From a virus, in the IMG/VR virus record IMGVR_UViG_3300045988_115111, positions 1-36,240 of that record: 36,240 nucleotides of DNA; one strand, given 5' to 3'. The translations under genes and the position numbers were made by a program. Within the stretch, counting starts at the first letter, position 1; each line of letters starts with the position of its first letter. Below are positions 1 through 36,240 of the stretch, piece after piece. The notes under the pieces were generated by a model. It was not told the DNA's origin. It searched no databases and saw only the letters and a program-made list of their open reading frames with translations.

Positions 1-2
1 TT

Positions 3-353
3 TCAGCCGCTAAAGACAGGTAGGTCCACTTTCGGTTTTGCTTGTCCTCCATCACACCCGAAAACGTGGCCGTCCGCCGTTTTTTCGGCTTTGGCCTTTC
101 CGCCTCCATCACCTTCACCAGGGCCGCTATTTTCTTTTTCGTCGAGCCAGTCACGACCGTCCCGCGTCCTCTCCAAAACTAGTAGTTGTTTCCGCCTCAA
201 AGACGCTACAGCGCGCAAAAGCTCCCGCCGTTCCACGGCGTCCAGCCACGTAGACTCCGCCGCGCGCTCCAATACCTGGGCGCTACGGATCAGCGCCCAC
301 ACCATCATCCCCGGGGTATCCGGGTTAAAATCCGCCACATGCTTCACACTCAT
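3..353 (-). CDS. hypothetical protein; its 3' end overlaps the start of the junction-spanning gene in another frame
   Basis: 116-aa ORF. The C-terminal part is low-complexity and Gly-rich. The stop (TGA) at 3-5 lies inside the 55-bp terminal repeat. Confidence 0.35.
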   Translation of the reverse strand: MSVKHVADFNPDTPGMMVWALIRSAQVLERAAESTWLDAVERRELLRAVASLRRKQLLVLERTRDGRDWLDEKENSGPGEGDGGGKAKAEKTADGHVFGCDGGQAKPKVDLPVFSG

Positions 354-613
354 AGGGCTTTAATCCTCTCGACCTCTTCCGGGGCCACACGCCACCGCTG
401 ACTGCCCGCCAAACGCGTACCCTGCAAACGGCCAGCATTAAGCCAGTTACGCACCGTGGGAACGCTTACCCCTAGGGCTTCCGCTACTTCACGTGTAGAC
501 AGCATTCCGTCCGAGTAGCCCGCCTCATGGAACAATTGGCGCGCATAATTCCGCGTAACACCCAATTGGGCCGCGATAGCACCCACGCGGGGGTCGTTTC
601 TATCCGGTAACAT
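350..613 (-). CDS. excisionase-family helix-turn-helix DNA-binding protein (candidate recombination directionality factor)
   Basis: 87 aa. The segment LSTREVAEALGVSVPTVRNWLNAGRL...RWRVAPEEVERI matches the excisionase/MerR-like HTH pattern (TIGR01764-like). Its 4-nt overlap with the upstream ORF suggests operon coupling. Confidence 0.5.
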   Translation of the reverse strand: MLPDRNDPRVGAIAAQLGVTRNYARQLFHEAGYSDGMLSTREVAEALGVSVPTVRNWLNAGRLQGTRLAGSQRWRVAPEEVERIKAL

Positions 614-1196
614 CCCCGCCGCCCTTCAATTCCTTAGCCAGGTTAATGAGCTGTTCCGCCACTGTCCCCACATCCGTAGTGGTGGCCTGTTGCTCTTCAA
701 GTTGTAGGCGCTCTTCCTCAGCTTGCAGGGCCAGCTGCAATATTTCTAGCCGGGTGAGTTCACGCGGGGCCGGGGTGAAATCGAGGGTGCCTTCCATAGG
801 CGCGGGCGTTTTATCCGCTAGGAACTTATCTATGGCGATCCCGTGCCAATCGCGGAAAAGCTCGACAGTGGCCCTATTCTCTTCCTTTACCTGGCCCACC
901 TTGATACTGTCCAACCACCGGCTGAACTCTTCACGTTTCACCCACACAGACGTCCCGCCTGGGAACACATCAACCGACAGGTTTAGTTTTGGCGCCTGCT
1001 GCCTCCAACGTAGCCCCATAGCTGCACAGGCGAGATAAGCGTCTACCATTATCCCATTTTTGCTATGTTCTGCGATTACCAATTTGTGGGGTGAATTAGG
1101 TAAACTAATTTCTTGCAACTTCATGTTGTAAACCTCTCCGAAGGCCCGCGTCCCGCGCGGGTCTTCTTTTTTGTTGATTTTTGATTGTTGACCCAT
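600..1196 (-). CDS. hypothetical early protein (antirepressor-like by position). The true start may be the internal Met MKLQEIS.
   Basis: 198-aa ORF that is the first gene of the leftward early operon. An acidic Q/E-rich coiled-coil forms the C-terminus. No catalytic motif was recognised. Confidence 0.45.
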   Translation of the reverse strand: MGQQSKINKKEDPRGTRAFGEVYNMKLQEISLPNSPHKLVIAEHSKNGIMVDAYLACAAMGLRWRQQAPKLNLSVDVFPGGTSVWVKREEFSRWLDSIKVGQVKEENRATVELFRDWHGIAIDKFLADKTPAPMEGTLDFTPAPRELTRLEILQLALQAEEERLQLEEQQATTTDVGTVAEQLINLAKELKGGGDVTG

Positions 1197-1311
1197 GTAA
1201 AACTATTAGGGCCAAACGCCACAGTGACGCTACTTTTACCCACAGGCGCCCCCTCCACCGGTTGACACAACGGGTTAAAATAGTGGTGCCCAAACCCCCT
1301 ACACCGAAAAG

Positions 1312-1584
1312 GTGAAAAACATGGAAATCAGTATCCACGTCAACGACGGCGCCATGAACGCTATTTATTACGTTCGCAACGAACAGGAACAGCGCCGAGT
1401 AAAATCCGAGCTAGAAGCGGGCCGTCACCCAGGCATTACTCAATGTGCCGTCAATTACGGCACCGCCTATGTTAATCTCAGTGAAAACGTTAGCTATTCC
1501 GTAGTAATCCAAGACATAGGCGAAAATGACGGCCGGGCAATAGGTACCACGGACAGAAACGCCGCTCCCTACGTTAGGTTCTAA
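1312..1584 (+). CDS. hypothetical protein
   Basis: 90-aa ORF with an RBS-like AAAGGTGAAAAAC just before the ATG. It is transcribed divergently from the 600..1196 gene. Confidence 0.5.
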   Translation: MKNMEISIHVNDGAMNAIYYVRNEQEQRRVKSELEAGRHPGITQCAVNYGTAYVNLSENVSYSVVIQDIGENDGRAIGTTDRNAAPYVRF

Positions 1585-1833
1585 CTACATCAATCGCGGT
1601 AGCGACAGCACAGCCGTTAGCGCCCTAGCCTCTTCATCAGATAGCCTCACCCCAGCCGGGGCGAAAATAGGGGTAGCAAGCCCATCCAGTTCGTTACTCC
1701 GATACACCAAAACGCCGCCAATACTGGCCAGCACAAAATTACGCCCCGGCTGTTTGTAGTTAGCCTTTTCAAGCGTCTTTTTCCAGTAGTACACAGCCTC
1801 CGACAATGGGAGCTGCTTCAACTCTGCATCCAT
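1585..1833 (-). CDS. hypothetical protein (start chosen at the internal Met MDAELKQ)
   Basis: The ORF track gives 1585..1947. The ATG at 1833 is preceded by a GAGAGG RBS, giving about 82 aa. Confidence 0.4.
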   Translation of the reverse strand: MDAELKQLPLSEAVYYWKKTLEKANYKQPGRNFVLASIGGVLVYRSNELDGLATPIFAPAGVRLSDEEARALTAVLSLPRLM

Positions 1834-1971
1834 AGCAATACCTCTCAAAGTAGACAGAAGGCGGGGCGGCGTAACCAATTCACAACACCACCCCGCCACA
1901 AAAGCGCGCCCTAGGAAAGGGGTCAAAGCCCCTCCCCCGCGCGCCAACTAGGAATCACACCCCCATGACCC

Positions 1972-2004
1972 CAGCGCCCCTCGACGGAATCGAACCGCCA
2001 ACCA
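1972..2004 (-). other. tRNA 3'-end-like fragment (T-arm GGCGGTTCGATTCCGTC plus a 7-nt acceptor strand). It is not a complete tRNA.
   Basis: The reverse complement of 1976-2000 reads GGCGG-TTCGATT-CCGTC-GAGGGGC-G, a canonical T-stem/T-loop. No complementary 5' acceptor strand lies at tRNA distance upstream. Confidence 0.4.
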
Positions 2005-2344
2005 CACAGGCCAAACCCATAACTATGCACAAACACCAGGAAGGAAAGGAAACAGGGTTAAGCCCTTATGCGCGGTCACACCTAGCAAGGGGCAAAAACC
2101 CCGGCCAAAACAGCCAGGGCAAAAAGAATTTATATCCGCGCGGGTGGTTACCTACAGGCCGTGGCCTATGTTCCAGCGCCCCGCCGTTCACCCCGGGTCA
2201 TCGCAATCTACACACCATGCTCACCGGGACTACTAGGCGGGTAAATATCTTCCCCGCGCTATGCACTCATCCAGTTTTTCAAACAACACGGCCACACCAG
2301 GCGGGCTAGTGAATATGCCCAAACCCCAGCCCATCTAGTGGAGC

Positions 2345-2392
2345 CTCGTGCCCTGCCAGGGACTCGAACCCCGGCCCGTTCCAAACAGGGCC
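2345..2392 (-). other. tRNA-derived acceptor/T-arm minihelix fragment; candidate attP common core
   Basis: The reverse complement reads GCCCTG...GGCCGGGG-TTCGAGT-CCCTGGC-AGGGC-A. It has a T-loop consensus and a 7-bp T-stem with one G.U pair. No D arm or anticodon arm is present. Confidence 0.4.
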
Positions 2393-2566
2393 ATTAGTAA
2401 AACGGTTAACGTTTTCCGTTTTCGGATAACTGCTATATGTCGATTATGTATTACGCGAATCGTTTTTGTAAAACTTGGAATTTATTCACCCCAATTAAGG
2501 GGTATTTTTGGTTAGCTGCCAGGGGGACAGGTTTTCAAGAAATAGGCCAGGCGCTACGCTTTCGAT

Positions 2567-2899
2567 ATGCCCAAACGTCACTCAAATTCCGCCACAGTAG
2601 CCGCCTGGGTAGACGGGTTGATCTACCCCGACAGTCGCCGCCAGGCCTGTTTTAGAGCTGGGATCCAGCAGCCAACGCTCACGCGCCAAATCAACGAAAT
2701 AGGCAAACTAGCGCCAGAGGTAGTTATCCAGTTATGTCGTGCTTATGGGCGCTCCCCGGTCCAGGGACTCTACGAAAACGGCTATCTAGAACCGTCGGAG
2801 GCTAAACAGCCGGACCTAGACTCGATCCTGGCCAGCATCCCATTTAGCCGCCTATTAGAGGAGCTACAGGCGCGGGGTGAACGCGCGGGCCTTAGCTAA
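2567..2899 (+). CDS. HTH DNA-binding protein; short paralogue of the putative prophage repressor
   Basis: 110 aa. MPKRHS...PDSRR...LTRQINEIGKLAPEVVIQLCRAYGRSPVQGLYE aligns residue for residue with the N-terminal 90 aa of the 3274..3897 product. Confidence 0.55.
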   Translation: MPKRHSNSATVAAWVDGLIYPDSRRQACFRAGIQQPTLTRQINEIGKLAPEVVIQLCRAYGRSPVQGLYENGYLEPSEAKQPDLDSILASIPFSRLLEELQARGERAGLS

Positions 2900-2956
2900 C
2901 CGCCGCTTCCTTCACCTTTTGAGCCTTTTCAAAGGTGTTAGCCTTTGTTCCCAGGC

Positions 2957-3082
2957 TTACAGCCCGCCCGCGATTAGGTCAGCCACGGCGACAAAGCCAA
3001 TTATGAATAGCCACAGGCCGGCTAGTAGGACCACGCTCATAGCCAGTTGCTCCCACAGGGGCGGGGTGTTTGTATTGCGCAT
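2957..3082 (-). CDS. small single-pass membrane peptide (41 aa) transcribed divergently from the repressor gene
   Basis: The reverse complement encodes MRNTNTPPLWEQLAMSVVLLAGLWLFIIGFVAVADLIAGGL. A GGAGAGG RBS lies 8 nt upstream of the ATG at 3082. The peptide is below the 60-aa cutoff of the ORF track. Confidence 0.35.
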   Translation of the reverse strand: MRNTNTPPLWEQLAMSVVLLAGLWLFIIGFVAVADLIAGGL

Positions 3083-3104
3083 GTTGTGAACCTCTCCAGT
3101 GTTC

Positions 3105-3130
3105 TAAAATCCGCTCAACGTTCAGTTTTT
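3105..3130. promoter_or_regulatory. operator-like inverted repeat TCAACGTT-N10-AACGTTGA in the divergent switch region
   Basis: A perfect 8-bp inverted repeat lies between the divergent small-peptide gene (ATG 3082) and the repressor-like gene (3217/3274), in a locally AT-rich region. Confidence 0.45.
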
Positions 3131-3273
3131 AAAACGTTGATATTCAGATTATGCGTCGACCGATCGTTTAACGCAAAACTCTGTAATTACTCGCCCCCCT
3201 TACGGGGGTATATAGAATGCCTGAGCAGGGGTTTTCCCTGTTCAGCTTTTCGACCATGAGCTACACTGGCACC

Positions 3274-3897
3274 ATGCCCAAATCCCATAAGCCTGACGCG
3301 CAACAGCTCGCTAAATGGCTAGATGAACTGATTGCCCCCGACTCCAGACGAAACGCCGCAAAAGCCCTAGGAATATCTCCGAGCACCCTCACCCGGCAAA
3401 TTCATGACGTCCAAGAATTAGCCCCCGACCTAGTTATTAGACTATGCCGAATTTATGGACGCTCACCAGCTCAAGGTCTCTACGAAACAGGCCACTTATC
3501 GGTAGAAGAACTGCACACGCCGAACCCCGCAGGCGCCCTTCCAAAAATCGACACACTCTCACTACTAAAGGAGCTAGAGGCGCGGGTGGAAGGAGACATA
3601 ATCACATCCCCCACCCCCACAGGCTCTAACTCATTCCTAAACCTATTAACCGACCCAGCATCAGACTTATACAACCCGACCGTAGATCCAAGCGCCCCAT
3701 TGCGAGATATGTTTGGTGATACGTTCGATAATTCAACCTCGCAGGAAACCCAGGCTAGAGGGGATAATGTCGAACACCTGAACGATAGACGGCGCCACAC
3801 TGTCCGCTTCAATGACTACGGTAACGAATACGACGAAACACGCCACGTTGCCCTAAACGGTGACGAACTAGAACCAAACGAACTACAGGAACCCTAA
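3274..3897 (+). CDS. putative prophage repressor (HTH N-terminal domain plus acidic C-terminal domain), the ImmR-like partner of the downstream ImmA peptidase
   Basis: The longest ORF is 3217..3897. The start at 3274 (MPKSHK) is chosen by alignment with the paralogue. The HTH-like segment is NAAKALGISPSTLTRQI. The stop overlaps the ATG of the ImmA-like gene (ATGA at 3897). Confidence 0.5.
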   Translation: MPKSHKPDAQQLAKWLDELIAPDSRRNAAKALGISPSTLTRQIHDVQELAPDLVIRLCRIYGRSPAQGLYETGHLSVEELHTPNPAGALPKIDTLSLLKELEARVEGDIITSPTPTGSNSFLNLLTDPASDLYNPTVDPSAPLRDMFGDTFDNSTSQETQARGDNVEHLNDRRRHTVRFNDYGNEYDETRHVALNGDELEPNELQEP

Positions 3898-4310
3898 TGC
3901 AATTAGATAGGTTAGCCATACTAGCCGACAACATGGGCCTAACCATCACCTACCACCGGGAAGGCCCGAAAGGCTTTTATGATGATCAAGCCCACCGCGT
4001 CAGCATCCGCGCCGATGTCACCAAAAACTACCGGGAGCACGTCTGGACGCTAGCCCATGAAATAGGCCACGCGGCCAATCAACACAGGCCAACCACAGAC
4101 CCCACTATCAACGCCCGACAAGAGCTACAGGCCAATAGATATGCCGCCGCCTTACTTATCAAGGCCACAGACTACGCGATGGCCGAAACACTCACAGGCG
4201 GCCACCCCGGGGCTATAGCTAACGAGCTAGACCTCCCACGCCACGCCATAGAATTCTATCAACAGCACAGCCCACACGCGCAGAAAGCGCCCCACGCATG
4301 GCTAGCGTAG
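3897..4310 (+). CDS. ImmA/IrrE-family zinc metallopeptidase (COG2856-like)
   Basis: 137 aa with the HEIGH zinc-binding motif (LAHEIGHAANQH). It sits immediately downstream of, and coupled to, an HTH protein, which is the typical ImmR/ImmA arrangement. Confidence 0.65.
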   Translation: MQLDRLAILADNMGLTITYHREGPKGFYDDQAHRVSIRADVTKNYREHVWTLAHEIGHAANQHRPTTDPTINARQELQANRYAAALLIKATDYAMAETLTGGHPGAIANELDLPRHAIEFYQQHSPHAQKAPHAWLA

Positions 4311-5362
4311 ACAAATACACGATCAAAGCCGGGACTAGGTGGCGCGTCCGATACACCACCCCGGACGGCAAACGCCACGCCAAACGTGGTTTTAAAACCA
4401 AAGCCGCCGCACAAGCGTGGGTGGCCCAAAACTTCCAAGAAATAGAAAACGGCAAACTCCACCCCACCACCACGGCGCCCACCATCAGCGAGCTATGGGG
4501 GCAGTACAAACGCCTAGAACTCAAATACTTAGCCCCCACTAGCCAACAAAGCCTAGAGACGTGCTACCGCGTGCACGTTAAGCCCCGCTGGGGTGAATTC
4601 CCCGCCGATACAATAACCCGGCCAGACCTAACAGAGTGGGTCCACACACTAGCTGGCAACCGATCAGCTAGCCTAGTTCAGCGGGCCGTTAGTCTCGTGC
4701 ATAAGCTTTTGAACTATGCAAAAGAGGGAGGGCATATCGACGTTAACCACGCCGACCGCCTACCACTGCCACCCAAACGCCCGAAAGAGGCCACCCCGCT
4801 AACGGGGGAGCAACTCATACGGCTAGCAAATAATGCGGGCCGCTATCGCTCCCTGGTCCTTTTCATGGGCACCACGGGGGCGCGCCTAGGTGAATGCGCC
4901 GCCCTCACACCATCAGACATAGACGAAAAACGCGCGCGGGCAACCATCTCTAAAAGCATCAGTTACATAGGCGCTAAACCTGTTTTAGGGACCACGAAAA
5001 CGGGGCGGGTTAGGCGCGTAGCGATCCCTGCCCCCACCCTAGCCGCCGTCCTAGAGGCCATAGGGGATAAAGGTGGCAACGAGTTTATCTGGGAACGTCC
5101 ACAGGGCGGTCCAGTGACAAACCCGGGTAAGCGGGGCTGGTGGTCCAGGGCGATTAAAGAGTCCCGGAAGCAAGACCCCACATTTCCGCACATTAGTATG
5201 CACGATCTTAGGCACACCGCCGCGTCTCTTATGATCCAGGCGGGGTGTAGCGTTTTAGTGGTGCAGCGTCAGCTAGGTCACTCTTCCGCAAAAATGACGT
5301 TAGATGTCTATAGCCACCTTTTCGACAGTGATCTAGACGCGGTGGCTGATCTTTTGAGCTAG
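4298..5362 (+). CDS. int: tyrosine integrase (phage integrase family)
   Basis: 354 aa. The N-terminal SAM-like/AP2-like arm-binding region is KAGTRWRVRYTTPDGKRHAKRGFKTKAAAQAW. The C-terminal catalytic residues are R...HDLRHTAAS...LGHSSAKMTLDVYSHL (R, HxxR, Y). Confidence 0.92.
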   Translation: MASVDKYTIKAGTRWRVRYTTPDGKRHAKRGFKTKAAAQAWVAQNFQEIENGKLHPTTTAPTISELWGQYKRLELKYLAPTSQQSLETCYRVHVKPRWGEFPADTITRPDLTEWVHTLAGNRSASLVQRAVSLVHKLLNYAKEGGHIDVNHADRLPLPPKRPKEATPLTGEQLIRLANNAGRYRSLVLFMGTTGARLGECAALTPSDIDEKRARATISKSISYIGAKPVLGTTKTGRVRRVAIPAPTLAAVLEAIGDKGGNEFIWERPQGGPVTNPGKRGWWSRAIKESRKQDPTFPHISMHDLRHTAASLMIQAGCSVLVVQRQLGHSSAKMTLDVYSHLFDSDLDAVADLLS

Positions 5363-5373
5363 TGGCGTTTTGA

Positions 5374-5393
5374 GTGGTCCACAGGTGGTCCAC
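5374..5393. promoter_or_regulatory. tandem 9-bp palindromic motifs GTGGTCCAC-N2-GTGGTCCAC (site 1)
   Basis: Seen directly. The same pair recurs at 5579-5598. The 11-bp register places both copies on one helical face, as expected for a protein-binding site (operator or integrase arm-type site). Confidence 0.45.
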
Positions 5394-5430
5394 GTGATGG
5401 GGGTTTTTAGCGTTTATGCTGGTAGGCGGC

Positions 5431-5447
5431 TCGACTATTATAGTCGA
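5431..5447. promoter_or_regulatory. 17-bp palindrome TCGACTAT-T-ATAGTCGA
   Basis: Perfect 8-bp arms around a central T. It lies between the two GTGGTCCAC sites. Confidence 0.35.
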
Positions 5448-5476
5448 TTCCTCTCTGGGGCACTTTTTTATAGCGT

Positions 5477-5514
5477 CCCCTAACCTGTGTTTATGCAGGT
5501 TGGGGGCTTTTTTG
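5477..5514 (+). terminator. intrinsic terminator downstream of int
   Basis: The stem CCCCTAACCTG / CAGGTTGGGGG is followed by CTTTTTTG. Confidence 0.5.
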
Positions 5515-5578
5515 ACAAATGTGCCCTATGTATGTATGTAGTTTTCCGTCGGTTTGTGATGGGTGTAAGTGGTCCACA

Positions 5579-5598
5579 CGTGGTCCACGGCCCCACAC
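5579..5598. promoter_or_regulatory. tandem 9-bp palindromic motifs GTGGTCCAC-N2-GTGGTCCAC (site 2)
   Basis: Second copy of the site at 5374-5393. It lies about 125 bp upstream of the moron gene start at 5724. Confidence 0.45.
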
Positions 5599-5723
5599 AG
5601 GGCGCCGCGCTCGACCGCGTAACTGTGTGACGTAAAACACTGTAACCATAGGTTGCAATTGTGCAACCGCCGCGTTACGATCATGGTGTAAGCAAAAAAC
5701 AAAACAAGAAAGGAACCCCCACA

Positions 5724-5996
5724 ATGAACATCATCGAATACACCCCCGGCCAATTCCACCGCGTCAACTTTCGCAACCTCGTCGCCGACCAAAAGACTGC
5801 GAACTTCACCTGCGACGCCATCAGGCGCGGCCAATTCACCCACCGGGTCAGCTACCAAAACGGCACGGTCTACATCAAAGACCTAACCACAGGGGACCGC
5901 GTGGCAACCTACACCTGGGACAGCTACATCCCCAGCCGCGACGAAATCCTGGGAATCACAGACATCCTAATCGCAAAAGACCTAGGCCTCGAGTAA
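5724..5996 (+). CDS. hypothetical protein (moron/lysogenic-conversion candidate)
   Basis: The start MNIIEYTPGQ is preceded by the AAGAAAGGAACCCCC RBS. The stop TAA overlaps the ATG of the next gene (TAATG). It lies between int and the convergent late operon. Confidence 0.5.
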   Translation: MNIIEYTPGQFHRVNFRNLVADQKTANFTCDAIRRGQFTHRVSYQNGTVYIKDLTTGDRVATYTWDSYIPSRDEILGITDILIAKDLGLE

Positions 5997-6187
5997 TGCT
6001 TCAAGAGCTAACCGACGCCGCGTCCAGGGTGGCCAGTATCGCGCAACAGCAACACGCCGCCGCCCAGGAACGCGACCGGCTTATTAAAAACGCGGTAGAT
6101 AACGGAATACCCATCACCCGCATAGCAAAAGCCACAGGACTAAGCCGGAACCACATTTATCGAATCATCAACAGCGCCCAGGCATAA
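5996..6187 (+). CDS. small HTH DNA-binding protein (63 aa)
   Basis: C-terminal HTH ITRIAKATGLSRNHIYRI. It is translationally coupled to the upstream 90-aa ORF. Confidence 0.5.
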   Translation: MLQELTDAASRVASIAQQQHAAAQERDRLIKNAVDNGIPITRIAKATGLSRNHIYRIINSAQA

Positions 6188-6246
6188 AAAAAATAGGCTC
6201 CGTACCACCCCAGCCCCATACAGGGGTTAAGGGCGGCACGGAGCCT
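6185..6246 (-). terminator. intrinsic terminator ending the minus-strand late operon; convergence point of the two transcription directions
   Basis: A 9-bp stem AGGCTCCGT / ACGGAGCCT holds a structured loop. On the minus strand it is followed by a U8 tract (plus-strand AAAAAAAA at 6186-6193). Confidence 0.55.
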
Positions 6247-6257
6247 CACTCACACAT

Positions 6258-6671
6258 TTAGGGCTGTTCCCTAATCCCACCGCCCCCACTTTTAGGGGAG
6301 TGGCGCGTCTTATCATCGAGCAAACCCAGAGCCTCCAAGACAGGCGCGGGCGCTGGTGGTGGACCAGGCGGGCGGGGCCACGCCTCCAACAGCGCTACCG
6401 CGTATAGGCGGACATGGTCATCGACCACGCGGGCGGCGCGTAGCTCGTGCACTTCTGCCATTAAGCGGCTCAATTCAGCTTCCAGCGACTCTACACGCTG
6501 GCTTAACGCCTCTGCATAGCCCGAGTACTGCTGCCAGGCCACAGCGTCTTTAGACTGCTTAGCCTTTGCAAGTTCAGCGCTGAACACGTAACGAGCGCCC
6601 ACGATACTAGCCAGGGCTGCCAGGAACGCAACAATCACAGAACCCACGTCTAGGACTTCTGCTAAAAGCAT
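6258..6671 (-). CDS. lysis-cassette membrane protein (N-terminal TM helix, coiled-coil, Pro-rich C-terminus)
   Basis: 137 aa. The hydrophobic segment is VGSVIVAFLAALASIVGA. It is followed by a heptad-like region SQRVESLEAELSRLMAEVHELRAA and then PRPPGPPPAPAP. It lies immediately downstream of the holin. Confidence 0.45.
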   Translation of the reverse strand: MLLAEVLDVGSVIVAFLAALASIVGARYVFSAELAKAKQSKDAVAWQQYSGYAEALSQRVESLEAELSRLMAEVHELRAARVVDDHVRLYAVALLEAWPRPPGPPPAPAPVLEALGLLDDKTRHSPKSGGGGIREQP

Positions 6672-6686
6672 CCCGTCACCCCCTGG

Positions 6687-7034
6687 TTAATCCTCGTAGC
6701 GGCCCTCCGAGCATTGCCTCCCGCCGCATGAATGATTAGAGTCAATAAAATCAGCGCGGGCCGCATTCAACTGGGCCGCCTGCGATTGAGTCCACCCGTT
6801 AGGCGTGTTCTTCACACCTACAACGGTCAAAAGGAACCCCACAATCAGGAGGACGGTCTGCACCCGGGGGTCAGCCGCGAACGCCTGGGAACCCGCCCAC
6901 GCCGCCACAGTAGCAAGAAAACCCGCCGCCGTAGTTACCGTGTTCGAATATTCTTTCCACCACGGCTGGGCCGTCAGCTGACTATTAAGCCAACCCGCCG
7001 CAAAGTCCACCGCGAGATTAGAATTCCTAGCCAT
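6687..7034 (-). CDS. holin (two predicted TM segments)
   Basis: 115 aa. The hydrophobic stretches are TTAAGFLATVAAWAG and VLLIVGFLLTVVGV. It overlaps the endolysin stop (shared coordinate 7034). Confidence 0.55.
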   Translation of the reverse strand: MARNSNLAVDFAAGWLNSQLTAQPWWKEYSNTVTTAAGFLATVAAWAGSQAFAADPRVQTVLLIVGFLLTVVGVKNTPNGWTQSQAAQLNAARADFIDSNHSCGGRQCSEGRYED

Positions 7035-7825
7035 TACGCCCCCACCTTCTTAGCGATAGCCTCCAAGGTGGTCTTCATCCCTTCCACCTCTTTACGCAGC
7101 GCCGCCGCATCCGTCTTAGCGAGATACGCGTGGGCGTCTGCGTTCAGCAGCATGTCCAGCGGGGTCATGTCCACAGTGCTCCCCGCTACGCGGCTACGGT
7201 AGCGCCGCTTAATGTTATCAAATTCCACTTCATTCTCCTTATCTATAGCCCCCACAGCCGGGGACGTACTTGCACCGCTGGGCGGGTTAGCTAACTCGTG
7301 GGCCACCCTCTGCCTGAACGCCGCCATATCGAACGACGGATCCCACTTTCCCTGGGCTGCTCCCGCCCATTCCTTATGCCCAATAATCCGGTCAACGTTC
7401 CACCCTAGGAACCAGCAGAGGGCCGCGCATAGGCGCGCGTAAGCCTTCATTTGTGCCTCCGGCCACGGACTCGAGCCACTGCTAACCGCCTCGATACCTA
7501 TGGTGTATTGGTTAGCCCCGTTAGGCGGGTAGCCGTAGCCAGACCCCGCGCCTGCGTGCCACGCAAGCCCCACGCCGCATAGGGTTGCAACCCCTGCCCG
7601 GTCTAGGTGAATCTGGGCACACAACCCCAAAGACGGGTGCTGCGCAATGAACCACGGGCCGGTATTGTCCGAGCCTGTGTGGTGGCAAACCGCCCCCTTA
7701 ATGGGACCGAAATCACCATGCCCCCGGTCCTTATAGCCGTCTAGTTCCTTAACCTGAACGCCCCAGAATTCCAGTAGTTCTTTTAGGAATACGGGATCCC
7801 CGCGCCAATTATGATTAGGCTTCAT
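7034..7825 (-). CDS. endolysin, N-acetylmuramoyl-L-alanine amidase (Amidase_2/PGRP fold) with a C-terminal putative wall-binding region
   Basis: Amidase_2-type motifs: GAVCHHTGS, YTIGIE and IIGHKEWAG...KWDP. Confidence 0.75.
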   Translation of the reverse strand: MKPNHNWRGDPVFLKELLEFWGVQVKELDGYKDRGHGDFGPIKGAVCHHTGSDNTGPWFIAQHPSLGLCAQIHLDRAGVATLCGVGLAWHAGAGSGYGYPPNGANQYTIGIEAVSSGSSPWPEAQMKAYARLCAALCWFLGWNVDRIIGHKEWAGAAQGKWDPSFDMAAFRQRVAHELANPPSGASTSPAVGAIDKENEVEFDNIKRRYRSRVAGSTVDMTPLDMLLNADAHAYLAKTDAAALRKEVEGMKTTLEAIAKKVGA

Positions 7826-7842
7826 AGCCTCCCCCTTTTCTT

Positions 7843-8955
7843 TTACCCTTTAATCCACGTAATAGAAGCGCCCGGCTGGACCACACCCGCGTTTGGATGG
7901 AAACTCTCCAAGGTAATCGTGCTTCGGCCACGCACCCTAATGTTTATGTCCGACTTTCCTTTTTCTCTATGGTGGGCCGCGAATGCGTATATGTCTTGTT
8001 CGATAGGCTCAAACCCAGACGGGACTTGCGCTTCGCCGGTGCCTCTGTCGCTAGTATCTAGAGAATAAGGGGTCGCAGAATAAATAAGAGTTGCCACAAC
8101 AATATTGCCAATCTTCGCGAAACGCCACTTCCCTACCTGCTTAACAACGGGCGCAATAGACGCCGCCACATCATCCACGTATTTTTTAGACGCCGCGTGG
8201 TCTTTATTTGTAGGCGTCTCTTTAACCTGCAACTGGCCATCAGGTAAACGACATGCCGTCGAAAGGCCAACCGGCAAAAACATAGGCGGCTTAATATTCC
8301 CCGGCCAATCAGAATGCTCAACCATCCTATGCGGCCTAGGCGGGCGGGCGTCAGTGAAACGCGGGTCCGTTTTATCCGCCTTCGAATCCAGCACCCCCTC
8401 AGCGGCCTTTTTAAATTTTTCCGCATCCTCAGCCGCCTTAGCAGCTTTGGCGACCTCGGCGCCCACCTGGGCTAAATCTGACTGAACCTGCTTCCTCAGC
8501 GCGCCTACAGCATCCGACAGGGCGCCGTCCACCTTAGCGTTAGCCTTCGATGCAGCGTCTTCTGCTTTCCGCTGGGCTGCGATAGTAGCGCGTTCGCTAT
8601 CCGCCGCCCTGTCCGCCGCCTTTTCTACAGCCGTTTGTACAGGCGGCGCGTATTTGAACTTCGACTCAATCAGCGCCCGCAAAGTCACAGTGCCGTTGCC
8701 ATCCGGCACCACCACTTCGACAGGTTCACCGCCTAAATAGTTAGCGCAATGAAACTCAACCACCATAGGGCCAGGCTCCACGTTTTCCACACGCGCCTGG
8801 CCGTCAACCAAATGCACCACACGCGCAGCCGTGGACACAACACCACCCGCCCGGTCGGCGCTACCACGCACACGCGGCGCATACAAAGCCACCGAATCAT
8901 CCGGGTGCGTTTTACCCACAACATTAGTAACATCAATGACCAAAGTCTTAGCCAT
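7843..8955 (-). CDS. minor tail protein / putative receptor-binding fibre with an Ala/Lys-rich coiled-coil
   Basis: 370 aa. A beta-rich N-terminus is followed by an Ala/Lys-rich coiled-coil and then a globular C-terminus. Confidence 0.45.
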   Translation of the reverse strand: MAKTLVIDVTNVVGKTHPDDSVALYAPRVRGSADRAGGVVSTAARVVHLVDGQARVENVEPGPMVVEFHCANYLGGEPVEVVVPDGNGTVTLRALIESKFKYAPPVQTAVEKAADRAADSERATIAAQRKAEDAASKANAKVDGALSDAVGALRKQVQSDLAQVGAEVAKAAKAAEDAEKFKKAAEGVLDSKADKTDPRFTDARPPRPHRMVEHSDWPGNIKPPMFLPVGLSTACRLPDGQLQVKETPTNKDHAASKKYVDDVAASIAPVVKQVGKWRFAKIGNIVVATLIYSATPYSLDTSDRGTGEAQVPSGFEPIEQDIYAFAAHHREKGKSDINIRVRGRSTITLESFHPNAGVVQPGASITWIKG

Positions 8956-8961
8956 TTAAAA

Positions 8962-9690
8962 CTATTCCCCCGTCCCTAGAAAATCTGAATCCTCTGTTTT
9001 ACCAGTCACACCGCCATTAGTGAACTGAGTGACTTGTTGGGCCGTTAGTCGTGAATACATAGGGTTGCCGCGAATCTCCCGCCCCGCCTGAACCTGCCAG
9101 ACTTTAACCTTCACCACATAATTAGGCGCGGGCGTGACCACTGACATAATCCCCACAGACGAACCACCATGCGTCGTATGTAAAGAAAATTGGCATTTTG
9201 AAAAAACCTTATTGTCCGGCGTTAAAACAACTAACTCCCAGCGGGTGTCTTGGAAACCGATAACGACCCACGACGGGGAAACCAGCGCCCGAATATCCCA
9301 CAAGCCTTCCTTTTTTAGCCTCAAACCACCGTCATGCACTTCCACATTACGCGCCGGGCCAATTTGCTTATTAAAATCCATCCACCCGACGCCCAGGTGG
9401 GCGTGGTCCATGAACGCAGTGCAATAGTTCATAGGGCTAGATAACAAATCTACGCGATTGATTAAATCCAGCTGGGCATCCCTGAACTGCTCAGGTAGAA
9501 AACCCCACGCTTTAGCCAGCCCCTCAATCCCCTGCGTAATGGCGTCCGTCATCATTTTCACAGGCATAAGAACGACGTCCCACAGGTTAGCCCCTAATTT
9601 TTCAAAAAATTTACGGGCGTTACCCGCTACATCGCCCACAGGATCAGTGCCCGGGGCCGGGGCCACACGCCCCGACAAATCAACTCCCAC
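8962..9690 (-). CDS. minor tail / baseplate protein
   Basis: 242-aa ORF in the tail tip module. The call is by position only. Confidence 0.4.
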   Translation of the reverse strand: MGVDLSGRVAPAPGTDPVGDVAGNARKFFEKLGANLWDVVLMPVKMMTDAITQGIEGLAKAWGFLPEQFRDAQLDLINRVDLLSSPMNYCTAFMDHAHLGVGWMDFNKQIGPARNVEVHDGGLRLKKEGLWDIRALVSPSWVVIGFQDTRWELVVLTPDNKVFSKCQFSLHTTHGGSSVGIMSVVTPAPNYVVKVKVWQVQAGREIRGNPMYSRLTAQQVTQFTNGGVTGKTEDSDFLGTGE

Positions 9691-10094
9691 TATTCACCAC
9701 CCCTATCTAAGCTATTAGCGCGTTCCATCACGTCCACAGCCTCCAACGCGGCGCGTAGTTCCTCCCGCTCTTCCACCGTCATAGCTCCAATATCCACGGA
9801 CGGGGCCGTTACGCGCACGCTGGCGCGCCCCTGATCGGCCGGAATCCACGCCCCGGCCTCCCACGGCCCACCCATGCCGCCTAATCCGTCGTATTTAACC
9901 AGTGGGTCACCATCAGACCCCGGGGCGCCACACTTCAACGAGTCGAACACATGGGCCGCTAATTTTTCGCACGACTCCAAGTCAAAGCGAAAACCCGCCG
10001 CGTTGAAAAAAACCCACGCCAAAGGGTGGGAATCATCAGCGACGGGGTAAGGGTAAATATCATCCACAGGGCTACACCTTCCTTTACATGACAA
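9690..10094 (-). CDS. minor tail protein
   Basis: 134-aa ORF coupled to its neighbours by small overlaps (9690 and 10084-10094). Confidence 0.35.
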   Translation of the reverse strand: MSCKGRCSPVDDIYPYPVADDSHPLAWVFFNAAGFRFDLESCEKLAAHVFDSLKCGAPGSDGDPLVKYDGLGGMGGPWEAGAWIPADQGRASVRVTAPSVDIGAMTVEEREELRAALEAVDVMERANSLDRGGE

Positions 10095-11709
10095 AAGACT
10101 TCACACGGCTAACCGCGTTACTAATAGACTTCAAAGACCGCGCATAACCCCGCGCCCACGACTCACGCGCCCTAGGATCACCAAGGGTTAACTCTTCACG
10201 CCACCCGCTAGACACAGACCACGATAATTTAGCCTCCGAAACATAAGTAGCGAACAAGGCGCCCCTATGAACTAGCCCCTGCTGATCCCCCGCCCGGTAA
10301 TCGCGCCCCCACTTATAAATAGTCTGGGCGCTAGTAGTAAAGCCCACGGACATCATGCCCGCCCCTTGTTGGAGCATCTGGAACGCCTGCTGCCATGCTG
10401 ATAGTGTCCAACCATCACCGGACCCCACAGAAGTGCGATAGCGATATGGCCCCTGAGCTTCCATCCGGACAGAGTCGCTAAATTCCTGCCACGCAAAAAG
10501 CTTATCCTGGAACGAAGCGGCGGCGGCTTCACCAAAGAATTCACCCGCCGCCCCAATGAGGATAGAAAATTGTGGGAACGCAGCGGCCAGGCCACCGGCC
10601 AAACCATGAAACGCAGCTTTCGTCCCCGCGCTAATAGCCTTATTCAAGACTTCCGGGGAACGCCCGCCAACGATCACGTGCGAGTCCTCAGACTTAACCA
10701 CAGTGAAATCAGACGTCATACTGCCCATATCCTCAGGGCGCCACACCACCCACGGGTACACCCCCGCCGCTGTTGCTTTCGTATCTCCCAAACCACGGCG
10801 GGGCGCGTTATTAGACCTATCGAAACTACGGACTAGGCCGCGTAGAAAATCCAGCCCCCCGCCTGTAGTGGACGTGTCAAATTGCCTCGGAACAACATCC
10901 AAAATAATGATAGGGGTGGTTAAGGCCACGGGGAACCCCTCAGGTTGCTTATCCCCCGGTAGCCACAGGTCAGCCGTCAACAGCAAACCCGCCGCGTCAA
11001 GCGTCTCGGAAAACAAATCCGCCGCTAAATCCATACGCGCGTCTAACACCGTGTTTTGCGTAGAGGCAGACGCATGAACGGGGTTAACAATCAACGGCCA
11101 GCGGCTAGGGTCCACGAGTGAACGCCACGCGCCCATGTCCCACAGCTTCCACCCCAACCTTAACCCCGGCTGAAACTCACGCATCAGGTTAACTAAAAGA
11201 TATTCCTTAATCACGCGCAAAGAATCCCCGGCCCTATAGTCACGGTACTTTAGTTGTGCTACCAAAGGTGCCCCAGGGGTAGGGTAACAAGCTATTTTCT
11301 CCACATGACGGTAAAGCGTTTTAGCCTCAACTGTCACCGCCCCGTGGCCGCCCTGCCCCCGGGTATCAGTGATCCGAGCGACCCGGCCCACAATACGCTC
11401 CGACGCGCCCCCCGGTCCTTCAAAAATGATGAACTGTCCAGAATCAACCAGGGCGCCCCACATGGCTTCGGGGGCGCCCACCCGCTCCAAATCCAAAGGC
11501 AAAAGCGCCGCTACAGCCGGGTGGTCCCCCGGGAGCACAATCTCCATAACCCCCACGGCGTTAACTTTATCTTCAAAAGATAGGCTATTACAGCCGTGCA
11601 GATCAGCCACGGGGTTAAAATGTTTATCCGCTAGCCACAGACCCCAGCCGTCCCCCGTGGCATGGGCGGCGTTCCTTTGAGCCAGCCAGTTAACAAAATC
11701 AGACACCAC
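10084..11709 (-). CDS. tail tip protein (Tal/baseplate hub-like by position)
   Basis: 541 aa, the second gene after the tape measure protein. Confidence 0.45.
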   Translation of the reverse strand: MVSDFVNWLAQRNAAHATGDGWGLWLADKHFNPVADLHGCNSLSFEDKVNAVGVMEIVLPGDHPAVAALLPLDLERVGAPEAMWGALVDSGQFIIFEGPGGASERIVGRVARITDTRGQGGHGAVTVEAKTLYRHVEKIACYPTPGAPLVAQLKYRDYRAGDSLRVIKEYLLVNLMREFQPGLRLGWKLWDMGAWRSLVDPSRWPLIVNPVHASASTQNTVLDARMDLAADLFSETLDAAGLLLTADLWLPGDKQPEGFPVALTTPIIILDVVPRQFDTSTTGGGLDFLRGLVRSFDRSNNAPRRGLGDTKATAAGVYPWVVWRPEDMGSMTSDFTVVKSEDSHVIVGGRSPEVLNKAISAGTKAAFHGLAGGLAAAFPQFSILIGAAGEFFGEAAAASFQDKLFAWQEFSDSVRMEAQGPYRYRTSVGSGDGWTLSAWQQAFQMLQQGAGMMSVGFTTSAQTIYKWGRDYRAGDQQGLVHRGALFATYVSEAKLSWSVSSGWREELTLGDPRARESWARGYARSLKSISNAVSRVKSFVM

Positions 11710-11713
11710 GGCG

Positions 11714-12514
11714 TCACCTCCAAGGACTTAACACCCGCTGACGCGTGTGCACCTTCAACCCTGAATCAGTGGCCACGTGTATCCGCCCCCCCGGGTCAAC
11801 CCTAAACGGGACAGCCAATCCGCGCATAGCCGACCATGTTTCCACATCCACAGACCCCTCCGGCCCACCTGAGCGCGCCACAAACCCCTCCCCCGGGTCA
11901 CAAGAAAGGAACCGGGGTTGTGCGGTCGTAGGCAACGAAATACGAACACCATTAACTGTGAATGACTTACCAGCCCCCGCCCATTCGATGTAGGGGAATA
12001 AAGGCAAATCCCCCGTGTTAGTGACGTGAACGCCCGCACTGTCAGAGGCTTCAACCTCCCAGGGGGAACACCACGCGCCCGTAGAGCAATACAACGGAAT
12101 GGACAAACCAGCCTCCCACAAGCCAGCCGCGTAAGGGCTAACAGACGGGGCGCCCACAGGCTCCGACAACACGCACTCAGCGCGCCAAACCTCCCGGCCC
12201 GCCGTCACCACTTCCAAAACCCCGGGGCGGGTCAAATCAAAGCCGCGCACAAACTCAGTATGCACGCGGCCCAAAGAGGCATCCCCGTCAGGATAAACAG
12301 CCACATTCAAAGTGCCAGACATAGCCCCAAACGTAGTAGCAGTGTCAACCACACCCACGCCCGTAGAACGATCTACGCTAGAACGATTAACCGTCCCAAC
12401 CATGCCGTCTATGCCCGTAAAAATCACCCCCCGGCGGGCGCGTAAATCCCCTTCCAGAATCCACCGCCGCCCCGCGTGACTAGTCCACGTGATCGTGTAC
12501 GCATCTTTCACCAA
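11714..12514 (-). CDS. distal tail protein (Dit-like by position)
   Basis: 266 aa, immediately downstream of the tape measure gene. Confidence 0.45.
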   Translation of the reverse strand: MVKDAYTITWTSHAGRRWILEGDLRARRGVIFTGIDGMVGTVNRSSVDRSTGVGVVDTATTFGAMSGTLNVAVYPDGDASLGRVHTEFVRGFDLTRPGVLEVVTAGREVWRAECVLSEPVGAPSVSPYAAGLWEAGLSIPLYCSTGAWCSPWEVEASDSAGVHVTNTGDLPLFPYIEWAGAGKSFTVNGVRISLPTTAQPRFLSCDPGEGFVARSGGPEGSVDVETWSAMRGLAVPFRVDPGGRIHVATDSGLKVHTRQRVLSPWR

Positions 12515-12543
12515 CTAAAACCACCCCTAACCGTCAGGAACTT

Positions 12544-15500
12544 TTAGACCAGGATCGACAAACCACTAGTAACCGTGGCCTCCTGGCCTTTCTTTAGCCC
12601 CTTAACTTCAACATCCAGGCCTCTAACCTTTTCGTTAAGACCCTTTAGCAGTTCTTCAACCTGCTTACCCGTGTAGCTACCATCAGGATCGAGACTAATC
12701 TCTAGTTTTGTAGTGGAACTAGACGAATCAACCACCGGGGTCTTCTCCACACCGTCTTTATCCGTAACGGTAGTATTAGGCCCCGACGACGACTCAGAGC
12801 CAACAGACCTAGACGCCTCCCCGACAACAAGCCCGTTATCATCCAACACCGCCACCGGCTGCAAACTACCAGTATGGATATGCCCCACGGGATAGCCTGT
12901 TTGAGCGCTGGCAGTATCGGCGCCCGCGTTCACCAGATCAACAAACGACTGCTTCAAAGAGCCGCCAATAATACCATCCAGGCCGAATAGGCCCAAAACA
13001 TCATTAGCGACCCCCGCCGCCGCCGCGCCACCAACGTGCGCCGCCCACTGATCCGGGCGCCCAAACTGGCCAGGGTTGCCGAAATTCTTAAAGTAGTTAT
13101 GAGCTGCCAGTGCCGCCTTAGTAAGCGGGCTAGACTCCGAAAACCACTCATTCCCCAAATAATCACCTGTATCTACCAGGTGTTGCAAGTGAGCAGCTGT
13201 TTCATTCCAGGCGCGGGGGCCGCCGTGCAAAATACGTGGCAATTCCGCCACTAACGCATCCACAGAGCTAACTAGCCCGGACACCCGCGCCCACTGTCCG
13301 TCCGTCAGCACCGCCTCCGGCTTGCCAGTGTGATTAAAGTAACTGCCAAAACCGCCCGGGGTGGGCTTCAACCAGCCGCCACTATCATAGCCATGCCCAT
13401 GCCCCCACATAGTTGTAAGGTCATCGCCATAACGCGAACGGTAGTAGCGTAGCGCCGCGTTCATATTTGCCCACGGGTCCGTCCGATCATTCGGCAAAGA
13501 CGGATCACGATTAGCTGCAAACGTGCTGGGAATGATCTGCAACAGCCCCTGGCCCGCCGCCGCGCCCGTGCCGTTAACGTCGACAATCTCTTGATTACGA
13601 TTTGGGATACCGCCCGACTCGCTCTGAATCTGTCGGATCATCGCGTCAACCTGTCGCGGGTCATCAGCGTTAAACCCATTGCGCCGCATTGCGGCCATCG
13701 CCATATCGCGCCACGTTTCAGCACTACCAGAAACGCCCGCGCCGCCGTTAAACGACCCGGCGTGGTCGGAAATGAAATTCAGAACAGCGTCTTTAAGTTT
13801 CCCAGCAAACGCCTTAGGGACATAACCTAGGGTGCCTTTAAACTCTGGTATAGCGTCCATGATAGGCCGCAAAACAGCCTCCGCCATATTTCGAACATGC
13901 GCGCGAATATCAAAGAAACCACCACCGCCACCGGCACCACCAGAAATAAACTTCCCTAGGAATTCCTTTAGCGTGTACGCATGGTTAAACAGGGGGTGGT
14001 CAGAGCCACGGGCGCGCCCGCCGATCTGAACACCATTATCACCAGAGGACTCAATATTAACCCCGTCAATCGTTCCAGCCATGTGACCATTAGCGCCGCC
14101 GCCCTTACCAGACAGCACGCCAATAGTGACGCGGCCTCCAAGCCCGGGCACAAAACCGAAATTGCCGAAATTAGACTCGGTATTAAAAATACGTCCACCG
14201 CGCAAATTCCCGCCGTTCAAATCCTGGACAATGCCAGACCACAAGCCTGAGCAGTCCCACGACGGGTTGCCCACACCCCCGTACTGGTAGGGCTTACCGT
14301 GCTCACCCTTCAATTTTCCAAACAGGGACGCCACGCGCTTATCCAGGTCATCAACCACACCACCATTAGCAAAGGCCGCGCCTTCACCTAATTGTTTACG
14401 GACTCCGCTCACACCACTAGACGCCGCTGTCTTATTCATGGCGTCCACAGCGGCGACGCCGCCTACAGCCTTCACCCATTCCGGGCGCATGATAGCCTCG
14501 CCGCCTGATAGCCCAATTTTCAGGCCACTACGCGGCTCAACAAAGGTATAGGGATCACGTCCCGGGGTGTATCCAGGCAGTACGCCACCGCTAGCAAACG
14601 CGCCTAACCATTCAGGCTCATAGGGCTGTAGTTTATCAAGACCTGCGAATTCAGCTACTTTATTCCAGGCGGTAACGATACCGTCGTTAAAAACCCTTTG
14701 GATAACAAACTTAATTGGTTTAGCTGCCGCCGCGCGTATGTTATCCCACATTGCAGTAATGCCGTCCACGGCGACGCTAAACGCGTTTTTAATCACATCC
14801 AGGCCCACGCGTAAAGACGTAAACACGTTAGCGTCTATCCACTGCCAGCCAGCTAATAGGGCGTTTTTCAGAACCTCCCACACACTAAGAATAAAATCCT
14901 TAGCGATGTTAAAAGCAATTGACCAACCCTCAACTTCTCTATTCCAGGCCCACAATACGCCCTCGCGAATCCAGTCCCACACAGCCGTAGCGCCGTCTCT
15001 GATCCAGTTCCACGCCGTGACGATAGCGTTAGCGACAGGCTCAAACACTAGACGCATACCTTCAACAGCCGCGTTCCAGCCAGCGATCAACACGCCACTA
15101 AACCAATCCCATATAGGCATGATGAAATCGCGAATAGAGACAAAAGCATTAACAAAACCGGCAATAGCCAGTTTAGCTATGTCAAACATGCCACTAACTA
15201 GGAATTTTTGGAACAGCAAACCCTGGCGAACGATCCAGACTAGCGCCTCCCCAAACGGCTGCACAACCTGCAAAACACCCTCAAACGCGCCCCACAGGAA
15301 CCCAAAAACACCCTTAGCAATCTCCCAGGTATTTAGAAAAGCATCACGAATAGTTAACAGATAGTTAACAAGGCCGCTATCCTCTTCAAAACCAAACGCG
15401 GCCAGGCCACCCGTGTAATCGCCCTTAGTAAAAATGCTAAACACATCAGCCACAGCCCCGCCAAAGTCCTTAATAAACTCCCACGCCTTGCCAAAGGAAT

Positions 15501-17436
15501 CACTAATGCCTCCCCAAATTCCCTTAGCCCATCCAGCAATCCCAGAACCCCAACCTTTTAGAGTCTCCCAGAACTCACCAATCTGGCCCTTCAGGGAATC
15601 TAGCAGTTTCCGCCCTGTTTCCGTCTTAGTAAAGAAAATTGCCAGGGCGCCGACAACGGCACCAATAGCTAAAACGATCAACCCAATAGGGTTAGCCAGC
15701 AGCGCCGTATTAAGCTCCATCTGGGCCGCTGTTTGCAGCAGGGTACCCGCGCGCCACGCCTTATAAAGCGCCACCATCGTCTTTAGTTTGCCTACAACAA
15801 ATAGGCCCGCCTGATAGGTACGGATAGTCGCAAAGCCAGCGGCCACACCCATAGCCGCGCCCGCTAGAGTCTTTAGCAAATCCTGGTGGCGCTTACCCCA
15901 TTCTAGCGCATCCTGGAAACCCTTAGACACATCGTCAATACGCTTAGCCAACGTATCAACCCATTGGGTCAAATACGGCTCCGCCATGTCATATAGCTTT
16001 TGTTGGAAATCAGCCACCGCGTTTCCCACGCGGTCTATAGCGCCGTTAAGTCCCGCCAATTGCGAGCCCGCCGTATCTCCAGCGGACCCTACGCGGTCCA
16101 TTTTTTCGCGCAATTCGTCGAACCCGTCAGCGCCCGCCTTAGCCGCCGTGGTAGCAAACTTAATACCCTGTTCGCCAAACGCAACCTTAGCCGCCGCGCC
16201 GAACGCCTCATCGCCCATACGGGCCTGCGCCTCCGAAAGCTGTTGACTAATATCACGCAACCCCACGAACTTTCCGTCCGCGTCCAGGGCGTTAACCCCC
16301 ATCTCGTTCAACGCCTTTTTAGCCTCTTTTGTGGGGGCAATCAAGTCATTGATAGAGCCAGCTAAAGCCGTACCCGCCATAGAGCCAGTGATACCACTGT
16401 TAGCGAACAAGCCTAGCATGGTATTAGTATCTTCCAGCGAAATACCCAGGGAACCCGCAACAGGGGCCGCGTGCTTCAAAGACTCCGCCAAAGTAGCAAC
16501 ATCAGTCGCGGAATTGTTAGCCGTATTAGCCAACACGTCAGCCACCCTACCGGCATCGGCCGCCGCCAAATTAAACGAATTCATCGCGGCAACCTGAATC
16601 TCCGCCGCCTGCCCCGCATCAATCTGGGCCGCACCCGCTAGCTGAATGGAACCCTTCGCCGCATCCATAGACTCTTTAACCGACAAACCACCCTTAGTAA
16701 GGGCCAGCATAGCGTCAGCCGCCGACTTAGCCGACGTCCCCGCCAAATCCGTATCCTGGCCTAACTCACTAGCCTTATTACGAACTTCCTGCATCTGTTC
16801 AGCAGTAGACCCCGACACGGCTTGGAGCGTACCCATAACCTGGCTGAAATTACGGCCATTGCTAACAGCTTCACCCAAAAACGCTGTACCGCCCGCGATA
16901 CCTAGGCCACCGGCCATAAGGCCCGCAAACTTCCCCATCTTCCCTAGGGCGCCGCCGAATGCGCCACCGAGTCCACCGAGTGCCCCTTCCATGCCCCCGG
17001 CCTTAGCTGACGCGGCATCGAACGCGTCTGCATTTTCTTGAGTGACGCGGGCTAGGTTTTCTTCCTTAGCCGCTAGGGACGTGACAGCCTTTTCCACGGA
17101 CTTATCCGCGCTTTCAGCATCGCGCCGGGCCTTAGCGACCTTAGCCTCAGCCGCCGCAATCTGGGACGCCTTAGCATCCCCCTTATCTAACACCTCTTGA
17201 TATTGCAGCTCAGCAACTTTAAGCTTATCGGCCTTCTCAGCCGCCCTATCCTTAGCCCTACCAATAGCCTCGCTAGCGCGCTGAACATCAGACTCCGCGC
17301 GCTTGATCCCATCCGCCAACGACTGCGCCATGACTTTGCCGCCATCGTCGCCAGCCTTTTTAAGGTTTTTGTTAGTCTCGTCAAAAAACTTATCAAACGC
17401 CGGTAGGATCGGAATAAACACAGAATCCATGCCCAT
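12544..17436 (-). CDS. tail tape measure protein with embedded NlpC/P60 peptidase and lytic transglycosylase (SLT) domains
   Basis: 1630 aa. The N-terminal region is Ala-rich with coiled-coil and Gly-rich segments. W-rich tandem repeats include VTAWNWIRDGATAVWDWIREG. The NlpC/P60 catalytic motif GKPYQYGG...SWDCSGL maps to about 14050-14330. The SLT motifs IRQIQSESGG...GQGLLQIIPSTF map to about 13350-13680. Confidence 0.85.
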   Translation of the reverse strand: MGMDSVFIPILPAFDKFFDETNKNLKKAGDDGGKVMAQSLADGIKRAESDVQRASEAIGRAKDRAAEKADKLKVAELQYQEVLDKGDAKASQIAAAEAKVAKARRDAESADKSVEKAVTSLAAKEENLARVTQENADAFDAASAKAGGMEGALGGLGGAFGGALGKMGKFAGLMAGGLGIAGGTAFLGEAVSNGRNFSQVMGTLQAVSGSTAEQMQEVRNKASELGQDTDLAGTSAKSAADAMLALTKGGLSVKESMDAAKGSIQLAGAAQIDAGQAAEIQVAAMNSFNLAAADAGRVADVLANTANNSATDVATLAESLKHAAPVAGSLGISLEDTNTMLGLFANSGITGSMAGTALAGSINDLIAPTKEAKKALNEMGVNALDADGKFVGLRDISQQLSEAQARMGDEAFGAAAKVAFGEQGIKFATTAAKAGADGFDELREKMDRVGSAGDTAGSQLAGLNGAIDRVGNAVADFQQKLYDMAEPYLTQWVDTLAKRIDDVSKGFQDALEWGKRHQDLLKTLAGAAMGVAAGFATIRTYQAGLFVVGKLKTMVALYKAWRAGTLLQTAAQMELNTALLANPIGLIVLAIGAVVGALAIFFTKTETGRKLLDSLKGQIGEFWETLKGWGSGIAGWAKGIWGGISDSFGKAWEFIKDFGGAVADVFSIFTKGDYTGGLAAFGFEEDSGLVNYLLTIRDAFLNTWEIAKGVFGFLWGAFEGVLQVVQPFGEALVWIVRQGLLFQKFLVSGMFDIAKLAIAGFVNAFVSIRDFIMPIWDWFSGVLIAGWNAAVEGMRLVFEPVANAIVTAWNWIRDGATAVWDWIREGVLWAWNREVEGWSIAFNIAKDFILSVWEVLKNALLAGWQWIDANVFTSLRVGLDVIKNAFSVAVDGITAMWDNIRAAAAKPIKFVIQRVFNDGIVTAWNKVAEFAGLDKLQPYEPEWLGAFASGGVLPGYTPGRDPYTFVEPRSGLKIGLSGGEAIMRPEWVKAVGGVAAVDAMNKTAASSGVSGVRKQLGEGAAFANGGVVDDLDKRVASLFGKLKGEHGKPYQYGGVGNPSWDCSGLWSGIVQDLNGGNLRGGRIFNTESNFGNFGFVPGLGGRVTIGVLSGKGGGANGHMAGTIDGVNIESSGDNGVQIGGRARGSDHPLFNHAYTLKEFLGKFISGGAGGGGGFFDIRAHVRNMAEAVLRPIMDAIPEFKGTLGYVPKAFAGKLKDAVLNFISDHAGSFNGGAGVSGSAETWRDMAMAAMRRNGFNADDPRQVDAMIRQIQSESGGIPNRNQEIVDVNGTGAAAGQGLLQIIPSTFAANRDPSLPNDRTDPWANMNAALRYYRSRYGDDLTTMWGHGHGYDSGGWLKPTPGGFGSYFNHTGKPEAVLTDGQWARVSGLVSSVDALVAELPRILHGGPRAWNETAAHLQHLVDTGDYLGNEWFSESSPLTKAALAAHNYFKNFGNPGQFGRPDQWAAHVGGAAAAGVANDVLGLFGLDGIIGGSLKQSFVDLVNAGADTASAQTGYPVGHIHTGSLQPVAVLDDNGLVVGEASRSVGSESSSGPNTTVTDKDGVEKTPVVDSSSSTTKLEISLDPDGSYTGKQVEELLKGLNEKVRGLDVEVKGLKKGQEATVTSGLSILV

Positions 17437-17464
17437 AGCGCACCACCCCTAACACAAAAAAAAT

Positions 17465-17893
17465 TTACTCCCCCGCCGATAACATGCCCATAAGGTACTC
17501 GACCGCCGCTGTTTCATCGCCGGAATCAACACGGCCCAAACGGTTAACCCCGTCATCTGGTTCGCTCCAAGGGTAAGGAACCGTTTTAGGTAGCTCCCGT
17601 TGTTTATGATCTAAGGACGTGGCAAACATCGTCTCAAGGCGCCTCAGATACTGGACTTGTGCCCACGCCATGTCCTCTAGCGGCGTCCACGCGTACTCCC
17701 GCCCCCGGGCACGCGCCAAAGCGTTATCAGCCGGTAGCCCCTTTAACAGGGCCACCAGCATCCGCGTAGTTATCTCCCCACGCCAAAACGCGGCGACATA
17801 ATCCCGCCCATACTCAGCGATTAACGCCGCTTCACAGGCTTCCGGGAATTCCGCGAGCGCATCTGGGTAGGGTTTTCGGCAACGGCTTCGTTA
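17465..17893 (-). CDS. tail assembly chaperone T-like extension, probably expressed as a G-T fusion by -1 programmed frameshift
   Basis: The -1 frame is open from 17890 down to 17465 and overlaps the last ~23 codons of the G-like gene. The frame relation fits a -1 shift. No canonical XXXYYYZ heptamer was found. The nearest slippery-looking sequence is CCGAAAACCC. Confidence 0.45.
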
Positions 17894-18240
17894 TGCTCTT
17901 GCACAGCATAAAGAATGATCGGCGTGGGGTCTACTTTTTCCTTCTCGCACAAGGCTGCGAATTCGTCCGCCTGATCCCCCAGGAACATGTCTAGGAATTC
18001 CGCGCGCACATCCTTAGCCGTCATTAGGCCGTCTTGGACATCCCTCTGTAGTTCGTCAAAACGATCATTAAAATCAGAACTAGCCAATTCCGGGGCCGTG
18101 AAATAAAACGTCTTACCGCCAAACTCAACGGGGAACCCCTTAGCATCCCCCACGGCTTCACGGCGCTTAGCAAGCATGGCATCCAGGTTAATAGTCACTG
18201 TGACAGATCCTTTCAAAAAAGGGGCAAGTCTTTTCATCAA
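17821..18240 (-). CDS. tail assembly chaperone (G-like)
   Basis: 139 aa, acidic, between the major tail and tape measure genes. The downstream ORF lies in the -1 frame. Confidence 0.6.
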   Translation of the reverse strand: MMKRLAPFLKGSVTVTINLDAMLAKRREAVGDAKGFPVEFGGKTFYFTAPELASSDFNDRFDELQRDVQDGLMTAKDVRAEFLDMFLGDQADEFAALCEKEKVDPTPIILYAVQEHNEAVAENPTQMRSRNSRKPVKRR

Positions 18241-18391
18241 ATTTTTAAGTTATATGCAACCCGCGCGGGGTCAACCGCGCCAATAGGAACCACGCAAACA
18301 TGTGGGGGCGACCTGCCCTCAACTCCCCCACTCGCGCAAAACCTTTACTTCTCTAGGTGGTCACGTGCACCCGTTAGCGCGGGCTGCAAAT

Positions 18392-18443
18392 CCAAATAAA
18401 CGGCAACATAAAGAGGGGCCGGGAGTTTACAGTCCCCAGCCCC
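18392..18443 (-). terminator. stem-loop plus U-tract downstream of the major tail gene (partial terminator)
   Basis: The stem GAGGGGCCGGG / CCCCAGCCCCTC (18411-18443) is followed on the minus strand by a T-rich run from AAATAAACGGCAACATAAA. It sits in the ~220-bp gap between the major tail and chaperone genes. Confidence 0.4.
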
Positions 18444-18463
18444 TCACATGCCACCCATACCGG

Positions 18464-19432
18464 CTAGGCGGCTGTAACCTCCGAAACCTCAGCGCTAGAC
18501 ACGCCTTCCAGGGCGGTAACGGTTACCGTAGGCTTCGACGCCACACCGGAAATAGTGAACCCACCCTGGACACTGCCAGATACGCGGGCCGTCTTTTCAC
18601 CCTTAGCGCGTAGCGCCTTCTGGACCTGTTCGTCCGTAGCCTTCCAGGACAGGCCCGTAGCCTTATTAGTACCGACAGCCAAATCCCAGGTGCCAGAGGT
18701 TGCACCCTTCAAGGTAAAGGCGTAGGTCTTAGCATCACCCTCAGCCGTAGCGACATCCTTAGACCAATCGCCTAGGCCGTTTTCAGACGCGGCGCCCGCC
18801 AACGTCGTACCCTCGGTGCCGGGCTTCCAGCCTTCCTTAAACAGGCGCTTAACAGAATAGCCCACACCAGCATCAAGGTTAGCCTTAAAGGTGAACTCAT
18901 AACCCACCAAATCGGAACGCGTGTAATTCACGTCCCCGCGCTCCGAGACGGTAGCTTTAGGGATCACGATACGGCGGGCTTTATGGCCGTCAACAATATC
19001 AATCACCAGGCTAAAAATGTAGTCCTCAGGGATAGTGCCGCCCTGCTCAAAAGACGCCACCCCTGTCTCTTCATCCCACGCCATCATGTCCTCGGGCACA
19101 GAGTAGTAAAGAGCGTTAGCCAGGCCGCCGATAGACAGAGCGGTTAGCTTAAACGTGTATTCGCGCTTGTTAATCTGTTCGCGCAAATTTTCGGTAGACT
19201 GCCAAACGCTGAACTCGTTCTTCTCTTCACTCTGAGACTCAGAAATGCCGGAGTCGTTGCACCAGCCTAGGGCGGTCCACGGCTTGTCTAGCTTTTCCAT
19301 AGACTCAGGTAGCTTAGTGCCATAGGGGGCGTAGTGAGCTACGCCAGTAACACCAAGCAGCGCTAGTTCGCGTGCAAAATTAGCCTGGGACAAATCAACC
19401 AGGTTAGAAACATCAACAGTGGCCTTAGCCAT
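18464..19432 (-). CDS. major tail protein with a C-terminal Ig-like extension
   Basis: 322 aa. A GGGGGAATT RBS precedes the start. The C-terminal ~100 aa are T/S/G/V-rich and Ig-like. The gene position matches a major tail gene. Confidence 0.6.
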   Translation of the reverse strand: MAKATVDVSNLVDLSQANFARELALLGVTGVAHYAPYGTKLPESMEKLDKPWTALGWCNDSGISESQSEEKNEFSVWQSTENLREQINKREYTFKLTALSIGGLANALYYSVPEDMMAWDEETGVASFEQGGTIPEDYIFSLVIDIVDGHKARRIVIPKATVSERGDVNYTRSDLVGYEFTFKANLDAGVGYSVKRLFKEGWKPGTEGTTLAGAASENGLGDWSKDVATAEGDAKTYAFTLKGATSGTWDLAVGTNKATGLSWKATDEQVQKALRAKGEKTARVSGSVQGGFTISGVASKPTVTVTALEGVSSAEVSEVTAA

Positions 19433-19467
19433 AATTCCCCCTTCAAGGAAAAATAAAAAATCTAGTT

Positions 19468-19845
19468 CTAGGCCGCAACCATCACCGATACAGTGAAACC
19501 TACGCGCCTAACATTTTCGTTACGATCCGGGCGGGACTCAGGGCGGGAGGCGTCTACCACATGGATAGACGCGCCCCACCACCTCCACAACTCCATCCGC
19601 GCCGCATTTGCCAGCTTCCACGCCTCCCCGCTGTTCCACATAGCCGGGGTGGTGTAAATATCGACATCAAACTCGACAATATCCGCCCCTAACGCGTTCA
19701 TCGCGGCACGGCGTTCAGCGGGGCCAACCTGCCACACATCCACAGCTGGAAGTCCCTCTATCTCGAAATCGTGGGGTAGCTCAGCGTAAACCGGCCAATC
19801 ATTAACGCCCTGTAGCTTTTCTACAATGGCCGCTAAAACATCCAC
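19468..19845 (-). CDS. tail terminator-like head-tail joining protein
   Basis: 125 aa, called by position. Confidence 0.35.
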   Translation of the reverse strand: MDVLAAIVEKLQGVNDWPVYAELPHDFEIEGLPAVDVWQVGPAERRAAMNALGADIVEFDVDIYTTPAMWNSGEAWKLANAARMELWRWWGASIHVVDASRPESRPDRNENVRRVGFTVSVMVAA

Positions 19846-19847
19846 GA

Positions 19848-20129
19848 CTAGTAGCCTCCCCTCTTGATTACGCGCCTCAGGGCGCCAATACGGGGGGTGT
19901 CTTCCCCGCCGTATTCCTCAGCCCTGTTATCTGAAAAGACCTGTACCTGGGCACGACCACGGGGGCGCACACTGTAACGCACAGAATAATTAGCCTCACC
20001 GCCGTGTTTACGTGACTCAGCTAAGGCAGCGCGGGCTACACGCTCCCCCACCCCCAGCAAATGACGCTTTAACCCCTTTTGCTGGTTGACGTCCCTCCAA
20101 ATAAAGTCCGGCACTCTATCCGACGACAT
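19848..20129 (-). CDS. tail completion / HK97 gp10-like head-tail joining protein
   Basis: 93 aa, basic, called by position. Confidence 0.35.
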   Translation of the reverse strand: MSSDRVPDFIWRDVNQQKGLKRHLLGVGERVARAALAESRKHGGEANYSVRYSVRPRGRAQVQVFSDNRAEEYGGEDTPRIGALRRVIKRGGY

Positions 20130-20475
20130 GCTTTAGCCCCACTTCCACGTGATGCACAGAACCGGGGTTATTAGGGTCCGGCCAGCGCGCGGGGGCGCCA
20201 TCCACAGCCATCACTAACACCCCGCCTAGTCTCACGCGATCAGACGCCCGAATATCTAAATCAGTACCCGGGGGTGTGTACATCCTCCAGGACTGGTCCA
20301 CCGTGGGGCGTAAAACCCCATCCTCGGCAGTTCCCACGGGCTGCACGCTAACAGGAAAATCCACCGGGATAACCGTGGGGTTAGACCAATCGGGCACAGT
20401 CTCCGAGCTGTAGCGGCTACGCTTTGTGCCCGCGCGTAATATCTCCACCGTCTGGTTAAAAATCGCGCCGATCAT
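20116..20475 (-). CDS. head closure / head-tail adaptor protein
   Basis: 119 aa, with overlap coupling to both neighbours. Confidence 0.35.
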   Translation of the reverse strand: MIGAIFNQTVEILRAGTKRSRYSSETVPDWSNPTVIPVDFPVSVQPVGTAEDGVLRPTVDQSWRMYTPPGTDLDIRASDRVRLGGVLVMAVDGAPARWPDPNNPGSVHHVEVGLKHVVG

Positions 20476-21065
20476 GGCAACGCCCTTAACTTGTAGGTAT
20501 CGAGAATCCTATATTCATGAGACTGCGGCGTTATCCCCGTGGTAGCGCCCATACTGATGCCGCCCACCGTGATAGCCCCAGAGGGCTGCGCAGCCCTAGA
20601 CGCCATAGACAGAACCACAGAAATCAAGTCCTGAGGGTAGCTATCTACGCCACCCCCGGGCGTTCCAAAGCCATGCTCAAAATCAACATTTACCGAATAG
20701 CTAGGCTTAAGCTGGATACCTGCCAGTTTCACGATACCACCGGGGAATGCCATAAACTCACCACCCGCCCGGGTAGACCAAATCCGCCCGCCCTTGGACT
20801 GAGATAAAGAGGCATACACCTCGATAGAATTAACTATCATGTCCGATTTGGTGGGCAAAATAATAGTGTTCCCAGACTGTTCAGTAAGTGTTATATTGTC
20901 AGGCAAACTAGGGAAAACATGCCAGCCACAGATATTACGAACGGACGCGATAGCCGCGTTAATATGCGCCTGAGAAATAAACTCAGCGCCCTTAGGGTCC
21001 AACTGCTTCAACATCTCCACAGTTATAAAAGACGACGGTTTTTCAATCCTCTTCACAGCTATCAC
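20472..21065 (-). CDS. head-tail connector protein
   Basis: 197 aa, called by position. Confidence 0.35.
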   Translation of the reverse strand: MIAVKRIEKPSSFITVEMLKQLDPKGAEFISQAHINAAIASVRNICGWHVFPSLPDNITLTEQSGNTIILPTKSDMIVNSIEVYASLSQSKGGRIWSTRAGGEFMAFPGGIVKLAGIQLKPSYSVNVDFEHGFGTPGGGVDSYPQDLISVVLSMASRAAQPSGAITVGGISMGATTGITPQSHEYRILDTYKLRALP

Positions 21066-21076
21066 CCCCTAACAGG

Positions 21077-21298
21077 CTAACCGTTTTTCGGTTTACGCCC
21101 ACGGCGGGCGGGGGGAGCCTCTACAACATCCCCCGCCGCCTCTTCACCCTCAGCCGTAACCCCGTCCAGGGCCACGTCCTCAGGAACGGCCCCCGGATAA
21201 AAACGCGCCGCGAATTCATCCGCCATTAAAAGAGTAGTCTCAAACCCATTAGGGAAAACCACCCTCCACCGCTTACGCGAATCACCCATACTTATCAC
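21077..21298 (-). CDS. small hypothetical head protein
   Basis: 73 aa, with an acidic core and a basic tail RRGRKPKNG. Its stop overlaps the MCP gene end (21295-21298). Confidence 0.35.
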   Translation of the reverse strand: MISMGDSRKRWRVVFPNGFETTLLMADEFAARFYPGAVPEDVALDGVTAEGEEAAGDVVEAPPARRGRKPKNG

Positions 21299-22509
21299 GC
21301 CGTCAAAGTCAGCTTAACGAACGCAGCCGGGGCCGGAACCATCAACCCGAGGCGTTCTTCCGCGCGGACAGTAACCAGATTGTTCTCGAAATCATCCGCG
21401 TTAGTATTAGTGGAATCTACTCGCAGACCGCCCTTACGCAGCACCGTAGCGCCCTGCTTAAATGCGCCAACAAGGGCCGTGCCCTGAGGCACCGCGTTAG
21501 TTACCACAGTTCGCAGACCCCACGGGCCGGGGTTAATCTGAATGCCGCCGTTACCATACGGGCCAGCAAACGGGCCGCCCGCATAGTACTGGCCGTTCTT
21601 ATCCTTCGACAGGCGCAGAGGCTGGTAGTCAGCCGGGTTAATAACCAGGCCGTCAGCCGTTAGCGTGGTGGACTGCTGAACCATGCCCATAGCCTCGAAA
21701 ATCGTGTCCGACCAGGTACCTACGCCCGTGCCGGTTTTCGCTTGTACGCCGTCACGATTCAACAGGCCCTTAATCCCGTTGCTAGTGCCATCGCCATTGA
21801 GTAGCTGCTTTTCCTCAGCAACAGACAGCTCGTACACCAGATTGTTGTTAATCCAGTCAGCGATAAAGCCATAGTCGGAGATCATTTCGTCAGTGAGCTT
21901 AGTCAGCGCCGCTACCTTAGTCAGTGATTCAGTAACCACGTCAAAGTCGGTAAAGTTAACATAGGGCTTTTTACCGCCCTCTGCGACAAAACCGACGGCG
22001 CCTTCTGCAATGCGGTTGGCCTTTTCCACCAAATACTTAATAGTGGCGTTCGACACGGTAGCCGATCCCATAAGATCGGCCGCGACCAGCTGCTCTCGGT
22101 GGGCGTTCACAATGGCACGATCAAACGTCGTACCCCACGCAGCACCATCACCGGTAGGGCGCTTATACGGGTCGCCCGCCGCCTTAAACTCGGTGCCCAC
22201 AATGTTCAGGCGCGCGCCCGCCGCTTGCTCCCGCAAACCATCGCGCGCCGCCTTAACAAAGTGCTCACCCAGGGTAGCGGCCTTCACCTCAGCCGGGGCC
22301 GCATCCTCTTCAACCTCACGCAAAGCCCCCACGGACTTCAACAACTCACGAGACTTAGCCGCCTGTTCCAGCTTTTCGTCAATCTCATGGACCTTATCAA
22401 CAGCGGCCTTAATCTCAGCCCGCTGGTCCTCGGTCATAGTCTCCCGGTACTTGTCAGCCAGTTCGCGGGCGGCCTTCAACGCAATCGCGCGCTCATTCTT
22501 CAAAGTCAT
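21295..22509 (-). CDS. major capsid protein, HK97 fold, with an N-terminal scaffolding (delta) domain
   Basis: The ORF track gives 21295..22599. The start at 22509 (MTLKNERAIALK) follows the GGAAGTGGGAAAAA RBS. The N-terminal ~100 aa are charged coiled-coil. The C-terminus is Gly-rich. Confidence 0.75.
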   Translation of the reverse strand: MTLKNERAIALKAARELADKYRETMTEDQRAEIKAAVDKVHEIDEKLEQAAKSRELLKSVGALREVEEDAAPAEVKAATLGEHFVKAARDGLREQAAGARLNIVGTEFKAAGDPYKRPTGDGAAWGTTFDRAIVNAHREQLVAADLMGSATVSNATIKYLVEKANRIAEGAVGFVAEGGKKPYVNFTDFDVVTESLTKVAALTKLTDEMISDYGFIADWINNNLVYELSVAEEKQLLNGDGTSNGIKGLLNRDGVQAKTGTGVGTWSDTIFEAMGMVQQSTTLTADGLVINPADYQPLRLSKDKNGQYYAGGPFAGPYGNGGIQINPGPWGLRTVVTNAVPQGTALVGAFKQGATVLRKGGLRVDSTNTNADDFENNLVTVRAEERLGLMVPAPAAFVKLTLTA

Positions 22510-23182
22510 TTTTTCCCACTTCCAGTAGTTCCAACTCCACGGCCACAGCAGCCGCGAAAACATCCCCCGAGGCGTCTTTCCCCTCCGGGTCAACAACAAC
22601 AGATGACGCCGCCTGTTCAGCCTCAGCCACAGGCGTGCCCATCACGTCACGCAACAATTGCATAACATCGTCTTTAGAAATCGCGGGTGCATTCTTAACC
22701 CCCACAATCTCAGTATCCTGGTTGGCTCCAATCGGCACGACAGAAACCTCGTAAAGCTTCACGCGCCGTATCTCGTAAGCGTCCCGCCCGTCAATATCCA
22801 CGGGGCCGCCGTCCAACACGTCATAGGCAAAAGACATCTGAGAGAGGCGCCCCGCCTTTATCAAACGGTAAACCTGGGCCGCCTTAGGGTTATCCAGATC
22901 AAGACGCGCATGCACCTTCAACCCGTGATCGTCTTCTACCGCGTCCAACACCTCCCCGATATTGGAAAAAGGATCATGAAAATCATGCCCATACAAGACA
23001 GGCAGACGGCCAGGCGCCCCACCCCACTCTTTCAGAGCATCGGCAAACGCGCCTCTAACAACCACGTCCCCGTACGAATCAATGTTGCCGAAAACAGATG
23101 CATAGCCGATAAACTCACCTTCGGCTAAATCATCCGAATTATCAGACTTAACCAAAGTGAAGTCCAACTGTTTTAGCTTCAT
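22493..23182 (-). CDS. prohead (capsid maturation) protease, HK97/U35-like
   Basis: The internal start MKLKQLDFTLVK at 23182 follows the strong GGGGGAGAAAGGGGG RBS. Family-typical segments are GYASVFGNIDSYGDVVVRGAF and PVLYGHD. Confidence 0.7.
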   Translation of the reverse strand: MKLKQLDFTLVKSDNSDDLAEGEFIGYASVFGNIDSYGDVVVRGAFADALKEWGGAPGRLPVLYGHDFHDPFSNIGEVLDAVEDDHGLKVHARLDLDNPKAAQVYRLIKAGRLSQMSFAYDVLDGGPVDIDGRDAYEIRRVKLYEVSVVPIGANQDTEIVGVKNAPAISKDDVMQLLRDVMGTPVAEAEQAASSVVVDPEGKDASGDVFAAAVAVELELLEVGKNDFEE

Positions 23183-23620
23183 TGTTCCCCCTTTCTCCCC
23201 CGTGGGGATCGTGGGCGGGTTTTCATACCACGCCCTAATAGCCTCTTCTGTATATGCGGGACGCCCCTCATCACGGGCACGCCGCAAACACACATCCATG
23301 CCCGGGTCCAAAAGGTGGAACTCAGCCCCGGCGCCCGCATACGCAGCAATAAGCGACCGTGGCGGGTTTCCTGAAATAACCCAAGCATCAGGGGAACCCG
23401 TTTCAGCATCCAGCACCCACCCTGTAAACCCCCGCCGCATAGCGGCCACCGCATTCAATACAGACTCCCCGCGCACAGTTTCCGGGTGCAGCTCCCCCGT
23501 ACCATCCACCACAGCCGCCAAACGGTCAAAGTCAAACCTGGGTGTACCACGCGGGGCGTGCAGCTCAACAAAAGTAGACTTACCGGAACAAGGCGGCCCC
23601 ATCACAACATGTAGCGTCAC
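23183..23620 (-). CDS. P-loop NTPase/kinase-like domain (about 146 aa) in the same frame as, and with no stop before, the prohead protease
   Basis: The Walker A motif is GPPCSGKST, the Walker B-like motif is GWVLDAE, and a lid-like segment is LLDPGMDVCLRRARDEGR. The ATG at 23620 overlaps the portal stop. The ORF track shows one continuous 375-aa frame, 22493..23620. Confidence 0.5.
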
Positions 23621-24858
23621 TGCTCCCCCTCACCATCTAGGGACTCCCCCAGCCGATCCGCGTCCGTCGTATTCAGCGGCACAAGCAGCGAATCACCATC
23701 ATCTAGACGCGTTAGATTATTCTGCTCCCTAGCCTCGTTCCGAGTCATCCACGGGCCGCCAACCGCCGCCGTAGTAATAGACGCCTTTTCCTCAAACGAC
23801 GCGCGTAGTTTTTCATCCAAATTAAACTCCGCATATACCCCATCCGGGACGCCTAGCAAAGGCAATAGGAACGCGTTAATCACGCCCTCAAGTTTTTTAA
23901 TAATCGGCCCCAGACTATCGCCGTAAAGACTTTTGCGGAATTCCCTAACGTTAGAGTAGTTAGCGTTATCCAAAAGCCCTACCATCGTAGGGTTAATGTG
24001 ATAGACACTAGCTACGGTAGCCAATGCGAGCTTAGCGACGTCGACAAACTGTTCGTCCTGAGCCTTCAAATGCATGGGCTTAAAGTCCATGCCATCTTCA
24101 AGGACGGGAGTACCACCCGCGCCGGAACCACGGCCCGTATATTGACTATTCCACGACGCCTTAAACCTGCTACGGTCTGCCCCCGTCCAAGGCGCGTCCT
24201 TAGGCCGCGTAATCACCCCAGATAGGCGTGGCCCATTTTTCCACAGCTGGCCACGATACGCCGCCGCCTCCAGTTGTTCCTTTAGCACATCCCGCAAAGA
24301 ATCAACAGGTGACGCGCCGTAACGATAAGTCCCCGGCTGATACCCGTGACAATAAACAATGTTAGACGCGGGTAGCTCCACATGGTTACCATCATCATCG
24401 GCTACAACGATAGACCGCAAAGTCCACCTATCACTAAAGTTTTTCCGATACACCCACAGTGGGCTAATCGGATAAACAGCCGGGCTACCATCATCATCAA
24501 CAGAGACGAACCAAATAAACTCATCAAATAAACAAAGGTCAAGCAGTGAGGCATGTAAAACATCCTGCATTAACTGACCAGGGTTAGCCTTAAATAACAC
24601 ACGCGCCGCATCTGAATCACGGTCGCGAATACGGCCCCCATCATCCCCCCGCCTATACACATGGAGCGCCACACTCGAAATATTCCGAGCAACGAACTCA
24701 GTCACCGTCCTAAGATGTGGTTGCTCCTTCCACAACTGCTCCACTGGCATCGAATCAACGTCGCTAGCCAATTTTGCGAACAATGGGGCGGCTAACACAT
24801 CCGCGCTAGGCGCCTCCATAACCGGGGCTTTAAACCCCAGCTTTTCAAAAAAGCCCAC
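23617..24858 (-). CDS. portal protein
   Basis: 413 aa, between TerL and the protease, with an acidic C-terminus. Confidence 0.7.
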   Translation of the reverse strand: MGFFEKLGFKAPVMEAPSADVLAAPLFAKLASDVDSMPVEQLWKEQPHLRTVTEFVARNISSVALHVYRRGDDGGRIRDRDSDAARVLFKANPGQLMQDVLHASLLDLCLFDEFIWFVSVDDDGSPAVYPISPLWVYRKNFSDRWTLRSIVVADDDGNHVELPASNIVYCHGYQPGTYRYGASPVDSLRDVLKEQLEAAAYRGQLWKNGPRLSGVITRPKDAPWTGADRSRFKASWNSQYTGRGSGAGGTPVLEDGMDFKPMHLKAQDEQFVDVAKLALATVASVYHINPTMVGLLDNANYSNVREFRKSLYGDSLGPIIKKLEGVINAFLLPLLGVPDGVYAEFNLDEKLRASFEEKASITTAAVGGPWMTRNEAREQNNLTRLDDGDSLLVPLNTTDADRLGESLDGEGEQ

Positions 24859-24878
24859 AAGACACCCCCCCTTCTCTT

Positions 24879-26537
24879 TTACACGATCAACAAACCGCCG
24901 CCGCCATCGTCATCATCATCAATAAGCGGCGCGTCTTCCAACTCTTCCACGACGTCCTCAAAGTCGTCGGCGGCATAAGCGCTAATGAACTTTTCCGGGG
25001 GGTTTAACGCCGCCCACCACGCGATATTACAAGCAACAAACGGGCTAATATCGCCAAAGGATTTGCCGCGATCCCAGATAAAGACGTCACCGGCTTTACG
25101 CTCAACAGCCGCCAAAGCCGCCTCATTTAAAACAGGCTGGTCAATATGGACCACCCGCCCCGATTGGATGGCGTCAAAGAATCCAAGAGTGGATCGGGTC
25201 ATATCCCCGCCCTGCCACGGGCGCACAGTAAAACCAGCGTCAGCCAAACCCGGGGCCAAAGCCTGGGACGGTGAACCCTTCACTTGGAGAGCAACAACAC
25301 CATCGCACCACGACCCCACGCGGGGCCGTAGCCAATCAACCACCCACGAATAGCCGGGGCGCGCCGCCACAACCTCCACGTGAACGACACCGTCCCCACG
25401 ATCAGCGGCAACAGCGATATAAGCCGCCCGGCCATCCACAGCCACATCCACGCCCACCGCTATAACCGCATCATCCGGGATAGTAGCCGATGGGTCCGCC
25501 AAAGGCTCCCACATCGCCGGTAGAATCTTTCCAGGCTCAACCGACTGGACCCACTGGCAAAGGTACTCAGTTCTAAAACCATCAGGGTTAGGCGTTGACC
25601 TAACCTCCGCCTGCAAATGCTCCAACTTCGCCGCGCCATAACCCAAAGATGGGTTTGCCTGCAACATCCCCCGCGGGTCATCAATCGGCAATGCTGGATC
25701 GGCGGACCACGAAAACAACGCCATATTAGACGCGTCTGATAAGCCCGCGTTTACAGCCTCCAAGCACTGACTACGCAAATCCTGCAAGACAATAGAACTA
25801 GCGTCGCCAGCGTTTGAGAACGCCCACACCTGGCCAAAAGGCCGCTGGCTCACCGTTGGGGTGATAGCGTCCCACGCGTCCCATTTAATATGCTCTCGCA
25901 GCTCGTCGAAAAACGCCAGGTCCACCGTCATAGAGCGACCGCCCTTACGCGTGGAAGTGGTGACGCTCCAAAACGGCGGACCGTCTTTAGCTAAATCCAC
26001 CGCCCCATCCACCGGGGCGCCCGTCAACTTAAACATATGGCCGCCGTTAACGCGCGTGATGTATTTGCCGTTGAATTCGTCATCTTCGTCGGCGCGCGTA
26101 TTATCTCGCAGCCACTGCGACAGTACAGGGTTAAATGCAGCTATGCGGAACGCATCCGCCAAAGTGCCCTCAGCGTACTTCAAATTCTGAGCCGTTGAAA
26201 TGATCCCAGACGCGCCAAACACAAACAAACGCCACAGGCCAAGCACGACCATAAAGTGAGTCTTACCGTTTTGCCGGGCAACTTCAACAATGACGCGCTT
26301 AAAACGAAAATCCGACCCATCTGCGTTATACTCCAAGCCATGCAACGCTAGCCACTGCTGGAACGGGCGCAAAGGCTGGCCGATCAATTCCGCGAACTCA
26401 ATAAGCGAAAACCCCGCGGTAGTTTGAGGGGTAAGCTCCCGCCCACCCAACGTCGGAGGGAACAAACGCGGCACGGTGTGACCATGCTCCCCATCATCCA
26501 GAAGACTCCAAGCCTCCATTAATCGCGCGTAGTCCAT
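24879..26537 (-). CDS. terL: terminase large subunit
   Basis: 552 aa. The Walker A motif is VARQNGKTH. The C-terminal nuclease region is D-rich. The gene sits directly upstream of the portal. Confidence 0.8.
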   Translation of the reverse strand: MDYARLMEAWSLLDDGEHGHTVPRLFPPTLGGRELTPQTTAGFSLIEFAELIGQPLRPFQQWLALHGLEYNADGSDFRFKRVIVEVARQNGKTHFMVVLGLWRLFVFGASGIISTAQNLKYAEGTLADAFRIAAFNPVLSQWLRDNTRADEDDEFNGKYITRVNGGHMFKLTGAPVDGAVDLAKDGPPFWSVTTSTRKGGRSMTVDLAFFDELREHIKWDAWDAITPTVSQRPFGQVWAFSNAGDASSIVLQDLRSQCLEAVNAGLSDASNMALFSWSADPALPIDDPRGMLQANPSLGYGAAKLEHLQAEVRSTPNPDGFRTEYLCQWVQSVEPGKILPAMWEPLADPSATIPDDAVIAVGVDVAVDGRAAYIAVAADRGDGVVHVEVVAARPGYSWVVDWLRPRVGSWCDGVVALQVKGSPSQALAPGLADAGFTVRPWQGGDMTRSTLGFFDAIQSGRVVHIDQPVLNEAALAAVERKAGDVFIWDRGKSFGDISPFVACNIAWWAALNPPEKFISAYAADDFEDVVEELEDAPLIDDDDDGGGGLLIV

Positions 26538-26823
26538 CCATCACCGCCCTATTACGTTTAGGCCGCCCACGCGTCTTAGGCGCATCATCAGACGGCGCGC
26601 CGGGGGTTAAACCTAACGTCATCAAAGTCTTCAACAAATGCGGCCCTAAATACAGCGCCTTAGTCCGATCCTCCGACGACGCGCGCTCACTATCATCAAT
26701 CTGACGTGCGTACGACAAAGCAATAGCCACCGCGCCACTATTCCGGGGGTCATCCATCAGCCCAGAGGCGTCCACGGCCTTCAAAACAGCCGCCTCTACC
26801 TCCCCAACACGCCTAGCACTCAT
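26494..26823 (-). CDS. terS: terminase small subunit
   Basis: The ORF track gives 26494..26937. The start at 26823 (MSARRVGEV) follows the GGAGGTGGTGAAA RBS. It overlaps the terL start by 44 nt. The C-terminus is basic (KTRGRPKRNR). Confidence 0.5.
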   Translation of the reverse strand: MSARRVGEVEAAVLKAVDASGLMDDPRNSGAVAIALSYARQIDDSERASSEDRTKALYLGPHLLKTLMTLGLTPGAPSDDAPKTRGRPKRNRAVMDGLRAINGGLESSG

Positions 26824-27089
26824 TTTCACCACCTCCAAAACAGGGGCTAAACCCCTAAAAGTCCAGCAAAAACACGCCACAACCCGCATATTATTCAGGG
26901 GGCTATGCAACCGTGGGGGGAAATGCCAGGTCCCCACCCCTTGACTTTTCCGGGTTTTTTCCCTTAGTGATCTTTACCCCCTACCCCTTTGACCTGGGCT
27001 TTTGCCGTTTGGGGCGTTGTGAGGTGTTGTGGTTTGTTTTATGCATATTATACATCTGTTTGTATGTTATGCGTTTTATGTTTGCCTAG
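26824..27089. other. candidate cos/packaging-recognition region between the HNH and terS genes
   Basis: 266-bp ORF-poor region. It carries the direct repeats CCCCACCCCTTGAC (26932-26945) and CCCCCTACCCCTTTGAC (26977-26993) and a T6 run. The flanking HNH-terS-terL arrangement is typical of HK97-like cos phages. Confidence 0.4.
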
Positions 27090-27380
27090 TCACCATATTC
27101 GGCTTGTGTTGCCGATGGGTTGTATGGCTACTCCGTCACTTTTGTGTCTGTTGCACGACGCGTGGACGGGTTGAATGTTATCTTCTACCAATTCTAGGTG
27201 TGGGTGTGTTTTTGTTGGCTGTATGTGGTCTAGGTCGAGACTGTTTGGGTGATATGTGGTGCGCGGGGCTTGATAGTCGATGGGTTGGCCGCATATGGCG
27301 CAAGGTTTGTTCTGCTCTTTGTATTGTGCTTGGAGGCGTTTGCGTAGGCGGCGGGCGGCTGGGCTGTCTGTGAATGGCAT
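27090..27380 (-). CDS. HNH endonuclease (packaging-associated)
   Basis: 96 aa. The HNH/zinc motifs are CAICGQ...LDLDHIQP...NIQPVHASCNRHK. A GGAGG RBS precedes the start. It lies immediately upstream of terS. Confidence 0.75.
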   Translation of the reverse strand: MPFTDSPAARRLRKRLQAQYKEQNKPCAICGQPIDYQAPRTTYHPNSLDLDHIQPTKTHPHLELVEDNIQPVHASCNRHKSDGVAIQPIGNTSRIW

Positions 27381-27433
27381 GTGTGTTACCTCCCGCGCGT
27401 GTCTTTGTATTTTGTTGTGTGTGTAGGTTTAAA

Positions 27434-27463
27434 GCCCCGCCTACCGCGTGTGGTGGGCGGGGG
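27434..27463. promoter_or_regulatory. GC-rich hairpin in a 256-bp ORF-free segment (27381-27636)
   Basis: The stem GCCCCGCCTACC / GGTGGGCGGGG encloses the loop GCGTGT. It lies upstream of the HNH-terS-terL operon and may be a late-promoter regulatory element, an early-operon terminator or a small RNA. Confidence 0.3.
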
Positions 27464-27636
27464 CGGCGGGTCTCTCCGATACACTGCCGCTATTGACAGG
27501 GGACAGCATGGCCACGCCTAAAAGCTGTCAGAGTAAGACCGCTAGCGATAGTGGAACGTTTACTTTGGCAACCCATGATGGGACCCCACAGTGGGGGCGC
27601 TGTTTTGCAATTATAGCATGTGGTGGTGTATGGGTG

Positions 27637-28191
27637 TCAAGTGGTTTGCGTTAAGTAGTCCACTACCTGGGCTAGCTTGTAGTGTTTTCCCCTGTGTGTC
27701 CAGGCTTGTTCTATGTGGCCGCGTGTGGCTAGGGTGTGTAGTTCTTTGCTTGTGGTGGTGTAGCCTAGCCGTTTGAGTTTATAGAGGATGCTGTGTTCTG
27801 CCTCCCATGTGGTGGGCGGCGTGGGGTCTGTAGCCGGGGTGGGTGGTTGTAGGCTACGGGTGATTGTGGCTAGATCCTCGTAGGCTAGTTGATTGGCTTC
27901 CTTATTGTCTACGATGTCCCCGGCTTTGTGGTATAGCCATGTTGTGTGCCTGTGGTGTGGGGGTGGGGTGTTTAGTAGTTCTGCTAGTGCTGTGGTGAGT
28001 TCTTTTAGGCTATTTTCTCCCTCTATGGTGGTGTTGAGCCAGTGTAGGTTGCAGGGTGGTTTTGGGCCGTAGGGGGCGCGGGTGTGTACTTCTGGTGGTG
28101 TGGTGGTGGCTGTGATGTTTGCGCGGGCTGTGTGTAGGGCGTCTGTTAGCTTGTCTATGCCTCTGAATAGGTCTATGTACGTCGCATACAT
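27637..28191 (-). CDS. hypothetical Thr/Pro/His-rich protein; coding status uncertain
   Basis: 184-aa ORF inside the strand-skew block. The AC-rich coding strand is depleted in stop codons, so a long ORF is weaker evidence here than elsewhere. Confidence 0.35.
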   Translation of the reverse strand: MYATYIDLFRGIDKLTDALHTARANITATTTPPEVHTRAPYGPKPPCNLHWLNTTIEGENSLKELTTALAELLNTPPPHHRHTTWLYHKAGDIVDNKEANQLAYEDLATITRSLQPPTPATDPTPPTTWEAEHSILYKLKRLGYTTTSKELHTLATRGHIEQAWTHRGKHYKLAQVVDYLTQTT

Positions 28192-28194
28192 GGG

Positions 28195-28527
28195 TTAGAG
28201 TCCTAGCCTGTCTAGTATGGTTTTGAATTCTTCTATTGCGTGGTATATGCCCGCGTTGAATTCTTCAAACCCTCTGCCCTTGTTTTCTTCGTCGGGTGTA
28301 TTTAGTTCGCGTTCCCACCAGTCGAGCTCTAGGTGTAGCCTGTTGAGTTTTTCGGGTGTGGGGGTAGGGTGCATGTGTCCCTCCTGTTGTATTTGTGTGG
28401 GGCTATGTAGCCTTGGACCCTCTAGCGTGTTTATGTTGCCAGAGGGTGGGCGTGGGTTTAGGCTCCTGTTGATCCGTGGCCGTTGTTCCCGCGTTGCGTT
28501 TCTTCGAACTCTATAACGTGCTGCCAA
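28195..28527 (-). CDS. hypothetical protein (probably the shorter form starting at MHPTPTPEK)
   Basis: 110-aa ORF whose 5' part overlaps the dut 3' end. The internal start gives about 59 aa. Confidence 0.3.
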   Translation of the reverse strand: MAARYRVRRNATREQRPRINRSLNPRPPSGNINTLEGPRLHSPTQIQQEGHMHPTPTPEKLNRLHLELDWWERELNTPDEENKGRGFEEFNAGIYHAIEEFKTILDRLGL

Positions 28528-28877
28528 TCAACCTCTACAGTCTTGTGAATGATCAGCTGGGCGACCCTCTCCCCGCAATGAATCGTGTAGGTGTACGGGC
28601 CAAAGTTGACAAGATTAATGAGAACTTCACCCGTGTAGCCGGGGTCGATGACACCGGGGGCGTTGAGCACGGTGATACCGTAGTTTGCCGCCAGGCCACT
28701 GCGTGGGCACACATAGCCGACGGTGCCAGCCGGCAGACCGATGTGTAGACCGGTGGGGATTAGCGCATGTTGGCCGGGTTTCAAGATTTGGTCCGCTGTG
28801 GACACAAGGTCGTACCCCGCGTCTGTGGGGTGAGCTTTCATAGGCGCGGGGACAATGTGATTGATGGGGGTGGGCAT
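28458..28877 (-). CDS. dut: dUTP diphosphatase (trimeric dUTPase)
   Basis: All five dUTPase motifs are present: AGYDL, RSGLA, GVIDPGYTGE, GERVAQL and RGNNGHGSTG. Confidence 0.9.
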   Translation of the reverse strand: MPTPINHIVPAPMKAHPTDAGYDLVSTADQILKPGQHALIPTGLHIGLPAGTVGYVCPRSGLAANYGITVLNAPGVIDPGYTGEVLINLVNFGPYTYTIHCGERVAQLIIHKTVEVDWQHVIEFEETQRGNNGHGSTGA

Positions 28878-28925
28878 TGTTAGTCTCCTAGGGGTTGTAT
28901 TGTTGAGCGCGGGGGTTTGCTCCCG

Positions 28926-29171
28926 CTAGCGTTCTGCTAGTTCCTTAATTCGATCTGGTTTAAAACCCGCCCATTCATCAATTAAGCCCCCTGTGTTGTC
29001 TAGGACTTGAACAAAGGGGGCCGTCTGGTATCCCAATTCCTTTAACTCTGGGATGGTGTAGGGCGCTTCTGATATATGGGCTTCCACATAGGGTGTGCCC
29101 TGTCGTGTGAGTAGTCTTTTTGTTTGCCTACATGCTACACAGTTAGGTGTGCTATATACTGTGATCTTCAT
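28926..29171 (-). CDS. nrdH: NrdH-like glutaredoxin/redoxin
   Basis: The start MKITVYSTPNCVACRQ follows the AAGGAAGGAGAAGG RBS. It has the CVAC active site in a thioredoxin fold (81 aa). Confidence 0.75.
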   Translation of the reverse strand: MKITVYSTPNCVACRQTKRLLTRQGTPYVEAHISEAPYTIPELKELGYQTAPFVQVLDNTGGLIDEWAGFKPDRIKELAER

Positions 29172-29916
29172 TGCCTTCTCCTTCCTTGATCGTTTCGGCG
29201 GTCTTAGCCCAGAGGGTTTGCTCATTAGCTGCAAGCCTGTCTTTCATGATCTGAACGTTATGGGCCAGGGCTTCCACGCCGATAGCGTTTAGTCCCAGGT
29301 TTTGCGCCGCTACCAGGGTGCTGCCAGACCCGGCAAAGGGGTCTAAGACTGTTCCGCCCTCAGGGACTAGACCTAGTAGGAATTCCATGAGTTCCACGGG
29401 CTTCTCAGTCATGTGGAACCGCTTAGCCTTAGCGGGGGTGGATTGTTGCCAAAACCCGCCTAGGGCGCCCCCTTCTTGTGGGCGGGCGCCGTTTGTTCCC
29501 CACACCACATATTCGCACGTGTTCGCGTAGCGGCCTTGTTGCCTGCGCCCGTTTGGTTTATGCCAGGGGATAATGCCGCGCCACACGACGCCACCGACCT
29601 GTAGGACGTCCGTCACGGAGGGTAGTTGCCTCCAATCCGTGAATACGGCGATAATTCCCCCGGGTTTGGTTACCCGTAGGGCTTCTGTCAACCACAGGTT
29701 GAACCACAGTAGGAAACTGCGCTGGTCCCTGTTATCGCCGGAAAAGTCGAGATAGTTACCTTGAACTTTCATGTATTTTTGTCCGGCTGACTGTTTCCTG
29801 CTAGTGGAATGTAGACCGCCACTGGAATAAGGCGGGTCTGTGATGACAGCGTCCACGCTATCGGCGTCTAGGGTGGGTAGGACTTTTAGTGTGTCCCCGT
29901 GGATGACTTTTATCAT
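29152..29916 (-). CDS. orphan DNA methyltransferase, beta-class amino-methyltransferase (N6-adenine or N4-cytosine; PF01555-like)
   Basis: Motif IV DPPY is near the N-terminus (VITDPPYSSG) and motif I FAGSGST near the C-terminus, which is the beta-class order. No cognate restriction endonuclease is present in the window. Confidence 0.8.
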   Translation of the reverse strand: MIKVIHGDTLKVLPTLDADSVDAVITDPPYSSGGLHSTSRKQSAGQKYMKVQGNYLDFSGDNRDQRSFLLWFNLWLTEALRVTKPGGIIAVFTDWRQLPSVTDVLQVGGVVWRGIIPWHKPNGRRQQGRYANTCEYVVWGTNGARPQEGGALGGFWQQSTPAKAKRFHMTEKPVELMEFLLGLVPEGGTVLDPFAGSGSTLVAAQNLGLNAIGVEALAHNVQIMKDRLAANEQTLWAKTAETIKEGEGNEDHSI

Positions 29917-30089
29917 GCGGCCCCCATTCCCCAGGCGCGGGCCAGTGTCTTATGTCCTGTGTCTGTGATAATTCCCCCGTGGTTGATTAGGCCACGGTCT
30001 AGCAATAGTTGGGTTTGCGTTTGGGTTATCTTTTTTCCGCCCGCGTATTTTTCCAAAGCTTGCAGTGTGAATTCCCATATGTCACTCAT
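29913..30089 (-). CDS. small protein (58 aa) translationally coupled to the methyltransferase
   Basis: MSDIWEFTLQALEKYAGGKKITQTQTQLLLDRGLINHGGIITDTGHKTLARAWGMGAA. Its stop TGA overlaps the methyltransferase ATG (ATGA at 29913-29916). Confidence 0.4.
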   Translation of the reverse strand: MSDIWEFTLQALEKYAGGKKITQTQTQLLLDRGLINHGGIITDTGHKTLARAWGMGAA

Positions 30090-30318
30090 GAGTCTGTCCT
30101 TCCAGTTCGCTATGCGCCCAAATGATTAGGTCTGCAAAAGCCTTCACATTGGCGACGTCCATTCCCGCTAGTTTCCTTACAGCCACGACGGGGGCACCGT
30201 CCACATCTCGAATAATGGAGGTGTTGCCCACCAATCCGGCGGAAAACGGGCCGGGCGGTAGGGCGTCGTGGAGCTGTTTCAAAAGCGCCTTATATGCCTG
30301 CTTCTCTTCATCGGTCAT
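30082..30318 (-). CDS. hypothetical protein
   Basis: The start MTDEEKQ at 30318 follows a GGAGGG RBS and overlaps the upstream stop as ATGA. Confidence 0.4.
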   Translation of the reverse strand: MTDEEKQAYKALLKQLHDALPPGPFSAGLVGNTSIIRDVDGAPVVAVRKLAGMDVANVKAFADLIIWAHSELEGQTHE

Positions 30319-30701
30319 TGTGTGCCCTCCATTTCGTCGAGTTCTGTAGCCTTCCAAGCCAGCCAGTTATTAAGCTCCTTCATCCGCGCGGGGGCAGAGT
30401 TCACCAAACGCAACAGGGCGTCCCGGTACCCGTACGCGAATCCCGGGAGCATTTCACGCGGCCAGGCCGGTAATGCGGCGCTGATTTTTAACGCTAGGTT
30501 GTAGTAGTGATTTACGACACGCATAGTAGGGCGTTCCATCACCTGCCTAGCCGTGGCCAATTCCTGTAGTGCGTAGATCACGCCGCAAACTTCCACCCAC
30601 GCCCACTCCGCGCCATGTGTCCAGGGCGCGTCGCCGTAGCCGTCTGGAATATCAAACGCCGCCGCCACCGCGCTAGTTTCCGGATAAATGCCCGTCATCA
30701 T
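30315..30701 (-). CDS. hypothetical protein
   Basis: 128-aa ORF in the early operon. Confidence 0.4.
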   Translation of the reverse strand: MMTGIYPETSAVAAAFDIPDGYGDAPWTHGAEWAWVEVCGVIYALQELATARQVMERPTMRVVNHYYNLALKISAALPAWPREMLPGFAYGYRDALLRLVNSAPARMKELNNWLAWKATELDEMEGTQ

Positions 30702-30901
30702 TCCCCCGTGATTTTGTTTGTTTCACACAGTCTCAAGTCCCGGGGGTCTATATATTCCCCGAGGCTGGCTAGCGCCCCGTATTCTTCCATCATCGTTAGG
30801 TAAGTGGTAGACATGAGTAGCCCACGGCTTAACCTGTTGATTAGCGCGTTCGCTTGCTCAATCTCAGACGCCGTCATATTGTCATGCACGATTAGACTCA
30901 C
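30698..30901 (-). CDS. hypothetical protein
   Basis: 67-aa ORF coupled to its neighbours by 4-nt and 20-nt overlaps. Confidence 0.35.
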   Translation of the reverse strand: MSLIVHDNMTASEIEQANALINRLSRGLLMSTTYLTMMEEYGALASLGEYIDPRDLRLCETNKITGE

Positions 30902-31346
30902 TGCTTAGCCCTCCTGCTAGTTGATAGTTTCCCGGCGCCACGGTGGATAATTCCAGCCACATTAGAGGCATTAAGCCTTTTACAGCCGGGTGGATAATCG
31001 GCTCAGGCTTAGACATGTAGGCGGGTGTGTCATCCGGGGCTAGGCCCGCGTCTACCAGCCCGTCACATACGGCCTTGAGGGTGGCGACTAGGTTGTCTGT
31101 GTCCCGCCGTCTTTTATCCCGTGGTAGGTAGTGCAAACGCACGGATAGGCGCCCGTAGCGTTCCCATCCCATCATGTGGAGACCCCCTTGCCGCGCGTTC
31201 AACATAGTAAGCCCACGCACAGCTTTAACGTCTGTAGCGTGGGCGTGGTGGTGCTTACGTACGTTTAACGATAAGGGGGGTTTATCCCAGGGCAACACCA
31301 TTAGGGCGCGGGGCGCGTGGGGATCATCAGAACGGCGGCTCATCAT
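30882..31346 (-). CDS. rusA: RusA-family Holliday junction resolvase
   Basis: The segments VLPWDKPPLSLN and LPRDKRRRDTDNLVATLKAVCDGLVDAGLAPDD align with RusA catalytic-core segments. The start is the internal Met at about 31346. The longer ORF 30882..31616 overlaps ssb. Confidence 0.8.
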   Translation of the reverse strand: MMSRRSDDPHAPRALMVLPWDKPPLSLNVRKHHHAHATDVKAVRGLTMLNARQGGLHMMGWERYGRLSVRLHYLPRDKRRRDTDNLVATLKAVCDGLVDAGLAPDDTPAYMSKPEPIIHPAVKGLMPLMWLELSTVAPGNYQLAGGLSSESNRA

Positions 31347-31794
31347 TGCCACCACCAAACCCGCCCGTGGGGGCGCTACCCCACGGATCATTAACCGGGG
31401 ACTGTTGTGGGGCTTGTTGTCCCCCGCCGCCGCCCTGCTGCTTTGTGACGTTAGCGTACTGCCTGCGTAGGCTAACGCCCGCGCTAGTGAGCCTAATAGA
31501 CACTGACTCGCGCGGGCCTTCGCTGCTCTGCCATTCCTCCCGCGTTTCCACGCCTTCCACCAGCAGCTCCACCGGGCTACTACAGGTGTTAACGATATTT
31601 TCGGCCAGGGAGTCAAAGGCCAAACAGCTGTAGAACTGTAGCGGCCCGTCTGTCCATGTTCCCGCTTTGTCCTTGATCCGGTCGCTAGTGGTGATAGTGA
31701 ATCGTGTCATGGGGCGCCCGTCACGGGTGCGAGTTAGCGCGGGCGGCTTCTTGGAAGATGTAGAACCCAGTAGGGTTACGTGCTTATTGCTCAT
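31327..31794 (-). CDS. ssb: single-stranded DNA-binding protein
   Basis: 155 aa. An OB-fold N-terminus is followed by a Gly/Gln-rich linker (QQGGGGGQQAPQQ) and the acidic tail NDEPPF. Confidence 0.8.
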   Translation of the reverse strand: MSNKHVTLLGSTSSKKPPALTRTRDGRPMTRFTITTSDRIKDKAGTWTDGPLQFYSCLAFDSLAENIVNTCSSPVELLVEGVETREEWQSSEGPRESVSIRLTSAGVSLRRQYANVTKQQGGGGGQQAPQQSPVNDPWGSAPTGGFGGGNDEPPF

Positions 31795-31808
31795 GTTCGA
31801 CTCCTGTT

Positions 31809-32312
31809 CTAATTATGTGCGAAAAAAGCGGTGTTAGCGTGGTATTTTAGTTGCTTCATCGCTTCGTCTATTTTTTCGATGACACTAGCGGCGCGCCCCC
31901 CACTGGACGCCTCTTTCAGACCCCTTTTAGCTTCTTCGAGCTGTCCCCAGGCTTTAGCGTTTTTGTTAAACTCCCTCATGTCATCGGCGAGGGTTACACA
32001 GTCGTCTAGTGCGTCTAGGGCTAGCCTAATTTTCCACCGGACGCCGTTGATATGTTCGTCTAGCTCGTCTAGCTGTTTTTTGTGGCCTTCCATCGCCCAC
32101 GCTGTTGTTTTCTCGATATTTTCAGGCATGGGGGCTATTTCCATGTAGCCCCAGGCTTCGTCCAGGCTATCGTGCATGGCATCCATGTCCACAAGTGCTA
32201 GATCCGCTAGCCGCTTCATCTCTTGTAGTGCCTCACTGAAAGACGTGTAGGCCTCCCCAAATCCAGTCGGCTCTAGTGGGGTAGTTCCCGTGTCTTGATC
32301 AGTTCCTGCCAC
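31809..32312 (-). CDS. hypothetical acidic protein
   Basis: 167-aa ORF in the replication module. Confidence 0.4.
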   Translation of the reverse strand: MAGTDQDTGTTPLEPTGFGEAYTSFSEALQEMKRLADLALVDMDAMHDSLDEAWGYMEIAPMPENIEKTTAWAMEGHKKQLDELDEHINGVRWKIRLALDALDDCVTLADDMREFNKNAKAWGQLEEAKRGLKEASSGGRAASVIEKIDEAMKQLKYHANTAFFAHN

Positions 32313-32893
32313 TGCTGGTTCCTCTCTTCATTGTTAAAGGGGCCAGAATCGGCCCCAGCTTGCCGCGTCGCGGACTTTTCGGCCTCCCGTGGGGGTTTGT
32401 GTGGGTGCGGGGGTTTGGAGGGCTTAAAACCCCCGCCTTCAGGGTGCGCCAGCTTGTAGCGCGCCGGGTGAGGCATCCGCGTAGGCCCATAAGCCCCAAC
32501 ACACGGCAAACCGGGCTGTGCGCCACAGCGAGGGCAACCCACCCCTAGTGTTCCTGTAGCTTCATAGACCGATTTAGCCAGGCCGCCCGTGTTACGCGGC
32601 GTCGCCGTCAACTCCCGAACAACCATGCCCTGACTAGCCCTTTTCCGAGCATTCCGGGCTTCATCCAGCACCGCGCCCAAAGGGTTGAGCGGGCCACGGT
32701 CCCCGGCCCCATACACCACCGGCACAGCCTTAGCCAGGAATTCCGGGGCCACTCCCGCGCTGGCTAGAACAGGCGCCCACGCGTCGATCTTTCGTTTCGT
32801 AGCGTCCATGTCCAGGCCCGCAAAGCGGGTGTCAAATTCAGCGACTAGGGCCAATAGCTGGGCCGCTACCTCCCCCCAGTTGGGTTGCATCAT
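32273..32893 (-). CDS. hypothetical protein with a CxxC...C zinc-ribbon-like segment
   Basis: 206 aa, containing VGCPRCGAQPGLPC. It is overlap-coupled between the replication initiator and the downstream gene. Confidence 0.4.
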   Translation of the reverse strand: MMQPNWGEVAAQLLALVAEFDTRFAGLDMDATKRKIDAWAPVLASAGVAPEFLAKAVPVVYGAGDRGPLNPLGAVLDEARNARKRASQGMVVRELTATPRNTGGLAKSVYEATGTLGVGCPRCGAQPGLPCVGAYGPTRMPHPARYKLAHPEGGGFKPSKPPHPHKPPREAEKSATRQAGADSGPFNNEERNQQWQELIKTRELPH

Positions 32894-33881
32894 TGCTCAC
32901 ACCTCCCGCCCGTAGAAAATCTAAAAAGCTGTTCCTGCCACGCGCCGCGCGGCTATCAGCCGGGAGGGTTAGTTCGTCCTCCCAGCCGTCACGGTTGAGC
33001 CACGTTGTGGGGTGTGGAATGAACCGGGGGTCGGTACCCGCCCGCTTGTGATGCTCAGCCAGTGCCACGGCCCCGTCGTGGATCACATTCGCGGGAGCGC
33101 GCTTGACGGCGCGTGTCCACGCGTTGAATGCTTTCCGCTTCCCAATCTTCCTCGGGTACGCCTCATAGAATTTTTGGAAGGCTTCGGAATATGGTTTTTG
33201 TTTCGTGGCCGAATCCGCGTCAGCGGGTGAGGTCGAGGGCGCTAGCCCGGTACCGTCCACGTGACTGCCGTCACCGTGTCCGCCGTCACAAGGGATAATA
33301 GGGTTAGTTGTTGGGTTACTAGTTGGTTTATTAATTGGATTGGGTGTCACAGGCGATACCCCGTTCGGTCCGTAGCGATACCCCGTTCCGACCGTAGCGA
33401 TACCCCGTTCCGTTCCAGAATCAGCCAACGGGGTATCAATATGACACCCCGCTAACGAGTTATCCACAGGGTTATCCACAGGTGCGGGCGTCTCCAAACC
33501 ATCATCCGAACGCCCAAAAACGGCCCCCGAATCATCCTCCACAGCCCCAGAATCAACCCGCGCGGGAGCCTTCGACCTATCCAGTTCCATAGCCAGATCC
33601 CAAACAACAGGCCGCCGATCACGTCTATAATGTCCAACCAGTGACTGATCCCCACGCCTAATAAGCCCGTCAGACTCTAACGCCCGCAAATGCCGCGCGA
33701 TAGACCCAGAACTAAGCCCCGTACGCTCAACCAGCCGCCCACGGGACGGGAACGCCGCGCGCCCCTTATCATCCGCAAAGTTAGCCAATTCCAGCAACGT
33801 CCGGAACTTAGCGTTAGGCTCAACAGGCGCCTTATGCATCACCCACAAAATAGCCTGCAAACTCACGTTATAAACCTCCAA
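32838..33881 (-). CDS. replication initiator protein (N-terminal winged-helix/HTH, low-complexity linker, C-terminal YPRKxGK domain)
   Basis: 347 aa. The N-terminal HTH is RTLLELANFADDKGRAAFPSRGRLVERTGLSSGSIARHLRALESDGLIRR. The C-terminal segment is FQKFYEAYPRKIGKRKAFNAWTRA. Iteron repeats lie inside the linker-coding DNA. Confidence 0.6.
   Translation of the reverse strand: MEVYNVSLQAILWVMHKAPVEPNAKFRTLLELANFADDKGRAAFPSRGRLVERTGLSSGSIARHLRALESDGLIRRGDQSLVGHYRRDRRPVVWDLAMELDRSKAPARVDSGAVEDDSGAVFGRSDDGLETPAPVDNPVDNSLAGCHIDTPLADSGTERGIATVGTGYRYGPNGVSPVTPNPINKPTSNPTTNPIIPCDGGHGDGSHVDGTGLAPSTSPADADSATKQKPYSEAFQKFYEAYPRKIGKRKAFNAWTRAVKRAPANVIHDGAVALAEHHKRAGTDPRFIPHPTTWLNRDGWEDELTLPADSRAARGRNSFLDFLRAGGVSNDATQLGGGSGPAIGPSR
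33351..33482. repeat. iteron cluster (candidate origin of replication) inside the initiator gene
   Basis: Three direct copies of CGATACCCCGTTC start at 33354, 33376 and 33398, exactly 22 bp apart. An inverted copy AACGGGGTATC lies at 33427-33437. A tandem GTTATCCACAGG x2 lies at 33459-33482. Confidence 0.6.
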
Positions 33882-33887
33882 AAAAAA

Positions 33888-34166
33888 TTAGTCACGCGGC
33901 GCCACAACCACCACCACATCAGCGGGGTTATCAACCGAACGGACCAGCCACCCACACTCATAAGAACGCGCCGGGTACGCGTGGATAAACGCGTGGCAAA
34001 GGTGGCAAATGGCCAGGCAATTGTCCAGATCATGGGCGCCGCCCTGACTACGCAGCTGCCTATGGTGAATATGCTCAGCCCGCCCCGTACATCCAGCCCA
34101 CGGGATCAACACCTCGCACACCCCACCCGCGCGGGCATGAACCGCCTCAGCAACAGCGTGCGGCAT
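33888..34166 (-). CDS. HNH endonuclease (second copy, in the early region)
   Basis: The ORF track gives 33888..34187. HNH/zinc signatures are CEVLIPWAGC, AEHIHHRQ and DLDNCLAICHLCHAFIH. The likely start is MPHAVAEA. Confidence 0.7.
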   Translation of the reverse strand: MPHAVAEAVHARAGGVCEVLIPWAGCTGRAEHIHHRQLRSQGGAHDLDNCLAICHLCHAFIHAYPARSYECGWLVRSVDNPADVVVVVAPRD

Positions 34167-34176
34167 ACGCCCCGGG

Positions 34177-34539
34177 CTACTCCCCACGGCCAGCTACCGA
34201 ATACATAGACCGAATAGACGCCCCTATCGACTGCAAAGCCCGTAGCTCCAGTTCCAAGGCCTTAGCGCGCCTGTCAGCGTACTTAAACGCCGCCTCCGCC
34301 ACGTCACGGGCTTCACGCTCCCCCATAGTCTCCACCCGCGCCGCCTGCTTCCTGTCCTCTACAGGCCCGTCGGCGCTAAGGTAGGCGCGGGCGTAAGCCG
34401 CCTCAAAGAGGCGATCAGAGTCAAGAAAAGCTCTATAGGCTTCGTCCACCACGTCCACGCCTTTAGCGATACGGCTAGACAATGTTCTAATGTTTTGTTC
34501 GATGTCCACCGGGTTTAGCGGTGCTTGGAACTGTGGCAT
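34177..34539 (-). CDS. hypothetical protein
   Basis: 120-aa ORF overlap-coupled on both sides. Confidence 0.4.
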   Translation of the reverse strand: MPQFQAPLNPVDIEQNIRTLSSRIAKGVDVVDEAYRAFLDSDRLFEAAYARAYLSADGPVEDRKQAARVETMGEREARDVAEAAFKYADRRAKALELELRALQSIGASIRSMYSVAGRGE

Positions 34540-34540
34540 C

Positions 34541-35203
34541 TTATCCCCTCAACTTTTCGACTAAATCAGGGTCGCTAGTGATCTTCTCCATAAGCCCACG
34601 AATCAGCGCCGCCCCCTTAGCCCCTTCAACGACCGACAGGTCAAAAGACCCACCTACGGGTGTAATACCAAAGGCTTTAACCTTACCGGGGCTAAGCCCT
34701 AGCCGGTTGCATTCCTGCAATAGAGCATCCCGGGCCTGTTGAGCCTGATCCACGGGGCCACGCGTAGCCTGATCCCCGGGAACCGTCACATAGTCCGCAT
34801 CCGGGTCGACGTCTTCTGTAGGTAGGCAAAGAGACTGCAAGAGGGCGATACGAAAAGCCACGCTCATAGCCTTAGCCGTAGCCTTATCCGCGTAGTCTCG
34901 TGCCTCAGCCGCGACACTGGCTTCCAGAGGCTCGCAACCTACATGTTGAAACCTGTAGGTTACGACCACACGGGCGTCCGTGATAGCGTTTTTACCCCCC
35001 GCGTGCTGAACATACTCCACATGGTCCAAACGCGGGGTAACCACCACACCATGCTTACGAAAAGCCGGGGCCGTAGCGTTAACCACAGCATCCACGCCGC
35101 GAAAAAAGAACCCCTGCTTCTGGTTTTTTTCCTGTTTATGAACGGCCCTAACGTCAGCCATAGCCGCCAAAAGCGCCTCGGCGGTATTTTCGTGCCTAAC
35201 CAT
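34541..35203 (-). CDS. erf: ERF-family single-strand annealing protein (recombinase)
   Basis: 220 aa. It aligns with the P22 Erf core: KNQ..FF.RGVDAVVNATAPAFRKHG and ASVAAEARDYADKATAKAMSVAFRIALLQSLCLPTEDVDPDAD. Confidence 0.7.
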   Translation of the reverse strand: MVRHENTAEALLAAMADVRAVHKQEKNQKQGFFFRGVDAVVNATAPAFRKHGVVVTPRLDHVEYVQHAGGKNAITDARVVVTYRFQHVGCEPLEASVAAEARDYADKATAKAMSVAFRIALLQSLCLPTEDVDPDADYVTVPGDQATRGPVDQAQQARDALLQECNRLGLSPGKVKAFGITPVGGSFDLSVVEGAKGAALIRGLMEKITSDPDLVEKLRG

Positions 35204-35206
35204 CCC

Positions 35207-35710
35207 CTACGCCTCCAATTCGCGCGTCAGATGATTGTTAGAGCAAATAGCCTCCGCCTCACGATTAGCAGACTCGGACGGGCGAACCATAACGGTAGGA
35301 TCACCACGCCTAACCCCCATACCCGGGGGCACATCCCCACCCGTACGCGCCGCCGCTACAGTGTCAGCCTTCAACTTTTCCACATACCAATTAGCGACCG
35401 TATGTTCCAACAGCTCCGGGGCGTGTTCTTTCACCACCTCCATAGCCTTCACGAACATACCGGGGGCGAACACATCAACCAAAGCCTCAGCCGGGGCCAT
35501 AGCCTTCACCGTTCCCATATCAGCGACGAACGCACTAGGCTTAGGGTCCGTTAAGCTCACCGTGCCTAGCTTCTCCCCCTCAGAAGTTGCGGCCACTAGC
35601 CGCTCCCCCGGGGTCATCTCATCCAGCAGCGCCTGGCGGCACGCGTCATGTTCAGCCCGCAAACGCTTTAAAATAGCGGCCTGTAAAACCACCTGATCTT
35701 TTAGTTTCAT
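35207..35710 (-). CDS. hypothetical protein
   Basis: 167-aa ORF with a 4-nt overlap to the upstream gene. Confidence 0.4.
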   Translation of the reverse strand: MKLKDQVVLQAAILKRLRAEHDACRQALLDEMTPGERLVAATSEGEKLGTVSLTDPKPSAFVADMGTVKAMAPAEALVDVFAPGMFVKAMEVVKEHAPELLEHTVANWYVEKLKADTVAAARTGGDVPPGMGVRRGDPTVMVRPSESANREAEAICSNNHLTRELEA

Positions 35711-36240
35711 GCTGCTAATTCCTCTCTCAAGATGTCACACACGCGCACAATTTCATACCCCGCATCCGTAAGTTGCTTAGACTCTGTAAGCAGCCCCCGC
35801 GCATGTAGGCGCGCAAACTCATTAGGTTTAAGTTTTTCCCCACGGTGCAACGCCTCCATTAGCTTCACCACTAAAAAGCCATAGTCATTGATAAACTCCA
35901 TACGGCGGCGCCTCGCTTTAACCCGCGTTAGCGACTGGAACTTAGCTGCATGCCTAATGCACATAGCCAAACCCCACGGGCCGCTGCCAACGCTGTTGCA
36001 ACAAGGATGAACACACGGCCTATATTTTTGCTCATGGGCGGCAGTAGAAAGCCCACCCGATAATTTCAACGCCTCAACAGCGTTAACGGGAACCCACGGC
36101 CCCTTAAAACCCTTGAGCTGGTTGTGAATCTCCAAACCTAAAAAGTCTGCCTTTTCCATCAACTCCCCGGGTGTAGTCTCTAACTTTTCAGCCGCTAAAG
36201 ACAGGTAGGTCCACTTTCGGTTTTGCTTGTCCTCCATCAC
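35707..36240 (-). CDS. hypothetical Cys-rich protein; the gene crosses the contig junction (its 5' end continues at window positions about 56-109)
   Basis: The ORF runs to the window edge. Read across the 55-bp overlap, the frame stays open to an ATG at the reverse complement of 107-109. It contains CVHPCCNSVGSGPWGLAMC. Confidence 0.45.
   Translation of the reverse strand: MMEDKQNRKWTYLSLAAEKLETTPGELMEKADFLGLEIHNQLKGFKGPWVPVNAVEALKLSGGLSTAAHEQKYRPCVHPCCNSVGSGPWGLAMCIRHAAKFQSLTRVKARRRRMEFINDYGFLVVKLMEALHRGEKLKPNEFARLHARGLLTESKQLTDAGYEIVRVCDILREELAA
36186..36240. repeat. 55-bp terminal direct repeat identical to positions 1-55 (assembly overlap of a circular or terminally redundant genome)
   Basis: Exact match of TTTCAGCCGCTAAAGACAGGTAGGTCCACTTTCGGTTTTGCTTGTCCTCCATCAC at both ends. 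Confidence 0.9.

What the first reader, a model, noticed from the sequence alone, without database searches (positions are those of the whole stretch)
5363..5723. Paired GTGGTCCAC-N2-GTGGTCCAC sites flanking a palindrome and terminator downstream of int: alternative attP or looping operator
- An identical architecture occurs twice, about 205 bp apart: 5374-5393 and 5579-5598. It is two copies of the near-palindromic 9-mer GTGGTCCAC in 11-bp register, each followed by CACGTG.
- Between them lie a perfect 17-bp palindrome (5431-5447) and the int terminator.
- This is the classic layout of integrase arm-type sites (P and P') around a core, placed in the usual position immediately 3' of int. Alternatively it is a pair of operators that loop DNA to control the downstream moron pair.
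- It competes with the tRNA-fragment region as the attP location.
Basis: seen in the sequence. Interest (0 to 1): 0.55.

Follow-up and report, generated by a model that had tools for sequence, protein, structure and literature searches.

The report
Phage attachment site with integrase arm sites
The repeated GTGGTCCAC pairs mark the two arms of this Corynebacterium phage's chromosomal attachment site (attP), which recombines with the end of a host arginine tRNA gene; it is a well-mapped but ordinary example of a textbook design.

Summary
The pairs are 195 bp apart.

The attP reading is supported by junction mapping. In Corynebacterium argentoratense DSM 44202 and in metagenomic lysogens, phage and host sequence switch at a 20-bp common core, TCGATTCCTCTCTGGGGCAC (5444-5463). 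This core is the T-loop-to-3' end of tRNA-Arg(CCT), and it lies between the two pairs.

That the pairs are integrase arm-type sites is inferred, not shown. The supporting evidence:
- The integrase has a lambda-like N-terminal arm-binding domain.
- Conservation among five attP variants stops immediately after pair 2.
- A 43%-identical integrase lineage has a different doublet (ATGTGGGCA x2) in the same two-arm layout, and the doublet tracks the N-domain.

The looping-operator alternative fails, because in lysogens the two pairs sit at opposite prophage ends. The tRNA-like fragment at 2350-2403 is not the junction.

This is the known L5/Giles/CrimD/P2 type of attP, so it is a new member of a known kind. 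In passing, the same doublet was found beside integrases and tRNA genes in several other phyla.

The parts
4298..5362 (+). int: tyrosine integrase of 354 aa, with an N-terminal arm-binding domain (residues about 3-51), a flexible linker (52-60), a core-binding domain and a catalytic domain.
   Evidence: Pfam gives Phage_integrase at E = 7e-21 and Arm-DNA-bind_4 at residues 15-53 with 27.6 bits, above the 22.3 cut-off. The AF2 model has pLDDT 90.8 and shows three strands plus a helix at the N-terminus. Foldseek aligns the full length with lambda Int 1Z1B/1Z1G/5J0N. The protein is 95% identical to CARG_02430 of C. argentoratense DSM 44202.
5374..5393 (+). P-arm doublet: GTGGTCCAC-AG-GTGGTCCAC, proposed arm-type Int sites P1 (5374-5382) and P2 (5385-5393). 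It ends 50 bp left of the core.
   Evidence: locate it. It is retained next to int at the int-side prophage junction in the lysogens L096, L097, L099 and L102. It is conserved in five attP variants while the immediately flanking bases vary.
5431..5447 (.). 17-bp palindrome TCGACTAT-T-ATAGTCGA. Its last 4 bp are the first 4 bp of the common core. Its role is unknown; it may contribute the phage-side core-type Int site.
   Evidence: locate it. It is present in all close relatives. It is absent in more distant integrases that target the same tRNA core (L104, L107, L108).
5444..5463 (+). Common core (crossover region) TCGATTCCTCTCTGGGGCAC. It is identical to tRNA-Arg(CCT) from the second base of the T-loop through the discriminator base plus the first C of CCA.
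   Evidence: attL is at L003(-) and attR at L096, L097, L099 and L102. Phage and host sequence diverge exactly at both edges of this 20-mer. ARAGORN calls tRNA-Arg(cct) at L003 12565-12638.
5477..5513 (+). Intrinsic terminator in the P' arm: a 13-bp stem followed by CTTTTTT. It ends int transcription in the phage form and sits directly behind the rebuilt tRNA-Arg gene in the lysogen.
   Evidence: One search finds the terminator by scan. One search gives -22 kcal/mol and z = -4.84. It is present after the tRNA in L003.
5569..5588 (+). P'-arm doublet: GTGGTCCAC-AC-GTGGTCCAC, proposed arm-type Int sites P'1 (5569-5577) and P'2 (5580-5588). It starts 105 bp right of the core and marks the right end of the conserved attP block.
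   Evidence: locate it. Variants in relatives are GTGGTCCAT and GTGGTCCGC. Sequence conservation collapses right after 5588, and in L009 and DSM 44202 the downstream DNA is unrelated. The 195-bp spacing to pair 1 is identical in L006, L009 and L100.
5653..5681 (+). Weak candidate promoter TTGCAA-17-TACGAT for the downstream genes 5724-5996 (90 aa) and 5996-6187 (63 aa, HTH). It lies outside the attP block.
   Evidence: I read this from the sequence; it falls below the scan threshold. Relatives L006 and L100 have TTGACA-17-TACATT at about the same distance downstream of pair 2 (read; the region lies outside the alignment). Pfam hits for the 63-aa protein are HTH_23 and HTH_7.
353..613 (-). Candidate excisionase (recombination directionality factor): an 87-aa HTH_17/MerR-type protein.
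   Evidence: Pfam gives HTH_17 at E = 5.5e-13. The assignment as an RDF is an inference from the family only.

Best explanation
Window 5374-5588 (215 bp) is the attP site of a temperate Corynebacterium argentoratense siphophage.

**Shown**
- Recombination with the host takes place inside a 20-bp common core, 5444-5463.
- This core equals the T-loop-to-3' end of the host tRNA-Arg(CCT) gene.
- After integration, the phage copy of the core rebuilds the tRNA at one junction (attL). There it is followed by the phage terminator and pair 2.
- int, pair 1 and the displaced tRNA fragment lie at the other junction (attR).

**Inferred**
- The four GTGGTCCAC 9-mers are the arm-type sites. There are two on the P arm and two on the P' arm, each pair in 11-bp register and so on one face of the helix.
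- They would be bound by the small N-terminal domain of the four Int protomers of the recombining tetramer.
- The C-terminal domains of those protomers would bind the core sites of attP and attB.
- The arms would be folded back onto the core, probably helped by a host bending protein of the mIHF type.
- Direction would be set by the phage HTH_17 protein acting as excisionase.

The pairs are not part of the downstream genes' control region. The attP module ends exactly at pair 2.
For: **Junction mapping**
- attR-type junctions were read in CP006365.1 (L096), L097, L099 and L102. The order is int stop, pair 1, palindrome, core, then host DNA (CCATTGAAAAAG..., with a glutaredoxin gene beyond).
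- The attL-type junction is in L003: a full tRNA-Arg(cct), then phage sequence equal to window 5464 onward, including the terminator and pair 2.
- Intact attP occurs in presumed free-phage contigs L006 and L009, and between two prophage copies in L100.

**Statistics**
- There are 4 exact copies against 0.29 expected, with none elsewhere in 36 kb.

**Integrase**
- The Arm-DNA-bind_4 hit is above its cut-off.
- The AF2 model shows a three-stranded sheet plus helix, then a floppy linker.
- The full length aligns with lambda Int.

**Conservation**
- In five attP variants the 9-mers and their 195-bp spacing are kept.
- SNPs and an indel fall just outside the 9-mers, and similarity collapses right after pair 2.

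**Parallel family**
- Integrase P0016 (43% identical) has AAATGTGGGCA x2 in 11-bp register right after its stop codon.
- In IMG/VR, 11 contigs carry two such doublets 210-223 bp apart, flanking different cores; several of them are recognisable tRNA 3' fragments.
- Integrases sharing that doublet are 56-94% identical in the first 60 residues but mostly about 40% (range 36-72%) in the rest. The window Int differs in the hairpin (TTPDGKRHA against RKPDGTQTD).

**The same GTGGTCCAC doublet in unrelated elements**
- It lies between an integrase gene and a tRNA gene in L021, L047 and L074.
- It lies just inside both ends of a tRNA-Arg-bounded 5.9-kb element in L012.
- The integrase is the only protein family these loci share.

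**Precedent**
- Pairs of about 11-bp repeats flank the core in CrimD, Giles and L5 (PMC3203893) and in other actinophages (PMC10865867).
- Lambda integration uses four Int bridges (PMC4880445).
Against: - No binding or mutational data exist; the Int-to-9-mer assignment is inference.
- The 9-mer is a perfect odd palindrome (GTGG-T-CCAC). That is unusual for arm-type sites, which normally bind a monomeric domain in a defined orientation.
- Only four sites are visible. Lambda and L5 use partly different subsets of more sites for integration and excision.
- The close relatives are 95-97% identical in int, so conservation inside the block carries limited weight on its own.
- Unrelated elements with the same doublet have integrase N-domains of different Pfam types (Arm-DNA-bind_3, or no hit). 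A simple one-domain-one-motif rule therefore does not explain the recurrence.
- Integrases at 42-44% identity that use the same tRNA-Arg core (L104, L107, L108) show no obvious doublet between int and the core.
Confidence: 0.8

Rival explanations
1. The region is attP, but the GTGGTCCAC doublets are bound by an accessory protein rather than by Int. The candidate would be the excisionase (the HTH_17 protein at 353-613) or a host factor. The true arm-type sites would then be something else or absent.
For: - The 9-mer is palindromic, which suits a dimeric HTH protein better than a monomeric Int N-domain.
- Tandem direct repeats in about 11-bp register are also typical of excisionase sites such as lambda X1/X1.5/X2 (PMC4880445).
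- An HTH_17 protein is encoded in the phage.
- Weak HTH_17-like matches occur in some unrelated doublet-bearing loci, for example L069 at E = 8e-5.
- The same doublet occurs with integrases whose N-domains belong to different Pfam families.
Against: - Excisionase sites are normally on one arm only; here the doublets are on both arms at comparable distances from the core.
- No other repeated motif that could serve as arm sites is present in 5363-5600 apart from one imperfect 20-nt repeat.
- The doublet motif tracks the Int N-domain in the ATGTGGGCA family.
- The integrase is the only family clearly shared by loci with the doublet.
Confidence: 0.1
2. The two pairs are operators bound by a phage regulator. 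The regulator would loop the 195 bp between them to control int termination or read-through, or the downstream 90-aa/63-aa gene pair.
For: - Pair 2 lies about 65 bp upstream of a weak candidate promoter for the downstream genes.
- The downstream 63-aa protein has an HTH.
- Palindromic sites are typical of operators.
Against: - In every lysogen examined the two pairs are separated by the whole prophage. Pair 1 is at the int end and pair 2 at the tRNA end. Looping is therefore impossible in the state where prophage-expressed genes would need control.
- Pair 2 is retained unchanged in L009 and DSM 44202, where the downstream DNA and genes are unrelated.
- No copy of the motif occurs in the immunity region or anywhere else in the genome.
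Confidence: 0.03
3. The attP used by this phage is the tRNA-like fragment at 2350-2403 (- strand), and the GTGGTCCAC region is something else. This is the competing location named by the reader.
For: Rfam's permissive scan finds a tRNA-like anticodon-arm plus T-arm fragment there. It is a mascRNA-menRNA hit of 22.5 bits at E = 2.6.
Against: - Window 1800-2700 aligns as one uninterrupted block (94% identity over 904 columns in L096, L097 and L102; 85% in L099), i.e. inside four integrated prophages, so it is not split by integration.
- The real junctions map to 5444-5463.
- ARAGORN finds no tRNA in the window.
Confidence: 0.02

Closest known systems
attP of Cluster K1 mycobacteriophages such as CrimD (PMC3203893)
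   Same: Two pairs of about 11-bp repeats flank a short common core derived from a t(m)RNA T-arm/3' end. A stem-loop terminator lies between the core and the right-hand pair. The integrase is a tyrosine integrase with an N-terminal arm-binding domain. Arm motif variants track substitutions in the N-domain.
   Different: In CrimD the right pair is inverted relative to the left pair, attP lies 5' of int, and the target is the tmRNA gene. Here all four copies are direct (the 9-mer is itself palindromic), attP lies 3' of int, and the target is tRNA-Arg(CCT). The arm motif sequence is unrelated.
attP of mycobacteriophages L5 and Giles (as summarised in PMC3203893; pairs of arm-type sites in actinophages also in PMC10865867)
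   Same: Pairs of arm-type sites in direct orientation lie on both sides of a tRNA-derived core in an actinobacterial host. From my own knowledge of the L5 literature, a host bending factor of the mIHF type and a small Xis set direction.
   Different: [quoted passage not shown] Binding and requirement have been shown experimentally for L5 and not here. The window Int is only about 30% identical to mycobacteriophage integrases.
attP of P2 and 186 (PMC3448106)
   Same: [quoted passage not shown] N-domains are conserved while the core-binding part varies, as in the ATGTGGGCA family found here. The P2 consensus tgTGGaCa resembles ATGTGGGCA and, less closely, GTGGaCCAc.
   Different: The host is proteobacterial and the integrases are unrelated at sequence level. 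P2-type phages mostly integrate outside tRNA genes. The resemblance between motifs may be chance.
Bacteriophage lambda attP (PMC4880445)
   Same: A heterobivalent Int bridges arm-type and core-type sites. Four Int bridges operate in integration. The Int model here aligns over its full length with lambda Int structures.
   Different: Lambda has five arm sites used in two overlapping subsets. It has defined IHF, Xis and Fis sites and a non-tRNA attB. None of the accessory sites could be identified here.

Membership tests
Lambda-type attP of a heterobivalent tyrosine integrase | attP and attB share a short common core, and lysogens carry hybrid attL and attR junctions that switch between phage and host sequence at that core. 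| tested here: met
   The 20-bp core is at 5444-5463. attL is in L003. attR is in L096, L097, L099 and L102. Intact attP is in the window, L006, L009 and L100.
Lambda-type attP of a heterobivalent tyrosine integrase | The integrase carries an N-terminal arm-binding domain in addition to core-binding and catalytic domains. | tested here: met
   Pfam Arm-DNA-bind_4 scores 27.6 bits against a 22.3 cut-off. The AF2 model shows three strands plus a helix at 3-51 and a linker at 52-60. Foldseek gives a full-length alignment to 1Z1B, 1Z1G and 5J0N.
Lambda-type attP of a heterobivalent tyrosine integrase | Repeated motifs, different from the core sequence, lie on both arms within about 150 bp of the core. 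| tested here: met
   Two 9-mers end 50 bp left of the core and two start 105 bp right of it. The motif occurs nowhere else in the genome.
Lambda-type attP of a heterobivalent tyrosine integrase | The Int N-domain binds the arm motifs, and the motifs are required for recombination. | not testable with these tools
   Only indirect support is available. It consists of conservation and the module boundary, co-variation of doublet and N-domain in a sister family, and recurrence next to integrases elsewhere.
Lambda-type attP of a heterobivalent tyrosine integrase | There are accessory bending-protein and excisionase sites between the arms and the core. | tested here: inconclusive
   A candidate excisionase gene exists (HTH_17). 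No convincing site motif was found, only T-tracts and an imperfect 20-nt direct repeat at 5412-5431 and 5489-5508.
tRNA-gene integration at the T-loop sublocation (classes summarised in bioRxiv 10.1101/2020.11.02.365908) | The identity block between attP and the tRNA gene starts in the T-loop and runs to the 3' end, so the gene is rebuilt by the phage copy. | tested here: met
   Identity starts at the second T-loop base and ends one base after the discriminator. ARAGORN still calls the rebuilt tRNA-Arg(cct).
Paired operators acting by DNA looping | Both sites stay in cis at a fixed short distance in the regulated state and are tied to the regulated promoter or genes. | tested here: not met
   The pairs are at opposite prophage ends in lysogens. 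Pair 2 persists when the downstream genes are replaced. There are no copies in the immunity region.
Restriction or methylation target, or a generally frequent genome word | The motif is spread over the genome at or above chance frequency. | tested here: not met
   There are 4 copies, all within 215 bp, against 0.29 expected. In 9.9 kb of host DNA beside the prophage there are none.

The most novel reading that the evidence does not exclude
The palindromic doublet GTGGTCCAC-N2-GTGGTCCAC may be a recurrent arm-site 'word' rather than a private motif of this phage. Tyrosine integrases of very different lineages and N-domain types appear to use it, in Actinomycetota, Acidobacteriota, Chlamydiota, Verrucomicrobiota, Bacteroidota and Pseudomonadota. 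If so, either the small three-stranded arm-binding domain is strongly biased towards a few GTGG-type sequences (compare P2 tgTGGaCa and ATGTGGGCA), or an unrecognised common partner reads it. Because the 9-mer is palindromic, it could also be read in either orientation. That might let a minimal four-site attP serve both integration and excision.
Probability: 0.3. Interest if true: 0.55.

Novelty: new member of a known kind. Interest (0 to 1): 0.3.

Why it matters
**Direct use**
- It gives a base-precise attP (215 bp), common core and attB (tRNA-Arg CCT) for a phage group of Corynebacterium argentoratense, a species from the human upper airway.
- That is what is needed to build an integrating vector, or to delimit these prophages correctly in genomes. 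IMG/VR cut them at the int stop codon and lost the attR junction.
- It settles which of two candidate regions in this genome is the attachment site.

**Possible wider value**
- The attP has only four arm sites, one per Int protomer, and could be a simple model for how arm bridges are arranged.
- The side observation that the same doublet sits at the arms of unrelated integrative elements could help predict att sites from sequence, if it holds up.

Tried and rejected
- **Megablast against phages.** A search of 4298-6200 against 50,697 phage records found no match, so no annotated close relative exists there.
- **Species-representative genomes.** None was Corynebacterium, so the host was not found this way. 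The host came instead from the protein search and the exact-protein look-up.
- **IMG/VR copies of the DSM 44202 prophage and of one relative.** These are cut 3 bp after the int stop codon (L007, L008), so they could not give the int-side junction.
- **RNA searches.** Rfam found no real RNA family in the region (the NsiR1 hit at 5441-5514, E = 7.3, is noise), and ARAGORN found no tRNA in the window.
- **CACGTG as part of the site.** I rejected this because it is not conserved in relatives.
- **A fifth site.** The GTGGTCCAG copy inside int (5140-5148) is not conserved in L002 or L004.
- **Promoter scan.** The scan found no promoter at its threshold in 5300-6300. The TTGCAA-17-TACGAT site is only a weak candidate.
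- **Literature searches for the bare motifs.** Searches for TGTGGACA and GTGGTCCAC returned only primer sequences.
- **Sequence search of PDB.** It matched only the catalytic domain. The N-domain needed the structure model.
- **A shared small DNA-binding protein.** I looked for one among unrelated loci with the doublet. Nothing beyond the integrase passed E = 1e-4.

Full report
**1. The observation**

The intergenic region runs from 5363 to 5723. It lies between the stop codon of a tyrosine integrase gene (4298-5362) and the next gene (ATG at 5724).

Exact GTGGTCCAC occurs four times in the 36,240-bp window. All copies are on the + strand, at 5374-5382, 5385-5393, 5569-5577 and 5580-5588. Dinucleotide-preserving shuffles give a mean of 0.29 copies and never 4. 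Each pair is in 11-bp register. The two 22-nt blocks are 95% identical and 195 bp apart.

- The spacing is 195 bp, not about 205.
- CACGTG follows only pair 1. In pair 2 it spans the spacer, and it is not conserved in relatives.

The 17-bp palindrome (5431-5447) and the terminator are real. The terminator is at 5477-5506 plus a T-run, at -22 kcal/mol and z = -4.8.

**2. Where the phage recombines**

The window is a 36,240-bp metagenome scaffold. It has no close relative among deposited phages.

The integrase is 95% identical to CARG_02430 of Corynebacterium argentoratense DSM 44202. I read both ends of the prophage in that genome.

- **Int side (L096, CP006365.1).** The sequence runs int stop, pair 1, palindrome, TCGATTCCTCTCTGGGGCAC. 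It then continues into host DNA (CCATTGAAAAAG...), with a host terminator and a glutaredoxin gene.
- **Same junction elsewhere.** It recurs in an SRA-run (Logan) assembly contig and two metagenome contigs (L097, L099, L102). In L099 the flanks of pair 1 are identical to those of the window.
- **Other end (L003, from the same genome through IMG/VR).** A complete tRNA-Arg(CCT) ends in ...GGTTCGATTCCTCTCTGGGGCA. It is followed by phage sequence equal to window 5464 onward, including the terminator and pair 2.

Phage and host sequence therefore switch at both edges of one 20-mer, window 5444-5463. It runs from the second base of the tRNA T-loop to one base past the discriminator. This is the T-loop sublocation described for integrases that target tRNA genes (bioRxiv 10.1101/2020.11.02.365908).

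Intact attP is seen in the window, in two other presumed free-phage contigs (L006, L009), and between two prophage copies 36.4 kb apart on one contig (L100 and L102). That last case is either a tandem double lysogen or an assembly of mixed integrated and free forms.

The core lies between the two GTGGTCCAC pairs. Pair 1 ends 50 bp to its left and pair 2 starts 105 bp to its right.

**3. The competing site**

It gives a weak tRNA-like Rfam hit. Window 1800-2700 aligns as one uninterrupted block (94% identity over 904 columns in L096, L097 and L102; 85% in L099) inside these prophages. It is therefore not an attachment junction in these lysogens.

**4. What the pairs are**

The evidence that they are Int arm-type sites is indirect but comes from several directions.

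(a) The integrase has the required extra domain.
- Pfam Arm-DNA-bind_4 scores above its cut-off.
- The AlphaFold model (pLDDT 90.8) shows three strands and a helix at residues 3-51, then a disordered linker, then the core-binding and catalytic domains.
- The model aligns over its full length with lambda Int structures.

(b) Conservation among five attP variants (window, L006, L009, L100, DSM 44202 rebuilt from attR plus attL).
- The 9-mers are kept. Site variants are ATGGTCCAC, GTGGTCCAT and GTGGTCCGC.
- The 195-bp spacing is kept.
- Substitutions and a 2-bp indel fall immediately outside the 9-mers.
- Similarity collapses right after 5588. In L009 and DSM 44202 the downstream DNA is unrelated.
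- Pair 2 therefore belongs to the int/attP module, not to the downstream genes.

(c) A sister lineage has the same architecture with another motif.
- Integrase P0016 (43% identical) is followed at once by AAATGTGGGCA-AAATGTGGGCA.
- In IMG/VR this doublet occurs in more than 120 loci.
- Eleven contigs carry two copies in the same orientation, 210-223 bp apart, flanking different cores; several of them are recognisable tRNA 3' fragments.
- Integrases that share this doublet are 56-94% identical over the first 60 residues but mostly about 40% (range 36-72%) over the rest.
- They share the hairpin RYRVRYRKPDGTQTDKRGF, where the window Int has RWRVRYTTPDGKRHAKRGF.
- So the arm motif follows the N-domain, and the core follows the rest of the protein.

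(d) The same GTGGTCCAC doublet sits at att-site arms of unrelated elements (section 7).

(e) The motif is absent from the rest of the phage, including the immunity region.

**5. Rivals**

*Looping operator.* This is excluded for the lysogen because the pairs are then at opposite ends of the prophage. It also does not explain why pair 2 persists when the downstream genes are replaced.

*Binding by the excisionase or another accessory protein.* This cannot be excluded. The 9-mer is a perfect odd palindrome. The phage encodes an HTH_17 protein at 353-613. Occurrence on both arms and the N-domain co-variation argue against it.

**6. How it most likely works**

Four Int protomers each anchor their N-domain on one 9-mer. 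The two sites of a pair are one helical turn apart, so they lie side by side on one face of the DNA.

The arms fold back so that the C-terminal domains reach the core sites of attP and the tRNA gene. This matches the four Int bridges described for lambda integration (PMC4880445). Strand exchange inside 5444-5463 follows.

After integration, the phage copy of the core completes the tRNA, although the encoded CCA is lost and only its first C remains. The P'-arm terminator then sits directly behind the tRNA gene. These steps are inferred from the family. The position of the junctions is shown.

The 17-bp palindrome overlaps the left edge of the core. It may supply the phage-side core-type site. 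It is absent in more distant integrases that use the same core (L104, L107, L108). Its role is open.

**7. Comparison with known systems**

The layout is the one already described for actinobacteriophages.
- CrimD has two pairs of 11-bp repeats flanking a T-arm-derived core, with a terminator between the core and the right pair.
- Giles and L5 have pairs in direct orientation (PMC3203893).
- Pairs of putative arm-type sites flank the core in other mycobacteriophages (PMC10865867).

The present site is a new member of this kind. It has its own motif, its own target (tRNA-Arg CCT) and a new host.

**8. Side finding**

My rough estimate for chance is 17-40.

- **Integrase association.** In 24 of the 80 loci examined, a tyrosine recombinase ORF lies within 1 kb of the doublet. 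These loci come from about 11 lineages.
- **Acidobacteriota (L012).** A 5.9-kb element is bounded by a 52-nt direct repeat of the tRNA-Arg(CCG) 3' half. It has one doublet just inside each end. Its integrase has an Arm-DNA-bind_3 domain.
- **Parachlamydiales, Verrucomicrobia and Nocardiopsis (L021, L074, L047).** The doublet lies between int and a tRNA gene.
- **Shared proteins.** The integrase is the only protein family shared by these loci at BLASTP E = 1e-4.

This supports an integrase-linked role for the motif. It also raises the question of why the same 9-mer recurs with different N-domain types. I could not run a composition-matched control scan, so the size of the excess is uncertain.

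**9. Verdict**

The attP location is close to certain. The arm-site role of the pairs is likely (about 0.8 for the combined statement). The finding is solid and useful for annotation and vector building, but it is not surprising to a specialist, so I score interest at 0.3.

Noticed in passing
L012 1340-7311; L017, L031, L067; L021 4852-6116; L074 2413-3718; L047 1769-3800; Sphingomonas loci L014, L022, L026, L027, L032, L037, L054, L059: The exact doublet GTGGTCCAC-NN-GTGGTCCAC recurs in unrelated phyla at places that look like att-site arms. Examples are just inside both ends of a tRNA-Arg-bounded 5.9-kb element in Acidobacteriota, and between int and a tRNA gene in Parachlamydiales, Verrucomicrobia and Nocardiopsis. 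A tyrosine recombinase ORF lies within 1 kb in 24 of 80 loci. The integrase N-domains are of different Pfam types.
   Followed up: partly
L105 3582-3603; L111-L190, for example L124 2539-2778 and L111, L136, L148: A sister integrase family uses AAATGTGGGCA doublets in the same two-arm layout, 210-223 bp apart, around different cores; several are recognisable tRNA 3' fragments. There are more than 120 IMG/VR loci, many at contig ends. The motif is close to the P2 arm consensus tgTGGaCa (PMC3448106).
   Followed up: partly
window 2350-2403 (- strand): A tRNA-like fragment (anticodon-arm-like stem with loop TTTGGAA, then T-arm GGGGTTCGAGTCCCTG) lies in an apparently non-coding stretch of the early/immunity region. 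It is conserved and uninterrupted in all lysogens, so it is not the att site. Its origin is unknown; it could be a relic of an older attachment site or of a phage tRNA.
   Followed up: partly
L100 and L102 (contig ODIJ01000034.1, int copies 36.4 kb apart): One metagenome contig carries two copies of the phage in tandem, with an intact attP between them and an attR junction at the end. This is either a tandem double lysogen or an assembly that merges integrated and free forms.
   Followed up: no
window 5589 onward compared with L009 4305 onward and L003(-) 12439 downward: There is a sharp mosaic breakpoint immediately after pair 2. Some relatives carry a different small gene (MKELAELLDSPQGWLVALGIFLKG...) instead of the 90-aa and 63-aa HTH pair. 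The slot between attP and the lysis genes is therefore an exchangeable cargo position.
   Followed up: partly
window 5460-5469 compared with L096 11165-11175: The host tRNA-Arg gene encodes its CCA end (GGGGCACCA). The phage copy supplies only GGGGCAC followed by TTTTTT, so in lysogens the rebuilt gene no longer encodes CCA and would depend on the CCA-adding enzyme.
   Followed up: no
window 5412-5431 and 5489-5508: An imperfect 20-nt direct repeat (85% identity, GTTTATGC(T/A)GGT...GGCT) flanks the core about 12 bp (left copy, 5431 to 5444) and 25 bp (right copy, 5463 to 5489) from it. The right copy forms part of the terminator hairpin. It may be chance: the shared 8-mer occurs 3 times in the window against 1.45 expected.
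   Followed up: partly
window 3217-4310: An HTH_3-like 226-aa protein and a Peptidase_M78 (ImmA/IrrE-like) 137-aa protein lie directly upstream of int and overlap its start. This is an ImmR/ImmA-type regulator and anti-repressor protease pair in one operon with the integrase. The same Peptidase_M78-int adjacency is seen with distant relatives (L104, L106, L107).
   Followed up: no
L001 12670-12842; L005 350-670: Two unrelated viral contigs carry long arrays of GTGGTCC(A) repeats. L001 has at least 7 tandem AAGTGGTCCAC units followed by inverted GTGGTCCA/TGGACCAC units. L005 has scattered direct and inverted copies upstream of a gene whose product looks RuvC-like by eye (not tested with any tool). 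These look like iterons or operators rather than att arms.
   Followed up: no
L107 3577-3720: Downstream of a 43%-identical integrase that uses the same tRNA-Arg core, a different 15-nt doublet (TTCAGCCGGTACTCG x2, 17-bp register) lies about 55 bp beyond the core. It may be the arm of another or a decayed element.
   Followed up: no

What the first reader, a model, noticed from the sequence alone, without database searches (positions are those of the whole stretch)
22493..23620. P-loop kinase-like domain fused in frame to the prohead protease
- Between the portal stop and the protease there is a ~146-aa P-loop domain with no stop codon before the protease. Its Walker A motif is GPPCSGKST, it has a Walker B-like motif hhhhD, and it has an Arg-rich lid LLDPGMDVCLRRARDEGR, which suggests an AAA_33 or polynucleotide-kinase/zeta-type fold.
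- The protease part is an HK97/U35-like domain (GYASVFG...DSYGDVV...YGHD).
- A very strong RBS, GGGGGAGAAAGGGGG, sits 5 nt before the internal MKLKQ start. The locus could therefore make both a kinase-protease fusion and a protease-only product.
- I do not know of an NTPase or kinase domain as a normal head-morphogenesis component at this position. It could phosphorylate a capsid or scaffold component, act as a packaged effector released by the protease, or be an abortive-infection countermeasure.
Basis: partly seen in the sequence, partly recalled or inferred. Interest (0 to 1): 0.75.

Follow-up and report, generated by a model that had tools for sequence, protein, structure and literature searches.

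The report
Kinase domain riding on prohead protease
A prophage head-maturation protease gene carries an in-frame polynucleotide-kinase-like domain at its front and keeps a second internal start, a layout repeated in many phages, which suggests (but does not prove) that the kinase is carried into the capsid.

Summary
A 375-codon ORF lies on the minus strand (23620 to 22493). It reads P-loop domain (aa 1-141), disordered linker (142-158), HK97-family S78 prohead protease, then a helical tail.

It is not a sequencing artefact. 119 of the 120 best database relatives are the same fusion, and it occurs in published corynephages (BFK20 gp5, phi673/674, LGCM). The kinase half has dN/dS of about 0.07.

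The internal ATG with its strong Shine-Dalgarno is conserved in 37 of 37 fusion loci, so two products are likely.

The same domain is also fused to ClpP-type proteases, a scaffold protein, a protease-capsid fusion and a portal C-terminus. It also stands alone between HNH and TerS.

My best reading (about 0.5) is a capsid-loaded accessory kinase with unknown substrate. The architecture is already in databases (phrog_9644), but I found no description of it in the papers I could search. I class it as a new variant of a known kind, of moderate to high interest.

The parts
22493..23620 (-). Long form: 375-codon ORF (with stop) encoding P-loop kinase-like domain, linker, S78 prohead protease and C-terminal helical tail
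   Evidence: ORF list. Pfam and PHROG hits cover both halves, and phrog_9644 spans both. 119 of the 120 best relatives have the same architecture.
23618..23620 (-). GTG start of the long form, overlapping the portal stop TGA (23617-23619) as GTGA. An SD-like GAGGGGGAG lies at 23623-23631.
   Evidence: Sequence. The long-form start overlaps or abuts the upstream stop in 33 of 37 related loci.
23198..23620 (-). P-loop kinase-like domain (aa 1-141), closest in fold to polynucleotide kinases
23573..23599 (-). Walker A / P-loop GPPCSGKST (aa 8-16)
   Evidence: G8, G13 and K14 are invariant and S15 is at least 90% conserved in the 53-sequence alignment. They are also invariant in 107 stand-alone homologs.
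23525..23533 (-). D30-F-D32 (DxD) after strand beta-2; candidate metal-binding and general-base aspartates
   Evidence: D30 is invariant and D32 is about 90% conserved in fusions, 100% in stand-alone forms. D32 aligns with the T4 Pnk general base D35.
23258..23308 (-). D105-P-G, then the Arg-rich lid (R114 invariant, R120 87-100%)
   Evidence: Conservation. R114 aligns with T4 Pnk R122.
23147..23197 (-). Disordered interdomain linker (aa 142-158). It contains the internal SD, the internal start, and a conserved V-K-[AS] (aa 157-159) that is a candidate protease cleavage site.
   Evidence: Full-length AF2 gives pLDDT below 50 for 142-158 and pTM 0.50. K158 is 93% conserved. The cleavage-site idea is an inference from the MCP junction motif A-K-[ST]-L-G-E-H-F.
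23187..23201 (-). Internal Shine-Dalgarno GGGGGAGAAAGGGGG, 4 nt upstream of the internal ATG
   Evidence: Sequence. Duplex energy with the anti-SD is -15.5 kcal/mol, second strongest of 367 in-frame positions in the ORF. Across the family the median rank is in the top 1%.
23180..23182 (-). Internal in-frame ATG (Met147), the start of the protease-only short form
   Evidence: ATG or GTG sits at this linker position in 37 of 37 fusion loci. Every valine there (7 scored, plus 2 seen by eye) is GTG, against 35% GTG for valines elsewhere.
22493..23182 (-). Short form: 229-aa prohead protease alone
   Evidence: One database gene call of a 94%-identical relative is exactly this product (P0002, 229 aa). 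Peptidase_S78 E 1.8e-34.
22703..23125 (-). Peptidase_S78 (HK97-family) catalytic domain, aa 166-306, with invariant H212 and S263
   Evidence: Pfam and TIGR01543 hits. Invariant columns. AF2 pLDDT above 90.
22505..22675 (-). C-terminal helical tail (aa 316-372), the presumed procapsid-targeting region. It overlaps the likely MCP start (ATG at 22509).
   Evidence: Helices 316-327, 331-339 and 351-372 at lower confidence. The targeting role is inferred from HK97 gp4 work (Duda et al. 2013, cited from memory; the reference is listed).

Best explanation
The locus is a nested pair of head genes in a temperate siphovirus of a Corynebacterium-like host. One reading frame gives two proteins.

(i) The long form starts at a GTG that overlaps the portal stop. 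It has four parts: a small polynucleotide-kinase-like P-loop kinase (aa 1-141), a disordered linker, an HK97-type S78 prohead protease, and a helical C-terminal tail.

(ii) The short form is the protease alone. It starts at Met147, behind a stronger Shine-Dalgarno sequence.

The kinase is an accessory module, not a core head-assembly part, because most related proteases lack it. I propose that it enters the procapsid by riding on the protease. The protease's C-terminal tail would bind the inside of the shell, and a minority of cargo-bearing long forms would co-assemble with a majority of short forms. During maturation the protease would cut the exposed linker. The folded kinase domain of about 16 kDa would then be trapped inside the head with the DNA, and would probably be delivered to the next host.

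Inside the head or the new host it would transfer phosphate from NTP to a hydroxyl group. A nucleic-acid 5'-OH end is the best guess from the fold.

Shown here: ORF continuity, conservation and purifying selection; the fold; the catalytic-type residues; the conserved internal start; and repeated fusion of the same domain to unrelated proteins of the procapsid interior.

Inferred only: encapsidation, linker cleavage, retention and ejection, and the substrate.
For: The fusion is real and under selection:
- 119 of the 120 best relatives have it.
- It is found in at least nine genera or lineages, including one Firmicute, and in the published phages BFK20, phi673/674 and LGCM.
- dN/dS of the kinase half is 0.07, against 0.04 for the protease half.

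Kinase fold:
- pLDDT 93.7.
- hhalign against T4 Pnk gives E 2e-6, with K14/S15 = K15/S16, D32 = D35 and R114 = R122.
- The same residues are invariant in fused and stand-alone forms.

Two products:
- An in-frame ATG or GTG with an SD is present in 37 of 37 fusion loci, in a linker that is otherwise variable and disordered.
- Every valine at that position is GTG.
- The internal SD is stronger than the long-form SD in 29 of 37 loci (Wilcoxon p = 6e-5).
- The long-form start is coupled to the upstream stop in 33 of 37 loci.

Cargo reading:
- Among the 150 best cluster representatives of the domain, 60 are fused to S78 proteases.
- Others are fused N-terminally to non-homologous ClpP-type protease-scaffold proteins (nine shown), to a DUF4355 scaffold protein, to an S78-MCP fusion, and to a collagen-repeat protein in the capsid-protein slot. 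One is fused C-terminally to a portal.
- Gene contexts confirm the same slot, between portal and capsid protein, in unrelated head-module types.
- Five N-terminal fusions outside the S78 set also keep an internal ATG after the kinase domain. The SD is strong in L173 and L174 (second strongest in the ORF) and moderate in L175, L176 and L178 (top 3-8%).
- By general knowledge of HK97-fold capsids, the joined termini I could identify (protease N-terminus, scaffold, portal C-terminus) face the procapsid interior.
- The BFK20 gp5 GenBank note reads 'experimentally confirmed presence among structural proteins'.
Against: - No direct evidence shows that any long form is made, packaged, cleaved or ejected.
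- The BFK20 note does not say which part of gp5 was detected, and the paper could not be read.
- Residual prohead protease is sometimes seen in virions anyway (P1 and lambda).
- Many homologs are stand-alone genes between HNH and TerS, with no obvious route into the capsid. HNH and RapZ_C fusions do not fit an interior-cargo story.
- The collagen/CBM fusions could be external structural proteins.
- Two residues essential in T4 Pnk are not conserved: R38 corresponds to Ala35, and D85 to Ser/Asn/His83. The substrate need not be a polynucleotide.
- The internal SD and start could be partly an inherited feature of the ancestral protease gene.
- A 16-kDa folded protein must unfold to pass through a siphovirus tail.
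Confidence: 0.5

Rival explanations
1. Packaging accessory. The P-loop domain is an NTPase or kinase that works with the HNH endonuclease and terminase at the cos site, by binding or processing DNA ends. Its fusion to the protease would only reflect its place in the late packaging/head operon. It would act in the cytoplasm or at the portal, not as encapsidated cargo.
For: - Stand-alone homologs sit immediately after HNH and before TerS, or at the cos-proximal genome end, in mycobacteriophage BigNuz-type phages, in metagenomic phages, and in Lactobacillus phage A2 ORF61, which is annotated 'small terminase subunit'.
- In phage BH1, ORF57 is an HNH + P-loop fusion, and phrog_4581 covers HNH plus this domain.
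- The window itself has HNH-TerS-TerL-portal directly upstream.
- The fold is closest to DNA/RNA-end kinases.
Against: - The window and L166 have a separate bona fide TerS (Terminase_6), so the domain is not TerS.
- Fused N-domains are acidic (median pI 4.9), which is poor for general DNA binding.
- Operon position alone does not explain repeated, independent in-frame fusion to three unrelated protease or scaffold families and to the portal C-terminus, with a retained internal start in the N-terminal fusions.
- HNH and terminase nucleases normally leave 5'-phosphate ends, so no kinase is needed (general knowledge).
- This rival can be partly reconciled with the cargo model if the kinase acts on the packaged DNA end.
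Confidence: 0.2
2. Late cytoplasmic counter-defence or metabolic kinase. The domain phosphorylates a host molecule or defence signal late in infection. The fusion would only ensure co-expression, and the protease or a host protease would free the domain in the cytoplasm.
For: - It is an accessory domain with patchy distribution: 126 of 160 related protease loci lack it.
- It is a promiscuous domain with many partners, as is typical of phage accessory and anti-defence genes.
- Catalytic-type residues are conserved in all contexts.
Against: - There is no PADLOC or defence-family match.
- The partners are overwhelmingly virion-assembly proteins rather than random late genes.
- No RNA ligase or phosphatase partner is present in the window.
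- Prohead proteases are generally active only inside assembled proheads (general knowledge).
Confidence: 0.15
3. Cis-acting pro-domain. The P-loop domain regulates or chaperones the protease it is attached to, for example by keeping it inactive until assembly in a nucleotide-dependent way.
For: It is N-terminal to the protease, connected by a flexible linker. Some residues are conserved only in the fused clade: R28, R63, D71, E73 and H102.
Against: - The same domain exists as a free protein and is fused to non-protease partners: scaffold, portal, HNH and RapZ_C.
- The conserved internal start makes protease without it.
- AF2 predicts no fixed interface (pTM 0.50).
- 126 of 160 related proteases work without it.
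Confidence: 0.07
4. Artefact. A sequencing frameshift or lost stop codon has joined two separate genes, or the upstream part is a non-coding ORF extension.
For: One relative's gene caller called only the 229-aa protease (P0002). One low-quality contig shows the kinase and a protease fragment as separate calls (L168).
Against: Hundreds of independent assemblies from many genera show the uninterrupted ORF. dN/dS is 0.07. The fold is confident. The PHROG profile spans both halves.
Confidence: 0.01

Closest known systems
HK97 gp4-type prohead serine protease (Peptidase_S78 / TIGR01543)
   Same: The C-terminal 229 aa are a standard member. The profile scores are strong, His212 and Ser263 are invariant, the gene sits between portal and major capsid protein, and there is a helical C-terminal tail.
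   Different: It carries a 146-aa N-terminal kinase-like extension and a second, internal translation start. HK97 gp4 and 126 of 160 related loci have neither.
Corynephage BFK20 gp5, phi673/phi674 gp04 and LGCM-VI LGCMVI_0026 (phrog_9644 'head maturation protease')
   Same: The two-domain architecture, gene position and internal start are the same. The N-domain is 45-51% identical. BFK20 gp5 is noted as found among structural proteins.
   Different: The window is only 45-59% identical to any isolate or published copy. None of these records or papers annotates or discusses the kinase half.
T4 polynucleotide kinase (kinase domain), and the bacterial Pnkp kinase domains (C. thermocellum Pnkp, Capnocytophaga Pnkp1)
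   Different: Sequence identity is only 14-19%. T4 R38 and D85 have no conserved equivalent. There is no 3'-phosphatase domain, and no RNA ligase partner in the window. The domain is smaller (about 140 aa) and has family-specific invariant residues (R62, W80, C111, W131-Y132).
T4 internal proteins and Alt with their capsid-targeting sequence, and the P1 Dar proteins (encapsidated, protease-processed, ejected proteins)
   Same: The proposed logic is the same. A non-structural protein is directed into the prohead through a signal that contacts the assembly core, is processed by the prohead protease, and is delivered with the DNA (background).
   Different: Here the 'signal' would be the whole protease (in other phages, the scaffold, portal or capsid protein) joined in frame, not a short N-terminal peptide. 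The cargo would be a kinase. None of the steps has been demonstrated.
Lambda C/Nu3-type nested in-frame head genes (from my own knowledge)
   Same: One reading frame with an internal in-frame start yields a long and a short head-assembly protein that share a C-terminal part.
   Different: In lambda the shared part is the scaffold and the long-form extension is the protease. Here the shared part is the protease and the extension is a kinase.
Lactobacillus phage A2 ORF61 and BH1 ORF57 'small terminase subunit/HNH', mycobacteriophage BigNuz gp82 'polynucleotide kinase', and corynephage phi16 gp101
   Same: These have a homologous P-loop domain (26-37% identity) with the same conserved residues. 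They are located in the packaging module.
   Different: They are stand-alone or fused to HNH or RapZ_C, next to cos/HNH/TerS rather than fused to the protease. The 'terminase small subunit' label is not supported by the fold, and separate TerS genes exist.

Membership tests
HK97-family prohead protease (Peptidase_S78 / TIGR01543) | Profile match above the curated cut-off | tested here: met
   PF04586 at 117.9 bits (cut-off 21). TIGR01543 at 143.2 bits (cut-off 59).
HK97-family prohead protease (Peptidase_S78 / TIGR01543) | Conserved catalytic His and Ser | tested here: met
   H212 (LYGHD) and S263 (QMSFA) are invariant in 53 sequences. Their assignment as the catalytic dyad rests on analogy to HK97 gp4, from general knowledge.
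HK97-family prohead protease (Peptidase_S78 / TIGR01543) | Gene lies between the portal and an HK97-fold major capsid protein with an N-terminal delta domain | tested here: met
   Portal at 23617-24858 and MCP at 21295-22599. The MCP has a coiled-coil N-terminus and a conserved junction motif.
HK97-family prohead protease (Peptidase_S78 / TIGR01543) | Proteolytic processing of the capsid protein inside proheads | not testable with these tools
   This needs biochemistry or virion proteomics.
T4-type polynucleotide 5'-kinase (Pnk/Pnkp kinase domain) | P-loop GxxxxGK[ST] with essential Lys and Ser | tested here: met
   GPPCSGKST. K14 is invariant and S15 is at least 90% conserved. They align with T4 K15/S16.
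T4-type polynucleotide 5'-kinase (Pnk/Pnkp kinase domain) | General-base Asp after strand beta-2 (T4 D35) | tested here: met
   D32 aligns with D35, and D30 is invariant two residues before it.
T4-type polynucleotide 5'-kinase (Pnk/Pnkp kinase domain) | Acceptor-binding Arg (T4 R38), and Asp85 | tested here: not met
   R38 aligns with A35 (Ala in 85-97% of sequences). D85 aligns with S83 (Asn/His in fused forms, His/Asp in stand-alone forms). Invariant R62 may substitute, but this is inference.
T4-type polynucleotide 5'-kinase (Pnk/Pnkp kinase domain) | Lid arginines (T4 R122, R126) | tested here: met
   R114 is invariant and aligns with R122. R117/R120 lie near R126 with a register shift.
T4-type polynucleotide 5'-kinase (Pnk/Pnkp kinase domain) | Structural similarity to solved Pnk kinase domains | tested here: met
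T4-type polynucleotide 5'-kinase (Pnk/Pnkp kinase domain) | Linked 3'-phosphatase domain and an RNA ligase partner (end-healing/sealing pathway) | tested here: not met
   The domain is followed by a protease. No phosphatase or ligase was found among the scanned window ORFs.
T4-type polynucleotide 5'-kinase (Pnk/Pnkp kinase domain) | 5'-OH polynucleotide phosphorylation activity | not testable with these tools
   This needs an enzyme assay.
Pfam AAA_33 | Score at or above the gathering threshold (27 bits) | tested here: inconclusive
   26.7 bits for the isolated domain and 23.9 in the full protein. Homologs pass: A2 ORF61 at 33.1, BigNuz gp82 at 30.5, P0241 at 55.1.
Nested in-frame head genes (lambda C/Nu3 type) | Internal in-frame start codon with its own ribosome-binding site inside a longer ORF | tested here: met
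   ATG at 23182 with GGGGGAGAAAGGGGG 4 nt upstream. This is conserved in 37 of 37 fusion loci. Five fusions with other partners also keep an internal ATG.
Nested in-frame head genes (lambda C/Nu3 type) | Both products are synthesised and both take part in assembly | not testable with these tools
   This needs proteomics or western blots.
Encapsidated, protease-processed internal/ejection proteins (T4 IP/Alt, P1 Dar) | Physical presence in procapsids or virions | not testable with these tools
   The only hint is the GenBank note that BFK20 gp5 is among structural proteins.
Encapsidated, protease-processed internal/ejection proteins (T4 IP/Alt, P1 Dar) | A targeting element that binds the prohead interior | tested here: inconclusive
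   The evidence is indirect. The domain is recurrently fused to termini of the protease, scaffold and portal that face the interior by general knowledge.
Encapsidated, protease-processed internal/ejection proteins (T4 IP/Alt, P1 Dar) | Cleavage from the targeting element by the prohead protease, and ejection into the host | not testable with these tools
   Candidate site V-K|S at aa 157-159, compared with the MCP junction A-K|[ST]-L-G. This is inference only.
Terminase small subunit (label given to homologs A2 ORF61 and BigNuz gp82) | TerS fold or profile, and being the only TerS candidate in the module | tested here: not met
   The fold is a P-loop kinase. The window has a separate Terminase_6 TerS at 26494-26937, and L166, L175 and L176 also have one.

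The most novel reading that the evidence does not exclude
A widespread and so far undescribed class of virion-borne enzymes. In this reading, a minimal Pnk-like kinase is loaded into phage capsids by in-frame attachment to whichever procapsid-interior protein is available: an S78 or ClpP protease, a scaffold, the portal C-terminus or the capsid-protein N-terminus. In the N-terminal fusions, copy number would be set by a retained internal start. After proteolytic release the kinase would travel with the DNA into the next host and phosphorylate a DNA or RNA end or a host defence component at the very start of infection.
Probability: 0.35. Interest if true: 0.8.

Novelty: new variant of a known kind. 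Interest (0 to 1): 0.6.

Why it matters
If the kinase is really encapsidated, this would add an enzyme class (a P-loop kinase) and a loading mechanism (whole-protein piggybacking with nested translation starts) to the short list of proteins that phages carry in their heads. It would also point to an unknown early-infection or DNA-end chemistry in many actinobacterial prophages. The family has 1,251 clusters at 50% identity with E of 1e-10 or better.

There are practical consequences too:
- It flags systematic mis-annotation: 'HK97 family prohead protease' or 'capsid and scaffold protein' for two-domain proteins, and 'terminase small subunit' for stand-alone kinases.
- It suggests a natural design for loading foreign proteins into HK97-like capsids.

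If the kinase is not encapsidated, the finding is still a well-supported example of a conserved nested gene pair in a head module.

Tried and rejected
- Frameshift or artefact: rejected.
- Near-identical annotated phage: megablast of 20000-27000 against 50,697 phage records found nothing. Only protein-level relatives exist.
- Sequence search of the PDB with the N-domain profile gave only weak P-loop-only hits (best E 8.5e-4 to a designed P-loop protein). A fold search was needed.
- NCBIfam gave nothing useful for the N-domain. PADLOC gave no defence-family match.
- Literature: searches for prohead-protease/kinase fusions found nothing relevant. The BFK20 genome paper (PMID 16457869) and Duda et al. 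2013 (PMC3709472) are not held. The phi16, phi673/674 and CL31 papers do not discuss the domain. I recall a 1997 paper showing that a phage A2 cos-proximal protein (gp3) binds cos. I could neither read it nor confirm that gp3 is ORF61, so I use it only as a lead.
- 'The domain is the terminase small subunit': rejected (fold, and a separate TerS is present).
- 'T4-like RNA repair system': rejected for lack of a phosphatase and a ligase.
- Single origin of the fusion: an NJ tree put 28 of 31 fused N-domains in one clade and 3 among stand-alone forms. This is too weakly resolved to decide between one and several fusion events within the S78 group. The ClpP, scaffold and portal fusions are clearly independent events.
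- Protease cleavage-site prediction: only a loose motif resemblance was found, so it is not used as evidence.


Full report
**1. Observation**

The window has a 375-codon ORF at exactly the stated coordinates, but on the minus strand (23620 down to 22493). Its GTG start overlaps the stop of the portal gene (23617-24858) as GTGA. The ORF ends 17 nt after the probable ATG of the major capsid protein gene (22509).

- The N-terminal 146 residues carry GPPCSGKST, FHLLD and the Arg-rich LLDPGMDVCLRRARDEGR.
- Residue 147 is the Met of MKLKQ. It is preceded by GGGGGAGAAAGGGGG and a 4-nt spacer.
- Pfam gives Peptidase_S78 (E 6.5e-34, aa 166-306). AAA_33 scores 26.7 bits on the isolated N-domain, just below its cut-off of 27.
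- TIGR01543 (HK97 prohead protease) scores 143 bits.

**2. The fusion is not an artefact and not unique**

- A PHROG profile of 341 positions (phrog_9644, 'head maturation protease') matches both halves in order.
- tblastn finds the same two-domain gene after the portal gene, or after a small ORF that follows it, in Corynebacterium phages BFK20 (gp5), phi673/phi674 (gp04) and the LGCM prophages.
- Of the 120 best hits in a 5.8-billion-protein collection, 119 are 334-416-aa proteins beginning with the same Walker A. Those that carry a source name are nearly all labelled 'HK97 family phage prohead protease' in Corynebacterium genomes.
- Scans of genome and viral contig collections add Mobiluncus, Varibaculum, Dermabacteraceae, Agrococcus, Olsenella, Mycobacterium, Actinomyces and an Anaerovoracaceae MAG.
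- Two metagenomic contigs at 99% and 94% identity carry the same open frame.
- Against the 94% relative, the kinase half has dN/dS = 0.07 and the protease half 0.04. Against the 99% relative, the kinase half has 15 synonymous and 0 non-synonymous differences.

The N-terminal part is translated and under purifying selection. The domain is nevertheless accessory: of 160 loci recovered with the fusion alignment, 33 are fused, 1 has a separate kinase gene and 126 have the protease only.

**3. What the N-domain is**

With a 31-sequence alignment, AlphaFold2 gives a confident model (mean pLDDT 93.7) of a five-stranded P-loop kinase.

- Profile-to-sequence alignment with the T4 Pnk kinase domain (probability 89%, E 2e-6) pairs K14/S15 with K15/S16, D32 with the general base D35 and R114 with lid R122. 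T4 R38 and D85 fall on Ala35 and Ser83.
- Family-wide, G8, G13, K14, D30, R62, I128 and W131 are invariant. P9, P10, S15, D32, W80, P86, G98, D105-P-G107, C111, R114 and Y132 are at least 90% conserved. The same set is conserved in 107 stand-alone homologs.
- A sequence-only search of the PDB and NCBIfam were uninformative. No defence-system profile matches.
- No phosphatase or RNA ligase was found among the window ORFs I scanned.

Conclusion: this is an apparently active phosphotransferase of the polynucleotide-kinase branch. It is not a demonstrable member of the T4 Pnk family, and its substrate is unknown.

**4. Two products from one frame**

The full-length model has two confident domains joined by a disordered linker (aa 142-158, pLDDT below 50; pTM 0.50), followed by C-terminal helices.

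- The linker varies in length and sequence across the family. Even so, in all 37 fusion loci for which I had DNA it contains an in-frame ATG or GTG just downstream of a purine-rich SD-like element.
- In the 34 loci scored automatically (27 ATG, 7 GTG), the predicted SD/anti-SD pairing upstream of this codon ranks in the top 1% (median) of all in-frame positions in the ORF. It is among the top three positions in 17 of those 34.
- Every valine at this position is encoded by GTG, whereas GTG is 35% of valine codons elsewhere in these genes.
- The conserved protein motif (E)KGG just before the start is what an AAAGGAGG-type SD encodes.
- The long-form start overlaps or abuts the upstream stop codon in 33 of 37 loci. 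Its SD is weaker than the internal one in 29 of 37 (Wilcoxon p = 6e-5). In the window the long form starts with GTG and the short form with ATG.

It also suggests, by inference only, that the short form is the more abundant.

**5. The wider family points to the capsid interior**

A profile search of 1.84 billion cluster representatives finds 1,251 relatives at E of 1e-10 or better. Among the best 150:

- 60 are kinase + S78 protease.
- 51 are stand-alone proteins of 130-200 aa.
- 39 have other partners.

Pfam scans of those other partners show the following:

- The kinase is N-terminal to ClpP-type (S14) protease-scaffold proteins in nine representatives, one with a duplicated kinase.
- It is N-terminal to a DUF4355 scaffold protein.
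- It is N-terminal to an S78-capsid fusion (826 aa).
- It is N-terminal to collagen-repeat proteins.
- It is C-terminal to a portal protein.
- It is combined with HNH or with a RapZ C-terminal domain.

Gene maps confirm that the ClpP fusions sit right after a Mu-type portal, in head modules unrelated to the window's. The portal-kinase fusion precedes an S78-capsid fusion. The collagen fusion occupies the slot between the portal and the head-completion genes.

The ClpP, scaffold and collagen fusions I could examine as DNA again have an in-frame ATG right after the kinase domain. The SD is strong in L173 and L174 (second strongest in the ORF) and moderate in L175, L176 and L178.

By general knowledge of HK97-fold capsids, the protease N-terminus, the scaffold and the portal C-terminal crown lie inside the procapsid. 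The capsid-protein N-terminus would also, if the collagen-repeat protein in the capsid-protein slot is in fact the capsid protein. Independent capture of one domain by several unrelated interior proteins is most simply explained if the domain is meant to be inside the head. The GenBank record of BFK20 notes that gp5 was experimentally found among structural proteins, but I could not read the paper.

**6. A second, competing association**

Stand-alone homologs lie immediately downstream of an HNH endonuclease and upstream of TerS/TerL, or at the cos-proximal end of the genome. Examples:

- mycobacteriophages such as BigNuz, annotated either 'polynucleotide kinase' or 'terminase small subunit';
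- metagenomic phages;
- Lactobacillus phage A2 (ORF61).

In phage BH1 the HNH and P-loop parts are a single protein (phrog_4581). Corynephage phi16 gp101 joins the domain to a RapZ C-terminal domain. This supports a role tied to the HNH-terminase packaging step or to DNA ends.

The domain is not itself a TerS, because separate Terminase_6 genes are present, including in the window at 26494-26937. The fused N-domains are acidic (median pI 4.9).

**7. Mechanism proposed**

- The long form co-assembles with the short form inside the procapsid through the protease's C-terminal tail. HK97 gp4 precedent: Duda et al. 2013, from memory; the reference is seen.
- The protease cuts the exposed linker. 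A conserved V-K-[AS] at 157-159 loosely resembles the conserved A-K-[ST]-L-G-E-H-F junction of the capsid proteins of this family, and HK97's K|SLGS (from memory).
- The kinase stays with the DNA and acts on a DNA or RNA end, or on a host target, after ejection.

T4 internal proteins and P1 Dar proteins are the functional precedents. Lambda C/Nu3 is the precedent for nested head genes (my own knowledge). Only the anatomy and its conservation are shown here. Encapsidation, cleavage, delivery and the substrate are all inferred. I put about 0.5 on the cargo model, about 0.2 on a cytoplasmic packaging-accessory role, about 0.15 on a late cytoplasmic kinase, under 0.1 on a cis pro-domain and about 0.01 on an artefact.

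**8. Novelty and verdict**

The architecture is already present in public data, in a PHROG family and in phage genomes published since 2006. The window's gene is thus a new member of an existing but uncharacterised family. None of the papers I could search or read mentions the kinase half, the conserved nested start or the partner census. As a system, a kinase attached to procapsid-interior proteins with dual initiation is a new variant of known kinds (encapsidated internal proteins and nested head genes).

Interest is 0.6. The pattern is conserved, widespread and testable, and would surprise phage-assembly specialists. The function remains unknown and every mechanistic step beyond the anatomy is inference.

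Noticed in passing
window 26494-27380 (-): An HNH endonuclease (27090-27380; PF01844, phrog_338) lies directly upstream of a Terminase_6 small subunit (26494-26937) and TerL (24879-26537). This is the HK97-like HNH-dependent cos packaging layout. The cos site is probably in the 150-bp gap at 26938-27089, but it was not mapped.
   Followed up: partly
window 21295-22599 (-): The listed major-capsid ORF starts at a TTG inside the protease gene. The likely true start is the ATG at 22509 (MTLKNERAIA...), which overlaps the last codons of the protease. Capsid proteins of the family share a conserved junction motif A-K-[ST]-L-G-E-H-F after a variable acidic or Pro-rich stretch (the window has EVKAATLGEHF). 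This is probably the maturation cleavage site.
   Followed up: partly
window 1-36240: The window is essentially a whole temperate siphovirus genome. It contains an integrase (4298-5362, +), endolysin (7034-7825), a 1630-aa tape measure (12544-17436), dUTPase, a thioredoxin-like protein, DNA methyltransferase, RusA, SSB, a replication initiator and Erf. No tRNA was found. It is 99% identical at the protease locus to IMG/VR contig UViG_3300045988_124376. No annotated phage matches at the DNA level.
   Followed up: partly
window 33888-34187 (-): A second small HNH endonuclease gene sits in the replication/recombination module, between the replication initiator and the Erf-side genes.
   Followed up: no
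L165:3004-4098 (corynephage phi16 gp101); P0337, P0339, P0365: The same P-loop domain is joined to a RapZ C-terminal (PapZ_C) domain, in either order. In phi16 this gene is at the cos-proximal right genome end. This is a RapZ-like phage protein of unknown role.
   Followed up: no
L171:2501-2935 (phage A2 ORF61); L164:3001-3450 (BigNuz gp82); other records: Stand-alone P-loop kinase homologs are annotated 'terminase small subunit' in several RefSeq and GenBank phage records, and 'polynucleotide kinase' in sister records of the same phages. The TerS label looks like an annotation error that has been propagated.
   Followed up: partly
L178:3642-5195: A 517-aa protein with the kinase domain, a coiled-coil stretch and long collagen-like Gly-X-Y repeats occupies the slot between the portal and the head-completion genes. 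No recognisable protease or capsid protein is called nearby. Related proteins add a CBM_5_12 domain (P0271).
   Followed up: no
P0309 (508 aa): A ClpP-type prohead protease is preceded by two tandem copies of the kinase-like domain.
   Followed up: no

What the first reader, a model, noticed from the sequence alone, without database searches (positions are those of the whole stretch)
26940..28530. 1.6-kb block of extreme strand compositional skew
- From about 26950 to about 28500 the plus strand is almost all G and T. For example, 27001-27060 is about 78 percent G+T with very few A or C. The minus (coding) strand is correspondingly AC-rich.
- The predicted proteins are rich in Thr, Pro, His and Gln.
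- The rest of the genome has ordinary high-GC composition.
- The block contains the verified HNH gene, a 256-bp ORF-free segment with a strong GC hairpin, two unassignable ORFs (184 and 110 aa) and the edge of dut.
- Stop codons need T and G, so long ORFs arise by chance on the AC-rich strand. The two hypothetical genes may therefore be non-coding.
- Alternatively, the block is a horizontally acquired island encoding anti-defence or takeover proteins, or a region under some strand-specific mutational or structural constraint. It directly abuts the cos candidate.
Basis: seen in the sequence. Interest (0 to 1): 0.65.

Follow-up and report, generated by a model that had tools for sequence, protein, structure and literature searches.

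The report
Strand-composition flip at phage cos site
The last 1.5 kb before the packaging (cos) site of this Corynebacterium-type temperate phage holds real genes written almost entirely with A and C on the coding strand, and related phages show the same apparently undescribed feature far more strongly, pointing to an unknown strand-specific process anchored at the DNA end.

Summary
Window 26946-28457 is 68.5% G+T on the + strand, against 43% elsewhere (z about 7.7).

The artefact reading is wrong. HNH, ORF184 and a 59-aa ORF are conserved genes under purifying selection. Only the 110-aa extension is non-coding. ORF184 is a homologue of phage BFK20 gp54, which sits at the same place before HNH and cos.

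The block is not a foreign island. It is the steepest part of a genome-wide, strand-based A+C versus G+T asymmetry, which inverts at the cos site inferred at 26930-26945.

At least six other phage lineages show the same inversion, including the published phage IME1320_01. There A/C reaches 91-98% at third codon positions and 94% in non-coding DNA. One lineage has a non-homologous terminase. The syntenic BFK20 has no skew.

Best explanation, at moderate confidence: long-term strand-specific substitution pressure from DNA synthesis that diverges from cos, acting longest on genes locked next to cos. Rare variants show this lineage's block is now eroding, so selection for a motif-free leading end remains a serious rival.

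I found no description of this in the literature searched.

The parts
26946..28457 (-). Core skew block. The coding (-) strand is 68.5% A+C. This is the right-end, cos-proximal 1.5 kb of the phage genome.
   Evidence: composition, best window, z about 7.7; third-position A+C is .80-.84, against .23-.44 in late genes.
26930..26945 (-). Inferred cos cleavage site (- strand GTCAAGGGGTGGGGAC). This is the point where the skew inverts.
   Evidence: It aligns with the experimentally annotated 13-nt 3' cos of BFK20 (TGAAGGGGGCGAA) and with its conserved flanks. The ends were not determined experimentally here.
26967..26985 (-). Conserved G-rich cos-proximal element, GGTAGGGGG..AAGATCAC. It may be a terminase or HNH recognition site (cosQ-like).
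   Evidence: Present at the same place in BFK20, L029, L017, L027, L040 and L068. Coordinates.
27090..27380 (-). HNH endonuclease gene (96 aa), the packaging accessory gene next to cos.
   Evidence: Pfam HNH 2.7e-8 and phrog_338 2e-25. Variable sites by codon position 3:2:56. AC3 is .84.
27381..27636 (-). Non-coding segment holding a promoter-like site, a leader and an intrinsic-terminator-like hairpin. It is the probable start of the late operon.
   Evidence: Variable sites are spread evenly over the three phases and there are 20 indel columns. The promoter-plus-terminator layout is seen, with variable confidence, in the other lineages examined, including BFK20. No Rfam match.
27610..27640 (-). 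Sigma-70-like promoter candidate, TTGACA-N19-TGCTATAAT, overlapping the ORF184 stop codon.
   Evidence: 'CATGCTATAATTGC' is also found in the 43%-diverged B lineage. The consensus scan missed it because the spacer is 19 nt.
27431..27462 (-). GC-rich hairpin (CCCCGCC..GGCGGGG) followed by CTTT. Terminator candidate.
   Evidence: (present in the centroid structure). Equivalent hairpins follow the promoter-like site in L029, L027, L040 and BFK20.
27637..28191 (-). ORF184, a real gene of the BFK20 gp54 / phrog_12885 family, with a C-terminal winged-helix-like domain.
   Evidence: In the AF2 model residues about 128-184 have pLDDT 82-86. The best fold match is BldC, which is not significant.
28195..28374 (-). 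ORF59, a real small gene of unknown function.
   Evidence: Variable sites 1:4:21 with no indels in 8 relatives. Independent gene callers called it on 4 contigs. No family match.
28375..28457 (-). Non-coding spacer between dut and ORF59. With 28458-28527, inside dut, it makes up the false 110-aa extension.
   Evidence: Variable sites 22:13:13 with 15 indel columns over 28375-28527.
28458..33000 (-). Weaker A+C-rich domain holding dut, glutaredoxin, a DNA methyltransferase, SSB and a Zn-finger protein. AC3 falls from .62 to .41 with distance from cos.
26494..26823 (-). terS (109 aa from the ATG at 26823). It is the first gene of the opposite, G+T-rich domain, with AC3 .23.

Best explanation
**Shown**
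- The block is the cos-proximal end of the early arm of a complete 36.2-kb temperate siphovirus of the Corynebacterium phage group.
- Its genes are real. In order they are ORF59, the gp54-like ORF184, a promoter/terminator segment, and HNH.
- The G+T richness of the + strand is the steepest part of a genome-wide, strand-based keto/amino asymmetry.
- The sign of that asymmetry flips within about 60 nt of the inferred cos cleavage site.
- On both sides of cos, the strand running 5'->3' away from cos is the G+T-rich one.

**Inferred mechanism**
- This is the polarity expected if DNA synthesis repeatedly starts at cos and moves outward.
- Possible forms are forks or strand displacement primed at the cos nicks, nick translation of the annealed but unligated cos, or recombination-dependent replication from the cos ends.
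- Such synthesis would leave a strand-specific excess of transitions.
- Genes that must always sit next to cos (HNH, the gp54-like gene, terS, terL, portal) have integrated this pressure longest and are the most extreme.
- Genes that shuffle between positions are intermediate.
- In this window's lineage the pressure seems weak or lost, and the block is decaying.
For: **The skew is strand-based, not gene-based**
- Reverse-oriented lysogeny genes (1965-5362 +) carry the same strand skew as their neighbours.
- The same holds for the integrase of IME1320_01 and for SamW gp57.

**Strongest at synonymous sites**
- AC3 is .80-.84, against AC1/AC2 of .57-.68.
- Four-fold sites in the block: A .44, C .44, G .09, T .03. 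In late genes: A .09, C .24, G .35, T .32. The block looks like an exaggerated mirror image of the late strand.

**The inversion lies at cos**
- cos was mapped by alignment to the BFK20 ends.
- The pattern is antisymmetric around cos in lineages A, B, D, E and G: A+C is .70-.90 in the last 1-2 kb and .29-.47 in the first 4 kb after cos.

**Recurrence despite module swapping**
- Lineage B has a non-homologous terL but an even stronger block. A+C is 77-94% per 200 nt, and there are pure A/C runs of 101 nt in non-coding DNA.
- HNH AC3 is .98 in L029.96 in L068 and .91 in IME1320_01.

**The skew depends on position, not on the gene family**
- RusA has 94% A/C third positions next to the block in L029, but 93% G/T in the opposite domain of L068.
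- The two share only 7 of 57 identical-residue codons.

**The force acts on DNA or RNA, not on protein or translation**
- Non-coding DNA is affected.
- Amino-acid composition is dragged toward Thr, Pro, His, Gln, Asn and Lys.
Against: - **Rare variants run the wrong way in this lineage.** At third positions of the block genes in 9 A-type genomes, 37 rare changes go A/C to G/T and only 2 go back (291 against 51 sites). A mutational equilibrium at AC3 .85 would need about 37 reverse events. So the pressure is not acting now in this lineage, or selection is purging the G/T variants.
- **Lineage B is ambiguous.** The per-site rate toward A/C is only 2.5 times the reverse. Synonymous diversity in the block genes is about 6 times lower than in the neighbouring genes, which could mean selection.
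- **Amplitude.** AC3 up to .98 far exceeds any replication skew known to me.
- **Sharp edges.** In several lineages the domain edges coincide with gene borders rather than following a smooth gradient.
- **The second switch point varies.** It lies 3-17 kb from cos, next to the HTH_36 initiator-like gene in three lineages and near the antipode of cos in IME1320_01.
- **No evidence on replication.** Nothing shows that replication or repair synthesis starts at cos in these phages.
- **The unskewed relatives.** BFK20 and phi673, with the same cos architecture, show no skew.
Confidence: 0.4

Rival explanations
1. Selection on the DNA itself. By analogy with lambda, the right end should enter the cell first, and it is left unprotected after the first cos cut. 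A duplex whose strands are segregated into A/C and G/T cannot contain palindromic restriction sites, mixed-base PAMs such as AAG/CTT, promoters, hairpins, or start and stop codons. It would therefore be a motif-free leading end.
For: - Rare variants in the block run overwhelmingly A/C to G/T (37 against 2), as expected if selection holds the composition against mutation.
- In lineage B, synonymous diversity is 6-fold lower than in the flanking genes. A<->C transversions, which keep the property, are as common as all transitions.
- Six-bp palindromes fall from 27.7 expected to 2 in the L006 block, and from 23.7 to 13 in the window.
- The skew has been kept across lineages whose synonymous sites are saturated.
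Against: - Palindromes are no rarer than the skewed composition itself predicts.
- It does not explain the opposite G+T-rich skew after cos, or G/T third positions of 93% in L068 RusA.
- The genes are transcribed toward the end. The lineage-B ORF191 overlaps its upstream gene, so the block is not an autonomous first-expressed unit.
- The rest of the genome would stay restrictable.
- BFK20 and phi673 do without it.
- The low-complexity alignment weakens the transversion argument.
Confidence: 0.25
2. Transcription-associated mutagenesis from a strong antisense transcript. It would start near cos and run into the block, exposing the + strand as the non-template strand.
For: - The non-template strand is expected to become G+T-rich.
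- The skew is highest next to cos and decays with distance.
Against: - No promoter-like site was found on the + strand near 26950-27100.
- The required amplitude is extreme.
- The skew in the rest of the genome ignores gene orientation.
- Rare variants show no such bias now.
Confidence: 0.07
3. Selection at the RNA or translation level. This could be an unstructured, G/U-free mRNA, a giant Rho-loading (rut-like) C-rich region gating the late operon, or an A/C-ending codon dialect.
For: - A conserved promoter plus terminator sits inside the block, just before HNH.
- C greatly exceeds G on the transcript.
- A/C-ending codons are those read by Watson-Crick pairing with G34 and U34 tRNAs (own knowledge).
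Against: - The skew follows the DNA strand, not the sense of the gene.
- HNH and terS would share one late transcript yet have opposite skews.
- ORF184 and ORF59 lie upstream of the promoter.
- T depletion is not needed for rut sites.
Confidence: 0.06
4. A horizontally acquired island carrying anti-defence or takeover genes.
For: - The composition is locally atypical.
- Two genes have no known function.
- The dut cassette next to the block is variable among relatives.
Against: - GC content is normal.525 against .554.
- Gene order is conserved down to BFK20.
- HNH is a core packaging gene.
- No source genome is known with 70-94% A+C on one strand.
- The block is continuous with a genome-wide gradient.
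Confidence: 0.03
5. The hypothetical ORFs are chance open frames on a stop-poor strand.
For: - An A/C-rich strand has few stop codons.
- Spurious long ORFs do occur on the G/T strand, and gene callers call them in L006, L071 and L072.
Against: - Third-position concentration of variation with no indels.
- Homologues at 43% identity and in BFK20.
- A PHROG match.
Confidence: 0.01

Closest known systems
Replication-associated strand compositional asymmetry (GC/keto skew with polarity switches) in bacterial chromosomes, plasmids and some phages
   Same: - It depends on the strand rather than on gene orientation.
- It is strongest at synonymous sites.
- There are two domains with a sharp sign switch.
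- The G+T-rich strand runs 5'->3' away from the switch point, like a leading strand leaving an origin.
   Different: - Third positions reach 84-98% A/C, far above chromosomal skews as I know them.
- There is a 1.5-2 kb peak next to the switch.
- The switch lies at the packaging site, not at a known origin.
- The arcs are very unequal here (6 kb against 30 kb).
- Present-day rare variants in this lineage do not show the bias.
Heavy/light strand asymmetry of vertebrate mitochondrial DNA (gradient of deamination of single-stranded DNA)
   Same: - One strand is G+T-rich and the other A+C-rich.
- G is almost absent at four-fold sites of the sense strand.
- Protein composition is dragged along.
- The strength depends on position.
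   Different: - This is a double-stranded DNA phage with cohesive ends.
- The sign inverts.
- No strand-displacement replication is known for these phages.
- T is depleted as strongly as G.
Phage T5 first-step-transfer DNA and restriction-site avoidance at the leading end
   Same: - The block is a terminal segment, about 4% of the genome, at the end expected to enter first.
- It is poor in restriction-type motifs.
   Different: - There is no evidence of two-step entry.
- The genes point toward the end.
- Motif loss is only what the composition predicts.
- A mirror-image skew exists on the other side of cos.
BFK20-type right genome end (thioredoxin, gp54, gp55 HNH, 3' cos) and the HK97 gp74-type HNH-terminase packaging module
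   Same: - Same gene order.
- Homologous gp54-like and HNH proteins.
- Same G-rich cos-flanking motifs.
- A promoter plus terminator sits before HNH.
   Different: BFK20 and phi673 have no strand skew at all (A+C .47-.54 within 8 kb either side of cos).
Lambda Q / PR' / tR' late-gene control
   Same: - A DNA-binding-domain protein gene is followed directly by a consensus-like promoter.
- A terminator within about 20-180 nt then precedes the long late operon.
   Different: - ORF184 has no sequence or significant fold similarity to Q proteins.
- Function is untested.
- This concerns the 256-bp segment, not the skew.

Membership tests
Replication-type strand asymmetry | The skew follows the DNA strand irrespective of gene orientation | tested here: met
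   - + strand lysogeny genes at 1965-5362 have AC3 .59-.71 on the + strand, like their neighbours.
- The IME1320_01 integrase and SamW gp57 behave the same way.
Replication-type strand asymmetry | Strongest at synonymous (third or four-fold) positions | tested here: met
   - AC3 is .80-.84, against AC1/AC2 of .57-.68.
- At four-fold sites G+T is .12 in the block and .67 in late genes.
Replication-type strand asymmetry | The sign switch coincides with an origin (or terminus) of DNA synthesis | not testable with these tools
   - The switch lies at the inferred cos, 26930-26945.
- Whether synthesis starts there is unknown.
- The second switch lies next to the HTH_36 initiator-like gene in three lineages.
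Replication-type strand asymmetry | The current mutation spectrum shows the bias that would maintain the composition | tested here: not met
   - A-type block, third positions: 37 rare changes away from A/C and 2 toward it.
- Lineage B: the per-site rate toward A/C is only 2.5 times the reverse, which is inconclusive.
Horizontally acquired genomic island | Atypical GC content, a synteny break in relatives, and cargo or mobility genes | tested here: not met
   - GC is .525 against .554.
- Gene order is conserved in BFK20 and in the other skewed lineages examined.
- No mobility or defence domains were found in Pfam or PHROGs; PADLOC was not run.
HNH-terminase cos packaging module | An HNH-domain protein encoded directly upstream of cos, terS and terL | tested here: met
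   - Pfam HNH 2.7e-8 and phrog_338 2e-25.
- terS matches Terminase_6 at 2.6e-16.
- terL is 46-50% identical to Corynebacterium phage terminases.
HNH-terminase cos packaging module | Cohesive ends at the predicted site | tested here: inconclusive
   There is sequence similarity to the annotated 13-nt 3' cos of BFK20 and to its flanks. The window is a circular assembly with a 55-nt terminal repeat, so it shows no physical ends.
BFK20 gp54 / phrog_12885 family (ORF184) | Full-length homology and the same genomic position | tested here: met
   - phrog_12885 at 1.7e-17 over residues 15-182.
- P0002 at 43% identity, E 1.7e-27.
- Alignment with BFK20 gp54 shares the GPKxP motif and the C-terminal R-G-H-[IL] domain.
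- However, pairwise identity to gp54 is only 22% and I computed no E-value for that pair.
Lambda Q-type late antitermination (ORF184 plus the 256-bp segment) | A promoter followed closely by a terminator at the head of the late operon | tested here: met
   - The promoter-like plus terminator layout is seen, with variable confidence, in lineages A, B, E, F, G and BFK20. The terminator is clear only in A, E, F, G and BFK20.
- This is sequence-level evidence only.
Lambda Q-type late antitermination (ORF184 plus the 256-bp segment) | The protein is related to a known antiterminator | tested here: not met
   - No Pfam or PDB sequence match.
- Only a non-significant winged-helix match: BldC, TM .68, E 0.7.
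T5-like first-step-transfer region | A self-contained, early-expressed unit at the entering end with inward-facing promoters | tested here: not met
   - The genes are transcribed toward the end.
- The lineage-B ORF191 start overlaps the preceding gene.
- The order of DNA entry could not be tested.
Rfam RNA families (256-bp segment) | A match to any curated RNA family | tested here: not met
   No match up to E = 1 over 26400-29000.

The most novel reading that the evidence does not exclude
The near-pure A/C strand at the cos-proximal end is an adaptive, sequence-independent 'motif-free' design. By segregating amino and keto bases onto opposite strands, the phage strips the first-entering and unprotected 1.5-2 kb of its genome of several things at once:
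- every palindromic restriction site
- mixed-base PAMs
- promoters
- hairpins

It does this while still encoding functional HNH, RusA and gp54-like proteins in a two-letter-biased code.
Probability: 0.2. Interest if true: 0.85.

Novelty: new variant of a known kind. Interest (0 to 1): 0.7.

Why it matters
**Possible readouts**
- If the cause is mutational, the sequence records where and in which direction DNA synthesis or single-strandedness occurs at the cohesive ends of actinobacterial phages. This step has hardly been studied. The signal is strong enough to map cos and domain borders from sequence alone.
- If the cause is selection, it is a new way for a phage to make its leading end invisible to sequence-specific defences.

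**How far recoding can go**
- Conserved enzymes (HNH, RusA) can be rewritten to 94-98% A/C-ending, or 93% G/T-ending, codons depending only on where they sit in the genome.

**Practical consequences**
- Gene callers place spurious ORFs on the G/T strand of these regions.
- Low-complexity filters hide the real proteins from BLAST.

**Testability**
- Cultivable members exist (IME1320_01, CSP1, the C. xerosis phages), so the question can be tested directly.

Tried and rejected
**Searches that found nothing**
- blastn and tblastn of the block and its ORFs against GenBank phages: no match.
- ORF184 against species-representative genomes: none.
- The terL scan found only relatives at 44% identity or less. 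The host species of the window is therefore unidentified; Corynebacterium is inferred from relatives.
- Rfam on 26400-29000: nothing.
- Seven literature searches and one paper read found no description of the phenomenon.

**Ideas tested and dropped**
- A shared over-represented k-mer (a Chi-like or protein-binding array) in the blocks of 7 lineages: none. Only coding-related hexamers appeared.
- Palindrome avoidance beyond what composition predicts: none.
- Tandem repeats: none of note in the window block. There is only cryptic simple sequence in the lineage-B non-coding parts.
- Leader RNA structure: no more stable than shuffles.
- An origin at the HTH_36 gene with normal leading-strand polarity: rejected, because the sign there is terminus-like.
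- 5' resection with deamination of the 3' tail: rejected, because it predicts the opposite sign.

**Tests that gave no information**
- ORF184 structure and fold search: only a generic winged helix.
- A polarised substitution test in the C. xerosis Samwavirus phages: the right arms are identical, so it was uninformative.
Full report
**1. The observation**

The + strand of 26950-28500 is 68.5% G+T (A .124, C .191, G .335, T .350) at an ordinary GC of .525. The best 1551-nt window starts at 26946. Elsewhere such windows average .431 (sd .033, max .547), so the block stands about 7.7 sd out. 300-nt windows reach .737. GC skew is +0.31 and AT skew is -0.50, against -0.28 and +0.09 immediately to the left. 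The window is itself a complete circular assembly: bases 1-55 repeat at 36186-36240.

**2. What is encoded**

All genes from 6258 to 36240 lie on the - strand. The lysogeny genes lie on the + strand: integrase at 4298-5362, an IrrE-like protease and an HTH repressor.

Read on the - strand, the region runs in this order:
- DNA methyltransferase
- glutaredoxin
- dUTPase (28458-28877)
- ORF59 (28195-28374)
- ORF184 (27637-28191)
- a 256-bp non-coding segment
- HNH (27090-27380)
- cos
- terS (26494-26823)
- terL (24879-26537)

The two 'unassignable' ORFs are real genes.
- Among eight close relatives from IMG/VR, ENA and Logan, variable sites by codon position are 33:15:79 for ORF184, 1:4:21 for ORF59 and 3:2:56 for HNH, with no indels.
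- The leader and the cos region vary evenly and carry indels.
- The upstream extension that makes ORF59 into a 110-aa ORF varies 22:13:13 with 15 indel columns, so it is not coding.
- ORF184 matches phrog_12885 (E 1.7e-17).
- It has a full-length 43%-identical homologue of similar length (E 1.7e-27).
- It aligns with gp54 of Corynebacterium phage BFK20, which occupies the same position just before the HNH gene gp55 and the right cohesive end.
- Only its C-terminal 55 residues model confidently, as a winged-helix-like domain. Fold matches (BldC and other wHTH proteins) are not significant.

**3. Where the block ends**

The stretch between HNH and terS aligns with the annotated ends of BFK20:
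- GGTAGGGGG..AAGATCAC (26967-26985)
- then GTCAAGGGGTGGGGAC (26930-26945), opposite BFK20's 13-nt 3' overhang TGAAGGGGGCGAA
- then TTTCCCCCCACGG (26911-26923)

The same G-rich landmarks recur in L029, L017, L027, L040 and L068. The composition flips within about 60 nt of this inferred cos. The physical ends were not determined, so this is inference.

**4. The block is the peak of a genome-wide, strand-based pattern**

The A+C fraction at third positions of the coding strand is as follows.

| Genes | AC3 |
|---|---|
| HNH | .84 |
| ORF184 | .83 |
| ORF59 | .80 |
| dut, grx, methyltransferase | .60-.62 |
| Next five genes | .46-.56 |
| Zn-finger gene | .41 |
| HTH_36 initiator-like gene | .35 |
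| Remaining - strand genes, to the first gene after cos (terS .23) | .23-.48 |

The + strand lysogeny genes have AC3 .59-.71 on their own strand. This means they carry the same DNA-strand skew as the late genes around them. The asymmetry therefore follows the DNA strand, not transcription or translation.

At four-fold sites the block has A .44, C .44, G .09, T .03. Late genes have A .09, C .24, G .35, T .32. The block looks like an exaggerated version of the complementary strand of the late region.

**5. It recurs, and far more strongly, in other lineages**

Close relatives (A type) share the block. Other lineages are listed below.

| Lineage (locus) | Relationship to the window | Skew |
|---|---|---|
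| B (L006, L012, L079-81) | ORF184 homologue only 43-44% identical; terL not detectably homologous | 1.74 kb before cos is 77-94% A+C per 200 nt; pure A/C runs of 101-102 nt in non-coding DNA; HNH written largely in Thr, His, Pro, Gln, Asn and Lys |
| E (L029) | terL 54% identical | RusA AC3 .94, gp54-like .95, HNH .98, then terS .26 |
| D (L068) | HNH 51% identical | HNH .96 and terL .19, but RusA in the other domain .07 |
| C (L017) | Prophage of C. bouchesdurhonense | Block A+C .67-.72 |
| L027 and L040 | terL 52% and 45% identical | HNH .84-.85 |
| IME1320_01 (published, C. simulans/striatum) | HNH 50% identical to L029 HNH | HNH .91, early arm .63-.83, terL .30 |
| SamW (C. xerosis) | Shares primase/helicase DNA (about 77% identical) with IME1320_01 | Mild form |

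The two RusA genes (L029 and L068) share 57 identical residues but only 7 codons. In L029, 55 of the 57 end in A/C. In L068, 51 of the 57 end in G/T.

Plotted against distance from cos, lineages A, B, D, E and G are antisymmetric. A+C is .70-.90 in the last 1-2 kb and .29-.47 in the first 4 kb after cos.

The skew is absent in these phages:
- BFK20
- phi673
- LGCM-VI
- the C. phocae prophage
- all soil-actinobacterial relatives with terL identity of 39% or less

**6. What this excludes**
- **Non-coding artefact:** excluded (section 2).
- **Foreign island:** GC is normal, the gene order is the conserved core order, and no known genome could donate such DNA.
- **Codon or translation selection:** non-coding DNA is equally affected, amino-acid composition is dragged along, and reverse-oriented genes follow the strand.
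- **Repeated functional motif:** no k-mer is over-represented across the blocks.
- **Palindrome avoidance as such:** palindromes are rare, but no rarer than the composition predicts.

**7. Mutation or selection?**

I polarised rare alleles among 9 A-type genomes at third codon positions.
- In the block genes (291 A/C sites, 51 G/T sites) there are 37 changes away from A/C and 2 toward it.
- In terS plus terL (469 G/T sites, 180 A/C sites) there are 47 changes toward A/C and 28 away (whole-region counts).
- Per site, new variants run mildly toward G/T on the coding strand in both regions. That fits the late genes but is the opposite of what would hold the block at AC3 .85.
- So in this lineage the block is not at mutational equilibrium. 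It is either decaying or held by purifying selection.

In lineage B (4 genomes):
- The per-site rate toward A/C is 2.5 times the reverse.
- Third-position diversity in the block genes is about 6 times lower than in the adjacent dut and orf101.
- A<->C transversions equal all transitions.
- This is suggestive of constraint, but the numbers are small and the low-complexity alignment is a caveat.

Because HNH stays 84-98% A/C across lineages whose synonymous sites are saturated, some force has acted persistently.

**8. Most likely mechanism**

The shown facts are these:
- The asymmetry is strand-based.
- It is maximal at synonymous sites.
- It inverts at cos.
- It is antisymmetric around cos.
- The G+T-rich strand is always the one running 5'->3' away from cos.

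That is the polarity of leading strands leaving an origin. The following is inferred. DNA synthesis would start at cos and move outward, leaving strand-specific transitions. Possible forms are:
- forks or strand displacement primed at the staggered cos nicks
- nick translation of the annealed, unligated cos by a low-fidelity repair polymerase
- recombination-dependent replication from the cos ends

Genes that can never leave cos (HNH, the gp54-like gene, terS, terL, portal) would accumulate the most. Genes that shuffle position would be intermediate. This would explain the sharp steps at gene borders and the two RusA 'dialects'.

Two simple alternatives give the wrong sign:
- deamination of the 3' tail after 5' resection
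- an origin at the HTH_36 gene

I put this explanation at about 0.4. The main rival (about 0.25) is selection for an amino/keto-segregated, motif-free leading end. It fits the polymorphism data better, but it does not explain the mirror-image skew after cos.

**9. The 256-bp segment**

On the - strand, TTGACA-N19-TGCTATAAT (27640-27610) overlaps the ORF184 stop codon. A hairpin, CCCCGCC..GGCGGGG-CTTT (27462-27431), follows, then the HNH ribosome-binding site.

A promoter-like site followed by a terminator-like hairpin occupies the same place in lineages E, F and G and in the unskewed BFK20. Lineage B shares the promoter-like site. 'CATGCTATAATTGC' is identical in lineages A and B.

This layout resembles lambda Q/PR'/tR' and suggests that the late operon starts here. 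ORF184 would be a candidate regulator. This is inferred and no homology supports it. It is a separate matter from the skew.

**10. Known or new**

Strand asymmetry itself is well known. I found no report of the following, either in seven searches or in the paper on IME1320_01/CSP1:
- a cos-centred inversion
- third positions 94-98% A/C
- kilobase stretches over 90% A+C on one strand of a dsDNA phage

The library searched is incomplete, so absence of a report is not proof.

**11. Limits**
- The host of the window is unidentified.
- cos is inferred by similarity.
- Polarisation rests on minor-allele parsimony.
- The lineage-B tests have small counts.
- No experiment bears on replication or DNA entry.

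Noticed in passing
window 1-55 and 36186-36240: There is an exact 55-nt terminal direct repeat. The window is a circularly closed assembly of a complete phage genome of about 36,185 bp.
   Followed up: partly
window 27610-27640 and 27431-27462 (- strand): A consensus-like promoter overlaps the ORF184 stop codon and is followed by a terminator hairpin before HNH. A similar promoter-then-terminator layout appears at the same place in most lineages examined, including the unskewed BFK20. This suggests lambda Q/PR'/tR'-like control of the late operon.
   Followed up: partly
window 26494-26937: The 147-aa terS ORF starting at a GTG is probably too long. Gene callers on relatives, and a GGAGG site, point to the ATG at 26823 (109 aa). 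The longer ORF would run across cos.
   Followed up: partly
L068 6537-6962: This RusA gene has 93% G/T at third positions, the mirror image of RusA in L029 (94% A/C). It lies just left of a second, terminus-like skew switch between two HTH_36 genes.
   Followed up: partly
L006 8577-9185 and 9501-9700 (also L012, L079-L081): These are non-coding stretches of almost pure A/C cryptic simple sequence that are rich in indels between relatives. Gene callers place long spurious ORFs on the G/T strand here (L006 8600-9157 and 9132-9437). A 92-aa antisense ORF is also called over HNH in L071 and L072.
   Followed up: partly
window 5301-5600: This is the only other patch above 60% G+T on the + strand (.627). 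It lies just 3' of the integrase gene and may be the attP region.
   Followed up: no
L072 1307-2136 and L073 3426-3794, against window 28458-28925: The dut slot next to the block is mosaic among close relatives. L072 has three other small ORFs in place of dut, and L073 has an extra 122-aa gene.
   Followed up: no
window, whole: There is a general 19% deficit of 6-bp palindromes across the genome: 454 observed against 563 expected from composition.
   Followed up: no
window 27043-27056 (- strand): GATGTATAATATGC, a -10-like TATAAT, lies between the HNH stop codon and cos. It may be a second promoter reading into terS.
   Followed up: no
L083-L087 (C. xerosis phages SamW, Dina, Lederberg, Adelaide, Troy): The right-arm replication genes (SamW 29636-38122) show only one third-position difference among the five phages (whole-alignment divergence rounds to 0.000). 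The left arms differ by up to 1.3%. This points to a recent sweep or exchange of the right arm.
   Followed up: no
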